This document shows, one piece after another, positions 1 to 64,000 of a stretch of 64,000 bases of DNA. Position numbers and translations under genes: made by a program. This stretch comes from Actinomycetota bacterium (GTDB taxonomy: Bacteria > Actinomycetota > UBA4738 > HRBIN12): assembly GCA_035288045.1 (NCBI GenBank), contig DATEBA010000023.1, positions 3,356-67,355 on the forward strand, in the 5' to 3' direction. Positions within the stretch are counted from its first letter, which is position 1, and each line of letters opens with the position of its first letter. Below the pieces are notes generated by a model. That model was given only the letters and a program-made list of their open reading frames with translations. It had not been told where the DNA came from and made no database searches.

Positions 1-2243
1 CAGGAGCCCGGCGTGTATCGCCTCGACGACGAGGATGTCGCCCTCGCCGTAGATCCGCGAGAGGACCTCGCCCTTGGGAAGGATCGAGAATCCTCGCACG
101 TACCCGAGTTCCTCGAGCACCGCGAGCACCCGCTCGAACTGCCGAGCGAGCGTCTCGGTCCGCGTGCGGATCCGCCGTTCGAGGCCGCGGATCTCCTTGT
201 CGAGCAGCGAGGCCCTCCTCGCCCAGCGCTCGTGGTCGTCACGGTCGGGGCAGGCGTGGCACGGATGCTCGGCCGCCCTGCGCTCGAGCTTGGACGCATC
301 GCGCTCGGCCCTCGCATCGACCGCCGGACCGCCCGGCTTCTGGGGACGGACGTCGAGTGCCACGAGACGCGCCGCGACATCGCGACGGAACCGGGCGCTC
401 CGCGCGTTCCCGCTGCGCGGCAACGAAACCCGCGTGATCGGAGCCGGAGGGTCCTCGAAGTCCTTGGCCGAGACGCGGAAGAAGCGCCGGTCCTGCGTGA
501 GGATGGTGGGCCTGCCTTCGCGGACCGAGAGGACGACCGCGAGCCCTCGGCGCCTTGCGCGCGGGACCCAGATTACGTCGCCGGGGTGGAGAGCGGCGAG
601 CGCGGCTCGTACCCCCTCGAGCCTCGCCCGCTCGTGGCCCTTGCGGGCCTCGTCGCGGATCTCCTCGGCGCGCTCGCGGAGCCGCCAGTACTGCCCGAAC
701 TCGCCGAGATCGCAGGCCATCTGCTCCCGGTACCCCACGAGGTAGGCCCTGTCGCGCTCCAGCTCGCCTTCGAGCGCCACGACGCTCCGGTCCGCCATGA
801 ACTGGGCGAACGATGAGTTCAACAGGTGGTGGGCCCGCTCGCGATCGTAGTTGCGAACGAGATTCACTGCCATGTTGTACGAGGGCCGGAACGAGGACGT
901 CAGCTCGTACGTACGCGTGGCCGCGAGGCTCGCGACTCGCTCGAACGGCACCTGGCGCTGGAACACGACGACCGCGTGGCCGATCTCGTCGATCCCTCTC
1001 CTTCCGGCGCGACCGGTGAGTTGCGTGTACTCCCCGGGCGTGAGCAGCTCGTGGCGCTCGCCGGAGAACTTCCAGAGCTCCTCGATCACTACCGTCTTGG
1101 CCGGCATGTTTATGCCGAGGGAGAGCGTCTCGGTCGCGAACACGACCTTCACTAGCCCGGCCTCGAACAGCTCCTCGACCGTCTCCTTGAACACCGGCAG
1201 CATCCCGGCGTGGTGGGCCGCGATCCCGGCGGACAGGGCGTCGAGGAGCTCGAAGAAGCCGAGGGTGACTAGGTCCTCCTCGTCCATCCACGCGGCCCGC
1301 ATCTCGGCGAACTCGCGGATCCGCTCGCGCTCCTCATCTGTGGTGAGCTGGATCCCCGACGCCATCAGCCACTCAACGCTGCGGTCGCATCCCGCGCGGC
1401 TGAACACGAAGTAGATCGCCGGGAGCATCGCCTGCTCGGCGAGGACCTCGACGACCTCCTCGCGGCGGGGTACGTACACCCGCCGATGCCCCTCGCGCGG
1501 GCGCGTCATGCGCTCGACCTGCGGGGTTCCCGAGAACCGGCGCTGGTAGGGTCTGATCCGGAGCTCCCGCTCGTCGAGCGACACGATGTAGGGGTTGGGG
1601 ACGGCGCGGCCGTCCTGCTCTACGTGCATCGGGTGGAGTCCGTGCCCTATCAGGTAGTGGTGCTCGAGGGGCACGGGGCGGCGCTCCTCGATCACGACGC
1701 GGGTCGGGCCACGGAGCGTGCCGATCCACTCGCCGAAGGTCTCCGCGTTCGAGATCGTCGCCGACAGGCACACGACCGACACCGAGAGGGGAAGGTGGAT
1801 GAGCACCTCCTCCCAGACCGCCCCGCGGTACGGGTCCTGCAGGTAGTGGACCTCGTCCATGACAACCGAGACGAGCCCACCTAGGGTCGTGCTGCGCTCG
1901 TAGAGCATGTTGCGGAGGACCTCGGTCGTCATGACGACGATCGGCGCCTCGGAGTTGATCGAGTTGTCCCCGGTGAGGAGCCCAACGCGCGCGGCGCCGT
2001 AGCGGGCGACGAAATCGCCGAACTTCTGGTTCGAGAGCGCCTTCAGCGGCGTCGTGTAGAAGGCCTTCCCCCCGAGATCCAGCGCTCGCTCGACCGCGAA
2101 CTCCGCTGCGACCGTCTTGCCGGACCCCGTCGGCGCGGCGACGAGCACCGACTCGCCGGCCGCGAGGGCCTCGATCGCCTCCAGCTGGAAGTCGTCGAGC
2201 GGGAACGGGTATCGCGCAGCGAAGCGCGTCGTGTCGTCCACGG
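1..2243 (-). CDS. helY: Ski2-like DEAD/DEAH-box RNA helicase (HelY family), C-terminus runs off window start
   Basis: Reverse translation from ~2243 gives VDDTTRFAARYPFPLDDFQLEAIEALAAGESVLVAAPTGSGKTVAAEF...YTTPLKALSNQK...VMDEVHYL...LSAT...FATETLSLGINMPAKTV...QLTGRAGRRG. Walker A/B and helicase motifs are present. Collinear with mycobacterial HelY upstream of tatC. Not listed in the ORF track because no stop falls inside the window. Start codon GTG is approximate. Confidence 0.8.
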
Positions 2244-2279
2244 AGGCAAGTCTACGGGCGCGGCCTCGTCCGCCCGCGG

Positions 2280-3017
2280 TCAGGCGAGACCGCAGCGCTC
2301 CACGTGCTCCTCGAGGAGTCCGTTGAACTCCTCGGGCGCCTCCAGGTTCGAGAGATGGCCGGCGCCCTCGATCACCGCGAGCTCGGCGCGGGGGATCCGC
2401 TCCGCCATCTCGGAACTCACATGTGGCGGGATCAGCGTGTCGCCCGTAGAGGTGATCACGAGCGTCGGCACGTCGATCCCGGTCAGGTCTTGAGTGGAGT
2501 CGGGGCGCTCGGCCATCCCGAGGCAAGCGGCGGCGATCGCGCCCGGCGGCTGGTCGGCGATCAATGCACGAACGCGCTCTCTCAGGTCCTCGGGGGCGGC
2601 AGCAGAGAGGAGGGGCGGCGGATCCTCCACGAAGAACGCGCTACCCTCGGCCAGCAGCCGCTCGGCCAACCCGCGGCGGGCCGCCGACCCCTCCGCCGTG
2701 TCGGGGATGGCGCGGGTGTTCGCCAGGGCCAGCCCGAGCACGCGCTCCCTGCTCCGGCGCCAGAGCTCGAAGCCGACGTAGCCTCCCATCGAGAGCCCGC
2801 ACACCACCGCCCGGTCGATCCCGGCCCGGTCCAGCTCCTTCACGCAGCGCTCGGCGGCCGCCCTCATCGTCATTACCTCAACCGCCGGCTCCGAGCCACC
2901 GAACCCCGGCAGGTGCGGCGCCGAGAGGGGCAGAGCGTCTGAGAACGCGGAGAGCTGCGGCTCCCACATCCGGGCGTCCAGCGGGAAGGCGTGGACCAGG
3001 AGCAGGCCGTCGGTCAT
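2280..3017 (-). CDS. alpha/beta-fold hydrolase
   Basis: ORF 245 aa. GLSMGG nucleophile-elbow motif and an HG... oxyanion region. Confidence 0.7.
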   Translation of the reverse strand: MTDGLLLVHAFPLDARMWEPQLSAFSDALPLSAPHLPGFGGSEPAVEVMTMRAAAERCVKELDRAGIDRAVVCGLSMGGYVGFELWRRSRERVLGLALANTRAIPDTAEGSAARRGLAERLLAEGSAFFVEDPPPLLSAAAPEDLRERVRALIADQPPGAIAAACLGMAERPDSTQDLTGIDVPTLVITSTGDTLIPPHVSSEMAERIPRAELAVIEGAGHLSNLEAPEEFNGLLEEHVERCGLA

Positions 3018-3922
3018 GGTGATCCCTCCCTCCGAGTAACGACCCGGAGCGCTCCCGGGACGACCGCGAAGACGGCCGGCAGCCGCCCGACCCGCTCACC
3101 GTCCGCGTACACCTTCACATCGCGGTCCGCGTTGAGCTCGACCCGAGCGCCGCGCAGCATCCGAACCTTCGGGTGGTCGACGTGGGTTCCGCGGAAGACC
3201 CGCGGGAAGGCGCGCAGGAACGCCCCCGTCGACATCGCCTCGACGACGCAGATCTCGAGCTTCCCGTCGGTGAGCGAGGCGTCGGGGCAGACCTTCATAC
3301 CGCCCCCGTACATCCGTCCGTTGCCCAGTACCACCAGCATCGCCTCCACGGTGTCGTCGACGCCGTCGACGCTGATCATGAACGTCGCGGGCCGGAACTT
3401 CCGCAGGGTCCTCACCACCGACACGATGTAGGTTCCCGTGGGGCCGAGGCGCAAACGCATCGCGTTCGCGGTCTCGGTGACCTCGGAGTCGAAGCCGGCT
3501 CCGGCGATGTTGACGAAGTGCCTGTCCACGTCGTCCGTGGAGACCCGAACGATGTCTATAGGCTCGACGTGCGGGTCGGCGAGCATCTCGATCGCCGCGT
3601 CGAGATCGCCGGTCGCGACCGTCTTGGCGAAGTCGTCCCCCGTCCCGCCGGGAAGGACCGCGAGGGCGGTGTCCGTCCCGACCAGCCCGTTCGCCACGAC
3701 GCCCGCCGTGCCGTCCCCGCCGAGCGCCGCCACGATGCGAGCGCCCTCCTCCGCTGCACGGCGGGCGAGCGGCTCCATCCGGTCGGGGCCGTCCGAGACG
3801 GCGATCTCGTGCGGGACGCCGAGGGTGGTGAGGGCCTCGGCGACCCTAGGTATCAGCTTCGCGCCCCTCCCCCGCCCCGAGGCGGGGTTCGCGATGACCA
3901 CGATGGCCTCCCGGGGGCTCAT
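3014..3922 (-). CDS. diacylglycerol/lipid kinase catalytic-domain protein (DagK/YegS family)
   Basis: ORF 302 aa. IANPASGRG...GGDGT motif typical of DAGK_cat. 4-nt overlap with the downstream hydrolase. Confidence 0.7.
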   Translation of the reverse strand: MSPREAIVVIANPASGRGRGAKLIPRVAEALTTLGVPHEIAVSDGPDRMEPLARRAAEEGARIVAALGGDGTAGVVANGLVGTDTALAVLPGGTGDDFAKTVATGDLDAAIEMLADPHVEPIDIVRVSTDDVDRHFVNIAGAGFDSEVTETANAMRLRLGPTGTYIVSVVRTLRKFRPATFMISVDGVDDTVEAMLVVLGNGRMYGGGMKVCPDASLTDGKLEICVVEAMSTGAFLRAFPRVFRGTHVDHPKVRMLRGARVELNADRDVKVYADGERVGRLPAVFAVVPGALRVVTRREGSP

Positions 3923-3944
3923 CGGACCCCGGCGCCTCCGCTCA

Positions 3945-4682
3945 TCAGGGCCCGGGGAACGTGGGTGGCTGGGCGAAGGGGGCCGTGGCCAGACCGGCCT
4001 TCTGGAGCGCGCGCGTGTAATCGGCGTAGCCGTCCTGGAACACGCGTTGGGCGATCTCCAGGACCGCCCCCGCGTGCTCGAGCAGCAGATCTCTTTCCGC
4101 CCCCTCGGCCTCGGCCGCCTGTCGGAGGAGCTCGCCCGCGCGCCCGTAGAGATCGAGTCCTTCGACCAGGGCGTCCTGGGAGTCGAACACGGAGTCTACG
4201 AGTTCGAACTCGAACCCCTTGCCGCCGACGAGCGAGGAGACGTCGACATCGGCGATCGCCTTCGAGGCGTCGGACGCCGTCTTCGCGACGTCGACTCCCG
4301 TCTCGGTGGCCTCCCTCGGATCACCCTTGCCCTTCTCCAGGTCGTCAAGCGTGGTCCCGAGGTTCACGAACGCGGCGAAGGCACCGGGCGAGAGCACCTG
4401 GCCCACCGGCGCCAGGGCCGATTCGATCGTGCTCTGGTACTGGCCCACGGCCTGACGGGCGCGGGCGGCGACCTTCTGCCGCTCCTCCCTGGCGCGTTCC
4501 TCGTCCAGGCCGTTCCTGGCCCAAAGGATGACGGCGGCGGTGAGCAGGCCGACGACGAAGGCGAGCGTCACCTGCACCCGCTTGCGGAGGAAGAACGGCG
4601 GCCTGACCTCGACCGGCACTGCGCGGGGCGCTCGCGCCACCTGCTTGCTCTTCTTCGGACGGCTCTTGCTCTTGATCGCCAT
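3945..4682 (-). CDS. hypothetical membrane-anchored protein
   Basis: ORF 245 aa. Basic N-terminus, one TM helix (LAFVVGLLTAAVILWA), then a helical/acidic region. Confidence 0.5.
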   Translation of the reverse strand: MAIKSKSRPKKSKQVARAPRAVPVEVRPPFFLRKRVQVTLAFVVGLLTAAVILWARNGLDEERAREERQKVAARARQAVGQYQSTIESALAPVGQVLSPGAFAAFVNLGTTLDDLEKGKGDPREATETGVDVAKTASDASKAIADVDVSSLVGGKGFEFELVDSVFDSQDALVEGLDLYGRAGELLRQAAEAEGAERDLLLEHAGAVLEIAQRVFQDGYADYTRALQKAGLATAPFAQPPTFPGP

Positions 4683-4686
4683 TGCC

Positions 4687-5457
4687 CTACTTCTTCATGA
4701 GACGGGTCACAAGGATAGCGCCCTCGTAGAGCATCACCATCGGACCCATCATCGCGAGCATCGTGTACGGGTCCTGGCTCGGTGTGATCACGGCTGCCAC
4801 GATCGCGATGATCACGACGACGTAGCGGCGCCAGGACCGCATCTGCCGGCTCGAGACTAGCCCGATCCCAGATAGGAAGATGAGAAGCAAGGGGAACTCG
4901 AACGACACCCCGAACGCGAGGATCATGATCATGATGAAGCCGATGAACTCCTTCGCGCCGAGCACCGCTTGGATGTGCTGGCCGCCGAACCCGAGCAGGA
5001 ACTCGAGTCCCCGCGGGAGCGTCACGTAGGCGATCACGGCACCGAGGGCGAACAGGATCACCGAGGACGCGACGAACGGGATCGCAAGCTTACGCTCGCG
5101 CGACGTGAGCCCGGGCACGATGAACGCCCACAACTGGTACAGCACTATCGGGAGCGCGATGAAGAGCCCGATGAACGCGACGACCTTGAGCTTGATCACG
5201 AAAGCGTCGATCGCCCCGAGGAAGATGAAGTCGCACCCGGCCGGCGGGCGCTGCGATACCGGCATCGAGTTCACCACGTCGCAGTAGGGCTCGCGGAGCA
5301 GCCGGATCACAGGGTCGTACAGGAACCACCCGCCGACGGCACCGACGGCGACTGAACCCATCGAGATGATCAGACGCGAACGAAGCTCCTCGAGGTGCTC
5401 GATCAGCGTCATCGACGCCTCGCGGCGCCTGCGTCGCAGCTTCGGGATCAGCGCCAC
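4687..5457 (-). CDS. tatC: twin-arginine translocase subunit TatC
   Basis: ORF 256 aa. MTLIEHLEELRSRLI, multiple TM helices, PLLLIFLSGIGLV: the characteristic TatC family pattern. True start may be M16 at 5412. Confidence 0.85.
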   Translation of the reverse strand: MALIPKLRRRRREASMTLIEHLEELRSRLIISMGSVAVGAVGGWFLYDPVIRLLREPYCDVVNSMPVSQRPPAGCDFIFLGAIDAFVIKLKVVAFIGLFIALPIVLYQLWAFIVPGLTSRERKLAIPFVASSVILFALGAVIAYVTLPRGLEFLLGFGGQHIQAVLGAKEFIGFIMIMILAFGVSFEFPLLLIFLSGIGLVSSRQMRSWRRYVVVIIAIVAAVITPSQDPYTMLAMMGPMVMLYEGAILVTRLMKK

Positions 5458-5475
5458 GATGGGATCCCGTTGGCC

Positions 5476-5799
5476 CTACTCCGACGGGCTCGGGTCGGCG
5501 GCCGCGGGCTCCTCGCCGGCGGACTCGCCCTTGGCGGCGGGCTCGTCCACGGTAGCTGTCTCGTCCTCACCGGCGGGCTGCGTCTTGGCCGCGGGGCGAA
5601 CCGGGGCCCGCCGGGGGCTGGCCTTCGGCTCCTCGTTCAGCTCGAGGGTGAGCGTCTCGCGCACCTCGTCCTGCGCCCTGCGGAGCTCCCGGAGACCCCT
5701 GCCGATCGACCGGCCCACCTCGGGCAGCCGCCTGGGGCCCACGACGACGAGCGCCACGAGCAAGATGAGCAGGAGCTCCATCGGGCCGATGTTGAACAT
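5476..5799 (-). CDS. tatA: twin-arginine translocase TatA/E family protein
   Basis: Internal start M39 of ORF 5476..5913. MFNIGPMELLLILLVALVVVGPRRLPEVGRSIGRGLRELRRAQDEV: TM helix plus amphipathic helix. The upstream 38 aa are Arg-rich and were treated as non-coding. Confidence 0.8.
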   Translation of the reverse strand: MFNIGPMELLLILLVALVVVGPRRLPEVGRSIGRGLRELRRAQDEVRETLTLELNEEPKASPRRAPVRPAAKTQPAGEDETATVDEPAAKGESAGEEPAAADPSPSE

Positions 5800-5830
5800 G
5801 GTCGTTGCAGGCGCAGTGCCCGACCCGATT

Positions 5831-6064
5831 CTACCCCGCGCCCCGCGGTTGCCCCTGCTCACGGATCTGGAGACCGGCCGCCCGCTCACCGGCCCGCGCC
5901 GACTCGGCCGCAAGCTCCTCTGCCAGGGGCTGGACCTCGTCCCGGAAGCGCCCGAGAGCGCGCGCGAGCAGCAGCACGTGCCGCGCGAGACCGATCAGCA
6001 CGGCCACCAGAGCGGCGAAGGTCACCAGACCGACGGTTAGCCAGACGATGCCTGGGGCAGACAC
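5831..6064 (-). CDS. small membrane protein, possibly a diverged TatA/TatB-family paralog
   Basis: 77 aa. One TM helix (IVWLTVGLVTFAALVAVLIGL) followed by ARALGRFRDEVQ, which resembles TatA SIGRGLRELRRAQDEV. Sits immediately upstream of tatA. Confidence 0.35.
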   Translation of the reverse strand: MSAPGIVWLTVGLVTFAALVAVLIGLARHVLLLARALGRFRDEVQPLAEELAAESARAGERAAGLQIREQGQPRGAG

Positions 6065-6087
6065 GCTTCAGATCGTAAGCGGAGGCG

Positions 6088-6441
6088 CTACTGCTTCGCC
6101 AGGAAATCTCGGATGAACCGGTCGTCCTGGAGCTGGAAGTGGAACTCGATCAGGTCATCGATCGTCAGGACCGGCCCGTCTCGCAGGTCGCCCCGGGGGT
6201 CCTCCGCGGCCTGGTCGAAAAGGCCTGCGGCGTCCCCGTCGACGCTAGACACGTCGACCCCGGCCGAGACCAGCAGCGCCACGATCTTGCGGTCGGCCCG
6301 CTTCTCCACGCTGTCCATGCAGGTCGGGCAGGTGAACCGGTACATACCCTCCCGACCGTCCTGGAGCACCGAGAGCAGGATGGCCTCCGGGCCCATGTCC
6401 ACTTCCCCGCAGCGGGGGCACGTCGTGCGGATGGTAGTCAT
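6088..6441 (-). CDS. DUF3039-like zinc-ribbon protein
   Basis: Internal start M90 of ORF 6088..6708. MTTIRTTCPRCG...FTCPTCMDSV: two CxxC pairs. GGGGTGAG RBS lies upstream. Confidence 0.55.
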   Translation of the reverse strand: MTTIRTTCPRCGEVDMGPEAILLSVLQDGREGMYRFTCPTCMDSVEKRADRKIVALLVSAGVDVSSVDGDAAGLFDQAAEDPRGDLRDGPVLTIDDLIEFHFQLQDDRFIRDFLAKQ

Positions 6442-6491
6442 CTCACCCCGTTTATCGGCGGGGTGCGAGACCACCTTTACCCCCGTTCGCC

Positions 6492-7508
6492 CTACCCCGG
6501 AGGAGCCCCCCGGTACCGCTCCAGAGCCCGACCGGCGAGCTCCGAGACCCTGTCCCGGAGTTCGGGGGGCGCGAGGACCTCGGCGCTCGTGCCGAGCGAC
6601 AACAGTAGCCTGGCCACCCACTCGAGACGCTTCGTTGGCAGGGCCACCTCCAGCGACCCGTCCGGGCGCTCGCTCTCCTCCGTAACCTCGTAGTACTCGG
6701 ACACCCACCGGGCCTCTGGAGCGAGCCGCAGGCGGACCTCGACGTCGTCGTGCGAGGCCGTGTAGAGTGGCCGGCCGGCGCCAGCCAGGCCGCGGCGCTC
6801 GAACCGCTCCCCCGTCGCCCGCACCGCCTTGATCCGGTCCAACCTGAACAGGCGCTCGTCGTCGACGGACATGTCCCAGGCCGCCACGTACCAGTTCCCC
6901 ATGCTCGAGAAGACCTCCTCCGCCGCGATCCGCCGGGTTGTCGTCTGTCCCGAGGAGGCCGCGAAGTAGTCGATCTCGAGGCGTTCGCCGGCCGCCGCGG
7001 CCGCCCGCACGCGGTCCAGGACCTCGGCGCCCCGGCCGGATATCGTCTCGATGCGCCCCGCCACGTCCTCGAGCGACTCCGGTCCGAGCCCTTCCCGGAG
7101 CTTGTCGAGTGCCGAGGAGAGGGCGCGTGACTCGCGCAGGCCGGGCGTCGCGGCCAGCGAGGTGCCCCGGAGATAGAGGGCGATGGCCTCGTTCCGGGTG
7201 AGGCGGAGCGGCCTGGCGAAGTAGTCGGCCATCGTTATGGTGATCCGACCGTCTTCGAGATCGACTTCGATCAGGTCGCCGGGGCCGTAAGGGGGCAGCC
7301 CCGAGACGAAGAGGAGCTGGAGGTCCTCGACGAGCTCTTCCTCGGAGACGTCGAAGAGCCTCGAAGCCTCCGAGATCTTGGTCCCGGGGTGACGGACGAG
7401 GTAGGGCACCATTACCAGGAGGCGCCGGAGACGTTCCGCGGCCTTGGCCGGCCTGCGGCGCTCAGTGGCCGCCAACGAGTTCCTCCAGACGCCGGGTCGC
7501 CTCCTCAC
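6492..7508 (-). CDS. pafC: proteasome accessory factor PafC (HTH-WYL transcriptional regulator)
   Basis: ORF 338 aa. LRRLLVMVPYLVRHPG matches the mycobacterial PafC N-terminus LVRLLNMVPYF. WYL-type C-terminal half. Start uncertain. Overlaps pafB. Confidence 0.8.
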   Translation of the reverse strand: MRRRPGVWRNSLAATERRRPAKAAERLRRLLVMVPYLVRHPGTKISEASRLFDVSEEELVEDLQLLFVSGLPPYGPGDLIEVDLEDGRITITMADYFARPLRLTRNEAIALYLRGTSLAATPGLRESRALSSALDKLREGLGPESLEDVAGRIETISGRGAEVLDRVRAAAAAGERLEIDYFAASSGQTTTRRIAAEEVFSSMGNWYVAAWDMSVDDERLFRLDRIKAVRATGERFERRGLAGAGRPLYTASHDDVEVRLRLAPEARWVSEYYEVTEESERPDGSLEVALPTKRLEWVARLLLSLGTSAEVLAPPELRDRVSELAGRALERYRGAPPG

Positions 7509-8412
7509 GAAGCTGCTGGGGACCGAGGACCTCCGCGTCGGGCCCGAATCGCAGCACCCACCCGACGAGCCCGTCCGCCTCCGCGTACGGCACGGTCGCC
7601 TCCATCCAGCCGTCGGGACGCGACGGCTTCACCTCGACCCCCGGCACCCCCGCCAGAGCCCACCATGCCGCGTTCGGCGAGAACGCGATGTGGGCGCGCT
7701 CCGCGGGCTCGCCCGGCCCCCAGGGGCCTGTCTGGATGTGGTCTGAAGCCCGGAAGCCCTTGGGCGGCTCGCTACCATTGCGGACCTCCTCCACTTCAGA
7801 GGCGAGACGCGAGAGACGGAACGAGCGCACCTCGGTCCTGTCGTGGTCGAGGCCCACCACGTACCAGTGGCCGGCCCGCCACACCAGGCCCCAGGGGTCG
7901 ATGTCTCTGTCGGAGATCGCGCCTCGCGAAGTCCGGTACCGGAAGCGGATCCGCCGCCGCCGTAGCAGGGCCTCGGCCACGGCGGTCAGGCGCCCACCGG
8001 CTGCGTCTGGCGCGGCCACCGGCGCGATCGATCGGCCGACGAGCACGCCGCCCTGGGCCCCGTAGAGGAGCTTTCGGACGCCCTGCTCGGCGGTGGTGTC
8101 CTCTCCGGGGGACAGCGCCGCCACGAACAGAGCAGAGAGCTCCTCGCCGGTGAAGGCGATCTCCGGGACGTAGTACCTGTCCTTCGGGATGATGTATCCC
8201 GACTCCACTTCCCAGGGGTCGGTCGAGACCACCTCGACCGGGATACCGTTGTCGCGGAGGAGGTCCTTGTCCCGCTCGAACATCCGTTTCGCCGAGGCAG
8301 GGTCCTCGTGCCCGTACGCGGGGAGCTTCTCGCGGATCTGGTCGAAGGTTAGGGGCCGGCGCGTCTCGAGTAGGAGAGCCACGAGGTTGATGAGGCGCTC
8401 GAGCGGCTGCAT
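7462..8412 (-). CDS. pafB: proteasome accessory factor PafB (HTH-WYL transcriptional regulator)
   Basis: ORF 316 aa. MQPLERLINLVALLLETRRPLTFDQIRE...KRMFERDKDLLRDNGIPVEV closely parallels the mycobacterial PafB N-terminus. Confidence 0.85.
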   Translation of the reverse strand: MQPLERLINLVALLLETRRPLTFDQIREKLPAYGHEDPASAKRMFERDKDLLRDNGIPVEVVSTDPWEVESGYIIPKDRYYVPEIAFTGEELSALFVAALSPGEDTTAEQGVRKLLYGAQGGVLVGRSIAPVAAPDAAGGRLTAVAEALLRRRRIRFRYRTSRGAISDRDIDPWGLVWRAGHWYVVGLDHDRTEVRSFRLSRLASEVEEVRNGSEPPKGFRASDHIQTGPWGPGEPAERAHIAFSPNAAWWALAGVPGVEVKPSRPDGWMEATVPYAEADGLVGWVLRFGPDAEVLGPQQLREEATRRLEELVGGH

Positions 8413-8451
8413 CGTGCGGCATCATACTCGGGTGCCCTGTGAGGGGATCCG

Positions 8452-9543
8452 ATGATCAGACTGCGGCAAGGCAGGGTCGTCGCCATCACCGCCGCGCGGC
8501 CCGGCGTCGTAGAGGTCAACGTCGAGGTGGACGGCGAGCGGGCCGCCGCGCTCGTCTACCCAGACCTCGTCGGCCCCGTCGCCGAGGGCGACGCGGTCGT
8601 CCTCAACACGACGGCCGTCGCTCTGGGCCTCGGTACGGGCGGGACCCATCTCGTGGTCGCGGTCGAGGGCGCCGAGGGCACAGACATCGCGCATGGGGGC
8701 CGCGTGATGAAGGCGCGCTACACCCCGCTCCAAGCGGTGGTGCGATCCGTCGAGGAGACCCACCGAGACGTGTTGGAGACCTCCTCGGGGCTGGAGGGGA
8801 CGCCGGTCGTCACCGCTCCTCTTCACTCGATGGTCGCGATGGTCGCCGCCGGTGCCAAGGCGGCCGGCGCCAAGCGGGTCGCCTACGCGATGACCGACGG
8901 GTCGGCGCTGCCGGGAGCCTTCTCCCGTCTCGTTCCCCGGCTTCGCGGCGCGGGGCTCCTGGACGGCTGGGTCACATGCGGGCAAGCCTTCGGCGGAGAG
9001 CTCGAGGCCGTGACCCTCTGGAGCGGCCTGCTGGCGGCCAAGGAGGTTCTCGCAGCGGATGTCGTGGTCGTGGCCGACGGTCCGGGGAACCTCGGGACGG
9101 ACACGAAATGGGGCGTATCGGCGCTCGCCGGTGGCCATGCCCTGAACGCGACCGAGACCCTAGGCGGGCGGCCGGTTGCCGCTCTCCGGGTGAGCTTCGC
9201 CGATCGCCGCGAGCGCCACTGGGGCTTGTCCCACCACTCCCTCACGATCCTCAAGGAGGTGGCGACGTGCCACGCGAACATTGCCGTTCCTCTGCTCGAG
9301 CGTGAGCAGCGGGAGGCGCTCTGGGACTCCCTCAGGGCGGCCAAGCTGGAGGACCGGCACCAGCTCGTGGAGGTGGTCGGCGCGCCGGCGCTCCAGGAGC
9401 TGGAGAGCCGCGGCGTCGAGATCGAGTCGATGGGCCGCCGGCCCGCCGACGACCCGGCGTTCTTCCTGGCGGCCGGTGCCGCGGGGGTGCTCGCCGGTCG
9501 GATGGCGGTCGGCTCGCGCGCGTACCGTGCGCCGGGTGCCTAG
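8452..9543 (+). CDS. DUF3866-like conserved hypothetical protein
   Basis: ORF 363 aa on the plus strand, inserted between pafB and pafA. Gly/Ala-rich soluble protein. No catalytic motif recognised. Confidence 0.5.
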   Translation: MIRLRQGRVVAITAARPGVVEVNVEVDGERAAALVYPDLVGPVAEGDAVVLNTTAVALGLGTGGTHLVVAVEGAEGTDIAHGGRVMKARYTPLQAVVRSVEETHRDVLETSSGLEGTPVVTAPLHSMVAMVAAGAKAAGAKRVAYAMTDGSALPGAFSRLVPRLRGAGLLDGWVTCGQAFGGELEAVTLWSGLLAAKEVLAADVVVVADGPGNLGTDTKWGVSALAGGHALNATETLGGRPVAALRVSFADRRERHWGLSHHSLTILKEVATCHANIAVPLLEREQREALWDSLRAAKLEDRHQLVEVVGAPALQELESRGVEIESMGRRPADDPAFFLAAGAAGVLAGRMAVGSRAYRAPGA

Positions 9544-9559
9544 AGGCGTCTGAGAGGAT

Positions 9560-9919
9560 GTGGAGGTGAGCCAGCCCGAGTTCGGCGACCCGACCAGGCG
9601 TACCTACCTTGCCGCAGAGCGCACGTTCCTGGCGTGGCTCCGCTCCGGGATGGCAGCCCTTGCGGTGGCCCTGGCCGTCGGCCGCCTGCTCCCGAGCCTG
9701 ACGGAGGGCTCCCCCACCCCCTTCCTCTTCCTGGGCATCGGCTTCGGCGTCCTGGGAGTCGCCATGGTGGTCTTCGGCTCGCTCCGGCAGCGGGAGGTCC
9801 AGCTCTCGGTAAAGAGCGGGAGCTTCCGGTTCCTCTCGCCGGGAGCTGTCCTCGGCTTCACGCTGCTCGGCACCATCCTGGGCGTCGCGACGGTGGTCCT
9901 CGTCGCGCTGGAACTCTGA
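9560..9919 (+). CDS. DUF202 (YidH-like) small membrane protein
   Basis: 119 aa. RTYLAAERTFLAWLRSGMAALAVA plus a second TM segment: the typical DUF202 pattern. Confidence 0.6.
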   Translation: MEVSQPEFGDPTRRTYLAAERTFLAWLRSGMAALAVALAVGRLLPSLTEGSPTPFLFLGIGFGVLGVAMVVFGSLRQREVQLSVKSGSFRFLSPGAVLGFTLLGTILGVATVVLVALEL

Positions 9920-9920
9920 C

Positions 9921-10739
9921 GTGGCAACCTTCGAGGGCTCCGAGGCGACGCTGCACTACGAGCAGTTCGGCGAGGGACCCGACATCGTGTGGGTCTCCGG
10001 TGGCGGCGGCCTGGGGAGCGATTGGCACCGCTACCAGATCCCGCATTTCGAACGGAGCTTTCGGAACACGACCTTCGACAACCGAGGGATCGGGAAGACG
10101 ACGTGCGACGCACCGCTTCCCTGGCCCGTCGAGGCGTTCGCGCGCGACACGGCGGAGCTGATCGAGGCGGTCTGCGACCCGCCGGTCGCGCTCGTCGGCC
10201 TCTCGATGGGGGCCCTGATCGCCCAGGAGGTCTGTCTGGACTTCCCCGACCTCGTCCGCTGCGCCGTCGTGACGGGCACGGGCGCGAACAGCGTCGGCTG
10301 GGGGTGGGACTACCAGCTGGCCGAGATCGACTTCAGGAAGGCGGGCGCCCGCCTCGATGGCATGATGGGCGTGACGCATTACGCAGCGATGCTGTATCCC
10401 GCGCGCGTGCTCGGCAACCCGGAGCTGTGGCCGAGGATCCGGGCGGAGCTCTTGGAGTGGATGGAGTCAGGCGAGAACGAGTCTTCGCTCATCCCCCAGT
10501 GGGACATGTGCCTGCGGTTCGACCAGACCGAGCGCCTGCCGCAGTGCCGGGTCCCGATGCACGTGATCGCCGGGGCCGAGGACGTGCAGGCGCCGCCACA
10601 GGACGCCAAGCTGGTGGCCGACCTGGTGCCCGGCGCCGAGTACCACCTCTTCGAGGGCATGGGGCACTGCTCGCTCTACGGTCACACGCACGATGTTCTG
10701 AACCCGTTCATCGAAGAGCTGATCCGCCGCTACCTTTGA
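9921..10739 (+). CDS. alpha/beta-fold hydrolase
   Basis: ORF 272 aa with GTG start. GLSMGA nucleophile elbow and C-terminal GHCSLYGH. Confidence 0.7.
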   Translation: MATFEGSEATLHYEQFGEGPDIVWVSGGGGLGSDWHRYQIPHFERSFRNTTFDNRGIGKTTCDAPLPWPVEAFARDTAELIEAVCDPPVALVGLSMGALIAQEVCLDFPDLVRCAVVTGTGANSVGWGWDYQLAEIDFRKAGARLDGMMGVTHYAAMLYPARVLGNPELWPRIRAELLEWMESGENESSLIPQWDMCLRFDQTERLPQCRVPMHVIAGAEDVQAPPQDAKLVADLVPGAEYHLFEGMGHCSLYGHTHDVLNPFIEELIRRYL

Positions 10740-10760
10740 CGGCGCGAGATATCTGTTCCG

Positions 10761-12119
10761 TCACATGTGGGAGATGAGCTGTTCGACTCGTTCGTCGACC
10801 GACCTGAACGGGTCCTTGCAGAGCACGGTGCGCTGCGCCTGGTCGTTCAGCTTGAGGTGGACCCAGTCGACCGTGTAGTCGCGCCGCTTCTGCTTGGCCA
10901 TCTTGATGAAGTCCCCCCGGAGCTTCGCGCGCGTGGTCTGGGGCGGCTCGCGCATCGCGGCCGAGATCTGGGCCTCGGTGCAGACGCGCTCGCTCCTTCC
11001 CGCCCTCTCCATCAGGTAGTAGAGGCCGCGACTCCGGTTGACATCGTGGTACGCGAGATCGAGGAGCGCCACCTTGGGGCTCGAGAGCGGGATCGAGTGC
11101 TTCGTCCGATACCGCTCGATCATCGCTTGCTTGGTCACCCAGTCGACCTTGCCAACCAGCCGCTCCGGCCTCTCCTCTATCAGCGCGTCCAGCGCCTCCC
11201 GCCACTCCTCGAGCAGCTGTTTCGAGGTCGGATCGGTCCCATGATGCTCGAGGAACCGGGAGGTCTTGTCGAAATACTCCTCCTGGACGTCGATCGCTGT
11301 GAGCTCGCGTCCGTTCGCGAGCTTCACGCGCTTGCGGCAGGACACGTCGTGGGAGATCTCGCGGATCGCTCGGATTGGGTTCTCCAGGGTCAGATCGCGC
11401 ATCACCGTGTTCGCCTCGACCATCCGCAGGACGAGGTCGGTGATCCCGACCTTCATGAAGGCGGTCCACTCGTTCATGTTCGAGTCACCCACTATGACGT
11501 GGAGGCGGCGGAACCGTTCGGCGTCGGCGTGCGGTTCATCGCGGGTGTTGATGATCGGGCGCGACCGCGTCGTCGCGCTGGAAACACCCTCCCAGATGTG
11601 CTCGGCGCGCTGCGCTATGCAGTACTGTGCCCCGCGCGGCCCATGGAGCACCTTTCCCGCCCCGCAGTAGATCTGCCGAGTCACGAAGAACGGGATGAGG
11701 ACGTCGGCCATCCGAGCGAACTCGCCCTGGCGAGCCACGAGGTAGTTCTCGTGGCAGCCGTAGGAGTTCCCGGCCGAGTCGGTGTTGTTCTTGAACAGGT
11801 AGACCTGCCCGGAGATGCCCTCCTCGTGCAGGCGAACCTCCGCCGCCGAAAGGAGCGCCTCGAGGATCCGCTCCCCCGCCTTGTCGTGAGCTACCAGGTC
11901 GGCGATCGTGTCGCACTCCGGCGTCGCGTACTCGGGGTGAGAGCCGACGTCGAGGTACAGCCGGGCGCCGTTCTCGAGGAAGACGTTCGAGGAGCGGCCC
12001 CAGTGCACCACCCGGCGGAACAGGTACCGCGCGACCTCATCCGGGGAGAGCCGGCGCTGCCCGCGGAAGGTGCAGGTCACGCCGTACTCGTTCTCGAGAC
12101 CGAAGATGCGCCGGTCCAC
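10761..12119 (-). CDS. pafA: Pup--protein ligase PafA
   Basis: ORF 452 aa. [38 protein letters not shown] is near-identical in pattern to the mycobacterial PafA N-terminus. Carboxylate-amine ligase fold motifs are present. Confidence 0.9.
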
Positions 12120-12141
12120 GCAGGCCAGTCTAGGCCCGTGG

Positions 12142-12831
12142 CTACCCGTTGGAGAGGATGTTCGCTACCTCGGCGGCGTCGAGGCGGTGAAACTTGCGGC
12201 GGCCCTTCGCCGTGCGGTCGAGGATCCCAGCCTCGATCTGCGTAGCCTCGATCTGGCGGCTCTCGACCGTGGAGAGCGCCTTCACGGAGCTACCGACGGC
12301 CGTCGGCAGGTCCCATCCGGCCTCCCAGGCGCCCTTGAGCGCGTTGCCGAGATCCTCCGCCTTGCCTCCCATGGCGACGAAGTGGTCCTCGTCCGTGACG
12401 CTCCCGTCGAACAGGATGTGGTACATCGCGTTCCCCTCGGGCTCCTCGCCGATCTCGGCCACGAGGAGCTCCACCTCGTAGGGCTTCATCTGTTGCGTGA
12501 AGATCGTGGAGAGCGTCTGCGAGTACGCGTTCGCGAGGTCGCGCGCCTTCACGTCCTCGCGACCGTAGGAATAGCCGCGGAGGTCCGCGTGTCGCACGCC
12601 GGCGATCCGCAGATCCTCGAACTCGCTGTACTTGCCGACGCCGGCGAACGCGATCCGATCGTAGACCTCGGAGATCTTGTGAAGCGTGACGGAGGGGTTC
12701 TCCGCGACGAACAGGATCCCGTCGACGCACTCGACCGCAACGACCGACTTCCCTCGCGCTATGCCCTTGTGCGCGTAGTCGGAGCGGTCCTTCATGAGCT
12801 GCTCGGGCGGCACGTACGGCATGAAGGACAC
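12142..12831 (-). CDS. prcA: proteasome alpha subunit
   Basis: ORF 229 aa. [33 protein letters not shown]...[11 protein letters not shown] matches actinobacterial PrcA. Confidence 0.9.
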
Positions 12832-13631
12832 TAGGCCCGCCCCCCGAGGACGGCCTCGTAGGCCGTCTTCACCTCGTCCTCCGGCACCCCGCTCACGCCC
12901 TCGGAGGCGATCGCCAAGACCGTCGGGTAGATGCCGCGTGCCGCGTCTGGCCCGCCGGTCGCGACGTCCTCCTCGCTCGCGTCTACGAGCGCCTCGACGG
13001 CAACGCGGACCGCCTCGTCCGGCGCGAGGCCGGGACGCCAGCGCTTCTTGAGCGAGCTCTTCGCGGGCCGGCCACCCGAGCCGGTCGCGTGGTAGTCCTC
13101 CTCCTCCCAGCGACCGCCGGTGGCGTCGTAGTAGAAGAGGCGGCCTTCGGCCCGTCGCTCGTCGAACCCGCCGAAGAGCGGAACAACGACGAGTCCCTGC
13201 AGCGCCAGCGGGAAGTTCCCCCGGATCATCTGTGCGAGGCGATTCGCCTTTCCCTCCAAGGACAGGCGATCACCGGTGATCTTCTCGTAGTGCTCGAGCT
13301 CGAGCTGGAAGAGCTTGACGATCTCGACGGCCTGGCCGGCCGCCCCCGCTATCGCGATCGCCGAGTACTCGTCGGCCGCGAAGACCTTCTCGATCCGGTC
13401 GTCGGCTATCGAGTAGCCCTCGGTCGCGCGCCGGTCCCCAGCCATCACGACGCCGCCGCCGAACTTGAGCCCGAGCACGGTCGTGCCGTGGGCCGCCGGA
13501 ACCTCCCCCTCCGGCTGGCGCGGTACCGGCGCGGCCTCCGGCCGAACGGACATCACGAGATCGAAGAAGCTGGGGTTGGCACCGATCGGGCGGCCTGGGG
13601 GGAGGGGGGGCTCGGGGACGTCGCCCCTCAT
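12831..13631 (-). CDS. prcB: proteasome beta subunit (with propeptide)
   Basis: ORF 266 aa. Propeptide, then the HGTTVLGLKF active-site Thr1 context. GDRRATEG and GSGG motifs are present. Confidence 0.9.
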   Translation of the reverse strand: MRGDVPEPPLPPGRPIGANPSFFDLVMSVRPEAAPVPRQPEGEVPAAHGTTVLGLKFGGGVVMAGDRRATEGYSIADDRIEKVFAADEYSAIAIAGAAGQAVEIVKLFQLELEHYEKITGDRLSLEGKANRLAQMIRGNFPLALQGLVVVPLFGGFDERRAEGRLFYYDATGGRWEEEDYHATGSGGRPAKSSLKKRWRPGLAPDEAVRVAVEALVDASEEDVATGGPDAARGIYPTVLAIASEGVSGVPEDEVKTAYEAVLGGRA

Positions 13632-13834
13632 TCGCCGCCCTTCTGGACGTAGCTCTTCACGAACTCCTCGGCGTTCTCCTCGAGGACCGAATCGATCTCG
13701 TCGAGGATCTCGTCCATCTCCTCCTTCAGCTTCTCGCCCTTGGAGGTGGTCTGGACCTCGCCCGCGTCGCTCTCCGCGGCGCCTTCGCCGCCGCCCTTCT
13801 TCTGTGTCCGCTTCTGCTCCTGCTCCTGCGGCAT
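13628..13834 (-). CDS. pup: prokaryotic ubiquitin-like protein Pup (C-terminal GGE)
   Basis: Internal start M11 of ORF 13628..13864, with a GGAGG RBS 6 nt upstream. MPQEQEQKR...DEILDEIDSVLEENAEEFVKSYVQKGGE is the classic Pup pattern. Ends in GGE rather than GGQ. Confidence 0.85.
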   Translation of the reverse strand: MPQEQEQKRTQKKGGGEGAAESDAGEVQTTSKGEKLKEEMDEILDEIDSVLEENAEEFVKSYVQKGGE

Positions 13835-13908
13835 CTCGCTCCTCCCGCGGCCCCAGAGGCTCATTCTAGCGAGCCGTCCCCCTCACAGGGGACATCGGCT
13901 CGTCCGGC

Positions 13909-15393
13909 TCACTCCTGGAGCAGCCGGATCAGGTCCGCCGGGTCGCTCGCAGCCTCGAGGAGGCCCTCGACGTGTGCCCGCGTGCCCCGCAGGGGTTCCC
14001 GCATCGGCACACGCTGGAGTGCGTCCTCGCCCGTGTCGAATATGAGCGAATCCCAGGACGCCGCCGAGATCGCGTCGTGGAACTTCGCGATGCAGCGGCC
14101 GCGGAAGAACGCCCGCGTGTCCTCGGGCGGGCTCATCACGGCCGCCTCGACCTCGTCGTCCGTCACGAGCCGCTCCACCTTCCCAGCAGCCTCGAGACGG
14201 TAGTAGAGGCCCTTGTCACGCCGGACGTCGTGGTACTGGAGGTCGACGAGGCGGAGCTTGGGGTCGTTCCACTCGACGCCGTCGCGCTCCCGGTAGCCCT
14301 CCAGCAGCCGGTGCTTCGCGACCCAGTCGAGCTCGCGGTGGAGCGAGAGCGGGTCGTCCTCCAGCGCCGCGAGCGTCCGCTCCCATCGCTCGAGGACCAT
14401 CTGATTGTCCGGTGTGTCGTCCTGCTGCTCCACGTACTTCTTGGCGTGCTCGAGGTACTCCCACTGGACCTGGATCGCCGAAAGGCGTCGCCCGTCGGCG
14501 AGTGGCACCTCGACGGTACACGTAACGTCGCGCGAGATCTCGTGGAGCGCCGCGATCGCATTGGCGAGCGACAAGTCGGGCAGGAACTCGTCCTCGATCA
14601 TCTTGAGGACGAGCGCCGTCGAGCCGAGCTTCAGGTAGGTCGCGACCTCGCACATGTTGGCGTCGCCGATGATCACGTGGAGCCTCCGGTACTTGTCCGG
14701 ATCGGCGTGCGGCTCGTCGCGGGTGTTGACGATCGGTCGCTTGAGCGTGGTCTCCAGTCCGACCTCGGCCTCGAAGAAGTCCGCTCGCTGCGTGAGCTGG
14801 TAGAAGATCCGGCCGCGCTCGTCCCACGGCGCCTCCGCCCCGAGCTTCCCGGCGCCCGTGAACACCTGCCGCGACACGAGGAACGGCGTGAGATCGCGCA
14901 CTATCTGGCCGAACGGGGTCAGCCGGTCCATCAGGTAGTTCTCGTGCGTGCCGTACGAGTTCCCCTTGCCGTCGGAGTTATTCTTGTAGATCGCCAGGCG
15001 CTCCCCCGGTGGAAGGATCCGGTGGAGCTCGTCCAGCGAGCGCTCCAGCACGCGCTCCCCGGCCTTGTCGTGGATCACGAGCTCCCGCGCCGAGGAGCAC
15101 TCGGGCGTCGAGTACTCCGGGTGCGCGTGGTCGACGTAATAGCGCGCGCCGTTAGGGAGGATCACATTGGCGAGGCCGAGGTCCTCCTCGGATGGTTCGC
15201 GAACTTGTACCGGCTCGAAACCGCGGGCGTCCCGCAGCGGCGACTCCTGCTCGTAGTCCCAGCGGATCTTCCGCAGGGCGCCGGCGTACGTGCTGATGAG
15301 CAGCGAGGAGGAAAGCACCGGGTTGAACTCAGGCGACCCGACCGCCGCGATGCCGTACTCGGTCTCGGTGCCGATGACCTTCGGGATCCCCAT
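13909..15393 (-). CDS. dop: depupylase/deamidase Dop
   Basis: ORF 494 aa. VIGTETEYGIAA...YVDHAHPEYSTPEC...NTRDEPHAD...RRLHVIIGDANM is PafA-paralog architecture. Position between arc and pup is typical of Dop. Confidence 0.9.
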   Translation of the reverse strand: MGIPKVIGTETEYGIAAVGSPEFNPVLSSSLLISTYAGALRKIRWDYEQESPLRDARGFEPVQVREPSEEDLGLANVILPNGARYYVDHAHPEYSTPECSSARELVIHDKAGERVLERSLDELHRILPPGERLAIYKNNSDGKGNSYGTHENYLMDRLTPFGQIVRDLTPFLVSRQVFTGAGKLGAEAPWDERGRIFYQLTQRADFFEAEVGLETTLKRPIVNTRDEPHADPDKYRRLHVIIGDANMCEVATYLKLGSTALVLKMIEDEFLPDLSLANAIAALHEISRDVTCTVEVPLADGRRLSAIQVQWEYLEHAKKYVEQQDDTPDNQMVLERWERTLAALEDDPLSLHRELDWVAKHRLLEGYRERDGVEWNDPKLRLVDLQYHDVRRDKGLYYRLEAAGKVERLVTDDEVEAAVMSPPEDTRAFFRGRCIAKFHDAISAASWDSLIFDTGEDALQRVPMREPLRGTRAHVEGLLEAASDPADLIRLLQE

Positions 15394-15402
15394 GCCGGAA
15401 GG

Positions 15403-17151
15403 CTACAGGTACTGGCCGGCGTTGACGCGCTCGACCTGCCGCCCCTCCTCCCCGCCGTCGCCGAGGAGCGTCCGAACGTAGACGATTCGCTCGCCCTTCT
15501 TCCCGGAGATGCGGGCCCAGTCGTCCGGGTTCGTGGTGTTTGGCAGGTCCTCGTTCTCCTTGAACTCGCGGCGGATCGCCGTCAGGAGATCTTCTTGCTT
15601 GATGCCCTTCTCGCCGGTCGAGAGGAAGCGCTTTATCGCGTCCTTCTTGGCACGGCGGACGATGTTCTCGATCATCGCGCCGGAGTTGAAGTCCCTGAAG
15701 AACAGGATCTCCTTGTCGCCGGACGCGTACGTCACCTCGAGGAACCGATTCTCCTCGCTCTCCGCGTACATCTTTTCCACCGTGCGCTCGATCATCCTGC
15801 GGGTCGTGACGGCAACGTCGCCGCCTGCCCTGTCCACGTCATCCGGATGGATCGGCACCGATGGGTGCAGGTACTTCGACATGATGTCCGCGGCCTGGGG
15901 TCCGTCGGGTCGCTCGATCTTGATCTTCACGTCGAGACGGCCCGGCCGCAGGATCGCCGGGTCGATCAGGTCCTCGCGGTTGGAGGCGCCTATCACGATC
16001 ACGTTCTTCAGCGTCTCGACGCCGTCGAGCTCGGAGAGCAGCTGCGGGACGATCGTGCTCTCGACGTCGGACGAGATGCCGGTCCCGCGCGTGCGGAATA
16101 TCGAATCCATCTCGTCGAAAAAGACGATCACCGGGAGACCTTCCTCCGACCGCTCCTTCGCGCGCTGGAAGATCTGCCGGATCTGCCGCTCGGTCTCCCC
16201 GACGTACTTGTTGAGGAGCTCCGGGCCCTTGATGTTGAGGAAGTACGAGTGCGCGTCCTGCCGTCCGGTCCGCTCCTTCACCTTGTCCGCCAGCGATTTC
16301 GCGACGGCCTTCGCGATCAGCGTTTTGCCGCAACCAGGCGGGCCGTACAGGAGCACGCCCTTGGGCGGCTCGAGCTCGTGCTCGTGGAAGAGCTCCGCGT
16401 ACAGGAACGGCAGCTCGACGGCATCACGTATCTGCTCGATCTGACCCTCGAGGCCGCCGATGTCCTCGTAGGAGATGTCGGGAACCTCCTCCAGGACGAG
16501 CTCCTCCATCTCCTCCTTCGGGAGCTTCTCCAGCGCCACTCCCGAGCGCGGGTCGAGCAGGAGCGCGTCCCCGGCGCGAACGCTCTCATCACGCAGTTTC
16601 TTGGAGAGGATGGCTACAAGCTCCTCGTCGGCCCGGCCGAACACGATCACGCGATCGTCGCCTAGGCTCTCCTTCACCTTCACGACCTCGCCCTGGCGGT
16701 CGGGGTCCAGCGCCTCGACGACGTTCAGGGCCTCGTTCAAGACGACCTCCGTGCCCTTCGCGAGGCGCTCGACGTCGATCTCGGGCGCCACGTTCACGCG
16801 CATCTTCCGGCCGGAGGTGAAAACATCTACCGAGTCGTCATCGTTGCGACGGAGGAAGACGCCGAACGACGCCGGCGGCTTGCTCAGCTTCTCGACCTCG
16901 TCCTTGAGCGCCTCGATCTTGTCCCGCTCGGACCTGAGCGTCGCGACCAGCTTCTCGTTCTGCGACAGCGCGCGCGAGAGATCGGACTTGGTCTCGAGGA
17001 GCTTCTCCTCTAGGAGCTTCACCTGTCGAGGCGCGCTCGTGAGGCGTCGGCGAAGCAGCGCGACCTCGTCCTCGAGGAACTTGACCTGGGTCTGGAGCTC
17101 GTGGATCTGTTTCTCGTAAGCCTCACGCCGCTCGGGGTCGAGCTCCGGCAT
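15403..17151 (-). CDS. arc: proteasome-associated AAA ATPase ARC/Mpa
   Basis: ORF 582 aa. N-terminal coiled coil. GPPGCGKT Walker A, DEMD Walker B, C-terminal GQYL proteasome-docking motif. Confidence 0.9.
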
Positions 17152-17159
17152 CGTGCACC

Positions 17160-17225
17160 TCCACCGCGGGGAGCCCAGTATATGCCAGGCCCTCTCGCAT
17201 CCAAGAACGCGGTTCTTAGATAGAT
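17160..17225 (-). promoter_or_regulatory. candidate arc-operon promoter with perfect palindrome AAGAACCGCGTTCTT overlapping the -35 region
   Basis: Minus-strand reading: ...AAGAACCGCGTTCTTGGATgcgagagggcctggcaTATACTgggctccccgcggtGGAGGtgcacgATG. Possible -35 TTGGAT, 17 nt, -10 TATACT, and a GGAGG RBS 6 nt before the arc start. The 6+3+6 palindrome is at ~17203-17217. Confidence 0.35.
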
Positions 17226-17280
17226 ACGTCGGCTGCGCGGGGCTCCGGCTTGCGCCCCGAATACCGTTAGTCAGTTCGGG

Positions 17281-18063
17281 TCAGCTATCGCCCCGCCGAG
17301 CCACCGTCAGGAACCCCGTATGCCCTACCATGCGGTGGTCCGGGCGTACGCTCCGACCGGAGACGTGCCAGCTACGGTGGAGCGTCTCGAACGTTTCGAC
17401 GTGGCGGAAACCGTTTTCCTCGAGGGCGAGAACGAGGGCCTGGACCTGGACCGTGGTCGGCAGGTAAGTACACAGCACCCCTCCCGGCTCCAGGACTGCC
17501 GCGGCGACCTCTAGGAGCCTCCACGGCTCGGGAAGGTCGAGTACGAGCCGGTCGAAGCGCTCGCCGGTGCCGGCGATCTCGTTCACATCGCCCTCGCGGA
17601 GGTCGAGCCACGCCGGGAGCTTGCCATGGAACTGCTCGATGTTGGCGATCGCGCGCTCGCGGTGCTCCGGGCGGATCTCGTAGGAGACCACTCGGCCCTC
17701 CGGGCCCGTCGCCCGGCAGAGCGCGATCGTGAGCGAGCCGGACCCGGTCCCGGCTTCGAGCACCCGCGCTCCCGGGAAGACGTCGGCCTCCACGAGTATC
17801 GCGCCGAGGTCCTTCGGGTAGACGACCTGAGCCCCCCGGGGCATCTTCAGGACGAAGTCGGACAGACGAGGTCGGTAGGCGACGAGCGCCATCCCGCCGC
17901 TGGTCTCGACTGTCGTTCCCTCCCCCCGTCCGATGAGCGCGCCGTGCGCAAGCGCGCCCCCGTGGGTGTGGAACGTCCCGCCGGACTGGAGCCGTACGAG
18001 GTACGTCCGACCGCGCCCGTCCACGAGGAGCGCGCGTTCACCGGGCTCGAAGGGCGCGCTCAC
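17281..18063 (-). CDS. trmI: tRNA (adenine58-N1)-methyltransferase TrmI
   Basis: GTG start at 18063, internal to ORF 17281..18219, overlapping the upstream gene's stop as GTGA. SAM-dependent methyltransferase motifs (VLEAGTGSGSLT, DLPEPW) are typical of TrmI/Gcd14. Confidence 0.75.
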   Translation of the reverse strand: MSAPFEPGERALLVDGRGRTYLVRLQSGGTFHTHGGALAHGALIGRGEGTTVETSGGMALVAYRPRLSDFVLKMPRGAQVVYPKDLGAILVEADVFPGARVLEAGTGSGSLTIALCRATGPEGRVVSYEIRPEHRERAIANIEQFHGKLPAWLDLREGDVNEIAGTGERFDRLVLDLPEPWRLLEVAAAVLEPGGVLCTYLPTTVQVQALVLALEENGFRHVETFETLHRSWHVSGRSVRPDHRMVGHTGFLTVARRGDS

Positions 18064-19241
18064 GGCATCGCGCCCCCGTAGATCTCCGCCGGGAGGACCT
18101 CCTCCGACAGCTCGACGGCCACCTCGCGGTCGGCGGGAGGCGGGCCCAGCCGCTCGCCGAGGATCTGCGCGCGCGCGCGACAGAACGCGCAGAACCGTCC
18201 GGTCGTCGGCTGGCCGCACCGCTCACACTCGCGCAGCTCGGCCCTCTCCTCGCTCCGGAACAAGGGGGCTCCGCGATCCAGGTAGCCCAGGAAGAACTGC
18301 GCCTTCGTTCCCGGGGACCCCGCCTCGAGCCCGTTCATGGCCCCCTTGTAGCGCAGCTGCGTGTTGCCCGCCACGAGCGGGCACTCCTCCACGACGTAGT
18401 CGATCCGTCGCAGGAACGCGTAGGCGGCCGTCTCGAGCTCCGAGAGACGGTGGAGCGGCTTCACCTTCCTGACCATCCCCTCCGCGGCCGGCAGAACCGG
18501 GAACTGCCGCGCGATGTACTCGGTCTGCCAACGGAGGGTGTTGCCGAGCAATGTCGCGGCTTCGTCGTCCAGGTTGTGGCCCGTAGCGACCACGTCGAAG
18601 CCGTGCTCGAGCGCCGCGCGGTTGAACACGTACCGCTTGGAGAGCCCGCACACGGCGCACGTCGAGCGCGAGCCCCTCCGCCCCGCCGTCGGCACGTCGA
18701 ACCCGTAGGCCTGCGCCAGGTCGACCTCGAGCAGGGTCGCGCGCCGGTCCTCGGCGAACCGCCTCGCGACCTCGGCCGACCCGTGTGAGTACTGCCCGAT
18801 CCCGAGGCCGAGGTAAAGGCCGGTCACCCGGTAGCCGAGGTTGAGCAGCACGTCCCAGAGCCCGAGCGAGTCCTTGCCCCCCGACACGGCGACGAGAACG
18901 CGATCCTCCGGCCCGAACATGGCGTAGGCCTTGATCGCCCTCTTCACCTGCTCGCGGACGTGATGCAGGAAGCAGCCACGGCAGAAGGCCGCGTTGTGGC
19001 GGCGGATCTCGACCACCGCGGCACCGCCGCACCGCCTGCACTTGATCGCGCCGCCGGAGATCACCGGACGGATCTCGACGAGATCGCCCTCCGTCACGTG
19101 GTCCTCGCGCATCAGCAGCTCGCGGTCTCGGATCACCAGCACCGTGTCCGGATCGAGGTCGAGCTCGCGGAGGATGTCGCGGACCTTGCGATTGCCGGAG
19201 GTCTCCACCTCGCGGTCGGGGTTGCGCAGCTTGACCTTCAC
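18060..19241 (-). CDS. ttuA: tRNA 2-thiolation protein TtuA-like (PP-loop ATPase with N- and C-terminal zinc fingers) with an N-terminal ThiS/MoaD-like beta-grasp domain ending in GG
   Basis: ORF 393 aa. Residues 1-64 MKVKLRNPDREVETSGNRKVRDILRELDL...GDLVEIRPVISGG have the ThiS/MoaD sulfur-carrier signature and terminal Gly-Gly. They are followed directly by CRRCGG...FCRGC, the VLVAVSGGKDSLGLWDVL PP-loop, CAVCGLSKR, VVATGHNLDDEAA and the C-terminal RECERCGQPTTGRFCAFCR. The TtuA part closely parallels the sequence I recall for Thermus TtuA. Confidence 0.75.
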   Translation of the reverse strand: MKVKLRNPDREVETSGNRKVRDILRELDLDPDTVLVIRDRELLMREDHVTEGDLVEIRPVISGGAIKCRRCGGAAVVEIRRHNAAFCRGCFLHHVREQVKRAIKAYAMFGPEDRVLVAVSGGKDSLGLWDVLLNLGYRVTGLYLGLGIGQYSHGSAEVARRFAEDRRATLLEVDLAQAYGFDVPTAGRRGSRSTCAVCGLSKRYVFNRAALEHGFDVVATGHNLDDEAATLLGNTLRWQTEYIARQFPVLPAAEGMVRKVKPLHRLSELETAAYAFLRRIDYVVEECPLVAGNTQLRYKGAMNGLEAGSPGTKAQFFLGYLDRGAPLFRSEERAELRECERCGQPTTGRFCAFCRARAQILGERLGPPPADREVAVELSEEVLPAEIYGGAMP

Positions 19242-19278
19242 TAGGTCACAGGCTAGCGCACGCGACGGTACGGGGTCG

Positions 19279-20382
19279 CTAGCGGGTCGGGTCCGGGTTC
19301 ACTCCGAGGGTCACGCCGACGGTCTTCTCACCGTTCAGACCGTCGACTCGAACCTCGACCTCCTCCCCGGGAGACCGGCTGCGGATCAGGTCCCCGAGCT
19401 CCTCCGACGACGCCACATCGTGCCCGTCGAAGCCCAGGACGACATCGCCTTGCTCGATCCCAGCTTCGGCTGCCGGGCCGTCCGGCGCCACGGCCACGAC
19501 GAAGGCACCCTCGCTCACCGGCAGCCCGTACTGGATCGCGAGAGGCGAGTCCACGGTTCGCGAGATGACCCCCAGGTAGGCGACCGCCGCCTCGGGGTTC
19601 TCGATGGCGTGCTCGATCGTGGGCTTGGCGGCGTCGATCGAGATCGCGAAACCGATGTTCTCCGCGAACCCGGCACCGATGCCTGCGGTGTTGATGCCGA
19701 CGACCTGCCCCGCCAGGTTCACGAGGGGCCCGCCGGAGTTCCCCGGGTTTATCGCGGCGTCGGTCTGGATCACGTGGGAGTACTCGCGCTGGCCCCCGAG
19801 GCAGACGTCCTGGGCACAGTTCGGGTCCTGAGCCTTGATCACCCTGTCCATCGACGAGACGATGCCGGTCGTCACGCTGGGGCCACCCTCAAGAGCTAGC
19901 GCGTACCCGATCGCAACGACCTGCTGCCCGAGCTCGAGGGCGTCCGAGCTGCCGAGCGACACGGTGGGCAGACCCGCGTCGTCGATCTTCAACACCGCCA
20001 GATCGGCCGCCTGATCCCCGCCGATCACCCGGGCGTCGTACTCCTCGGGTTCCTGTCCGGAGGTGATGACTCGGATCCGCTGGGCGCGCTCCACGACGTG
20101 GTAGTTCGTCACCACGACCCCGTCGGGGCGGACTATGAATCCGGTGCCGGTCCCTTGACCCGTGTCCCCGAAGGGGTCGAGCTGGTCGGTCGTCACGTTG
20201 ACGACCGCCGGGAGCACGCGCCTGACCACCTGCACCACCGGCCCGCCGCGCACCTTCGAGATGAGGGCGGGAGAAGCCTGCTCCGGACTCGCTTCGGCCC
20301 GCACCTGCGACGGCGGCTCGGTCGTGCACGCCGCGACCAGCAGCCCTAGCGCGAGCGCCGGAGCCAGGATCTTGCCGGTCAT
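19279..20382 (-). CDS. HtrA/DegP-family serine protease with PDZ domain, lipoprotein signal
   Basis: ORF 367 aa. Signal plus lipobox LVAAC. Trypsin-like fold with GNSGGPL active-site Ser. C-terminal PDZ. Confidence 0.85.
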   Translation of the reverse strand: MTGKILAPALALGLLVAACTTEPPSQVRAEASPEQASPALISKVRGGPVVQVVRRVLPAVVNVTTDQLDPFGDTGQGTGTGFIVRPDGVVVTNYHVVERAQRIRVITSGQEPEEYDARVIGGDQAADLAVLKIDDAGLPTVSLGSSDALELGQQVVAIGYALALEGGPSVTTGIVSSMDRVIKAQDPNCAQDVCLGGQREYSHVIQTDAAINPGNSGGPLVNLAGQVVGINTAGIGAGFAENIGFAISIDAAKPTIEHAIENPEAAVAYLGVISRTVDSPLAIQYGLPVSEGAFVVAVAPDGPAAEAGIEQGDVVLGFDGHDVASSEELGDLIRSRSPGEEVEVRVDGLNGEKTVGVTLGVNPDPTR

Positions 20383-20460
20383 GTCCCTCCCACGATACGG
20401 GTCCCTACCACGATACGGGCTCGCCCCGTATTCGACGTGCGCGGACCGGCCGTTCGCCGC

Positions 20461-21630
20461 TCAGGCGGAGAGCGCCGCGGCGGGGACCTTCTTGCTCGGG
20501 TCCACGAAGGGAAGCGCGGCAGTCTTTCCCGCGGTCCGCTCCCCTCCCCGCCAGAGGATCTCGACCTCGATCCCCGGATCGGCGAGCTCGATCGGAACCC
20601 AGACGTACCCGATGTTCTTCTCCAGGCGAGGCGACCAGATCAGGTCCGTCACGTAGCCGACCTCCCGGCCGTCGTGGAGCGCGGGCCGGACCTCCGAGAT
20701 CTCGAAGTCGAGCGCCTCGCCCGGAACCTCGATTCCGACGAGCTTCTTCGTCACGCCCTCGTTGCGGATCCTCGCGAGGGCGGCCTTGCCGATGTAGTCG
20801 GCTTGCTGCTCCTCGACGAGTCGTTCGAGGCCCATCACCTCGAACGGGTTGTTGCGGATGGTCATGTCCGAGCCGTAGTTGAAGATGCCCGCTTCGATCC
20901 GGCGGGCCTCAACCGGCGCGATCGGGCGGATCTGGTAGGGCTCCCCCGCCTGCATGATCCTGTCCCACATCTCGCTCCCACGCGTCGGGTCCATCAGGTA
21001 GATCTCGAACCCGACCTCGCCAGTCCAGCCCGTCCGGCTGACCACGACCGGGATGTCGTCGAGCCGCGTCTGCATCGTCCAGTAGTACTTGATCTCAAGG
21101 ACCCCGTCACCGAACAGGTCGCGCAGCACGTCCTTGGACTTCGGCCCCTGCACCTGCACCGGGTAGACGTCCGGCTCGTCGACGCGGACGTCCAGCCCCG
21201 AGTTGACCGCGACGCCACGCGCGTAGAGGCCGGCGTCGCTGTCGGCCAGAGCCAGCCAGTACCGGTTCTCCTCCAGGCGGAGAAGAACGGGGTCGTTCAC
21301 GATCCCGCCGTCCTCCGCCATGATCAACGCGTACTTGCCCTGGCCGACCGCGCACTTGTCGAGGTCCCGGCAGGTCAGCATGTTCGTGAACCGGTGGGCG
21401 TCGGAACCTGTGATCTCGACGATCCGCTCGACCGAGACGTCCCAGAGCGTCACTTGCTCGAGGAGGTGCCAGTACTCCTTCACCGGGTCGTCGTAGTAGC
21501 CCGGCAGGTACATGTGGTTGTAGATGTCGTATGCCTTGCACCCGGCCTCGAGCGTCTTCTCAAAGAACGGCGACTTCCTGTACCAGGGGCCGAAATAGAG
21601 CGTGGTCGACGTGTTGCCGAACTCGGTCAT
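20461..21630 (-). CDS. GcvT-family (aminomethyltransferase-like) THF-dependent methyltransferase/demethylase, paralog 1
   Basis: ORF 389 aa with GcvT N- and C-domain patterns. Paralogous to 23115..24269 (LWDVSVER..., VVVSRTGWTGEVG..., PFVDP). Confidence 0.7.
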   Translation of the reverse strand: MTEFGNTSTTLYFGPWYRKSPFFEKTLEAGCKAYDIYNHMYLPGYYDDPVKEYWHLLEQVTLWDVSVERIVEITGSDAHRFTNMLTCRDLDKCAVGQGKYALIMAEDGGIVNDPVLLRLEENRYWLALADSDAGLYARGVAVNSGLDVRVDEPDVYPVQVQGPKSKDVLRDLFGDGVLEIKYYWTMQTRLDDIPVVVSRTGWTGEVGFEIYLMDPTRGSEMWDRIMQAGEPYQIRPIAPVEARRIEAGIFNYGSDMTIRNNPFEVMGLERLVEEQQADYIGKAALARIRNEGVTKKLVGIEVPGEALDFEISEVRPALHDGREVGYVTDLIWSPRLEKNIGYVWVPIELADPGIEVEILWRGGERTAGKTAALPFVDPSKKVPAAALSA

Positions 21631-21712
21631 GCTGGTGCCCTCCCTGTCCGAACCCCGGGCTCTCCACCCGCGCTGATTGAATCTTCAGTCAAGCCGGCCC
21701 TCCCGTGCAAGT

Positions 21713-22669
21713 TCAGGCGGAAGTGGGCACGGCCACCTCGGGGCGCGGGAGGAGGCCCGCTTCCTCGATGAGCGCCAGGATGTCTTCGCGACCTCCGATG
21801 GACATGAGGTGGACCCCCGAGACCCCGGGTAGCTCCCTGGCCCCGTGGAGGACCTCGAGGGCGATCCTCCTACCCTCCTCCGCCTGGCGTTCGGCCGGCG
21901 TTCCCTCCATGCGCTCGATCACCCAGTCCGGGACATCGATACCGGGTACCTGATCGCGGAGGTACCGTGCTCCCCTTAGGGAACGGGGGATGAAGATGCC
22001 GACGAGCACGAACACTCGGTCGAGCGCTCCGAGCTCGCCGGCGCGAGCCATGAACTCGCGGAGCTTGGACACGTTGAAGCAGATCTGGGTCTGGATGAAC
22101 TGGGCGCCCGCCTCCACCTTCTTCTGGAGACGGATCGGGCGGAAATCGAGCGGAGGCGCGAACGGGTTCTCGACCGCGCCGATGAAGAATCGCGGAGACT
22201 CCGTGAGCCGGCGCCCGGATAGGTAGGTCCCGTCGTCGCGCAAGATCCGAGCGATCCGAATCAGGTGGAGCGAATCGAGGTCGTAGATCGCCTTTGCCTC
22301 TGGGTGGTCGCCGGCGGACACGTCGTCGCCGGTCATGAGCATCACGTTCCGCACCCCGAGCGCGGCCGTGCCGAGCAAGTCCGCCTGAAGTCCGAGGCGG
22401 TTCCGGTCGCGGCAGGTGAACTGCGCGATCGGCTCGATGCCGCGATCGACGAGCAGGTGCGCGGCCGCGACCTGCGAGATGTGGGGGTGAGCGGCGCTGT
22501 TGTCGGTGCAGTTCACGGCGTCGACCTTGCCCCGCAAGGGATCCGCGACGGCGTGGACCGACTCGGGATCAGCGCCGTCGGTCGTCTCGAGCTCGCAGGT
22601 GACGGCGAAGTGCCCGCCCCTGAGCAGCGCTTCCAGTCGACTCGCCGGTGGGCGTCCGGTCTGGCTCAT
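21713..22669 (-). CDS. metF: 5,10-methylenetetrahydrofolate reductase (MetF family)
   Basis: Internal start M140 of ORF 21713..23086, in an ATGA overlap with the upstream gene. HFAVTCELETTDGAD...FTCRDRN...LLGTAALGVRNVMLMTGD is the MTHFR TIM-barrel pattern. Confidence 0.75.
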   Translation of the reverse strand: MSQTGRPPASRLEALLRGGHFAVTCELETTDGADPESVHAVADPLRGKVDAVNCTDNSAAHPHISQVAAAHLLVDRGIEPIAQFTCRDRNRLGLQADLLGTAALGVRNVMLMTGDDVSAGDHPEAKAIYDLDSLHLIRIARILRDDGTYLSGRRLTESPRFFIGAVENPFAPPLDFRPIRLQKKVEAGAQFIQTQICFNVSKLREFMARAGELGALDRVFVLVGIFIPRSLRGARYLRDQVPGIDVPDWVIERMEGTPAERQAEEGRRIALEVLHGARELPGVSGVHLMSIGGREDILALIEEAGLLPRPEVAVPTSA

Positions 22670-23046
22670 TCGCGCTTCACTTGCTCGTCGGCCCATCCTG
22701 CCGGCACCAGCTTGTCCCGCCGGGTGAGTAGGTTCACCCAGGACGAGGTGCCCTCCAGCTGCCAATCCACCGGCGGGTTCAGGTGCTCCATATGGTCCCG
22801 CCAGAGCGGAAGCTTCCGAGAGCGCTCCCAGGCAACCACCCAGGTGCACATGCGGTCGGGTTCCACCTCGCAGTTGCCGTTCTGCAAGACGCCGCCGCAG
22901 GGACCGTTGCGGAGGTTCTTCGGGCAGGTCATTGGGCATCGGAGCCCCGTGGAGTGCAGGATGCACTGGCCGCACATCCGGCAGTCCCAGAGCGGCTCCT
23001 TCGTGACCTTCTCCACGAGGAGGATCGCTCGCGTGCCGAGCCCCAT
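22666..23046 (-). CDS. MTHFR C-terminal-domain (MetV-like) Cys-rich zinc-ribbon protein
   Basis: Internal start M138 of ORF 22666..23457. CRMCGQCILHSTGLRCPMTCPKNLRNGPCGG...NCEVEPDRMCTW gives a multi-Cys pattern, as in the stand-alone MTHFR_C partner of MetF. Confidence 0.6.
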   Translation of the reverse strand: MGLGTRAILLVEKVTKEPLWDCRMCGQCILHSTGLRCPMTCPKNLRNGPCGGVLQNGNCEVEPDRMCTWVVAWERSRKLPLWRDHMEHLNPPVDWQLEGTSSWVNLLTRRDKLVPAGWADEQVKRE

Positions 23047-23114
23047 CTTCGGGCGCCCCCTCGCATTGGCCGTCTCCACCTGCCACCTCCCGTGGGGATC
23101 TCCCCGCCCCTCGA

Positions 23115-24269
23115 CTAGGAGACGGGGATCTGCTTGTTCGGGTCGACGAACGGCATCTCGACCACGGTCGCAGTCCGCGTGCCCCACTCGCTCTCCACGA
23201 TCACCCTCGTGCCGAGCTCGGACCGAGCCGTCGGCAGCCAGGCGAAGCCGATGTTCTTCTCCAGACGCGGCGAGTAGATCGCGGAGGTCACCTTTCCGAT
23301 CTTCGCCCCATCCTCGACCACCGGCCACTTCACGTAGTTGAGCGCGGGGAACGGGGCGCCGTCGAGCTCGACCCCGTTGATCCTGCGGGTCACGCCCCGC
23401 TCCTTGATCCGTCGGAGCGCCTTGAGGGAGATGCTCGCGTCGTCCGGCACGTCCCAATCGACCAGGCGCTCCAACCCCATCTCGAGCGGATCGTTCTCGT
23501 AGGTCATGTCTGCGCCCCAGTTGAAGATCGCGCCCTCGATCCGCCTGATGTCCGAGGGGCCGGTCGGTTTGATGTTGAACTCCTCGCCGGCCTTCATGAT
23601 GGCCTCGTAGACCTCCGCGCCCCGAGACGCATCGATCGTGTAGACCTCGTAGCCAACCTCGGAGGTCCAGCCCGTCCGCGTCACGACCACCGGCACGCCT
23701 GCGATCTCCGCGTGCGTCCAGAAGTAGTACTTGAGGTCCAGGATGCTCTCGCCGAGGAGCTTCACCATCAGGTCCTTGGACTTCGGGCCCTGGACCTGGA
23801 GCGGCGCCACGTCGGCCTCGCGGATCGTGACATCGAGATCTGGGTATGCGTTCTTCAACCCGCGCGCGAACAGAAGGGCGTCGGACGACGCCAGTGCGAA
23901 CCAGAACGTGTTCTCGTCCATCCTAGTGAGGACGGGGTCGTTGATGATCCCGCCGTCGCTGTCGACGATGAGGACGTACTTGGCCTGGCCCACTGCGCAC
24001 TTCGACAGGTCCCGCGGGGTGAGGAGCTGGGCGAACGTGAAACCGTCGGGGCCGCCGATCTCCAGGCACCGCTCGACCGCGACGTCCCAGAGCGTCACGT
24101 CGTTCAGCAGAGCCTCGAACTCCGCCTCGAATGAGTCGAAGCGGATCGGGAAGTACATGTGGTTGTAGACCGTGAACCCCTTCGGCCCGTACTTCTGCGT
24201 GGCCTCGTGGTACGGCGTGCGGCGGCCCCGCGCCCCACGCTGCACCAGGCTCATGTCGAACTCGGGCAT
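23115..24269 (-). CDS. GcvT-family THF-dependent methyltransferase/demethylase, paralog 2
   Basis: ORF 384 aa. Same domain pattern as 20461..21630. Confidence 0.7.
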   Translation of the reverse strand: MPEFDMSLVQRGARGRRTPYHEATQKYGPKGFTVYNHMYFPIRFDSFEAEFEALLNDVTLWDVAVERCLEIGGPDGFTFAQLLTPRDLSKCAVGQAKYVLIVDSDGGIINDPVLTRMDENTFWFALASSDALLFARGLKNAYPDLDVTIREADVAPLQVQGPKSKDLMVKLLGESILDLKYYFWTHAEIAGVPVVVTRTGWTSEVGYEVYTIDASRGAEVYEAIMKAGEEFNIKPTGPSDIRRIEGAIFNWGADMTYENDPLEMGLERLVDWDVPDDASISLKALRRIKERGVTRRINGVELDGAPFPALNYVKWPVVEDGAKIGKVTSAIYSPRLEKNIGFAWLPTARSELGTRVIVESEWGTRTATVVEMPFVDPNKQIPVS

Positions 24270-24401
24270 GCCCTCCTCCTCGATGTCTCGGGCTACGGAG
24301 AGACCGAGGGCGCCTGCGGCCCTGCCTCCGCGCCCTTCCGGGTCGTCGGCGTATCGTGCGAGCCCCGCCCCCCCGCAGCAACACCGCGCGTTGACCCCTG
24401 G

Positions 24402-25355
24402 TCAGGAGGCCGCCCCGCCGGAGTCGTTGGCCTGCGGCGGAGGGAAGATGCGCCCCTCCAGGTAGCCGCGGCCGACGATGGCCATGAACAGGTGAACCTC
24501 GTCCTCGTTCCAGGCGAAGGGCCCTTGCCGGGCGCCACGCGAGGCTAGCCCTCGCTGGACCGACTCGCACGCGGCCCAGTCCTCCCTGTTCGTCACGTCC
24601 CAGAACTCGCTCGCGTAGGAGGGGTCGAAGTCCGCGAGCTCCGTAACCTCCGGCGGAAAGAGCCAGGAGCACTCCACCCACGTCTTTCCCGGGGTGAGCG
24701 GATCCATGCGGTGCGTCATCACGTAGTCCGGGTGCAGGCTGATCAGCAGGTTAGGGAACAGCCCGTAGTAGTAGACCTCGCGGCGTTGCTTCTCGTCCAG
24801 GCCGCGGATCGGCACGCCCCCGCCCCTGCCGGTGAACGACATGGTCTCGGCGAAGTCCATGAGCTCCATGTTCCCACCGACCCAGCATCCGTTGTGGGGG
24901 AAGTTCTCACCACTGTCCACCGGCGTCACCTTGCACAGGGCCGGATGGATGCTCGGGCAGTGGTAGCACTCGTGGTAGTTCTCCGTAATCGTCTTCCAGT
25001 TAGCGTTCACGACGTATTCGTGCTTCGCCGCTACGAAGAGACGCTCGGGCTCCCACGGCGCGACGAGCTCATCGAGGTTCCCCACGTGCTCCTCGAAGGG
25101 GAGCGCATAGCCGGAGGCATCGGCGAACGCCCACCCGTGCCACTCGCGAACGACCCCGGGGCCCGAGAGTTCCTCCGCCCGACCGAGGCACACCCAGGAC
25201 CCCTCGAAGAAGTGGGAGCGTTCCCAGGCGAGAACCTCCTCTGACAGGTAGGCCTCCGGTGGCAGGGTCCGGCTCGCGCCCAGAGTGGACCTGAGCGCGG
25301 TCCGAATGGCCTGCGCGTCGACGGGTGCGATGGGTTCGACGGCTGCCCGGCTCAT
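24402..25355 (-). CDS. ring-hydroxylating oxygenase alpha-subunit homolog lacking the Rieske [2Fe-2S] domain
   Basis: ORF 317 aa. N-terminal LAWERSHFFEGSWVCLGRAEEL and the catalytic-domain motif NWKTITENYHECYHCPSIHP (mononuclear Fe His pair) are present. Only a relic (REWHGWAF) of the second Rieske box is present, and no CxH box. Confidence 0.55.
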   Translation of the reverse strand: MSRAAVEPIAPVDAQAIRTALRSTLGASRTLPPEAYLSEEVLAWERSHFFEGSWVCLGRAEELSGPGVVREWHGWAFADASGYALPFEEHVGNLDELVAPWEPERLFVAAKHEYVVNANWKTITENYHECYHCPSIHPALCKVTPVDSGENFPHNGCWVGGNMELMDFAETMSFTGRGGGVPIRGLDEKQRREVYYYGLFPNLLISLHPDYVMTHRMDPLTPGKTWVECSWLFPPEVTELADFDPSYASEFWDVTNREDWAACESVQRGLASRGARQGPFAWNEDEVHLFMAIVGRGYLEGRIFPPPQANDSGGAAS

Positions 25356-25491
25356 TCCGATCGTCCTCCGAGGGTGACCGCGGGTTTGAACGCCCGTTCA
25401 AGTGCTGCCAGAGTCTAGCATTACTGCCAGGCCGAGGAGGAAGCACAGTGCCCCGGACCGGCGGTCATCACAGACGCGACCCCGGGTCACA

Positions 25492-27153
25492 TCAGGCGAA
25501 GGACGCGTCCTCGAATACGTTCTCGCCCTCGACCAGCGTGAGCTGCACCTTCGCGTGCCCGATCTCGGAGACCGGGTGCTCGAACAGGTTCCTGTCGACA
25601 ACGGCGAGGTCGGCGTACTTGCCCACCTCGATCGACCCGGTGACTTCCTCGATGTGGTTCACGTATGCCGAGCCCATGGTGAACGCGTGGATCGCGGTCG
25701 GCAGATCGATCCGCTCCTCAGGGAGGAAGACCCCCTCGGTTCCCCTCGCGTAGGGGTAGTCGGGCGCCGGGAGGCGGTTCACCGCGACGTGTATCTCCCA
25801 GAGCGGGTTCGGGCTCGAGACCGACCAGTCGCTCCCGAAGGCCAGCATCGCGCCGTGCCGCACGAGGCTTGCGAATGGGTACTGCCACGTCGAGCGCTGG
25901 GCGCCGAGGAACGGGACCGTGAGGTTCAGCATCTGACCCTCGTTGATCGCCCACAGGGGCTGGCCGTTGGCGACGACACCGAGCTCGCGGAACCTCGGCA
26001 GGTCGTCGGGGTGGATCACCTGTATGTGTGCGATGTGGTGGCGGTTGTCGTTCATACCGTTGGCATGTCGGGCGGCCTCGACGGCGTCGAGGGACTCCCT
26101 GACCGACCGCTCCCCGATCGCGTGGAAGTGCACCTGGAAGCCCTCGGCGTCGAGGCGGGTCACGTGCACCTTGAGCGCCTCAGGATGGACGAAGCTCTTC
26201 CCGCGGTTTTCGGTCGGGTTCCCCTCTGCGTCGAGGTACGGCTCCAGCACGCCTCCGGTGAAGTTCTCCAGGACGCCGTCCTGCATGATCTTGATCGTCG
26301 TCGCGCGGAAGCGACCTACCGTTCCTCGCGCGCGCTGATCGATGAACTCGGCGATCTGCCCGGCGTCGCGGTAGCGATCCCACCAGAGCGCCCCAACGAC
26401 CCGGGCGGTCAGGTCGCCGCGCGAGGCGGCCTCCTTGTACGCCTCGTAGGAGGGGTAGTGTCCTCCGACGATCGCGTCCTGCCAGGCGGTGATGCCCAGC
26501 GAGTGCAGGTATTCCTGCGCGACCAGGAGACCGTCGATCCAGTCCTTGACGGTGATCTCCGGCACCAGATCCACGACGGGCTGCATCGCCCCCTCGTGGA
26601 GGGTCCCGAACGGGGCTCCCTCGGCGTCACGCTCGATCACGCCGTCGGCCGGGTCGGGGGTCTCCTTGGTGATCCCTGCCAGCTCGAGGACCTTCGAGTT
26701 GACCCAGGCGCTGTGGCCGTCCCGGCTCGTGAGGAAGACTGGGCGGTCCGGGACGAGCGCGTCGAGCTCGGTCTTGGGGGGTGCTCCGCGGGGGAAGACG
26801 TCCATCGACCACCCGCCGCCCAGGATCCATGGCTCCTCCGGGTGCTCCTGAGCGTACGCTCGGATGATCCTTCGGTACGCGTCGAGCTCGTATTCGTCCG
26901 AGAGGTTGCAGTGCGCCATCTCCCAGCCGCCGGACGGCGGGTGGACGTGCGCGTCCTGGAACCCCGGGAGGAGCATGCGCCCGTTCAGGTCGTGCACCTC
27001 CGTTCGGGGCCCGACGAGGTCCTGGACGTCCGCGTCGGTCCCAACGGCCACGATACGACCGCGTCGGATCGCGACCGCGCCGGCCCATCTGCGCGCGGCG
27101 TCGACCGTGTAGACGGCTCCGCCCATGAAGACAAGATCCGCGTTCTCGCTCAC
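25492..27153 (-). CDS. amidohydrolase-3 (YtcJ-like) family metal-dependent hydrolase
   Basis: GTG start (V91 of ORF 25492..27423) preceded by GGAGG-tgacg. VSENADLVFMGGAVYTVD...FQDAHVHP...HFHAIGE...GSDW are the amidohydrolase metal-ligand motifs. Confidence 0.7.
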   Translation of the reverse strand: MSENADLVFMGGAVYTVDAARRWAGAVAIRRGRIVAVGTDADVQDLVGPRTEVHDLNGRMLLPGFQDAHVHPPSGGWEMAHCNLSDEYELDAYRRIIRAYAQEHPEEPWILGGGWSMDVFPRGAPPKTELDALVPDRPVFLTSRDGHSAWVNSKVLELAGITKETPDPADGVIERDAEGAPFGTLHEGAMQPVVDLVPEITVKDWIDGLLVAQEYLHSLGITAWQDAIVGGHYPSYEAYKEAASRGDLTARVVGALWWDRYRDAGQIAEFIDQRARGTVGRFRATTIKIMQDGVLENFTGGVLEPYLDAEGNPTENRGKSFVHPEALKVHVTRLDAEGFQVHFHAIGERSVRESLDAVEAARHANGMNDNRHHIAHIQVIHPDDLPRFRELGVVANGQPLWAINEGQMLNLTVPFLGAQRSTWQYPFASLVRHGAMLAFGSDWSVSSPNPLWEIHVAVNRLPAPDYPYARGTEGVFLPEERIDLPTAIHAFTMGSAYVNHIEEVTGSIEVGKYADLAVVDRNLFEHPVSEIGHAKVQLTLVEGENVFEDASFA

Positions 27154-27283
27154 CGTCACCTCCGTCGCCGGACTCGGGTGAGGATAACCGACCCAGGCAT
27201 CGGACCTTCGGCCACCCCCGGTACCCGATCCTTGGTAGTGCGATCCGGTATCCCCCGGATGACGCGAACGGGCTCTACGCCGA

Positions 27284-27679
27284 GTGGTTCGGATTGCCGA
27301 CCTTTCGTGTATGGCAGCCCGGACGCTCACCCCCGAGACCGGCAGGAGGTCGCAGCTCCTCGGTATCCCTGCCGCGGCGGCGTACTGCCGCGTGAGACCC
27401 GGGGAGATCCTCCGGGGCCTCACGAACGGCGTCTACCCCGGTGCGGTCAAGGGCGACGACGGGCACTGGCTGATCCCAATCGCGGATCTCGAGGCTGCCA
27501 TGGCAGGGGTCTTCGGGGCGCACCGCACGACCTCTGAACTAGCCGCTCTCGAGGTGTCCGTGCGGTCCGCCCCGGAGCAGTCTCCCCGCCGGCGGTTCTT
27601 CGCACCGAACGACAAGGAGTCGCTGAGCCTCCAGACAGAGCTTCAGCGCAAGGCGCGGCAGCGGACGAAGGGCCGCTAG
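27284..27679 (+). CDS. excisionase-family helix-turn-helix (HTH_17-like) DNA-binding protein
   Basis: 131 aa. LLGIPAAAAYCRVRPGEILRGLTNGVYPGAVKGDDGHWLIPIADLE resembles the Xis/MerR-type HTH_17 fold. Basic C-terminal tail. Confidence 0.45.
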   Translation: MVRIADLSCMAARTLTPETGRRSQLLGIPAAAAYCRVRPGEILRGLTNGVYPGAVKGDDGHWLIPIADLEAAMAGVFGAHRTTSELAALEVSVRSAPEQSPRRRFFAPNDKESLSLQTELQRKARQRTKGR

Positions 27680-27902
27680 GCGCCCATCCGCTAGCTTGAC
27701 GGCGCAGGGAGTGTGGGGTTTCCTGCCAACAGCTACGAGCCCTCGTGGTACCGGACGGCCGCAGGCTGGCGTTCGTCGCCGGCCGCACTTCGACCTGGAC
27801 CTCTATACGATCCACGTCGACGGCAGCGGACGGCGCAAGCTCAGCTCCGACCGGGATTCGCTCGACCGGGACCCCGACTGGCGGACGATCGCGTGACCCC
27901 GC

Positions 27903-28670
27903 TCAGCTCCCTGCGGTCGCGCCGAAGTCGATGGCCACGTTCGCTCCCGTGATCGGCTCGGCTTTGGGAGAGGCCAGGAACCAAATCAGCTCCGCCACCT
28001 CGTCCGGCCGGATGAAGCGGGCGCGCGGTCCCGTCGGGTAATTAGCGAGCAGCGCCCTCAGGTACCCGTCCGGGTCGCCGACACCGTAGCGCTCCGCCTG
28101 GTATGCCAGCATCGGCGTGTCGACATCGTTCGGGCACACGGCGTTCACCCGGACACCCCGGGGCGCGTATTCGAGCGCCAAGGCGCGCGTCAGGTTGCTC
28201 ACCCCTCCCTTGGAGGCGGAGTAGATCGCGGTTTCGGAGGAGCCCTTCAGGCCTGCATCGGAGGACAGGTTCACGATGCAGCCGCCGGTCTCGAGCAGGT
28301 GAGGGAGCGCGAAGCGGCAGGTGAAGAACACGCCCTTCAGGTTCACGTCGATCGTTCGATCCCACTCCTCCTCGGTGGCGAGCTCCGTCAGACCCTCGAC
28401 CCAGACGCCGGCGCAGCACACGAGGACATCGAGCCTTCCCCCAGCCTCGATCGTCTCGCCGATTATCCGCTCGCAGTCCTCGACCCGCGTCACATCGGCC
28501 CCGACGGTGCGGACCTCACCCTTGCCCCGCAAGGCCTTCGCGGCCCTCGCCAAACCGTCTTTGCTCCGGTCGGCCAGGGACACGACGTCGCCGTCGGCCA
28601 GGAACCGCTCGGCGGTCGCGAGGCCGATGCCCCCCGCCCCGCCCGTGATCAGCACCACCCGTCCGCTCAT
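27903..28670 (-). CDS. short-chain dehydrogenase/reductase (SDR)
   Basis: Internal start of ORF 27903..29114 with a GGAGAGGGG RBS. MSGRVVLITGGAGGIGLA Rossmann motif and YSASK catalytic motif. Confidence 0.8.
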   Translation of the reverse strand: MSGRVVLITGGAGGIGLATAERFLADGDVVSLADRSKDGLARAAKALRGKGEVRTVGADVTRVEDCERIIGETIEAGGRLDVLVCCAGVWVEGLTELATEEEWDRTIDVNLKGVFFTCRFALPHLLETGGCIVNLSSDAGLKGSSETAIYSASKGGVSNLTRALALEYAPRGVRVNAVCPNDVDTPMLAYQAERYGVGDPDGYLRALLANYPTGPRARFIRPDEVAELIWFLASPKAEPITGANVAIDFGATAGS

Positions 28671-28714
28671 CGTTTCCCCTCTCCACGCGGCGCGCCGCAT
28701 CCTAGCGCGGCCCG

Positions 28715-29455
28715 CTACGAGCGAAACAACACCACGAGCCCGAGGAGGTTGAAGGCCACGTGTGCCGCGAGCGGCGCCAAGAGGTTCCTCCGGCGCTCGT
28801 ATAGGAGGGCGAGCCCGGCGCCCATGACCGCGGTCGCTGCGACCACGACCAGATTGTCGAGCCCACCCTGAGGGGCGTAGTGCACGAGCGCGAACGCCGC
28901 CGTCGAGCCTGCCGCGCCGAGGCCGAAACCGTGCCGATCCCGGATCGCGCGGAAAAGGATTCCCCGGAAGAACAGCTCCTCGGCGATGGGAGCGACAGCG
29001 AGCGCGAAGACGACACCGACTGCGATCGAACCCGCCGACCGGTCGAAGAGGGGCTGTCTCGGTGCCTGCACGTCCTCCTTCGCCACGAAGGTCAGCAGCT
29101 TGCCGAGCGGCCATGCCACGCCGAGCGCAACGACGCCGTAGAGGATGAATCCGAAGACAGCCCCCTCGTGAACCTCATGCCAGGCCCGCTCCGGTCGCCC
29201 GACGGCGTCTCGCCACAGGGGATGCCGCACCCCGAGCCAGGCAACCAGCGCGATCGTCCAGAGCGACTCGACGATCGCGGGCCCGGCCTCCCGAGCAGCT
29301 GCGGACGCGTCGAGACCGGACACTTCGGCTCGGGCAAGCGCTCCCGCCGCATAGCCGGTCAGGAACACGACCAGTGCTTCCCACGGCCGCCACGTGGCGG
29401 TCGCGACCCAAGGTTCGTCGGACCTGGGTGGGAGGACCTTCATTCCGGCGACCAT
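28715..29455 (-). CDS. CPBP-family (CAAX/Abi) intramembrane metalloprotease
   Basis: EELFFRGILF, FALVHY and multiple TM helices. Start is uncertain; M72 of ORF 28715..29668 was chosen to avoid overlap with the divergent lipoprotein. Confidence 0.55.
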   Translation of the reverse strand: MVAGMKVLPPRSDEPWVATATWRPWEALVVFLTGYAAGALARAEVSGLDASAAAREAGPAIVESLWTIALVAWLGVRHPLWRDAVGRPERAWHEVHEGAVFGFILYGVVALGVAWPLGKLLTFVAKEDVQAPRQPLFDRSAGSIAVGVVFALAVAPIAEELFFRGILFRAIRDRHGFGLGAAGSTAAFALVHYAPQGGLDNLVVVAATAVMGAGLALLYERRRNLLAPLAAHVAFNLLGLVVLFRS

Positions 29456-29567
29456 CGATCCGCGGTCACGGCAAGCGGCCCGAGATGCATGTACCCGACG
29501 GTGGGGATCCACCGCGGCGGGTGACGCTTGGAGGGGCACACTGACCGGACCATCACGTCTCATCATC

Positions 29568-30008
29568 ATGACCCTCGTCGCCGCCCTCTCGTGCACCGCG
29601 GGCGAGCCTCCTCGGGAGCCCAGGACGGCATCTCCAAGGGGCGATGCCGGGCTCGCAGAGCCCGCCAACGGGTTCCTGCGGGTCGACGCCGTTCTCGGTT
29701 GCTGCTATACGGAGGGAGGATTCCTCTTCGTCCGCCTCGCCACGGAGGACGGCGATGTCGTGCTCGAGGAATCCGTCCGTTACGTAAGCCGGAGGCGGAT
29801 CGTGGCCCACTCCCTGCCCCCGGGCACCTACTCGCTCGAGACCTACGACCGTGCCTGCCTGGCAGCCTGCCCGCGCCCGTTCCGTGTGGGGGCGCTAGAT
29901 CCCCCCACGAATCGCTGCGGCGCCACGATCGTCGTCCACCCTGCTGGGAGGACGACCGTCGTCGTGGACAAGACGCCCGGGTCCGGGTGTCGAATCACCG
30001 TCGCGTGA
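29568..30008 (+). CDS. hypothetical Cys-rich lipoprotein
   Basis: Internal ATG of ORF 29394..30008. MTLVAALSCTAGEPP gives a signal plus lipobox. Six further Cys (GCCYTEGG, CLAACP, NRCG, GCRITVA). Confidence 0.45.
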   Translation: MTLVAALSCTAGEPPREPRTASPRGDAGLAEPANGFLRVDAVLGCCYTEGGFLFVRLATEDGDVVLEESVRYVSRRRIVAHSLPPGTYSLETYDRACLAACPRPFRVGALDPPTNRCGATIVVHPAGRTTVVVDKTPGSGCRITVA

Positions 30009-30015
30009 GCGGCCG

Positions 30016-31190
30016 GATGGGGCGCGGGATCTCGAGCGCCGAATATCGGACGAGCGCCTCGCGTTCCTCGACAAGCTGAAGGTCGTCCTCATCGCGGCGA
30101 TCATCGCCGCGCACGGCGTCAACAACTACACCGAGTACGGGGGCTGGGCCTACCAGGAGGTGCGTGAGGTCGGCATCTCCGACGCGGCCGACACGGTCTT
30201 CGTAGCGATTGCCGGCGTCGGCAGGTTTCCTCATGGGCCTGTTCTTCTTCATCGCGGGCCTCCTCACGCCTGGGGGCTATCGCGGAAGGGTCCCGGACGC
30301 TTCGTGCGGGACCGGCTCGTTCGCCTGGGCATCCCGCTCGCGGCGTTCACGGTCGTGCTGTGGCCTCTACTGGTCTTCGCCCTCCGCGAACCGATACAGC
30401 ATCTCGGGTCTTACTGGTACCGGTTCACGCACTCGGAGCCGTTCCTCGACAACGGACCGCTGTGGTTCCTCGGAGTGCTCCTGATCTACTCGCTCGCGTA
30501 CGCAGGCAGGTGGCAGTTGCGCTCGACGCGCCTCGAGCCGCTGGACGAGCGAGCGTCTCGGACGATCGGCCCGATGCGCGAGCTCCGCGGCCGGCACCTC
30601 ATCGTCGTCGGAGCCGGCATCGCGGCCGCGACCTTCGTCGTGCGTCTGCAGTTCCCGCTCAACACCCCGCAGGTCGGTAACCTACACATCTGGGAATGGT
30701 CCCAATGCGCGGGGATGTTCGCCCTCGGGACCGCAAGCGCCAGGTGGGGATGGCTCCAACCCATCGACGACCGCCCGCGGCGTGGAGCCGGTGTCATCGC
30801 GCTTGCGGCGGCCCTGTCGCTCGCCGCGCTGATCGTCTCGGCCGACGCGCTCGGCCTCACCGAGGAGCCGTTCCTGGGCGGATGGGGCTGGCCCGCGCTC
30901 GCGCTCGCGGCGATCGACGGTCGCCGTCGCCGCGTCCGTATGGCTCCTTGCGTTCGCTCAACGGCGACTGGATCGACAGGGCCCGTTCGCGAAGGCGCTC
31001 GCGAGGAGCTCCTACGCTGACTTCGTGCTGCAGGGTCCGGTCCTCATCGGACTCGCGCTCCTGCTGCGGACCCTCGACCTGCCCGCTGAGATCAAGGCGG
31101 TCGTTGTTGCCTCGGTGGCGTCGTCGCCTCCTTCGCGCTCGCCCGGCCGCTGGTGACCCGAACGCGTCTCGGTCGGATCCTCTGAGTAGC
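30016..31190 (+). pseudogene. acyltransferase-3 family membrane protein, disrupted by multiple frameshifts
   Basis: Family motifs are split across three reading frames. Frame A: RLAFLDKLKVVLIAAIIAAHG ... RLVRLGIPLAAFTVVLWPLLVFAL. Frame B: FLMGLFFFIAGLLTPGGY. Frame C at the 3' end: SYADFVLQGPVLIGLALLL. No valid start codon lies in frame with the N-terminal motif. Confidence 0.5.
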
Positions 31191-31377
31191 GTTGCTCGTG
31201 TCGGAGGGCGATCCGAACCCTGTGCACACGCATCCTGAGAGGGGAACTCTTGGTGCTCCGATAGCTCACGCCTTCCACGAAGAAAGGGAGCCCACTGAAG
31301 TGGGCTCCCCTCCCTGACCGGCCGCGCTTATGCAGCGCACGGGCACGGTCGGCGAACTACCGGACGGTCTTTGTCTG

Positions 31378-31683
31378 TCAAACCTTCGCGGGTATGCCCT
31401 CGTAGAAGGCGAGGTCGCCTATCTGGTTCGACCGAAGCTCGACCCGATCGTCGATGTTCTCGCGTACCCAGCTCGCGGCCACGGGGACCGACGAATCGGC
31501 GTCCTTGCGTGTCTCCCACAGGCTGAGCGACAGGCATGTCTTGTCACCAAGGTCGGCAAGGCCGTACCGGATGAACCCGGGCTGGTCCCGGAACGTCCGC
31601 AGCATGCCGTCCTGGGCAACGTCGGCGAGCTCCTGAAAGGAGCCCTTCTTGATCTCGTATGTTGCGACGCGCACGTGCTTCAT
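31378..31683 (-). CDS. ABM-domain (antibiotic biosynthesis monooxygenase/Dabb-like) protein
   Basis: Internal start M29 of ORF 31378..31767 with an AAAGGAGAA RBS. MKHVRVATYEIKKGSFQELADVAQ... is a ~100 aa ferredoxin-like fold pattern. Confidence 0.55.
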   Translation of the reverse strand: MKHVRVATYEIKKGSFQELADVAQDGMLRTFRDQPGFIRYGLADLGDKTCLSLSLWETRKDADSSVPVAASWVRENIDDRVELRSNQIGDLAFYEGIPAKV

Positions 31684-32221
31684 GCGTGTTCTCCTTTGCT
31701 CGTCGTGCCCCTGACCAACCGGGGCCAACGTGAGCCAGATTCGAGCGGAACGCGCTCGGGGTATCAAGCCTTCGCTGGAACCAGCGATGGGACTAGATCG
31801 GCGGAGGCGATTCCCCGTGAGTCCCTTCGTCTCCCCTCAGGTACGGGGTATCGCGTCTTTCTCAAGTATACGTCTTTGTCGCGTGGTCACGACGGGGTTC
31901 AGCCGCAGGGCACTTCCGGCCTGGAACACAGTCTACTCAGCCTCGCGGGAGCAGACGGTCTCAACCTAAACCGCCCACTCGAGGTGGTGCTATGCGAGTA
32001 CCACGGCCTTCAAGGGCCTTCGCCCGTCGGGCCGTCACAGAGCGAGCAAAGGGGATCCTCGCGGAGCGGCATCGGTCGACGAGAGGCAGGCGTTCCCGAT
32101 GCTGCGCGAACCAGCACGCGAACGGAATCGCAAGTTCACCGATTGGGTCTGAGCCTCACCCATCAGCCGCGCGACAGGAAGGCGCTGGTCAAAGCGGACT
32201 CGGCGGTGTACGTACGGTTCG

Positions 32222-32307
<86 letters not shown>

Positions 32308-32345
32308 GGCGCAGCACGGGATTCTACCAAGGGGGCTCGCGGACC

Positions 32346-32579
32346 CTACGGGAGCCACTGCCAGGCCAGCCAGAAGGTGCACACGGTGAAGATGACGGCG
32401 GTCGCCACGGTGATCTTGTCCAGACGCCGCTCCAGGGCGGTTCCCCCCGTAAGGGTCCCGCCGCCCCCGAACATGTCCGACAGGCCGCTCCCCTTGCCCG
32501 AGTGGAGAAGGATGAACAGCACGAGGAACAGCGCCGATACGATCTCCAGCACGATCACGATGGTGTTGACGATCCTCAC
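32346..32579 (-). CDS. secG: preprotein translocase subunit SecG
   Basis: 77 aa. Two TM helices flanking GKGSGLSDMFGGGG, the SecG hallmark. Confidence 0.85.
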   Translation of the reverse strand: MRIVNTIVIVLEIVSALFLVLFILLHSGKGSGLSDMFGGGGTLTGGTALERRLDKITVATAVIFTVCTFWLAWQWLP

Positions 32580-32594
32580 GATGGGCTCCGGTCT

Positions 32595-33640
<1,046 letters not shown>

Positions 33641-33644
<4 letters not shown>

Positions 33645-34648
33645 CGGGCGGCCACCTCCTCGCGGAAGATCCGCTCCCTCTCGGCGAAGGTGAGGTGGCA
33701 GGCCGATGCATGGCTCCCCTCGATCGGCAGCAGCTCCGGCGGGTCTGTCCGGCAGACGTCCATCACGTGCGGACACCGCGGGCTGAAGGGGCAGCCCGGC
33801 GGTACGTAGATGAGCGAGGGTGGAAGGCCCTTGATCGGGCGCAGACGTCCTCTGGGCGCGTCCAGGCGCGCGATCGAGCCGAGCAGGCCCCACGTGTAGG
33901 GATGGTGGCTCCGGTAGTAGATGTCGTCGCGCTCGCCTTCCTCGACGATCTTCCCCGCGTACATGACCATGATGTCGTCGCAGTGCTCCGCGACGACCCC
34001 GAGGTCGTGGGTGATTATCACCACCGCCGCGTTGAACTCCTGCTTCAGCCGGTCGATGAGGTCGAGGATCTGAGCCTGCACGGTGACGTCGAGAGCCGTG
34101 GTCGGCTCGTCGGCGATCAGCAGGTCGGGGTTGAGCGCGAGTGACATCGCGATCATGGCCCTCTGCCGCATCCCACCGGAGAACTCGTGCGGGTACTGTC
34201 TCGCCCGCTCTTGCGGCCTGGGGATCCCCACCAGGTCGAGCAGTCCCACGGCCCGCTCCCAGGCGTCCTTCTTGTCGACGTTGCCGTGGGCGTGAAACAC
34301 CTCGGCTACCTGGGCGCCCACACGGTGAACGGGGTTGAGCGCCGTAAGGGGATCCTGGAAGATCATGCAGATCTCCCGGCCGCGGAGCGAGCGCACCTCC
34401 TCCGTTGGGAGCGTCAGTAGATCCTGGCCCCGGAACAGGACCTGACCCTCGATCCTGGCGTCCCGAGATGCGATTAGCCCTAGCACCGTGAGGAAGGTGA
34501 CGCTCTTGCCGGAGCCCGACTCCCCGACCACGCCGAGGGTCTCGCCTGGGGTCACCTTGAAGGAGACCCCGTCGACGGCCTTCACCAGGCCGTCCTCGGT
34601 CGGGAAATGGACCTTCAGGTCCCGGACCTCGAGCAGCGCCTCAGACAT
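33641..34648 (-). CDS. oligopeptide/dipeptide ABC transporter ATP-binding protein (OppD/DppD type)
   Basis: ORF 335 aa. GESGSGKS Walker [10 protein letters not shown]-terminal Cys-containing extension. Confidence 0.85.
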
Positions 34649-35606
34649 TCGCCTCGAGCCGCTGGTGCGGGTCCAGCGCGTCCCTCAGGCCGTCCCCGAG
34701 GAAGTTCACGCACAGGGACGTGACGAGGATCATGAGGCCAGGGAACCACAGCAGCCACGGCGCGGCCGTGATCTGGTTCCGGGCCTCGGAGAGCATGTTG
34801 CCCCACGTGGGGGTAGGAGGCTGAACCCCGAAGCCCAGGAAAGACAGCGCGGACTCCGTGAGGATCGCGGCCGCCACAGCCAGGGTCACTCCCACGATTA
34901 TGGGACCCATGGCGTTCGGGAGTATGTGGCGGAAGATGATCCGACGGTTCGACGCGCCGAGCGACCTGGCGGCCTCAACGAACTCCTTCTCCTTGAGAGA
35001 CAGGAAGAGCCCTCGAACGATGCGCGCCTCCGGCATCCAGAAGAACAGAGTGAGGACGATGACGATGTCCCACGGCGTGGGGACCGCGCCCCGCAGGGCG
35101 ATCGACGCGATCACGAGGGTGACGAGGAACGGGATCGCCAGGAACAGGTCGGTCATCCGCATGAGGAGGTTGTCGATCCACCTCCCGTAGTAGCCAGCCA
35201 GGGCGCCGACGACCGTCCCGATCACGCCCGCGGACACGGCGACGGTGATGCCGACGAGGAGCGAGATCCGCCCACCGTAGAGGACCCGCGTGAACTCGTC
35301 CCGACCCAGCGTGTCCGTCCCCATCAGGTGAGGCAAGTTTGGCGACTGCGTCAGGGCGTCGAGGTTGAGCTGCGCGAACCCGAACGGTGAGATCACTCCT
35401 GCCAGGATCGTCGCGAGGGTGATCACGACCAGGATCCCGGCACACACGATCGCCAGCTTGTGTCGCTTGAACCGGCGCCAGGCGAGCTGGCGCTGGGTCA
35501 TGGTCTGGGTGGCGACCTCCGGGAGCCCCATTGGACCCGTGGCGGCCGGGGCTTCGTCGAGGTCGCCCGCCCGCCCCGGACGTTCCTCGTCCAGGTCGTC
35601 ACGCAT
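34641..35606 (-). CDS. peptide ABC transporter permease (OppC/DppC type)
   Basis: ORF 321 aa. N-terminal extension, then 6 TM helices and the EAA-like loop EAARSLGAS. Confidence 0.8.
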   Translation of the reverse strand: MRDDLDEERPGRAGDLDEAPAATGPMGLPEVATQTMTQRQLAWRRFKRHKLAIVCAGILVVITLATILAGVISPFGFAQLNLDALTQSPNLPHLMGTDTLGRDEFTRVLYGGRISLLVGITVAVSAGVIGTVVGALAGYYGRWIDNLLMRMTDLFLAIPFLVTLVIASIALRGAVPTPWDIVIVLTLFFWMPEARIVRGLFLSLKEKEFVEAARSLGASNRRIIFRHILPNAMGPIIVGVTLAVAAAILTESALSFLGFGVQPPTPTWGNMLSEARNQITAAPWLLWFPGLMILVTSLCVNFLGDGLRDALDPHQRLEANV

Positions 35607-36576
35607 AGCGGATCCTAGGGTCGAGCGCCGCGTACATGATGTCCGCGACGAGGTTGAACAGGATGACGAACGTCACCGTGACCATGACCCACGGCAGAAC
35701 GACGGTGTAGTCGCCGAGATCGATGGCGCTGATGAACAGCCGTCCCATCCCCGGCCAGGAGAAGATCGTCTCGGTGATGATCAGGCCGCCGGCGATGCTG
35801 CCGACGTCCAGGGCCACCTGGGTCGTGAGCGGGATCAGAGCATTCCGCATCCCGTGCCGGACGAGGACCCGGCGTTCCCTCACGCCCTTCGCTCGGGCCG
35901 TCCGGAGGAAGTCCGACTGGAGCACCTCCAGCATGCTGGCCCGCATGTACCGGCTGTACACGGCGATGATCTGCACAGCGAGGACGATGGTGGGGAGCGT
36001 GATGTGCTGCAGCCGGTCGACGATGTCGAACCCCTCTACCCCGGGCGTGCTCATTCCGGTCGTGTAGAAGATGGGTTTCGTCAGCCCGAACCACCTCGTC
36101 AGGTACACGCCAAGGATGAGCTGCAGCATCAGGGCGAACCAGAAGGTCGGCATCGAGAGACCGAGGAAGGCCGCGCCGGTGGCCAGGTAGTCGAAGAAGG
36201 AGTACTGCCGCAGCGCCGAGTAGATCCCGACCCCCACCCCGATCAGCAGCGAGACGCCGACCCCCGCGAGCCCGAGGAGGATCGTGTTCCCGAGCGCCTC
36301 CATCATGTCGGGGTAGACCGGTCGGTTCGTGATGATCGAATTGCCCCAGTCGCCCTGGACGAAGTCGCCGAGCCAGCTCAGGTACTGCACCACGGGAGGT
36401 CTGTCCAGACCCAAGTCGATCCGGAGCTGGACGAGGTCTTCCGGCCGGAACCGGGGGCTCAGAGACACCGCCGCCACCGGGTCGGTGGTCGCCTTGATGA
36501 CGACGAAGACCAGCACGCTCGAGATGAGGAGGACCGGGATCGAGAAGAGCGCCCTGCGAACGACGTATCGCCACAT
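35599..36576 (-). CDS. peptide ABC transporter permease (OppB/DppB type)
   Basis: ORF 325 aa. MWRYVVRRALFSIPVLLISSVLVFVV..., 6 TM helices, binding-protein-dependent permease loop. Confidence 0.85.
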   Translation of the reverse strand: MWRYVVRRALFSIPVLLISSVLVFVVIKATTDPVAAVSLSPRFRPEDLVQLRIDLGLDRPPVVQYLSWLGDFVQGDWGNSIITNRPVYPDMMEALGNTILLGLAGVGVSLLIGVGVGIYSALRQYSFFDYLATGAAFLGLSMPTFWFALMLQLILGVYLTRWFGLTKPIFYTTGMSTPGVEGFDIVDRLQHITLPTIVLAVQIIAVYSRYMRASMLEVLQSDFLRTARAKGVRERRVLVRHGMRNALIPLTTQVALDVGSIAGGLIITETIFSWPGMGRLFISAIDLGDYTVVLPWVMVTVTFVILFNLVADIMYAALDPRIRYA

Positions 36577-36706
36577 TGTTCCTGGTCAGCCCCGATCCCC
36601 GGTTGACCGCATTATAGGAGCACGCACCCAGGTTCGCGGTCAGCCCGATAAGAGGATCCGGCGGGCCCCTCTTCGGCCCGCCGGATCCCTCGATCCGTCT
36701 CCCCGT

Positions 36707-38431
36707 CTACGCCTCGACCGCGTACCAGTCGTACATGTTGAAGTACGGCGAGTAGACATGGGTCGCGTAGAGGTCGAGGGGGCCCCCCACCGTGTCGGCG
36801 CGCCAGATCATCACGCTCGGCAAGAGGTACATGGGCAGGGACACGGCGTCTTCTCGAAGTATCTCCTGGACCTGCGTCGCGAGCTCGATGCGCTTTGCGG
36901 TGTCCACCTCCGCGTCGAGCTCCTTCATGAGCGCGTCGTTCTCCGGGTTGCAGTAGTGGTTCCAGTTGCCGCCCGCGTACTCGTTCTCCTCAGTCGGGAG
37001 GTAGTCACACCCGAACGCGAAGAGGATCGTCCCCGCGGGGGTGCCGGCCGAGGCGTAGTCGCAGACGTGGACCAGACCGCGCGGACAGACCCGGCCGAAG
37101 TAGACCCCGGAGCCGTAGTTCTCGATGTCGAGCTCGAACCCGGCCGGCTTGGCGGCCTCCTTGAAGATCTGCTGCGCCGCCTCACGACGCGTGTTCCCTG
37201 TGTTCGCGGAGATCGTCAGGACGAGCGGCTGCCCGTCCTTCTCGCACGGTGCGTTGGGCACGCCCGAGCAGTCCCAGCCGGCGCCCTCGAGGAGCTCGAT
37301 CGCGTGCGCCGGATCGTAGGTCACGTCCTCGAAGACGGGCTGGCACCAGGGCCCGAGGCCGGGGATGTATTGGGGACAGTTCACGAGCTCGGCGTCCGGG
37401 TTGTTCAGCTTGATGAGGGCATCGAGCACCGCCTGGCGATCTAGTGCGAACAGCAGCGCCTCCCGCACGACAGGATCGTCGAGCGGCGGCTTGTCGTTCG
37501 TGAACCACATCATGTCGTTGTACGGGGTCGTTCCACCGACGGCGGTCACCCCCGGGTCGGCCGCGACCTGGTCGATCAAGCTCACGTCCGACGCCTGCGG
37601 GTTTATCGCCACCACCTCGCGATTGAGGAGGGCGTTGATCTCAGCCGCCTGGTCCTCGATCGGGATCATCGTGACCTGGTCGAGCAGCGGGATCCGGTCC
37701 TCGACCCAGAAACTGTCGTTGCGGACGAGGACTGCCTCCTGCTCGCTCCAGGACTCGAGGATCCAGGGCCCGCCCGAGAACGGGATCTCGTTGACCATGT
37801 CCCCGGAGAGGTCGGGCTTCTCGGGGTCCGCGTCGGGGAAGGCCGCCTTCTCCATCACGAACTCGAAAGCCCCTCCAAAGAGGGCCGGCCAGTCCGCGTA
37901 GGTCGTCTTGAAGTTGAGGACCGCCGTCAGCGGATCGGAGCAGTCGATCGACTCGATCTGGTCGTACCCCACCTTGTAGTACGTCCCCTTGGTGTTGAGG
38001 AACGCCCGCCACGTGAAGTCCCAGTCCTCACACGTGATCGGGGACCCGTCGTCCCACACCGCGTCGGGGTTCAGGTGGTACGTGACCGTGAACGGGTCCT
38101 CGGTCACCCCTCCGTTCTCGACGCTCGGCACTTCGGTCACGAGCGGTCCCACGACGAAGTTGCCATCCAGGTCGATCTCCAGCGCTCGCGGAGTGAGGTG
38201 GTAGCTGACCGACTGCGCGGCCCACGACAGCGAGGCACACGAGGTCACCACGAGGTTGATGCACTTGGGCCACTGTTCCGCGCCCACGACGAGACTGCCG
38301 CCGACCGGACCCTCGGTCCCCGTGGGCTCGGTCGTTTCCGGCGTCGTCGTGTCCGCTTTGCACGCGGCGGCCACCAAGGCAAGTACTGCGGCCAGCGCGA
38401 GGAACCTCCCTAGGAACGTATGTCTCCTCAT
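36707..38431 (-). CDS. ABC transporter substrate-binding lipoprotein, family 5 (peptide/nickel)
   Basis: ORF 574 aa. Signal plus lipobox LVAAAC. Size and placement at the head of the opp-type operon. AAGGAGGAGG RBS upstream. Confidence 0.8.
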   Translation of the reverse strand: MRRHTFLGRFLALAAVLALVAAACKADTTTPETTEPTGTEGPVGGSLVVGAEQWPKCINLVVTSCASLSWAAQSVSYHLTPRALEIDLDGNFVVGPLVTEVPSVENGGVTEDPFTVTYHLNPDAVWDDGSPITCEDWDFTWRAFLNTKGTYYKVGYDQIESIDCSDPLTAVLNFKTTYADWPALFGGAFEFVMEKAAFPDADPEKPDLSGDMVNEIPFSGGPWILESWSEQEAVLVRNDSFWVEDRIPLLDQVTMIPIEDQAAEINALLNREVVAINPQASDVSLIDQVAADPGVTAVGGTTPYNDMMWFTNDKPPLDDPVVREALLFALDRQAVLDALIKLNNPDAELVNCPQYIPGLGPWCQPVFEDVTYDPAHAIELLEGAGWDCSGVPNAPCEKDGQPLVLTISANTGNTRREAAQQIFKEAAKPAGFELDIENYGSGVYFGRVCPRGLVHVCDYASAGTPAGTILFAFGCDYLPTEENEYAGGNWNHYCNPENDALMKELDAEVDTAKRIELATQVQEILREDAVSLPMYLLPSVMIWRADTVGGPLDLYATHVYSPYFNMYDWYAVEA

Positions 38432-38468
38432 ACCCGTCCTCCTCCTTGCAGCGACGAGCGAAGCTTAT

Positions 38469-38487
38469 CCGGGGCCCGAGCCCCCGG
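38469..38487 (-). terminator. GC-rich hairpin downstream of apgM (candidate intrinsic terminator)
   Basis: Minus strand CCGGGG-GCUCGGG-CCCCGG, a 6-bp GC stem, about 55 nt after the apgM stop and before the binding-protein RBS. No U-tract. Confidence 0.25.
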
Positions 38488-38541
38488 GCAAACGCCCCAC
38501 ATGGCTTTACGCAGGAGCCGGGCGGCGCGGCTTGACCGGCC

Positions 38542-39804
38542 TCAGCCGGCCAGGATCCTCGTCACGCGTGGCAGGATCTGGGCGCCCCTGAGCTTGCCCA
38601 GCGAGCCCGACGCGCACACTCGCTCACCGAACGTTCCCGAGCCGTCCGCACCGACCCCGGCGCCGCTCACCAGGAGGGGAACGGGGTCGGCGGTGTGGGC
38701 CCTTCGGACGCACGAGGTGGCGTGGTCGGCCGTCACGGCCATGACCGTGCGCCGCGGATCTACGAGGGGCAGCACCTCACCGAAGAACGCGCGGTCGATC
38801 AGGGCGATGGCGTCGCGCTTGTCCTCGGCGCGGCCGTCGTGGGCGGGGACGTCGGGGCCCTTGATGTGCACGTAGACAGCGTCGAAGCCGTCCAGAGCCT
38901 CCGCCGCCAGGAGCGCCCACGCTGCGTAGTCCGCCTCGGCCGCGAGGCGCGGGGCCTCCACCGTCGCCATCCCCAGCAGCATCGCGATGCCTCTCTCCAC
39001 CGGCATCTCCACGAAGCACCCCCAGCTCGGCCCGAAGCGCTCTCGGATCGGCTCGAGAGCGGGAAGTCTGCTGCCGCCGTCGCGCGTGAGCACGAGGTTG
39101 GCGGGGAGCCGGCCCGCGCGACGCCTGGCCGTGTTGATCTCGGAGGCGTCCAGGATCCGCGCGGACCCTTCGACGAACGCGTTCGTCAGGTCCGCGGCAC
39201 GTCGGGCCTCCTGCGTGTCCTCGAGCGGCTCGCAGCGCGCGACCTCGCTCTCGAAGGTCTCGAGCGCCACTCCGAGGTGTCCCTCCTTGCGATACGCGGG
39301 GTCGGTGTTGCTCACCTCGCCCGAGAGCGCGCCCTCGTCGGCACGGATCACGAGCGCGCCACGGTGCTCGACGGTCGCGCGGAGCGCGAAGCCCGCGCCG
39401 GGAAGCGCAAGCTCATCGTTCACCTCGGCAGCGAGGACCGTGGCCTCATCCGACGACAGGTCGCGGCCGACCCGGCGGTCGATGATCCTCGGCCAATCCG
39501 CGGTGGCGAAGTTGATCCGGAAGGCGAGGTCGCCGTCGCCGAACTCCATCCCCGAGCCGACCGCCTCCAAGACACCCCGCCCGGGATGCTCCTCCGAAGG
39601 GTCGTAGCCGAGGATCCCGAAGACGCCGACGTCCGACTCCGGGGCTATGCCCGGACCGGCGGTGACCACCGTCCCCGTCGCGCCGCGCTCGGCCAGCCCG
39701 TCCAGGAAGGGGGTCTCCGCCGCCTCGAGCGGCGTGAGACCGTCGAGCTCGGGGATCGGGTCGTCGCCGAGCCCATCGAGACAGACGTAGAGGAGGCTGT
39801 TCAC
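38542..39804 (-). CDS. apgM: cofactor-independent phosphoglycerate mutase, archaeal/ApgM type (alkaline-phosphatase superfamily)
   Basis: GTG start V129 of ORF 38542..40188. VNSLLYVCLDGLGD...TPFLDGLA...GSD...HIKGPDVPAHDG...TADHATS are metalloenzyme-superfamily motifs. Directly follows tpiA. Confidence 0.7.
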   Translation of the reverse strand: MNSLLYVCLDGLGDDPIPELDGLTPLEAAETPFLDGLAERGATGTVVTAGPGIAPESDVGVFGILGYDPSEEHPGRGVLEAVGSGMEFGDGDLAFRINFATADWPRIIDRRVGRDLSSDEATVLAAEVNDELALPGAGFALRATVEHRGALVIRADEGALSGEVSNTDPAYRKEGHLGVALETFESEVARCEPLEDTQEARRAADLTNAFVEGSARILDASEINTARRRAGRLPANLVLTRDGGSRLPALEPIRERFGPSWGCFVEMPVERGIAMLLGMATVEAPRLAAEADYAAWALLAAEALDGFDAVYVHIKGPDVPAHDGRAEDKRDAIALIDRAFFGEVLPLVDPRRTVMAVTADHATSCVRRAHTADPVPLLVSGAGVGADGSGTFGERVCASGSLGKLRGAQILPRVTRILAG

Positions 39805-39809
39805 GCGCC

Positions 39810-40577
39810 TTACCGGTACTTCACGATGAGCGCCAGCTCTTCGGGATCCAGGCTCGCGCCCCCGACGAGCGCACCGTCGATGTCGGGGTGCGCCATGAAT
39901 CCTCGGATGTTGCCGGCCTTCACGCTGCCGCCGTACTGGATCCTCGCGGCGTCGGCAATCTCTTTCGACGACAGCTCTTCGATGGTCCCGCGGATCAGCC
40001 CCGCGACCTCCCCCGCGTCGGCCGGCTCGGCGTTCCTTCCGGTGCCGATCGCCCAGATCGGTTCGTAGGCAACCACGATGGACGTCATCTGCTCGGGCGT
40101 GAGCTTCTCGAGTCCGGCGCGGACCTGTCCCGCAACCCTCTCGTGGGTCCGGCCGGAGTCTCTCTCCTCCAGGGTCTCCCCGACGCACAGGATTGGGGTC
40201 ATCCCGTGGGCGAATACCGCGCGCACCTTCCCGTTCACGAAGTCGTCGGTCTCGCCGAACAGCTCCCGCCGTTCCGAGTGGCCGCAGATCACGTAGCGGA
40301 CCTTAAGGGCCTCGAGCATGGCCGGCGAGATCTCCCCCGTGAACGCGCCCTTCTCCTCGGGGTGCACGTTCTGCGCGCCGAGCCCGTAGAGCAGCCGGTC
40401 GGAGTCGATCAGCGTCTGCACGGCGCGGAGCGCCGTGAAAGGTGGACAGATCACGACCTCCACGCGCTCGGCGTCGTCGCGGTCGAGCAGGTACGAGAGC
40501 TTCTGCACCGCCTGGATGGCCTCCAGGTGCGTCTTGTGCATCTTCCAGTTGGCGGCGACGATCGGCCTCCGAGCCAT
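39810..40577 (-). CDS. tpiA: triosephosphate isomerase
   Basis: ORF 255 aa. IVAANWKMHKT, VICGHSERR, AYEPIWAIGTG, GGSVK are canonical TIM motifs. Confidence 0.9.
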   Translation of the reverse strand: MARRPIVAANWKMHKTHLEAIQAVQKLSYLLDRDDAERVEVVICPPFTALRAVQTLIDSDRLLYGLGAQNVHPEEKGAFTGEISPAMLEALKVRYVICGHSERRELFGETDDFVNGKVRAVFAHGMTPILCVGETLEERDSGRTHERVAGQVRAGLEKLTPEQMTSIVVAYEPIWAIGTGRNAEPADAGEVAGLIRGTIEELSSKEIADAARIQYGGSVKAGNIRGFMAHPDIDGALVGGASLDPEELALIVKYR

Positions 40578-41777
40578 CTAGGCCACTTCCAGCGCGGCGA
40601 TCCCGGGGAGCGTCCTGCCCTCCAGGAACTCGAGCGAGGCGCCGCCACCGGTGGACAGGTGGTCGAAGGAGTCCTCGAGACCGAGCCTGCGCACCGCCGC
40701 GAGGCTGTCGCCTCCGCCCACGACGCTGAAGGCTCTCGATCCGGCGATCGCCATGGCCACGCCCCGGGTACCGGCGGAGAAGGGCTCGAGCTCGAACACC
40801 CCCATGGGGCCGTTCCATAGGATCGTTCCGGCGTCGGCGAGCGTCCGGGCGAACTCCTCCACGGTGCGCGGACCGACGTCCAGCGCCATCTCCCCCCTCG
40901 GCACGTCGTGAGCGGGGACCGTCCGCCGCGGCGAGTCGACCGACATCTCCGCAGCCGCGATCGCGTCCTCTGGGAGCTGGATCAGCACGCCGCGCTCGCC
41001 CGCCCTGCGCTGTGCCGCCCTCACGTCGTCGAACCTCTCGGGCTCGCAGAGGGTGGCGCCCACCTCGCCGCCGCCGGCCGCGATGATCGTGAAGGCCATC
41101 GCGCCGCCGATCAGCAACGCGTCGACCCGCTCGACCAGCGACCCGATGGTCGCGAGCTTATCGGAGACCTTGGCTCCGCCGAGGACGGCCATGTACGGCC
41201 TCTCCGGAGCGTCCCGGAGCTTCGACAGCACCTCTACCTCCCGGTGGAGCAGCCTGCCCGCAACAGCCCGCATGTCGTTGCCGCGGAACAGCTCCGGCAG
41301 CGCCGCGACCGAGGCGTGCGCGCGATGAGCCGCACCGAACGCGTCGTTCACGTAAGCGTCCGCGAGCACCGCGAGTCGCCTCGCGAAACCCGGGTCGTTC
41401 GCCTCCTCACCCGGGTCGAATCGGAGGTTCTCGAGGAGGACGACCTCGCCGGGCCCGATGTGCTCGCACACTGCCTCGACCTCGTCGCCTACCGTCTCGT
41501 CGAGCGCCATGACGTCGGCGACAAGCAGCTCCGAGAGCCGATCCGCCACCGGCGCTAGCCGCATCCCTTCCGCGACCCTGCCCCTCGGCCTCCCGAGATG
41601 CGAGGCGAGGATCAGCGAGGCTTCGCGCTCGAGGAGCTCGGTGAGAGTGGGGAGCGTCCGGCGGATGCGAAAGTCATCGGCGACGGCCCCCCCCTCGAGC
41701 GGGACGTTCAGGTCGGCGCGGACGAAGACCCGCTTCCCGGCGACGTCGCCGAGATCGTCGAGCGTGGGCAAGCTCAC
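40578..41777 (-). CDS. pgk: phosphoglycerate kinase
   Basis: GTG start V19 of ORF 40578..41831, in a GTGA overlap with the gap stop. KRVFVRADLNVPL, SHLGRP, LLENLRF, STGGGASLEFLEG. Confidence 0.9.
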   Translation of the reverse strand: MSLPTLDDLGDVAGKRVFVRADLNVPLEGGAVADDFRIRRTLPTLTELLEREASLILASHLGRPRGRVAEGMRLAPVADRLSELLVADVMALDETVGDEVEAVCEHIGPGEVVLLENLRFDPGEEANDPGFARRLAVLADAYVNDAFGAAHRAHASVAALPELFRGNDMRAVAGRLLHREVEVLSKLRDAPERPYMAVLGGAKVSDKLATIGSLVERVDALLIGGAMAFTIIAAGGGEVGATLCEPERFDDVRAAQRRAGERGVLIQLPEDAIAAAEMSVDSPRRTVPAHDVPRGEMALDVGPRTVEEFARTLADAGTILWNGPMGVFELEPFSAGTRGVAMAIAGSRAFSVVGGGDSLAAVRRLGLEDSFDHLSTGGGASLEFLEGRTLPGIAALEVA

Positions 41778-42781
41778 AGCGAGGCGGCGACCATCTCGAC
41801 CAGCTCGACGAGCCGGTTCGAGTATCCCCACTCGTTGTCGTACCAGCCGATCACCTTGACGAGGTTGCCGATGACCATCGTCGACTGGGCGTCGAACGTG
41901 CAGGACGCCGGGCTCCCGACGACGTCGCTCGACACGATAGGGTCCTCCGTGTAGACGAGGCGGCCACGCAGGCGCTCGGTGCCGGCCGCGACCTCGAACG
42001 CCCGGTTTATCTCCTCGGCCGTGACCTCGCGTCCGAGGATCGCGACCAGGTCGGTGACCGAGCCGTCGGGCACCGGGACGCGCATGGCCGTGCCGTCCAT
42101 CTTGCCCTTGAGCTGCGGGAGCGCCAGAGACGTCGCCTTGGCGGCTCCGGTCGAGGAGGGGACGATGTTGATCGCGGCCGCGCGAGCCCGGCGTAGGTCC
42201 TTGTGGGGCAGGTCGAGCAGGTTCTGGTCGTTCGTGTAGGCGTGGATCGTGGTCATCAGCGCGCGGTCGATCCCGAACGAGTCCTCGAGCACCTTCGCCA
42301 GCGGCACGACGCAGTTCGTGGTGCAGGAGGCGTTCGAGATTATGTTGTGGGCTGCGGGATCGTAGCCGTCCTCGTTCACCCCCATCACGATCGTGATGTC
42401 CTCGCCCTTCGCGGGCGCGCTGATGATGACCTTCTCGGCGCCGGCGGCGATGTGCGCCTCGGCCTTCTCCCGATCGGTAAACAGCCCCGTCGACTCCAGG
42501 ATGATCTGGGCGCCGAGCTCCTTCCAGGGGAGATCGGCCGGGTTGCGCTCGGCCAGGACCTTGAACGCCTTGCCGTCGACCGAGATGCCTTCGTCGGTTA
42601 CTCGGATGTCCGCGTCGAGGACACCCAGGACGGAGTCGTACTTCAGCAGGTGGGCGAGGGTCTTCGAATCGGTGATGTCGTTCACCGCGACGAAGTCGAA
42701 GTCGGCGCGGGTCTTCCTAGCGGCCCGGAGGAAGTTGCGTCCGATGCGACCGAAACCGTTGATGCCGATCTTGACGCTCAT
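41774..42781 (-). CDS. gap: glyceraldehyde-3-phosphate dehydrogenase
   Basis: ORF 335 aa. INGFGRIGRNF, ASCTTNC active-site Cys, WYDNEWGYS. Confidence 0.9.
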   Translation of the reverse strand: MSVKIGINGFGRIGRNFLRAARKTRADFDFVAVNDITDSKTLAHLLKYDSVLGVLDADIRVTDEGISVDGKAFKVLAERNPADLPWKELGAQIILESTGLFTDREKAEAHIAAGAEKVIISAPAKGEDITIVMGVNEDGYDPAAHNIISNASCTTNCVVPLAKVLEDSFGIDRALMTTIHAYTNDQNLLDLPHKDLRRARAAAINIVPSSTGAAKATSLALPQLKGKMDGTAMRVPVPDGSVTDLVAILGREVTAEEINRAFEVAAGTERLRGRLVYTEDPIVSSDVVGSPASCTFDAQSTMVIGNLVKVIGWYDNEWGYSNRLVELVEMVAASL

Positions 42782-42845
42782 TTCTCCTCCTAGGGGTGAG
42801 GCCCGGGCGCTCCCATCCTAGCGAGCGCCGCTGCGGGCGTCCGGC

Positions 42846-43769
42846 CTAGCGGTCCAGGTCGCGGTGATCCACGCCGACGGGGTAGCCGCGGTCCTTCAGG
42901 AACCGCGCCAACTCGTCCACGACGACGATAGAGCGATGTCGCCCGCCGGTGCAGCCGACGGCGATCGTGAGGTAGGACTTCCCCTCGGAGACGTACGCCG
43001 GCACGAGCAGCTCCAGCAAGGACTCGAGACGCGACATGAACTCCCAGTACAGATCCTGGCCCGTCACGAACTTCCGCACGCGCTCGTCGCTCCCGGGGAG
43101 CGGCCGTAGGTCCTCGATCCAGTGCGGGTTCGGCAGGAACCGGACGTCCAGCACCAGGTCGGCGTCCCGCGGGGTGCCGAACTTGAACCCGAACGACACG
43201 AGCGAGACCTGGATGCTCTCCTCCGGAGGAGCCTCCGCGAAGGCCTCGCGGATCCGGTCCCTGAGCTCGTGCGGTGTCAGCCCGGACGTGTCCACGATCA
43301 GGTCGGCCTCGCCGCGGAGGCTCTCCATCATCAGCCGCTCGCGGCGGATGCCCTCCACCACGCGGTCGGCGGGGGCGAGCGGGTGCCTGCGACGTGTGGC
43401 CTCGTACCGGTTCACGAGATCGACGTCCGCCGCCTCCAGGTACAGGATCCGGTAGGCGATGTGGAGCTTCTTCAGCTCCTCCAGCGCCTTCGAGAGTTCG
43501 CCGAAGAACACGCCTCCCCTAGCGTCTACCACGATCGCGACGCGGTGCGGACCGCCGGGGCCGGCGGCGAGCTCCGCCATCTTCGACAGCAGCGCCGGCG
43601 GAAGATTGTCGACGACGAAGTAGCCGAGGTCCTCCAGACACCGGGCCGCCTCCGAGCGGCCGGCGCCCGAAAGGCCGGTGATTATCGTGAAGCCCGGACC
43701 TCCGCGGGCGGCGGCCACGACTTCCCTCGTCCTACCCTTCGCCCGGCCCGCGCGCGCCGGCTCCGCCAT
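42846..43769 (-). CDS. rapZ: RNase adapter protein RapZ (P-loop NTPase, YvcJ family)
   Basis: Internal ATG M222 of ORF 42846..44432, in an ATGA overlap with the uvrC stop. GLSGAGRSEA Walker A. C-terminal GCTGGRHRS. Confidence 0.8.
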   Translation of the reverse strand: MAEPARAGRAKGRTREVVAAARGGPGFTIITGLSGAGRSEAARCLEDLGYFVVDNLPPALLSKMAELAAGPGGPHRVAIVVDARGGVFFGELSKALEELKKLHIAYRILYLEAADVDLVNRYEATRRRHPLAPADRVVEGIRRERLMMESLRGEADLIVDTSGLTPHELRDRIREAFAEAPPEESIQVSLVSFGFKFGTPRDADLVLDVRFLPNPHWIEDLRPLPGSDERVRKFVTGQDLYWEFMSRLESLLELLVPAYVSEGKSYLTIAVGCTGGRHRSIVVVDELARFLKDRGYPVGVDHRDLDR

Positions 43770-45697
43770 CAGGCGCTCGCCCTCCCCTCGACACGATGGA
43801 CCCGATCGTAGACGGCGCGGGCGAGCTCGGGGCCGAATCCGGGCGTAGCTTCGATCTCTCCGAGCGAAGCCCGGCGCAGCTCGGCAAGCGACCCGAATCT
43901 CCGCAGGAGAGTCCTCTTCCTCGCCGGACCGACGCCAGGGACGTCGTCCAGCGGGGAGGCCAGCGCGCGGCGAGCCCGCTTCTTCCGGTGGTACGCGATG
44001 GCGAACCGATGAGCCTCGTCGCGGAGGTGCTGGAGGACGAAGAGGGCCTCCGAGCCCCGCGGGATCCGCAGAGGGTCGGGACGGCCGGGGAGATAGACCT
44101 CCTCGAGGCGCTTCGCGAGCCCGACGGCGGGCAGCTCGAGTCCATGCTGCGCCAATGCCCTTGACGCCGCGCCGAGCTGCCCGCGGCCACCGTCCACGAC
44201 GATCAGCGAGGGTGGGTAGGCGAACCGCCGGCGCCCTGGTTCCTCGTCCTCGCCCTCGGCCAGCTTGGCGAACCTTCGCCGGAGCATCTCCCCCATACTG
44301 GCGAAGTCGTCCTGGCCGGGTACGCCCTTGATCTCGAACCGCCGGTAGTCCGAGCGCTTCGGAATCCCGTCCTCGAACACCACCATCGAGCCGACCGTGT
44401 CCGTGGGGCCGAGGTTCGAGACGTCGTAGCACTCGATCCGGAGGGGCGCCTGTGGCAGGCCGAGCTCGTTCGCGAGCTCCGCCAGCGCCCGGGAGCGTGC
44501 GCCGAAGTCGGAGGCGCGGCGGAGCTTGTGCCGCCTGAAGGCCTCCTCGGCGTTCCTGGTCGCGGTTTCGAGCAGGCGTCGCTTGGCGCCCCGCTCAGGA
44601 ACGCCGAGCGATACCTTTCCGCCACGCCGCTCCGAGAGCCACCTCTCGAGCACCGCCCGGTCCTCCGGCATCACCGGTACGAGGAAGCGGGGCGGCACCT
44701 CCGCGTCCTCACGCTCCATCGCGAGCTCGCGGATGAAGGAGGCGAGCAGGGCGGGCGGGTCGAGGTGCTCCACCTCGTCCACGACCCAGCCCTTCTGGCC
44801 CGTCACCCGGCCGCGCCTGACGAAGAAGACCTGGAACGCGGCCTCGAGATCATCCTCGACCAGACCGACGACGTCGAGGTCCTCCGGCTGCGTGAGGACC
44901 ATCTCCTGGCTCTCCATAGCGCGCCGAGCGGCGGTGAGCTGGTCGCGGAGCTTGGCAGCCAGCTCGAACTCGCGGCGCTCGGCGGCCTGCCGCATCTCGT
45001 TTTGAAGCCGCGCGAGGACGGGTCGCTCGTTCCCGGCCAGGAAGTCCTCCAGCGCCGCGACGTGGGCGCGGTAGGAGTCCTCGGTCACGCCTGTCGTCTC
45101 GGGCACGCACGGACCCGCGCACCGGCCGATGTCGTAGTAGAGGCACGGCCGTCGCGCGCGGGCTCGCTGGTCGAAGAACGAGTTGGAGCAGGTGCGGACC
45201 GGGAAGACTCGGGTGAGCGCGTCGAGCGTGTCCCGGATCGCGTACGCGTGCCCGAACGGGCCGAAGTACCGCGCGCCCTTCCTCTTGCGTCCGCGGAGAA
45301 CCTGCGCCCGCGGCCACCGCTCCCCGACCGTGATGGCGAGGTATGGGTAGGACTTGTCGTCCTTGTACCGGATGTTGAAGCGCGGCCGGTGCTCCTTGAT
45401 CAGGTTGTACTCGAGCATCAGGGCGTCGACCTCGCCTGAGGCCACGATCCACTCGACGGACTCGGCGGCGGCGAGCATGGCCTCGGTCCGGGCGTGCTGG
45501 GGTTTGGCCCAGTAGGTCGAGACGCGCTTGCGGAGCGAGCGCGCCTTGCCGACGTAGATCACGCGCCCGTCGCCGTCGCGGAAGAGGTAGGCGCCGGGCT
45601 CGTCGGGGATCGATGATCCTTCAGGCCGCGGAGCGCTCACGCGGCCATTGTAGGAGAGGGCACCCGCCGGGGCGGGGTACCTACTTGGTCTTCGCAA
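43769..45697 (-). CDS. uvrC: excinuclease ABC subunit C
   Basis: ORF 642 aa. GIY-YIG N-terminus (GAYLFRDGDGRVIYVGKARSLRKRV), UvrBC-interaction region, RNaseH-like and C-terminal HhH (GVGPARKRTLLRRFGS). Start may be V20. Confidence 0.9.
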   Translation of the reverse strand: MRRPSRYPAPAGALSYNGRVSAPRPEGSSIPDEPGAYLFRDGDGRVIYVGKARSLRKRVSTYWAKPQHARTEAMLAAAESVEWIVASGEVDALMLEYNLIKEHRPRFNIRYKDDKSYPYLAITVGERWPRAQVLRGRKRKGARYFGPFGHAYAIRDTLDALTRVFPVRTCSNSFFDQRARARRPCLYYDIGRCAGPCVPETTGVTEDSYRAHVAALEDFLAGNERPVLARLQNEMRQAAERREFELAAKLRDQLTAARRAMESQEMVLTQPEDLDVVGLVEDDLEAAFQVFFVRRGRVTGQKGWVVDEVEHLDPPALLASFIRELAMEREDAEVPPRFLVPVMPEDRAVLERWLSERRGGKVSLGVPERGAKRRLLETATRNAEEAFRRHKLRRASDFGARSRALAELANELGLPQAPLRIECYDVSNLGPTDTVGSMVVFEDGIPKRSDYRRFEIKGVPGQDDFASMGEMLRRRFAKLAEGEDEEPGRRRFAYPPSLIVVDGGRGQLGAASRALAQHGLELPAVGLAKRLEEVYLPGRPDPLRIPRGSEALFVLQHLRDEAHRFAIAYHRKKRARRALASPLDDVPGVGPARKRTLLRRFGSLAELRRASLGEIEATPGFGPELARAVYDRVHRVEGRASA

Positions 45698-47369
45698 CGG
45701 CCGAGACGAAGGTGCCGGTCATCGTCGTCGGGTGCACGTCGCAGCGGAAGAAGAAGACCCCCTCGTCAAGGGCCTTTACCTCGTAATCGATCGAGTCGGG
45801 GCCGGCTATCAGCTCACCGACGAAGAGCTTCGCCGCGGCGGGATCGGCCAGCGGATCGGTCTCGTGGATCGCCACGTTGTGCTGGACGCCGGCATCCTGG
45901 TTGTCGAAGCCGATCGTGAGGTCCTCGCCGGCCGGCGCCGCCAGGCAGTCGGTGTCGAAGCCCGACACGGCCGCGCCGGCAGGGGCGACGATCTCGAGCT
46001 CGGTTCCCTCGGGCTCGCACGCCGCCGCCGGAGGCCCCGTCGGCAGCGCCGCGGTCTCGGTCCCCGGCCCGCCCGTCGGGCTCGGCATCGCGAGCGCCAG
46101 GCCCTCCGTGTCGCCCAGGGCTCCGAGCAGCAGGTCGCCGTTCTCTCGGTCGTACCAAGCGAGGTAGACGGTCGAGCCGTCGGGCGCGACGCCCACCGCG
46201 GGCGAGTCGCCGCCCTCGGTCCCCTGGGTCTGGACCGGGGCGAACGACGAACCGCTCCCCGATGCCAGCCCGATCGCTTCCGACGCCCGGTCGTACCAGG
46301 CCACGTACTCCGTTCCCTGATCGTCCACGGTAACGCTCGTCGTAGCCGTACCAGTGCCCTCGCCCTCACCGAGCGTGGCGGCGGTGCCGACGAACCACCC
46401 GCCCCCCGAGGAGGAAGCGACGTGTACCTCGCTCCCCCCGGCCGCGAAGTAGGCGACGTGCGCGTTCCCGTCGCCGTCGACGGCCATCGAGAGCCCGGCG
46501 CCTCCTCCTCCCGTCTCGACCGGCGCGGTGCTCCAGGAGTCCTTGGGGCCGAGCCTGGCGAACATCGGGCTTCCCGCCGCGGTGTCGACGTAGGCGACGA
46601 ACGGCTCGCCGGCCGCGTCGAATCCCACCGCGGTTCGATCGGGCTGAGGGCAGCTCGAGCACCGGGCGATCTCGGCCACGCTGGCGCTCTCCCAGCCCTT
46701 CTCGCCTGGCCTTGCCAGCGTCACCGCCTGGGACTCCCCCTCGTTCAGGGTGTAGGCGACCGCTGGGCTCCCGGACCCATCGACCGCGATCCCCGGCGCG
46801 CCCAGAGGTCCGGCTGTCGTGAGCGGCTCTTGCAGCACAACGACCTGCTCCACGGCGAAGGAGCCGCCCGCGTTCGTCCCGTACCAGAGGCCGGTGTCTG
46901 CAGCCCACGCCACGTGAAGCTTCCCCTGGTCGTCGACCGCGACCGCCGTGCCGTTCACGTTGGTCGGGGTCGCGGTCGCGAGCTCCTCTAGGATCTGTGG
47001 CCCGAAGGCGACCTCCACGTTGGCGATCTCCTCAAGCATCGCGGCGGCGCCGCGGGTCCAGATCCCGCCGGAGATAGTTGCCACGGACACCGCAGGCAGG
47101 GAGGGCGCCCCTATCGGTCGCTGCACCGGGAGCTCTCCGGCCTCGAGCTCCTTCACGAACGAGAACGACACGACGTAAGGGATCCCGTTGGAGTCGATCG
47201 CGATCGACGGGTCGGCGCCCGCATCGTCCAGGAACTCGACTACTAGGGGGACGAACCGACGCCCGTCGCCGAGGTCCACCTCGGAGGCCGTTGGTTGCGC
47301 GCAAGCCGCAGCGATGACGCCTAGCGAGCAGACGAGGACGAGCGCTCTCCTGGACAAGACGGGGCGCAT
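45681..47369 (-). CDS. secreted lipoprotein: repeat-rich (beta-propeller-like) domain fused to C-terminal cupredoxin (type-1 copper) domain
   Basis: Internal M27 start of ORF 45681..47447. MRPVLSRRALVLVCSLGVIAAACA signal plus lipobox. Repeated ...YVAW/HVAY/VAY... blades. C-terminal HNVAIH ... FFFRCDVHPTTMTG gives a His/Cys/His/Met ligand set. Confidence 0.6.
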   Translation of the reverse strand: MRPVLSRRALVLVCSLGVIAAACAQPTASEVDLGDGRRFVPLVVEFLDDAGADPSIAIDSNGIPYVVSFSFVKELEAGELPVQRPIGAPSLPAVSVATISGGIWTRGAAAMLEEIANVEVAFGPQILEELATATPTNVNGTAVAVDDQGKLHVAWAADTGLWYGTNAGGSFAVEQVVVLQEPLTTAGPLGAPGIAVDGSGSPAVAYTLNEGESQAVTLARPGEKGWESASVAEIARCSSCPQPDRTAVGFDAAGEPFVAYVDTAAGSPMFARLGPKDSWSTAPVETGGGGAGLSMAVDGDGNAHVAYFAAGGSEVHVASSSGGGWFVGTAATLGEGEGTGTATTSVTVDDQGTEYVAWYDRASEAIGLASGSGSSFAPVQTQGTEGGDSPAVGVAPDGSTVYLAWYDRENGDLLLGALGDTEGLALAMPSPTGGPGTETAALPTGPPAAACEPEGTELEIVAPAGAAVSGFDTDCLAAPAGEDLTIGFDNQDAGVQHNVAIHETDPLADPAAAKLFVGELIAGPDSIDYEVKALDEGVFFFRCDVHPTTMTGTFVSAVAKTK

Positions 47370-47382
47370 ATTAGCAAGCCTT

Positions 47383-50274
47383 CTAGGCGGGCGAGCCGCC
47401 TCCGCCGCGAGCAGAGACCGCGACGCGGGGCGCCCGCGGTGTCCCAAGGACCTCCGCCAGAAACCGCCCCGTGTGGGACCCCGGGTGCGTGGCCACCTCC
47501 TCCGGCGGACCCGCCACGACGACCTCGCCGCCCGCCGCTCCCCCCTCGGGCCCGAGGTCGACGATCCAGTCCGCCGTCTTCACGACGTCCAGGTTGTGCT
47601 CGATCACGACCACCGTGTTGCCGCTCGAAACCAGGCGCTGAAGGACCGCGAGGAGCTTGCGGATGTCCTCGAAGTGCAGGCCGGTCGTCGGCTCGTCGAG
47701 CGCATAGAGCGTGTTCCCCGTGGCCCGCTTGTGCAGCTCCGAGCCGAGCTTGATGCGCTGCGCCTCGCCGCCGGACAGCGTCGGCGCCGGCTGCCCGAGT
47801 TTGATGTAGCCGAGCCCCACGTCGGATAGCGTCTGAAGGTAGCGAGCCAGGATCGGGATGTTCCGGAAGAACTCAAGCCCCTCGTCCACGCTCATCTCCA
47901 GGACGTCCGCGATCGAGCGGCCCTTGTACCTCACCTCGAGCGTCTCGCGATTGTACCGCCTCCCCTTGCAGACCTCGCAGGTCACGTACACGTCGGGAAG
48001 GAAGTGCATCTCGATCTTGATCTGGCCGTCGCCGGCGCAGTTCTCACACCGCCCCCCGCGAACGTTGAACGAGAACCGCCCGGGCTGGTAGCCGCGCACG
48101 CGCGCCTCCGGCGTCTGCGCGAACAGCTTCCGGACGTGATCGAACATGCCGGTGTAGGTCGCGGGGTTCGACCGCGGCGTTCGTCCTATCGGCGACTGAT
48201 CGATGTCGATCACCTTGTCGATCTGCTCCCAGCCGACGAGGCGCTTGTGCTTGCCGGGCAGCATGCGGGACCGATAGACCTTCTGGTTGAGTGCCCGCAA
48301 CAGAACGTCCTGGACCAGGGTCGACTTCCCAGAGCCCGATACACCGGTCACGCACACGAACAAGCCCAGCGGGATCTGGATCGTCACGTCTTTCAGGTTG
48401 TGCTCGCGGGCGCTCTCGAGTCGAAGCGTGCGTTCCCCGGGGACGCGGCGGACCTCGGGAACCGGGATCGAGCGACGCCCGGATAGATAGGCACCGGTCA
48501 ACGAGCCCTCCTCGTCGAGAAGGCCCTTCAGCGGCCCTGAGTAGACGATCTCCCCCCCGTGCTCTCCGGCGCCGGGGCCGATGTCGACGACGTGATCCGA
48601 CGCCTCGATCGTAGCTTCGTCGTGCTCGACGACGATCAGCGTGTTCCCGAGGTCACGGAGACGCAGCAGGGTGTCGATGAGCCGCCGGTTGTCGCGCTGG
48701 TGCAACCCGATCGATGGCTCGTCGAGGATGTAGAGCACTCCGACTAGGCCGCTGCCTATCTGCGTCGCTAGCCGGATCCGCTGCGCCTCGCCGCCGGCGA
48801 GCGTCGCCGACGCGCGGTCGAGCGAGAGGTAGTCGAGGCCGACGTCGACCAGGAAGCCGAGCCGGGCGCGGATCTCCCTTAGGAGCCGCTCGGCGATCAT
48901 CCGCTCGCGGTCCGAGAGCTCGACCGCGTCGATGAAGTCGAGCGTGTCGCGTATCGACTTCGTGGTGAGCTGCCATATAGTGATCCCGCCGACGGTCACT
49001 GCCAGGCTCTCCGGCCGGAGACGCGCGCCCTTGCAAGAGCGGCAGGGAACCTCCCGCATGAACTGCTCGAGGCGCTCGCGCTGCGTGTCGGAATCGGTCT
49101 CTGCGTGCCGCCGCTCCACGTTCGGGAGCAGGCCTTCGTAGGCGGTCCAGTACGACCGGAGCCGCCCGTATCGGTTCCGATACCTGACGTAGATCTCCTC
49201 GTCGGAGCCGTAGAGGATCACGTCCCGCGCCTTCTTCGCTAGCTTCTTCCACGGCGTGCTCACACCGAACCCATGCGCATCGGCGACGGCCTCGAGCACG
49301 CGGTCCCAGTACTCGAGGCGCGAGCCTCCCCAGGGCGCGAGCGCTCCCTCGGAGATCGAAAGGTCCGGATCCGGCACTACGAGCTCGGCGTCGACCTCGA
49401 GGCGGATGCCGAGCCCGTCGCACGTCTGGCAGGCGCCGTAGGGCGAGTTGAACGAGAAGTTCCGCGGCTGGAGCTCGTCGAAGGAGATGCCGCAATGCGT
49501 GCACGCGAGGTTCTGCGAGAAGCTCTGGACCTCCTCGTGCCCGTCGGTCCGCACCGCGACGGCAGCGATGCCCTCGGCGAGCTGGAGCGCGGTCTCGATC
49601 GAGTCGGCCACCCGCCGGCGGATGTCCGGCTTGGCGACGAGCCGGTCGACGACCACCTCGATCGTGTGCTTGTAGTGGCGTTCCAGGCGGATCGACTCGG
49701 ATAGGTCGCGGACGTCGCCGTCGATCCGGGCGCGGACGAACCCCTTGCGCGCCAGGTCGCCGAGGAGCTTCTCGTACTCGCCCTTGCGACCCCGGACGAC
49801 CGGCGCGAGCACCTGGAACCTCGTGCCCTCCGGCAGCTGGAGCACCTGGTCGACGATCTGCTCCGGGGTCTGCCGGCCGATCGGGCGACCGCACTTCGGA
49901 CAGTGTGGGTGGCCGATCCGCGCGAACAGCACCCGCAGGTAGTCGTAGATCTCGGTGATCGTCCCGACGGTCGACCTTGGGTTCTTGGAGGTCGACTTCT
50001 GGTCGATCGAGATCGCCGGCGATAGCCCCTCGATGAAGTCGACGTCCGGCTTCTCCATCTGCCCGAGGAACTGGCGGGCGTAGGCGGAGAGCGACTCCAC
50101 GTAGCGCCGCTGACCCTCCGCGTAGATCGTGTCGAAGGCGAGCGAGCTCTTGCCCGAGCCGGAGAGGCCCGTGAACACGATCAGCCTGTCCCGGGGAAGC
50201 TCGAGCGTGATGTTCCTCAGGTTGTGCTCACGGGCGCCGTGGATGATTAGCTTCTCGGTGCCCACGGCGGGCAT
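47383..50274 (-). CDS. uvrA: excinuclease ABC subunit A
   Basis: ORF 963 aa. Two ABC modules ([10 protein letters not shown]; [10 protein letters not shown]), zinc fingers, LSGGEAQR signatures. N-terminus matches the GAREHNL pattern. Functional start may be the GTG at codon 4 (50265). Confidence 0.9.
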
Positions 50275-50300
50275 TGTAGTGCGGGTCCCAGACAGGACTT
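50275..50300 (-). promoter_or_regulatory. candidate leaderless promoter of uvrA with RecA-NDp-like (PafBC-type) upstream motif
   Basis: Minus strand: TGTCT-gggacccgcac(11 nt)-TACAAT, with the -10 hexamer ending 7 nt before an in-frame GTG (codon 4 of the uvrA ORF). Same architecture as upstream of uvrB. Confidence 0.35.
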
Positions 50301-50323
50301 CCTCGGGTCGCTACGCTCGCGCC

Positions 50324-51655
50324 ATGCGGCGACCCGAGGTGCCCTTCCGGGAGGCGCTCCGGTTCTGGGTCAAGCTGGGGTTCGTCAATTTCGGCGGGCC
50401 GACCGGTCAGATCGCGATCATGCACCATGAGCTCGTCGAGAAGCGCCGCTGGATGGAAGAGGACCGGTTCCTCCACGCGCTCAACTTCTGCACGCTGCTC
50501 CCTGGCCCGGAGGCGCAGCAACTCGCGATATACGTCGGGTGGCTGCTGCACAGGGCCCGGGGCGGCATCGTCGCCGGAATCGCCTTTGTGCTGCCCGCGA
50601 TGTACCTCATGCTCGGGCTCGCGTGGCTCTACGCGGTCCACGGGGAGCTCTCGTGGGTCGCGGCGGTCTTCGACGGGCTCGGGGCGGCCGTCGTGGGCAT
50701 CGTCGGCGCGGCCGTGATCCGCATCGGGGCGCGAACTCTCTCTAGCGGCGCGATGGTTGCAGTGGCCGCCGCCTCGTTCGCCGGTCTGTTCCTGTACCGG
50801 CTGCCCTTCCCCGCGGTGATCCTCGCGGCCGGCGCGCTCGGCTTCGCGGGTGGGCACCTCCGCCCGGACGTGTTCTCCACGATCCGTGACCAGAGCGATT
50901 CGAGCGAGAACCTCGACGAGGAGGTCGCGATGCACACGCGGCCGAGCTTGGGTCGGTCCGTGAGGGTCCTGGGGATCGGGCTCGCGGTCTGGTGGGCTCC
51001 GCTGGTTCTCGTCGCGCTCCTGCGCGGTCCCGGTGACGTGTTGACCGACGAGGCTCTCTTCTTCAGCAAGGCTGCTGTGGTCACGTTCGGCGGCGCCTAT
51101 GCGGTGCTCGCCTACATCGACAGGGCAGCGGTCGGCTACGGGTGGCTCACTCCGGGCGAGATGGTCACCGGCCTCGGGCTGGCCGAGTCCACGCCGGGGC
51201 CGCTCATCATGGTCACCCAGTTCGTCGGGTTCGTCGCGGCGTACCGCTCACCCGGCGGCCTGGATCCGCTGGTGGCCGGTGTCATCGGCGCGCTCGTGAC
51301 CGTATGGGCGACGTTCGCGCCGAGCTTCCTCTGGGTGTTCCTGGGAGCTCCGTACGTGGAGCGACTGCGCGGGAACGTGCGACTGCGGGGCACGCTCGCC
51401 ACGATCACCGCGGCGGTCGTCGGCGTGGTGCTCAGCCTCGCCGTCTCGTTCGCCCTCCGTGTGCTGTTCGAGGACGTTCGCGTGTTCCATCTTCTCGGCG
51501 CGACGATCCCCGTCCCGACCCCGTCCTCGCTCGATCCGTTCGCAACGGCGGTCGCGCTCATCGCCTTCCTCGGCATCTGGCGTAGCCGCTGGAACGTGGT
51601 ACCTGTGGTCATAGCGAGCGCGGCCGCGGGATGGCTGCGTTCGCTGATCTCCTGA
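50324..51655 (+). CDS. chrA: chromate transporter ChrA (two CHR domains)
   Basis: Internal ATG of ORF 50129..51655. [31 protein letters not shown] and the repeated second half ([12 protein letters not shown]) are the ChrA duplicated-domain pattern. Confidence 0.8.
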
Positions 51656-51703
51656 GCCCTCGGGGGAACTACCTACTGGTCTGCCGCCCAGCGTGGACAT
51701 ATC

Positions 51704-52120
51704 GTGGCTGTGATGCGATGGAGCCACCTCGCGACGCTGGCCCTGGTCTTGGCGGGCCTTACTCTGGGGGGGATCGGCGCGGGTGCTCGGCCCGCCGATC
51801 CACCCAACGACGCGCCCAAGGGAACCTCGTGCTTCTCAGGGGCAACGACGTTCCTCGGTGGGGACCCCTTCCCCACGCCGCAGGAAGCAGTTCAGCACTT
51901 CGTCGACATCTCGGCGGAGCAGATGGCCGAGCACGAGAAGATCTACGACTACGAGACGGTGCCGGTCGAGGAAGCCACCGTGAACGAATCGACGGTCGAG
52001 GACACCGTGACGGTGGTTCACCTAGGTCGGCTGACCACGTACACCCTCAGGGAGACCGAGAAGGGGTACGTGGTCGAGTCGATCGAGTGGCACCACGTCT
52101 GCCCGAAGGCAGATGCCTGA
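51704..52120 (+). CDS. hypothetical secreted protein
   Basis: 138 aa. Signal-like N-terminus (LATLALVLAGLTLGGIGAGA). Acidic mature part. Confidence 0.4.
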   Translation: MAVMRWSHLATLALVLAGLTLGGIGAGARPADPPNDAPKGTSCFSGATTFLGGDPFPTPQEAVQHFVDISAEQMAEHEKIYDYETVPVEEATVNESTVEDTVTVVHLGRLTTYTLRETEKGYVVESIEWHHVCPKADA

Positions 52121-52221
52121 CTGATCCCCTCCGGGGAAGACGCTCGCCGTGGAGGGTGGATCCTCTCCTCGACGGGTCCTCAGCTCGATACGATGCGACC
52201 GGCTCGAGGAAGGAGAACCGC

Positions 52222-52710
52222 ATGAAGGAGCCGTGGGACGACTGGGGTGTGGACAGGAAGCCCGGGCTGACCCGGGAGGAGATGGCCGAACGCGCCAAGC
52301 GCTCGACAGAAGCGTTCATCGCCGAGATCGAGACAATGCCCGAGGAGGCTCTCGCACGCCCGGCTGCCGTGGGTATCTGGTCGGGCCACGAGGTCGTCGC
52401 CCACTGCGTCGTGTGGCACGACTACGCGGTCGAGGTCCTTCGCAGGAGCCTCGACGGCACCTTCCGGGTCGAGGACTTCGAGTACCCGGACGAGGACGAG
52501 TACAACGAGCGCACCGCCGCGGAGCTGGCACCACTCGCGACCACCGAGCTCCTCGGCCGGCTGCGCTCCGCGGCCGACATGGTCGGTGAGCTACTGGAGC
52601 GCCTTCCCGAGGATGAATGGCGCGCGCGCGATCGCTACGAGGTCGTCGTCACCGGGGAGCTGGTCGACCATCTCGACGAGCACATGGAGGACCTCCGCAA
52701 GCTGGGCTAG
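52222..52710 (+). CDS. DinB_2/mycothiol-maleylpyruvate-isomerase-N-like (DinB/YfiT superfamily) protein
   Basis: ATG inside ORF 51631..52710 with an AAGGAG RBS. ...WSGHEVVAHCVVWHDYAVEVLRR... His-rich four-helix-bundle pattern. Confidence 0.5.
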   Translation: MKEPWDDWGVDRKPGLTREEMAERAKRSTEAFIAEIETMPEEALARPAAVGIWSGHEVVAHCVVWHDYAVEVLRRSLDGTFRVEDFEYPDEDEYNERTAAELAPLATTELLGRLRSAADMVGELLERLPEDEWRARDRYEVVVTGELVDHLDEHMEDLRKLG

Positions 52711-53675
52711 ACGCCGCGCACGACCCGGCCGGTCCTGACGACGATCCTCACGTCGGCGAGCGCGTCCAGGCCTTCCAGCGGATCGCTCCCGACCGCCACC
52801 AGATCGGCGGGGCTGCCCGGTTCGAGCGGGCCGGGCGTCATGGCCTCGAGCACCTCCTCGGGCGACATGCCGATCGCCTCGTGCAGCAGCAGCGCCTCCC
52901 GAACGTCGATCCCCGGTGGTATCGGCCCGTTGCCCAGGTCGGTGCCGTAGACGATGGGTCCGCCGGCGGCGCGGAACCGGACGAGGTTGTCCGCGGCCGT
53001 GCGCAGCTCCGGCGTGACCTCGCCGTAGGAGAGGATGTCCAGCGTCGACACGATCCGCAGTGTGCGCGCGGCCGCCTCGAGCACCCGATCTTCCACGCGC
53101 TCGCCCCAAGGCGCGTGCGCGAGCTCGTCGACGCCGGCCCCGACCGCGCGCTCGACCTGACCCTCGCCCTGCGCGTGGGCGGTCACCGGCAACCCGCGTC
53201 CGTGCGCAGCCTCGCAGATTCCCGATAGCTCCGAGTCCGACAGGGTCGGCCCTGCCTCGGCGTTCAGAGAGACCTTGATCGCGGTCGCCCCCCGGTCGGC
53301 CAGTTTCCCCACCTCGGCCGCGGCTTCGTCGCTGCCGGAGACCTCGAGGCCCGTCCCGGCGGGTCCCCAGCCCGCCCGGGTCGGGTACCCTCCGGGCGCC
53401 GTCAGCATCGGCCCGGTGGCGCGCACGAGCGGCCCGTTGAACGAGGGCAGCTCGGACGCCTCGGCGAGCGCGAAGATCTCGTCGGCCGGCCACGCCAGGT
53501 CGCGCACGGCCGTGACGCCGCCCAGGAGGACGGCCGCAGGGTCCGAGAGCAGAACGTGCACGTGCCGATCGGCCACCGCCGGCATCAGGAACCCGTCGAC
53601 CTCCAGCCGCTCGTCGACCGGCGGGGCACCCGCCGACGGTCCCGCGTATGCAACAACGCCATCCTCTGCGACCAC
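52707..53675 (-). CDS. amidohydrolase-family metal-dependent hydrolase
   Basis: ORF 322 aa. ADRHVHV, VTAHAQG, YGTDLGN are partial amidohydrolase metal-ligand motifs. The N-terminus may extend upstream. Confidence 0.5.
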   Translation of the reverse strand: MVAEDGVVAYAGPSAGAPPVDERLEVDGFLMPAVADRHVHVLLSDPAAVLLGGVTAVRDLAWPADEIFALAEASELPSFNGPLVRATGPMLTAPGGYPTRAGWGPAGTGLEVSGSDEAAAEVGKLADRGATAIKVSLNAEAGPTLSDSELSGICEAAHGRGLPVTAHAQGEGQVERAVGAGVDELAHAPWGERVEDRVLEAAARTLRIVSTLDILSYGEVTPELRTAADNLVRFRAAGGPIVYGTDLGNGPIPPGIDVREALLLHEAIGMSPEEVLEAMTPGPLEPGSPADLVAVGSDPLEGLDALADVRIVVRTGRVVRGV

Positions 53676-53745
53676 GCCGCAGTGACGTACCAGGCGGCCC
53701 GCACCTAGCCAGCCGAGGGGGGCCTTTACGAGGAGGCTCCCCAGC

Positions 53746-55761
<2,016 letters not shown>

Positions 55762-55795
55762 GGACCGATTGTATGGCCCAACCGCGACACGGGAT
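55762..55795 (-). promoter_or_regulatory. candidate leaderless promoter of uvrB with RecA-NDp-like (PafBC-type) upstream motif
   Basis: Minus strand: TGTCG-cggttgggcca(11 nt)-TACAAT-cggtcc-GTG(uvrB start). The -10 hexamer is 6 nt upstream of the start codon, and the TGTCG element sits at the spacing reported for the mycobacterial RecA-independent DNA-damage promoter. Confidence 0.4.
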
Positions 55796-55811
55796 CGGCG
55801 ATCGGTGAGCT

Positions 55812-56558
55812 TCAGAGCCTGCCGGCCTCGACGATCCGCTGGAGGAACTGCTTCGTCCGCGGCTCCCGGGGCGCCGAGAAGATCTGCTCGGGTGGGCCCT
55901 CCTCCAGGATCACGCCGTCGTCCAGGAAGCACACCCTGCTCGCGATGTCCCGTGCAAATCCCATCTCGTGGGTCGCGATCAGCATCGTCATGCCGGCCGC
56001 GGCAAGCTCGCGGATGACGTTCAAGACCTCGGCGATGAGCTCCGGGTCCAGCGCGCTCGTGACCTCGTCCAGCAGCATGATGTCCGGGCGCATCGCGAGA
56101 GCCCTGACGATCGCCACGCGCTGCTGCTGGCCGCCTGAGAGCCTGTCTGGATACTCCTCCGCTTTGTCGGCAAGACCGAACCGTTCGAGCAGCTCGCGCG
56201 CCTCGTCATCCGCATCGGTGCGCTGCTTGCCGAGCACCTTCTCCGGCGCCAGTGTGACGTTCCGGAGGACCGACATGTGCGGGAACAGGTTGAACGCCTG
56301 GAACACGATGCCTATCCGCCGACGGATCCGGTCCTCGTCGACTCCGCGTGCGGTGATGTCCTCACCGTGCACGATGATCCTGCCGGCATCGACCGGCTCC
56401 AGCAGGTTCACGCATCGCAGCATCGTCGACTTCCCCGACCCGGATGCACCGATCAGGCAGACGACCTCGTGCTCCGCGAGCGAAAGGTCGACCCCCCGGA
56501 GCACGCGGTTGCCGTCGAAGGACTTGTGCACGCCCTCCAGCCGAAGCGCTTCCTTCAC
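55812..56558 (-). CDS. polar amino acid ABC transporter ATP-binding protein
   Basis: ORF 248 aa. GASGSGKST Walker [24 protein letters not shown]. Confidence 0.85.
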
Positions 56559-57445
56559 GGGGCTCCCCGCGCGGCGCGGCGCCGACGGTCCCGCTCGATG
56601 AGGTGGTCGGTGAAGCGCGCGAGCGGGATCGTGACCAGGATGAACAGGAACGCGGACACCACGAAGCTTGAGTAGTTGAACCGGTACGCCGAGTAGATCT
56701 GAGCGGCGCGCGCGGCCTCGATCACGCCGAGGACAGCCAGAAGCGCCGTGTCCTTCTGGAGGCTCACGAAGTCATTGAGGAGCGGGGGGATCACCCGCCG
56801 GATCGCCTGTGGAAGCACCACGTACCTGAGGGACTGCCACCTGGAAAGGCCGAGGGACCGAGCCGCGGCCATCTGGCTGGCGTGAACGGACTCGATCCCG
56901 GCCCGGTACACCTCCGACACGTAGGCAGCGTAGGAAAGGACCAGGGCGGCCGTTCCGTAAACCACCTCGTCCTGCGTGGAGAGCCCCCGGATCTGGAGAG
57001 CCGGGATCCCGAAACCGAAGATGTAGATGACCAGGAGCAGGGGCGTGCCGCGGAACAGGTCCGTGTACATGATCGCCACGAGCCGGAACGGGAAGAAGAC
57101 CGGACCGGGGATCTGGCGAACGACGGCGACGACGAGCGCCAGGACCAGGATCAGGACCTCGGCGACGAGGAACACCTCGACGTTCAGGAGGAAGGATGGC
57201 GCGATCCCCGGGAGCCCCTCCTCGGGCACCCCGAGCAATGAGTCCTTCATAGCCGCCCAGTCGAAGAACCCCTCCCTTACGCTCTTGAAGCCGGGCGCCA
57301 GAACGACGATCAGCGCGAGCGCCCCGAAGAAGATGACGGTGCTCGCGGTGGAGATCAGGACGCCGCGGTTCCCAAGCAGCCGCGAGCCGCCGTGCCCGGA
57401 CAGGGGGTCGGGTTCCCCCGCCTCGTCGACCGAGGGCCCGGTCAT
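56555..57445 (-). CDS. polar amino acid ABC transporter permease
   Basis: ORF 296 aa. Multi-TM with conserved EAARSLGLS loop (His/Gln/Glu/Arg/opine permease family). Confidence 0.8.
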
Positions 57446-57464
57446 CTCGAGCCCGTGCGATCCG

Positions 57465-58310
57465 TTACTGGATGACGAGGACGGCTAGGTAGTCGGCGAG
57501 CCACTCGTCCTGGAGCGTCGACAGCGTCCCGTCGCCCTTCATGTCGGCGAGCACCTCGTTCACGCAGTCTCGCAGCGGGTTGCCCTCTTCGAACAGGAGC
57601 CCCAGATGCTCCCCTGTGCTGGGGAACTGTCCGACGAGCGCGCTCCCCTTGGTGCCGATCGTCGCCTCGTAGTAGGCAGTAGGCAGGTCCAGGATCAGGC
57701 CGTCGACGCTGCCGTTCTTGAGCGCGGACTTCGCGTCGCTCGTGGTGTCGAACACCTTCGCCTGCTGGCTGGGCTGGATGACCGTGTTGATGAACGTGAG
57801 GCTCGTGGTCCCGACCTGTGCGCCGTAGACGTAGTCCTTGACCTCGGTCAGTGTGGTGGCGCCTTCCAGCGGCGAGCCCTCGAGCACTAGAAGGGCCTGG
57901 GTCAGGTCGTAGTACCCGTCGCTGAAGTCGACCGCCTGCTCCCGCTCCTCCGTCACCGATATGTTGTTGATGTCGAAGTCGAAGTCCTTCGGCCCGGGTG
58001 CGTAGGACTTGTTGAAGGGTTCGATCACCCACTCGACCTCCGACGCCGAGAACCCCAGGCGCTCGGCCACCTCGTAGGCCAACGCGCCCTCGAATCCCTT
58101 GCCGTTCGTCGGGTCGTTCTTGATGATCCACGGCGGGAACGAGGGGTCATCCGTGGCTATCGTCAGCTGCCCGCGGGTAAGCAGCGGCAGGTTCTCCTTG
58201 GCGCAGGCCTCCGAGCCGGTGGCGGTCGGCGGCGTGACCGACGGCTGATCATCGGCGCAGGCCGCGAGGAAAAGCCCCGACACCGCCAGGGTCGCGAGGA
58301 TCTTGCGCAT
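57465..58310 (-). CDS. amino acid ABC transporter substrate-binding lipoprotein (family 3)
   Basis: Internal ATG M25 of ORF 57465..58382. MRKILATLAVSGLFLAAC lipobox. Periplasmic-binding fold pattern. Confidence 0.75.
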   Translation of the reverse strand: MRKILATLAVSGLFLAACADDQPSVTPPTATGSEACAKENLPLLTRGQLTIATDDPSFPPWIIKNDPTNGKGFEGALAYEVAERLGFSASEVEWVIEPFNKSYAPGPKDFDFDINNISVTEEREQAVDFSDGYYDLTQALLVLEGSPLEGATTLTEVKDYVYGAQVGTTSLTFINTVIQPSQQAKVFDTTSDAKSALKNGSVDGLILDLPTAYYEATIGTKGSALVGQFPSTGEHLGLLFEEGNPLRDCVNEVLADMKGDGTLSTLQDEWLADYLAVLVIQ

Positions 58311-58385
58311 GGGTACTACCCCCTCTTGTCGTCTCCCACCGTGGATACGGCGCCCGCGGCGCTCGAGGTCGGAGCCTAGCACGCG

Positions 58386-59276
58386 CTAGCCGAGCGGCAG
58401 CAGCGGCACGTCCTCCCGCGACAGCAGCCAGCGATCTTCGAGCGCCTGGAGCGTCCCGTTCTCGCGAAGCCGGTCGAGCACCGCGTTCACGCACCGCACC
58501 AGGGAGCTTCCGGCCGGCATGACGAGCGCGTACTCATCGCCGGTCACCACCCGGCCGACGGTCTCGAGGTCGGGGTGGACCGATTCCGCCCACCTAGCCA
58601 TCGTGAGGTCCAGGAACAGGGCGTCCACCTCGCCGCTCTGGATCGCGGCCAGCCCCTGCTCAGGCCCCTGGAACGCGAACGGACGCTCCTTCGGCCGGAT
58701 CACCGTGTCGATCACCCGCAGCCCGGAGCGACCGACGAGCGCGCCGAGCCGGAAGGGGCGAAGGTCGGTCAGGCTGGTTGCGCCCCCGACCGGTCCGTCG
58801 CCCTTAGCCAGGATCGCCTGGTCGACCTGGTAGTAGCCCTCCGAGAGGTCGGCCTCGGTCTCGCGCTCCGGCCGAGCAAGCGCCCTGCCTAAGAAGATGT
58901 CGAATCGCTTTTCCCCCGGCGCGAATGCGTCCCAGAAGGCTACGTCTGTCCACTCGACCGCGTCTCGGTTGATGCCCAGCCCCGCGGCAACCTCGTACGC
59001 GAGAGCACCCTCGAAGCCCTCGCCGCTCGTGACGTCCCGGGAGAACCACGGCAGACGGCCGGGCAGGTCCGTCGCGAAGGTGATCGCGCCATCCCGCCGG
59101 AGCGGCGGGTCTTCGACATCGCAGGTCGGCGTTCCGTCGTCGGCGACGGGTCCGCTCGTCTCCAGTGGGGAGGAGGGACGGCCCGCGAAGTAGGCTCCCG
59201 CGCCGATCCCCCCCGCGACTGCGAGGACGAGGACCGATGCGAACAGCTTGCCGACCCGGCCAGAAAGTGCGCTCAT
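58386..59276 (-). CDS. amino acid ABC transporter substrate-binding protein (family 3), second copy
   Basis: ORF 296 aa. N-terminal TM/signal. Paralogous to 57465..58310 (EGFEGALAYEVAA..., GLGI...). Confidence 0.7.
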   Translation of the reverse strand: MSALSGRVGKLFASVLVLAVAGGIGAGAYFAGRPSSPLETSGPVADDGTPTCDVEDPPLRRDGAITFATDLPGRLPWFSRDVTSGEGFEGALAYEVAAGLGINRDAVEWTDVAFWDAFAPGEKRFDIFLGRALARPERETEADLSEGYYQVDQAILAKGDGPVGGATSLTDLRPFRLGALVGRSGLRVIDTVIRPKERPFAFQGPEQGLAAIQSGEVDALFLDLTMARWAESVHPDLETVGRVVTGDEYALVMPAGSSLVRCVNAVLDRLRENGTLQALEDRWLLSREDVPLLPLG

Positions 59277-60319
59277 CCCGAGGGAGGGTACCCGAGCCGC
59301 TTGTCGACCCGGTTGTGAAGAGGCGCTCCTCGCAAGAACCGGTCGAAGTTGTCGAGGAACAGCTCCACGAGTGCCGCTTCGTAGCCCTCGAAGTCGCCCG
59401 ACATGTGCGGCAGAACGAGCACGTTCGGCATCCCCCAGAGCGGGCTGTCGGCGGGAAGCGGCTCCTGCTCGAAGACGTCAAGGGCCGCGCCGGCGATCCT
59501 CCCCTCCCGGAGCGCGGCGACGAGCGCCGACTCGTCGACGGTCCCACCGCGCCCCACGTTCACGAACCGCGCGGTCGGTCGCATCAGCGCGAACTCGTCG
59601 GCGCCGAGGAGACGGCGCGTCTCCGACGTCAGCGGCAGGGCGTTCACGACGTAGTCGGCCCCCCCGAGCACCTCGTGGAGGCTCCCGACGCCTGCCACCT
59701 CGCCGAAGACGTCGTCCTCGCGCGCCGTTCGCGCGACCGCGGAGGCTCGCATCCCGAGCGCCTTCGCCTTTGCTCCGATCGCCCGCCCTATCGATCCCGC
59801 GCCGAGGACGAGGAGCGAGCTTCCCGCCAGCCGACCCGTGTAGCGGTGCTCCCAGAGTCGCACCCGTTGGCGATCCAGGATCCCGGGCAGGTCCACGACG
59901 ACCGCCAGCAGCAGCCCCACGACGCATTCGGCTATCGACTCGTCGAAGATCCCGCGCGCGTTCGTGAGCTCGACGTCGCTCTCGACGAGTCCGGGGAATA
60001 GCACCTCGTCGACGCCGGCCGATGACGCCTGGACCCACCGGAGCCGGGTGGCCGACGGCCAGGCCGCCTCTAGGAGCTCGCGGCCGTGGTCCCAGAGGAG
60101 CGCGACCTCGGCGCCCTCGAACGCACGGGCGGCCTGTTCGCGTGAACCCGCGTAGCGAACCTCGGCACGCCCCACCAGCGCGTCGATACCGGGAGGCGGG
60201 TCGGCCTCCGTTCCGGTTACGACGACGGCGAGCTCGCTCACGGCAGCGGTCGCCGCCCGGCGAACCCGGACTCGAGGTCGTGCCAGTGACCCACTCGCGT
60301 CTCCCCGAGCCGCCAACAC
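59273..60319 (-). CDS. D-isomer-specific 2-hydroxyacid dehydrogenase family protein
   Basis: ORF 348 aa. NAD-binding GAGSIGRAIG, catalytic His context PHMSG, ALDVFEQEP. Start uncertain. Confidence 0.75.
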   Translation of the reverse strand: MLAARGDASGSLARPRVRVRRAATAAVSELAVVVTGTEADPPPGIDALVGRAEVRYAGSREQAARAFEGAEVALLWDHGRELLEAAWPSATRLRWVQASSAGVDEVLFPGLVESDVELTNARGIFDESIAECVVGLLLAVVVDLPGILDRQRVRLWEHRYTGRLAGSSLLVLGAGSIGRAIGAKAKALGMRASAVARTAREDDVFGEVAGVGSLHEVLGGADYVVNALPLTSETRRLLGADEFALMRPTARFVNVGRGGTVDESALVAALREGRIAGAALDVFEQEPLPADSPLWGMPNVLVLPHMSGDFEGYEAALVELFLDNFDRFLRGAPLHNRVDKRLGYPPSG

Positions 60320-60609
60320 AGGTACACCCGTCGCCCGTCCAGCTCACCGGGGAAATCCACGAGCCCGGTCTCCGGATCGCGCAGCAGGATCCCGAGCTCC
60401 GCGAGGTGCTCGACGTGCCCGCGGAGGGTCCGGATGGCGTTCCAGTACTCGGTCCCCTCGTGCCCTCCCCCGTCGGAGGCGACCATCTCCTTGATCCGCT
60501 CGCCCGCGCGAAGTACCACCTGTCTCGCCTCGCGGATCGCCGGCAGGATCTCCTCCAGCTCGGAGAGCATCGCGTTGGCCTCGTCGACGGAGTACGTGCG
60601 CTCGGTCAC
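60238..60609 (-). CDS. conserved hypothetical protein (DUF2203-like)
   Basis: GTG start inside ORF 60238..61125, overlapping the HAD gene's stop as GTGA. VTERTYSVDEANAMLSELEEILPAIREARQ... ~123 aa. The longer ORF N-terminus overlaps the HAD gene in another frame and was rejected. Confidence 0.45.
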   Translation of the reverse strand: MTERTYSVDEANAMLSELEEILPAIREARQVVLRAGERIKEMVASDGGGHEGTEYWNAIRTLRGHVEHLAELGILLRDPETGLVDFPGELDGRRVYLCWRLGETRVGHWHDLESGFAGRRPLP

Positions 60610-61307
60610 GGGAGCCCGAGCACCTCCGGGAGCTCGGCCATCGACGTGATCCTCGTCCCCGGTGCGTTCGGGTACCTCCCGCGCCTGTCGATCAATACAG
60701 GGAACATGCCGAGCGCCCGTGCGGGATCGACGTCGAAGACCGGACTGTCCCCAACGTGAGCGGACTCGCCCGCCTGCACGCCGGCACGATCGAGCGCCAG
60801 CTCGAAGATGCGCGGGTCGGGCTTCTCGATCCCCTCCACGCCGGATATCACCCGCACGTCGAAGAACCTCGCCACGCCCAGAGCGTCGAGGAGCCGCTCC
60901 AGCCACTCCTCGAAGTTCGACACCACGCCCAGCGTGAGCCCGGCGCCGTGCAGCCGCTCGAGCGCCTCCGGCACGTCCTCGAACAGGCCGTAGTTCGCGA
61001 GATCGGTGAACTCGGCGTAGAGCTTCTCCGCGAGCCCGTCGTCGGTTGGGAGGCCGCACTCGCCGAGGAATATCTCGTACACCGATAGCCAGAACGCCCT
61101 CGACTTCTCCGGTGACGTGGTCCAAAGCTCGTTCTCATCCGCCGCCCGCGAGAACCGGTCGGAGACGACGTGTACTCGCTGGAGCAGGAAGGCGGGGTCG
61201 ACGTGGTGCCCCTCCCGCCGGAGGACCTCAGACATGAGCTCCGGGAAGGAGGGGTGGGGGTGCACCAAGGTCTCCCCCGCGTCGAAGAAGACGGCGCGGA
61301 ATCTCAC
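60606..61307 (-). CDS. HAD-superfamily hydrolase
   Basis: ORF 233 aa. FFDAGETLV (DxG motif I), VVSNF (motif II), GD (motif IV) at HVGDSP. Confidence 0.8.
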   Translation of the reverse strand: MRFRAVFFDAGETLVHPHPSFPELMSEVLRREGHHVDPAFLLQRVHVVSDRFSRAADENELWTTSPEKSRAFWLSVYEIFLGECGLPTDDGLAEKLYAEFTDLANYGLFEDVPEALERLHGAGLTLGVVSNFEEWLERLLDALGVARFFDVRVISGVEGIEKPDPRIFELALDRAGVQAGESAHVGDSPVFDVDPARALGMFPVLIDRRGRYPNAPGTRITSMAELPEVLGLP

Positions 61308-61921
61308 GGCCCGATGATAGGTCGGCGACCGGCTCGCGCGACGAGATCGCGCCAGAGGCGATTGACCTGAGCCTCGAGCTCGGCGGTTGTGCCGCCGTTG
61401 TCGAGGACGAAGTCCGCCTGCTCGGCCTTGTCCTCGGTGGGCATCTGAGCGGCCATCCTCGCGCGCGCCTCTTCCGCCGGCATTCCCCTCGCTTCGAGCC
61501 GAGCCACCTGCGCTTCCGCCGGCGCCGTCACCACCACCAGGACGTCGAACTCGGCCCGGCGCCCGGCCTCCACGATCAGCGGCGCGTCGTAGACGACGAT
61601 CCCACCGGTGTCCCGATGGGGCTCCACGGCTTCCTCGAACCGCCGGCGGACGTCCGGGTGCACGATGCGTTCGAGTTTCCCGCGCAGAGCCCCGTCGGCG
61701 AACACGAGTCGCGCGAGCTTCGCTCGATCGATTTCGTCGTCCGCTCCGACGATCTCGCGTCCGAACGCCCGGACGACCTCGGCATAGGTGTCGGTCCCCT
61801 GGCGCAGGGCGTCGCGCGCGAGCGCGTCGGCATCGAACACCACGGCACCGCGCTCCGCCAGCATCCCAGCCGCTGTGGACTTGCCCGAGCCGATGCCGCC
61901 GGTGAGCCCGACGAGGAGCAC
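61304..61921 (-). CDS. coaE: dephospho-CoA kinase
   Basis: ORF 205 aa. GLTGGIGSGKST P-loop. Typical CoaE length. Confidence 0.85.
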   Translation of the reverse strand: MLLVGLTGGIGSGKSTAAGMLAERGAVVFDADALARDALRQGTDTYAEVVRAFGREIVGADDEIDRAKLARLVFADGALRGKLERIVHPDVRRRFEEAVEPHRDTGGIVVYDAPLIVEAGRRAEFDVLVVVTAPAEAQVARLEARGMPAEEARARMAAQMPTEDKAEQADFVLDNGGTTAELEAQVNRLWRDLVARAGRRPIIGP

Positions 61922-61927
61922 GGACGC

Positions 61928-63337
61928 CTAGTCGCTGCGCCCCTCGCGGCGCTTCAGGTCCTGGAGGATCGCCTCGAGGGAGACGTCTTCTTCCTCCTCC
62001 GCCGGGATCGCCGGAGGGACCTCTTCCGCGGTGGGCTCTGGGCCCGCTTCGGGCTCCGAAGCCGGCTCGGGAACCGCTTCCGGGGCCTCGGCGACTTGCG
62101 CGGGCGCCTCGACTACCTCCTCGACTACCTCCTCCACTACCTCCTCCACGGCGGCCGGAGGAGCCTCCGCGACCGACGTCTCCGCGGCGGCGATCGCGGC
62201 CGCGTCCGGCTCCGGCGCCTGCGCGCCCGGCTCCTGCTCGGACGCGACCTCCGACTCCGGAGCGATCTCGGGCACGATCTCGGCTATGGGCTCGCTAACG
62301 ACCTCGGCTAGGTCCCCGGCCTGCCGCATCGACAGGCTGACGCGGCGCCGGGAGACGTCGACCTCGATCACCTTGGCCCGGACCTCGGTTCCGACCGAGA
62401 GCACCTGCTCGGGTGACTCGACGTGCTGGTCGGAGAGCTCCGAGATGTGCACCAGCCCTTCGACCCCGGGGGCCACGCGAACGAACGCGCCAAACGGAAC
62501 GAGCTTCGTGACCTGACCGGCGATGATCTCGCCGGCCTGGTACTTGCGCTCGAACTCCTTCCACGGGTCCTCCTGGGTCGCCTTCAGCGACAGCGACACG
62601 CGCTCGCGCTCCAGGTCAACGTCGAGGACCTCGACCTCGACCTCCTGGCCGACCGCGACGATCTCGCCCGGATGGTCGACGTGCTTCCACGAGAGCTCGG
62701 ACACGTGCACGAGGCCGTCGACCCCGCCGAGGTCGACGAACGCGCCGAAGTTGACGATGGAGCTCACCGTTCCCTTGCGGCGCTCGCCCTTCTGAAGCGA
62801 CTCGAGGAACTTCTTGCGGCCCTCGCTCTGCGACTCCTCGAGGAACGCGCGGCGAGACAGGACGACGTTGTTCCGGTTGCGGTCGAGCTCGATGATCTTG
62901 CACTCGAGCTCGGTCCCGACGAACGGCTGGAGATCGCGGACGCGGCGCAGGTCGACGAGGGACGCCGGCAGGAACCCGCGGAGACCGATGTCGAGGATCA
63001 GCCCGCCCTTCACGACCTCGATGACCGGACCCTTGATCGTCTGGCCCGACGCCATGACCTCCTCGATCCGGCCCCAGGCGCGCTCGTACTGCGCGCGCTT
63101 CTTGGAGAGGATCAGGCGGCCCTCCTTGTCCTCCTTCTGGAGCACGAGAGCCTCGATATGGTCGCCGACCTTCACCACCTGGGAGGGGTCGACGTCGTGG
63201 CGGATCGACAGCTCCTTCGAGGGGATCACGCCCTCGGACTTGTAGCCGATGTCCAGGAGGACCTCGTCCCGATCGATCTTGACGATCTCGCCTTCCAGGA
63301 TGTCCCCCTCCTTGAAGTCGCGGAGGGAGGCCTCCAT
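61928..63337 (-). CDS. rpsA: 30S ribosomal protein S1
   Basis: ORF 469 aa. Four S1 domains (…GDILEGEIVKIDRDEVLLDIGYKSEGVIP…) and an acidic C-terminal tail. The conserved S1 N-terminus continues in frame upstream to an ATA codon at 63392-63394, which is preceded by GGAAGGGG. The true start is probably there (see findings). Confidence 0.85.
   Translation of the reverse strand: MEASLRDFKEGDILEGEIVKIDRDEVLLDIGYKSEGVIPSKELSIRHDVDPSQVVKVGDHIEALVLQKEDKEGRLILSKKRAQYERAWGRIEEVMASGQTIKGPVIEVVKGGLILDIGLRGFLPASLVDLRRVRDLQPFVGTELECKIIELDRNRNNVVLSRRAFLEESQSEGRKKFLESLQKGERRKGTVSSIVNFGAFVDLGGVDGLVHVSELSWKHVDHPGEIVAVGQEVEVEVLDVDLERERVSLSLKATQEDPWKEFERKYQAGEIIAGQVTKLVPFGAFVRVAPGVEGLVHISELSDQHVESPEQVLSVGTEVRAKVIEVDVSRRRVSLSMRQAGDLAEVVSEPIAEIVPEIAPESEVASEQEPGAQAPEPDAAAIAAAETSVAEAPPAAVEEVVEEVVEEVVEAPAQVAEAPEAVPEPASEPEAGPEPTAEEVPPAIPAEEEEDVSLEAILQDLKRREGRSD
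62108..62143. repeat. 12-bp tandem repeat (x3) inside rpsA encoding EEVV repeats
   Basis: ctcgactacctc ctcgactacctc ctccactacctc on the plus strand, read as EEVVEEVVEEVVE in the RpsA acidic tail. Confidence 0.6.
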
Positions 63338-63525
63338 GGCTTCGATCAGCTCCTCGGGAGTGAGGTCGTCGGTCTTCTGCTCGTTGTCCGCTATGTCGGA
63401 TCAGCCCCTTCCTGCGCGCACGCCTCTCCCCACCACGCGAGGAGGTGGGCAGTGCCGTGCGGCCAGGAGATGGTAGTCGGGTGCCGGAAACTCCGTCAAT
63501 CGAACGCGCAGGTCAGAGGGGACCT

Positions 63526-64000
63526 TCAGTGCCCCTCGGGCGCGGCCTCGGCCCAGTTCGGCCCCCACCCGATGTCGGCTCGGAGGGGCACGGTGAGGTC
63601 GTACGCGTGCTCCATCCGATCGCGGACGAGCTCGGCGGCCTCCTCGACCCTTGCGGCCTCGACCTCGAAGACGAGCTCGTCGTGAACGGTGAGAAGCATC
63701 CGGCAGGCAGGCATCCGTTCCTCGAGCGCGCGGTCGACGGTGATCATCGCCAGCTTGAAGACGTCGCTCGCGCTCCCTTGGATCGGCGCGTTCAGCGCCT
63801 GGCGCCGGCCGAGGTCGCGGACGCGGGGGTTCGCGGCTTGGAGTTCGGGGATGTACCGGCGCCGGCCGAGGAGCGTCTCGGTGAAGCCCTCCGCGGCCGC
63901 CCGTGCCACCTGCCTGTCCAGGTATTCGCGGATGCTCGGGAACCCCTCGAAGTAGGCGTCCATGATCTCCTGAGCCTCGTCGGGAGCGATCTCGAGCCTC
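63526..64000 (-). CDS. polA: DNA polymerase I, C-terminal end (gene continues beyond window)
   Basis: ORF 63526..63963 plus further sequence to the window edge. RRRYIPELQAANPRVR...NAPIQGSASD...LLTVHDELVFE is polymerase motif C with the conserved QVHDEL-like region. Confidence 0.85.
   Translation of the reverse strand, partial: RLEIAPDEAQEIMDAYFEGFPSIREYLDRQVARAAAEGFTETLLGRRRYIPELQAANPRVRDLGRRQALNAPIQGSASDVFKLAMITVDRALEERMPACRMLLTVHDELVFEVEAARVEEAAELVRDRMEHAYDLTVPLRADIGWGPNWAEAAPEGH

What the first reader, a model, noticed from the sequence alone, without database searches (positions are those of the whole stretch)
45681..47369. Lipoprotein combining a repeat-rich (beta-propeller-like) domain with a C-terminal type-1 copper (cupredoxin) domain, wedged between uvrC and uvrA
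After a lipobox signal, the mature protein has repeated short …(Y/H)VA(W/Y)… blades rich in Gly, Ser and Thr. It ends in a plastocyanin/azurin-like module with ligands His (HNVAIH), Cys-x2-His-x4-Met (CDVHPTTM). A blue-copper electron-transfer domain tethered to a propeller on the cell surface is unusual. Its location inside the otherwise conserved uvrC…uvrA stretch suggests a lineage-specific insertion.
Basis: partly seen in the sequence, partly recalled or inferred. Interest (0 to 1): 0.5.

Follow-up and report, generated by a model that had tools for sequence, protein, structure and literature searches.

The report
Membrane-anchored propeller plus blue-copper protein
This is a real, conserved but uncharacterised gene of uncultured soil-type Actinomycetota: a lipid-anchored surface protein that joins a seven-bladed propeller to an azurin/auracyanin-like blue-copper domain, most likely a tethered electron carrier, and it always sits between the DNA-repair genes uvrA and uvrC.

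Summary
The ORF at 45681-47369 (-) encodes a lipobox signal peptide, a confidently predicted seven-bladed beta-propeller, a disordered Pro/Thr/Gly linker and a C-terminal cupredoxin. The copper ligands His497, Cys543, His546 and Met550 are invariant in 40 of 40 homologues.

It is not a recent insertion. The species-representative genome scan found 566 stretches encoding a relative of the query, some matching only the copper domain. All 80 loci kept are uncultured Actinomycetota MAGs. In the roughly 75 loci with a full-length or near-full-length homologue, the order is uvrA-X-uvrC-(rapZ)-gap-pgk-tpi. X is only 29-46% identical while UvrA is 77-86% identical.

X carries its own conserved extended -10 element. 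uvrA carries a PafBC/RecA-NDp-type promoter, and uvrC has its own -10.

The same cupredoxin module, at 53-64% identity, forms the C-terminal tail of a NirK-like copper enzyme in related MAGs, including one MAG that also carries X.

Best reading: a membrane-tethered type-1 copper electron carrier whose propeller serves as a docking or ligand-binding platform. It is a new variant of a known kind, of moderate interest.

The parts
45681..47369 (-). Coding sequence of the propeller-cupredoxin lipoprotein ('X'). It is 562 aa from the ATG at 47369; the probable true start is the TTG at 47357 (558 aa).
   Evidence: homologues; start-codon reasoning.
47301..47369 (-). Signal peptide with lipobox (…GVIAAA-C23); Cys23 is the predicted lipidated residue.
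   Evidence: Read from the sequence. A22 and C23 are conserved in at least 90% of 40 homologues. A lipobox was found in most genome-derived homologues.
46110..47261 (-). Seven-bladed beta-propeller (residues ~37-420) of unclassified BNR/NHL-like type. The N-terminal strand closes blade 7.
46023..46109 (-). Flexible Pro/Thr/Gly/Ala-rich linker (residues ~421-449).
   Evidence: pLDDT below 50 for residues 428-448; sequence TEGLALAMPSPTGGPGTETAALPTGPPAAA.
45696..46022 (-). Type-1 copper cupredoxin domain (residues ~450-558) with the Cys451/Cys475 pair.
45879..45881 (-). Codon of His497, the N-terminal copper ligand (motif QHNVAI).
   Evidence: Invariant in 40/40; aligns with the QHNW ligand motif of auracyanin A.
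45720..45743 (-). Copper ligand loop C543-D-V-H546-P-T-T-M550.
   Evidence: C543, H546, P547 and M550 are invariant in 40/40. The loop is present in 69/70 loci. Coordinates were read.
47368..47376 (-). Extended -10 promoter-like element TGCTAATAT (family consensus gCTTGCTAGGAT), immediately after the uvrA stop codon and 10 nt before the TTG at 47357.
   Evidence: TGnTAnnnT lies at a fixed distance from the lipobox codon in 55 of 71 distinct upstream regions; the control rate is 0.1%. The reading frame of the motif differs between loci, so the conservation is in the DNA, not the protein.
47383..50294 (-). uvrA plus its RecA-NDp/PafBC-type promoter: TGTC 50294-50291, 12 nt, TACAAT 50278-50273, then a probable leaderless GTG start at 50265.
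   Evidence: Pfam. The motif is present in 35/52 distinct upstream regions against a control rate of 0.0003. The consensus is taken from PMC5656591.
43769..45652 (-). uvrC with its own -10 hexamer (TACAAT 45652-45647) 6 nt before the GTG start at 45640, which lies 40 nt after the X stop codon.
   Evidence: Pfam; sequence; TAnnnT lies 5-9 nt before an in-frame start in 69/77 loci.

Best explanation
X is a Sec-exported lipoprotein. Its lipidated Cys23 holds it on the outer face of the cytoplasmic membrane of an uncultured actinomycetotal lineage.

The redox-active part is the C-terminal azurin/auracyanin-like cupredoxin. It binds one type-1 copper through His497, Cys543, His546 and Met550. It hangs on a flexible linker of about 25 residues. 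Most likely it carries single electrons between a membrane respiratory complex and extracytoplasmic redox partners, as lipid-anchored auracyanin and neisserial azurin do. In a cell without free periplasmic carriers, such a protein has to be tethered.

The seven-bladed propeller carries no recognisable cofactor site. It is most likely a non-catalytic platform that binds a partner protein or a cell-envelope ligand such as a glycan, and so positions the copper domain.

The position between uvrA and uvrC is an ancient fixed feature of the clade. X has its own conserved extended -10 promoter, so it need not have any role in DNA repair. With no terminator in between, read-through from the damage-type uvrA promoter is possible.

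Shown here: the domain architecture, ligand conservation, fold, synteny and promoter-like elements. Inferred: copper binding, the electron-carrier role, the propeller's role, and transcription.
For: - Lipobox conserved.
- Confident two-domain model with a disordered linker.
- The full type-1 ligand set is invariant in 40/40 and present in 69/70 loci.
- 17/70 homologues carry two tandem cupredoxins, each with a full ligand set.
- The same module, including its ACxPxGT junction, forms the C-terminal tail of a NirK-like copper enzyme at 53-64% identity, including in the MAG that also holds X (L023 and L085). The solved tethered-cupredoxin nitrite reductases that appear among the fold matches (6tfd, 9cck) are fusions of that kind; that the tether there supplies electrons is my own knowledge.
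- The propeller has one invariant His, no conserved Met, and only a loop CxxC pair. Its nearest folds are lectins, sialidase-like proteins and NHL sensor propellers. Its sequence relatives are giant multi-propeller surface proteins with PKD/FlgD-Ig domains.
- Own promoter-like element.
Against: - No redox partner is encoded nearby, so donor and acceptor are unknown.
- A 400-residue propeller is a large investment for a mere spacer. It keeps invariant polar residues (R84, R106, H152, D262, D360, D407) that could equally mark a catalytic or substrate site.
- The window protein's own Pfam Cupredoxin_1 score is below the gathering cutoff (22 vs 27 bits).
- AlphaFold does not model copper, and I could not inspect coordinates or inter-domain error.
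- No family member has been studied experimentally. Database names are only 'cupredoxin domain-containing', 'plastocyanin' or 'hypothetical'.
Confidence: 0.5

Rival explanations
1. X is an enzyme. The propeller is the catalytic domain of an unknown extracytoplasmic oxidoreductase, and the tethered cupredoxin is its built-in electron relay. This would parallel NosZ (propeller plus cupredoxin), methylamine dehydrogenase with amicyanin, or the NirK-like fusion found in related MAGs.
For: - In related MAGs the same cupredoxin module is attached to a catalytic NirK-like core.
- Invariant polar residues in the propeller: R84, R106, H152, D262, D360, D407.
- Enzymes such as CylK, virginiamycin B lyase and hydrazine synthase beta are among the top propeller fold matches.
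Against: - Only one invariant His, and no conserved Met or Cys beyond a loop CxxC that some members lack. No copper cluster like CuZ is therefore possible.
- No CuA motif.
- No Pfam or NCBIfam match to any catalytic propeller family.
- The propeller evolves fast (29-46% identity), while the copper loop is invariant.
Confidence: 0.2
2. X belongs functionally to the DNA-damage or oxidative-stress response. It would be co-expressed with uvrA from the PafBC-type promoter and act at the cell surface during stress, for example in redox defence or sensing.
For: - Strict uvrA-X-uvrC order in all loci examined.
- RecA-NDp-like motif upstream of uvrA in 35/52 regions.
- The window encodes pafB and pafC.
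- There is no terminator and only 13 nt between the uvrA stop and the annotated ATG of X.
- In mycobacteria the PafBC regulon includes UvrABC and oxidative-stress genes (PMC8223512).
Against: - X has its own strongly conserved extended -10 element and uvrC has its own -10, so each gene can be transcribed independently.
- The whole block from uvrB to tpi is syntenic in this clade, so a fixed position may only reflect low rearrangement.
- X is extracytoplasmic, whereas nucleotide excision repair is cytoplasmic.
- No precedent was found (the propeller-cupredoxin searches also turned up none).
Confidence: 0.12
3. X handles copper rather than electrons. It would be a surface copper-binding, sequestering or chaperone protein, like CupA, CopC, or EfeO/FtrB-type cupredoxin-like domains.
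Against: - The complete His/Cys/His/Met set in the canonical positions is the signature of electron-transfer type-1 sites. It aligns ligand for ligand with auracyanin and plastocyanin.
- The best matches are electron carriers.
- No cop or cso genes lie in the neighbourhood.
Confidence: 0.08

Closest known systems
Auracyanin A/B (Chloroflexus aurantiacus) and lipid-modified azurin Laz (Neisseria): membrane-tethered type-1 blue copper electron carriers
   Different: In X a 400-residue seven-bladed propeller lies between the lipid anchor and the copper domain; the known proteins have only a short tether. The ligand loop is shorter (C-x2-H-x3-M, plastocyanin/amicyanin-like length). Sequence identity is only ~24%. 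Some family members carry two copper domains.
Nitrite reductases with a tethered cupredoxin (e.g. PDB 6tfd, 9cck) and the NirK-like fusion found here in related MAGs
   Same: The C-terminal cupredoxin of the NirK-like proteins in L081, L083, L085, L087 and L088 is 53-64% identical to X's domain and shares the same linker junction. This falls within the range seen between X orthologues (33-72%). The module is clearly a portable tethered unit.
   Different: In X the module is attached to a propeller with no copper site, not to a two-domain T1/T2 copper catalytic core. The NirK-like proteins score below the NCBIfam equivalog cutoff (197 vs 296 bits).
Nitrous oxide reductase NosZ
   Different: There is no CuZ histidine set (one invariant His in the propeller). 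There is no CuA Cys-x3-Cys motif. There is no NosZ profile match. X is not a member.
NHL / BNR-like extracellular propellers (PknD sensor domain, PLL/PHL lectins, sialidase-like proteins)
   Same: The blade repeats resemble them: the profile hits the PknD NHL propeller at E=5e-6, the top Foldseek hits are PLL/PHL lectins, and there are weak BNR_4/SBBP/BNR_2 Pfam hits. They are also extracytoplasmic and probably bind ligands.
   Different: X has seven blades where PknD and the sialidases have six. It has no Asp-boxes and no FRIP motif. No Pfam repeat family reaches its cutoff. Identity to any solved propeller is at most 15%.

Membership tests
Type-1 (blue) copper cupredoxins (plastocyanin/azurin family) | Greek-key beta-sandwich cupredoxin fold | tested here: met
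Type-1 (blue) copper cupredoxins (plastocyanin/azurin family) | Ligand set: upstream His plus a C-terminal Cys-Xn-His-Xm-Met loop | tested here: met
   H497, C543, H546 and M550 are invariant in 40/40. The loop is present in 69/70 loci. The ligands align with those of plastocyanin and auracyanin A.
Type-1 (blue) copper cupredoxins (plastocyanin/azurin family) | Profile match above the curated threshold (Pfam PF13473/PF00127) | tested here: inconclusive
   The window protein scores 22 bits against a cutoff of 27. However, 39/40 family members match PF13473 (best 9e-27) and 17/40 match PF00127.
Type-1 (blue) copper cupredoxins (plastocyanin/azurin family) | Binds one Cu with the ~600 nm band, small A-parallel EPR signal and reversible one-electron redox chemistry | not testable with these tools
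   Requires purified protein.
Bacterial lipoproteins (PROSITE PS51257-type signal) | Basic n-region, hydrophobic h-region and a lipobox ending in Cys within the first ~35 residues | tested here: met
   MRPVLSRRALVLVCSLGVIAAA-C23. A22 and C23 are conserved in at least 90% of homologues. Most homologues have an 18-residue signal peptide before the Cys.
Bacterial lipoproteins (PROSITE PS51257-type signal) | Lgt/LspA processing and acylation | not testable with these tools
   Experimental.
Nitrous oxide reductase NosZ | Seven conserved His in the propeller that bind CuZ | tested here: not met
   H152 is the only invariant His in the propeller; the window protein has three His there.
Nitrous oxide reductase NosZ | CuA motif with two Cys (C-x3-C-x3-H) in the cupredoxin | tested here: not met
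   The regex found none; there is a single ligand Cys.
NHL repeat / BNR (sialidase-like) propellers | Repeat profile above the Pfam threshold; Asp-box SxDxGxTW or FRIP motif for sialidases | tested here: not met
   BNR_4 scores 19 bits against 27.3 and SBBP 7.8 against 20.5. There are no Asp-boxes and no FRIP motif. There is only profile-level similarity to PknD NHL blades, E=5e-6.
PDIAV motif-containing lipoprotein (NF053835) | Equivalog score of at least 90 bits | tested here: not met
   32.4 bits over part of the repeats only.

The most novel reading that the evidence does not exclude
X is a new kind of extracytoplasmic oxidoreductase. The cofactor-poor seven-bladed propeller would bind and position a substrate, such as a cell-wall, humic or metal species, on its conserved Arg/Asp/His face. 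The tethered type-1 copper domain (one or two in series) would wire it to the respiratory chain. This would be an actinobacterial counterpart of the NHL-propeller-plus-cupredoxin sets seen in extracellular electron-uptake clusters. It might also be induced together with uvrA under genotoxic or oxidative stress.
Probability: 0.15. Interest if true: 0.7.

Novelty: new variant of a known kind. Interest (0 to 1): 0.42.

Why it matters
Soil Actinomycetota known only from metagenomes are abundant, and how they move electrons outside the membrane is poorly known.

This family is widespread in one such uncultured clade. The species-representative genome scan found 566 stretches encoding a relative of the query, some matching only the copper domain, and the family forms about 80 clusters at 50% identity. 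Public databases label it only 'hypothetical', 'plastocyanin' or 'cupredoxin domain-containing'.

If it is the tethered carrier that feeds extracytoplasmic enzymes such as the NirK-like protein, it would fill a gap in models of nitrogen-oxide and metal redox chemistry by these organisms.

The fusion of a propeller to a blue-copper domain would also be a new way of positioning an electron carrier.

The fixed uvrA-X-uvrC arrangement is a handy synteny marker for the clade.

Tried and rejected
- **LexA control of the cluster.** No SOS box (TCGAAC-N4-GTTCGA, up to 2 mismatches) lies near uvrA or X. Ten matches in the window is close to what shuffles give.
- **Intrinsic terminators or sigma-70 promoters by the generic scan.** Nothing relevant lies between the genes. 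The conserved -10 elements were found only by comparing loci.
- **NosZ, sialidase and PDIAV-lipoprotein membership.** Each was tested and not met.
- **Tat export.** The window protein has S-R-R, but homologues have K-R or R-K, so a twin-arginine signal is not conserved. Rejected.
- **Other copper or NirK genes in the window.** None were found by tblastn.
- **AFDB fold search.** The library was unavailable.
- **Genome scan with the 40-sequence alignment.** It failed for lack of a conserved stretch and was redone with 10 sequences.
- **Literature.** 'PDIAV' returned nothing relevant. The searches for propeller-cupredoxin lipoproteins found no description of this family.
- **Naming the clade.** I could not name it below the phylum. 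Records say only 'Actinomycetota' or 'Actinomycetes bacterium'.
- **Mapping residues on the model.** I could not map conserved propeller residues in 3D or read the inter-domain predicted error, because model coordinates are not exposed.
Full report
**1. What is in the sequence**

The minus-strand ORF 45681-47369 encodes 562 residues. A longer frame from a TTG at 47447 overlaps the end of uvrA and is not needed.

The N-terminus is MRPVLSRRALVLVCSLGVIAAAC. It has a basic n-region, a hydrophobic core and an Ala-Ala-Ala-Cys lipobox.

Seven repeats of the form (I/V)A(V/I)D-x2-G-x-P-x-VA(Y/W) begin at residues 56, 143, 194, 248, 294, 346 and 393 (the fifth was read from the sequence).

The C-terminus carries QH497NVAI and C543-D-V-H546-P-T-T-M550.

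Pfam on the single sequence gives only a sub-threshold Cupredoxin_1 hit (E=1.7e-4, 22 bits against a cutoff of 27). A sequence search of the PDB gives plastocyanin at E=0.014.

GC content (0.69-0.74) is like that of the neighbours.

**2. It is a family, and the ligands are conserved**

A search of 5.8 billion proteins returned 158 hits, and every one of the 120 listed comes from a metagenome or MAG. Where named, they are called 'cupredoxin domain-containing protein', 'plastocyanin' or 'hypothetical'.

There are two size classes. Proteins of about 540-570 aa have one cupredoxin. Proteins of about 650-660 aa have two, and these also match PF00127.

In a 40-sequence alignment, H497, C543, H546, P547 and M550 are invariant. 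A22 and C23 of the lipobox are at least 90% conserved, and C451 is invariant.

Across that alignment, 39/40 members match Pfam Cupredoxin_1 (best 9e-27) and 17/40 match Copper-bind.

Among 70 full-length homologues recovered from genome loci, 69 have the C-x2-H-P-x(1-3)-M loop and 17 have it twice.

The window protein's own cluster contains an NCBI entry named 'hypothetical protein [Actinomycetota bacterium]'.

**3. Structure**

AlphaFold2 with the 40-sequence alignment gives mean pLDDT 89.1 and pTM 0.71. Residues ~37-420 form an all-beta propeller, with the N-terminal strand closing the last blade. Residues 428-448 are disordered (pLDDT below 50). Residues 457-557 form an eight-strand sandwich.

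A family profile against PDB sequences gives auracyanin A at E=2.4e-10, with the four ligands aligned. Amicyanin and plastocyanin score near 1e-4. The blades match the NHL sensor propeller of M. tuberculosis PknD at E=5e-6.

The two cysteines C451 and C475 are 24 residues apart. From my own knowledge, this is close to the spacing of the Cys3-Cys26 disulfide of azurin. Some members lack the second cysteine.

**4. What the propeller is not**

It has no Asp-boxes, no FRIP motif and no CuA-type motif. No Pfam or NCBIfam repeat family reaches its threshold. The hits are BNR_4 at 19 bits, SBBP at 7.8 bits and PDIAV_lipo at 32 bits against a cutoff of 90.

The conserved polar residues are D48, R84, R106, H152, D197, C237/C240, D262, D349, D360, D397 and D407. 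With a single invariant His and no conserved Met, a copper cluster such as CuZ is excluded.

From the order of strands in each blade I infer that several of these residues lie on the 'top' face, which is usually the binding face. They include the R84-P85-x-G-x-P89 loop and the Asp at the end of the second strand in blades 4, 6 and 7. I could not check this on coordinates.

A phmmer search of the propeller alone against 1.84 billion representatives found 5600 hits at E up to 1e-3 and 100 at E up to 1e-30. About 80 hits are X-like (500-660 aa). The rest are proteins of 700-3500 aa with 5-12 matched stretches at 26-32% identity. Pfam on a sample of these shows BNR_4, SBBP, BNR_2, PKD and FlgD-Ig domains, which are typical of large surface proteins.

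**5. Genomic context**

Pfam confirms the following genes in the window:
- uvrB: 53746-55932 (-)
- an amidohydrolase: 52707-53675 (-)
- a chromate transporter: 50324-51655 (+)
- uvrA: 47383-50274 (-)
- X
- uvrC: 43769-45640 (-)
- rapZ: 42846-43748 (-)
- gap, pgk and tpi, followed by a cofactor-independent phosphoglycerate mutase

Six contigs carrying homologues of 38-47% identity all show uvrA-X-uvrC-rapZ-gap-pgk-tpi on one strand.

A scan of one genome per species (GTDB) found 566 stretches encoding a relative of the query, some matching only the copper domain. All 80 kept are MAGs labelled 'Actinomycetota' or 'Actinomycetes bacterium', plus one 'Planctomycetaceae' bin that is probably a mis-binned contig.

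tblastn with the window's neighbours shows the same order in every locus that holds a full-length or near-full-length homologue, about 75 loci in all. UvrA is 77-86% identical and UvrC is 66-80% identical apart from three fragmentary or frameshifted loci, but X is only 29-46% identical. The slot is therefore ancient and fixed, and X evolves much faster than its neighbours, as exported proteins often do.

**6. The cupredoxin is a shared module**

Several loci in the scan matched only residues ~445-557, yet at 53-64% identity. In five of them (L081, L083, L085, L087, L088) this stretch is the C-terminal domain of a protein of 466-565 aa with motifs typical of copper nitrite reductase.

The best NCBIfam match of these proteins is copper-containing nitrite reductase TIGR02376 (E=6.6e-58), at 197 bits against a cutoff of 296. 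Pfam shows Cu-oxidase_3, Cu-oxidase_2 and Cupredoxin_1. I call them NirK-like.

The linker junction 'AACxPxGT' is the same as in X. L085 and L023 (a full-length X) come from the same MAG.

The identity falls within the range seen between X orthologues for this domain (33-72%).

Solved nitrite reductases with a tethered cupredoxin (6tfd, 9cck) appear among the fold matches. From my own knowledge, the tethered domain in such enzymes passes electrons to the catalytic core. This is my main reason to read X's domain as an electron-transfer unit.

**7. Transcription signals (found by comparing loci)**

*uvrA.* TGTC-N12-TAnnnT ends 6-10 nt before the start codon (GTG/ATG-GGC-ACC-GA) in 35 of 52 distinct upstream regions, against a control rate of 0.0003. 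The -10 hexamer alone is present in 51 of 52.
- This matches the RecA-NDp consensus tTGTCRgtg-8 nt-TannnT (PMC5656591), which is the target of PafBC. In mycobacteria the PafBC regulon includes UvrABC (PMC8223512, PMC6789036).
- The window itself encodes pafB (7462-8412) and pafC (6492-7508), next to pafA, the proteasome subunits, dop and the proteasomal ATPase.
- In the window the motif is TGTC 50294-50291 and TACAAT 50278-50273. This points to a leaderless GTG start at 50265.
- No LexA box was found.

*X.* An extended -10 element lies at a fixed distance from the lipobox codon in 55-57 of 71 distinct regions. Its consensus is gCTTGCTAGGAT, that is, TGnTAnnnT. It sits 64-65 nt upstream of the lipobox Cys codon, or 10-11 nt before the start codon that gives an 18-residue signal peptide. 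Control rates are 0.1% for TGnTAnnnT and 1.6% for TAnnnT alone.
- The motif's reading frame relative to the start differs between loci, so the conservation is in the DNA.
- The 'MLARIPADVSKR…' N-termini in databases are therefore probably mis-called starts.
- In the window the element is TGCTAATAT (47376-47368). The likely start is the TTG at 47357, because the ATG at 47369 overlaps the hexamer.

*uvrC.* A -10 hexamer lies 5-9 nt (mostly 6-7) before GTG-AGC-GTC in 69 of 77 loci. In the window it is TACAAT at 45652-45647, with the GTG at 45640.

No terminator-like hairpin separates the three genes. Each gene thus seems to have its own promoter, and read-through from uvrA remains possible. All of this is inference from sequence.

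**8. Interpretation**

The most economical reading is a lipid-anchored type-1 copper electron carrier on the outer face of the membrane, comparable in role to auracyanin or neisserial Laz. The propeller would act as a docking or ligand-binding platform.

In favour of a carrier:
- the full, invariant ligand set;
- the nearest structural relatives;
- tandem copper domains in a quarter of the members;
- the re-use of the module on a NirK-like enzyme.

Against a catalytic propeller: there is no cofactor signature.

Against the carrier reading: there is no identified partner, and the conserved Arg/Asp/His set on a large propeller could mark a substrate site.

A preprint on Ca. Tenderia describes a cupredoxin (UetF) next to NHL propeller proteins (UetH/I) in an extracellular electron-uptake cluster, and notes NHL proteins that stabilise outer cytochrome complexes (10.1101/2022.05.06.490989). 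I treat this as a lead, not evidence.

**9. Novelty and score**

The parts are known kinds: lipoprotein signal, BNR/NHL-like propeller and type-1 cupredoxin. I did not find the combination described. The family has no functional name in any source, and no cultured organism appeared among the hits listed.

I rate it a new variant of a known kind, with interest 0.42. It is a solid, widespread, unstudied protein family with a testable role, but its biochemistry is not surprising.

Noticed in passing
window 50263-50294 (-); loci L001-L082: uvrA is preceded by a RecA-NDp/PafBC-type promoter (TGTC-N12-TACAAT) that ends 7 nt before a GTG. This suggests a leaderless uvrA whose true start is the GTG at 50265, not the ATG at 50274. 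The motif is conserved in 35/52 distinct upstream regions, against a control rate of 0.0003.
   Followed up: yes
window 6492-17151 (-): A complete Pup-proteasome locus: proteasomal ATPase (15403-17151), Dop-like Pup_ligase (13909-15393), two proteasome subunits (12142-13631), PafA-like Pup ligase (10761-12119), then pafB (7462-8412; WYL+WCX) and pafC (6492-7508; HTH_PafC+WYL+WCX), with tatC at 4687-5457. The organism therefore encodes the regulator expected for the uvrA promoter motif.
   Followed up: partly
window 45638-45652 (-); 69/77 loci: uvrC has its own conserved -10 hexamer (TACAAT/TAGAAT) 6-7 nt before a GTG-AGC-GTC start. uvrC therefore probably starts at the GTG at 45640, not at the TTG at 45697 that overlaps X.
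   Followed up: yes
window 41774-43748 (-); loci L001, L003, L005, L007, L008: rapZ is followed directly by gap-pgk-tpi. The yvcK and whiA genes that lie between rapZ and gap in many Actinobacteria (from my own knowledge) are absent from this position throughout the clade.
   Followed up: no
L081, L083, L085, L087, L088 (about 4600-6350 in each): NirK-like copper enzyme (TIGR02376 at 176-197 bits, below the cutoff) with a C-terminal tethered cupredoxin 53-64% identical to X's domain. L085 comes from the same MAG as the full-length X in L023.
   Followed up: partly
L038 (JBLMXP010000251.1): A contig binned as 'Planctomycetaceae bacterium' carries uvrA-X-uvrC, with UvrA 81% identical to the window's. 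It is probably an actinomycetotal contig placed in the wrong bin.
   Followed up: no
window 20461-25355 (-): Two paralogous glycine-cleavage-T-like aminomethyltransferases (20461-21630 and 23115-24269) lie next to a Rieske-type ring-hydroxylating oxygenase alpha subunit (24402-25355). This may be a methylated-amine demethylation cluster.
   Followed up: no
window 50324-51655 (+): A chromate transporter (ChrA family) is divergently placed upstream of uvrA. In related loci this variable slot holds a small 92-109 aa ORF or a VIT1 protein instead.
   Followed up: no
proteins P0153, P0164, P0171, P0175 and others: Giant proteins of 700-3500 aa carry 5-12 copies of the same blade type as X's propeller, combined with PKD and FlgD-Ig domains. 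They form an uncharacterised family of multi-propeller surface proteins.
   Followed up: partly
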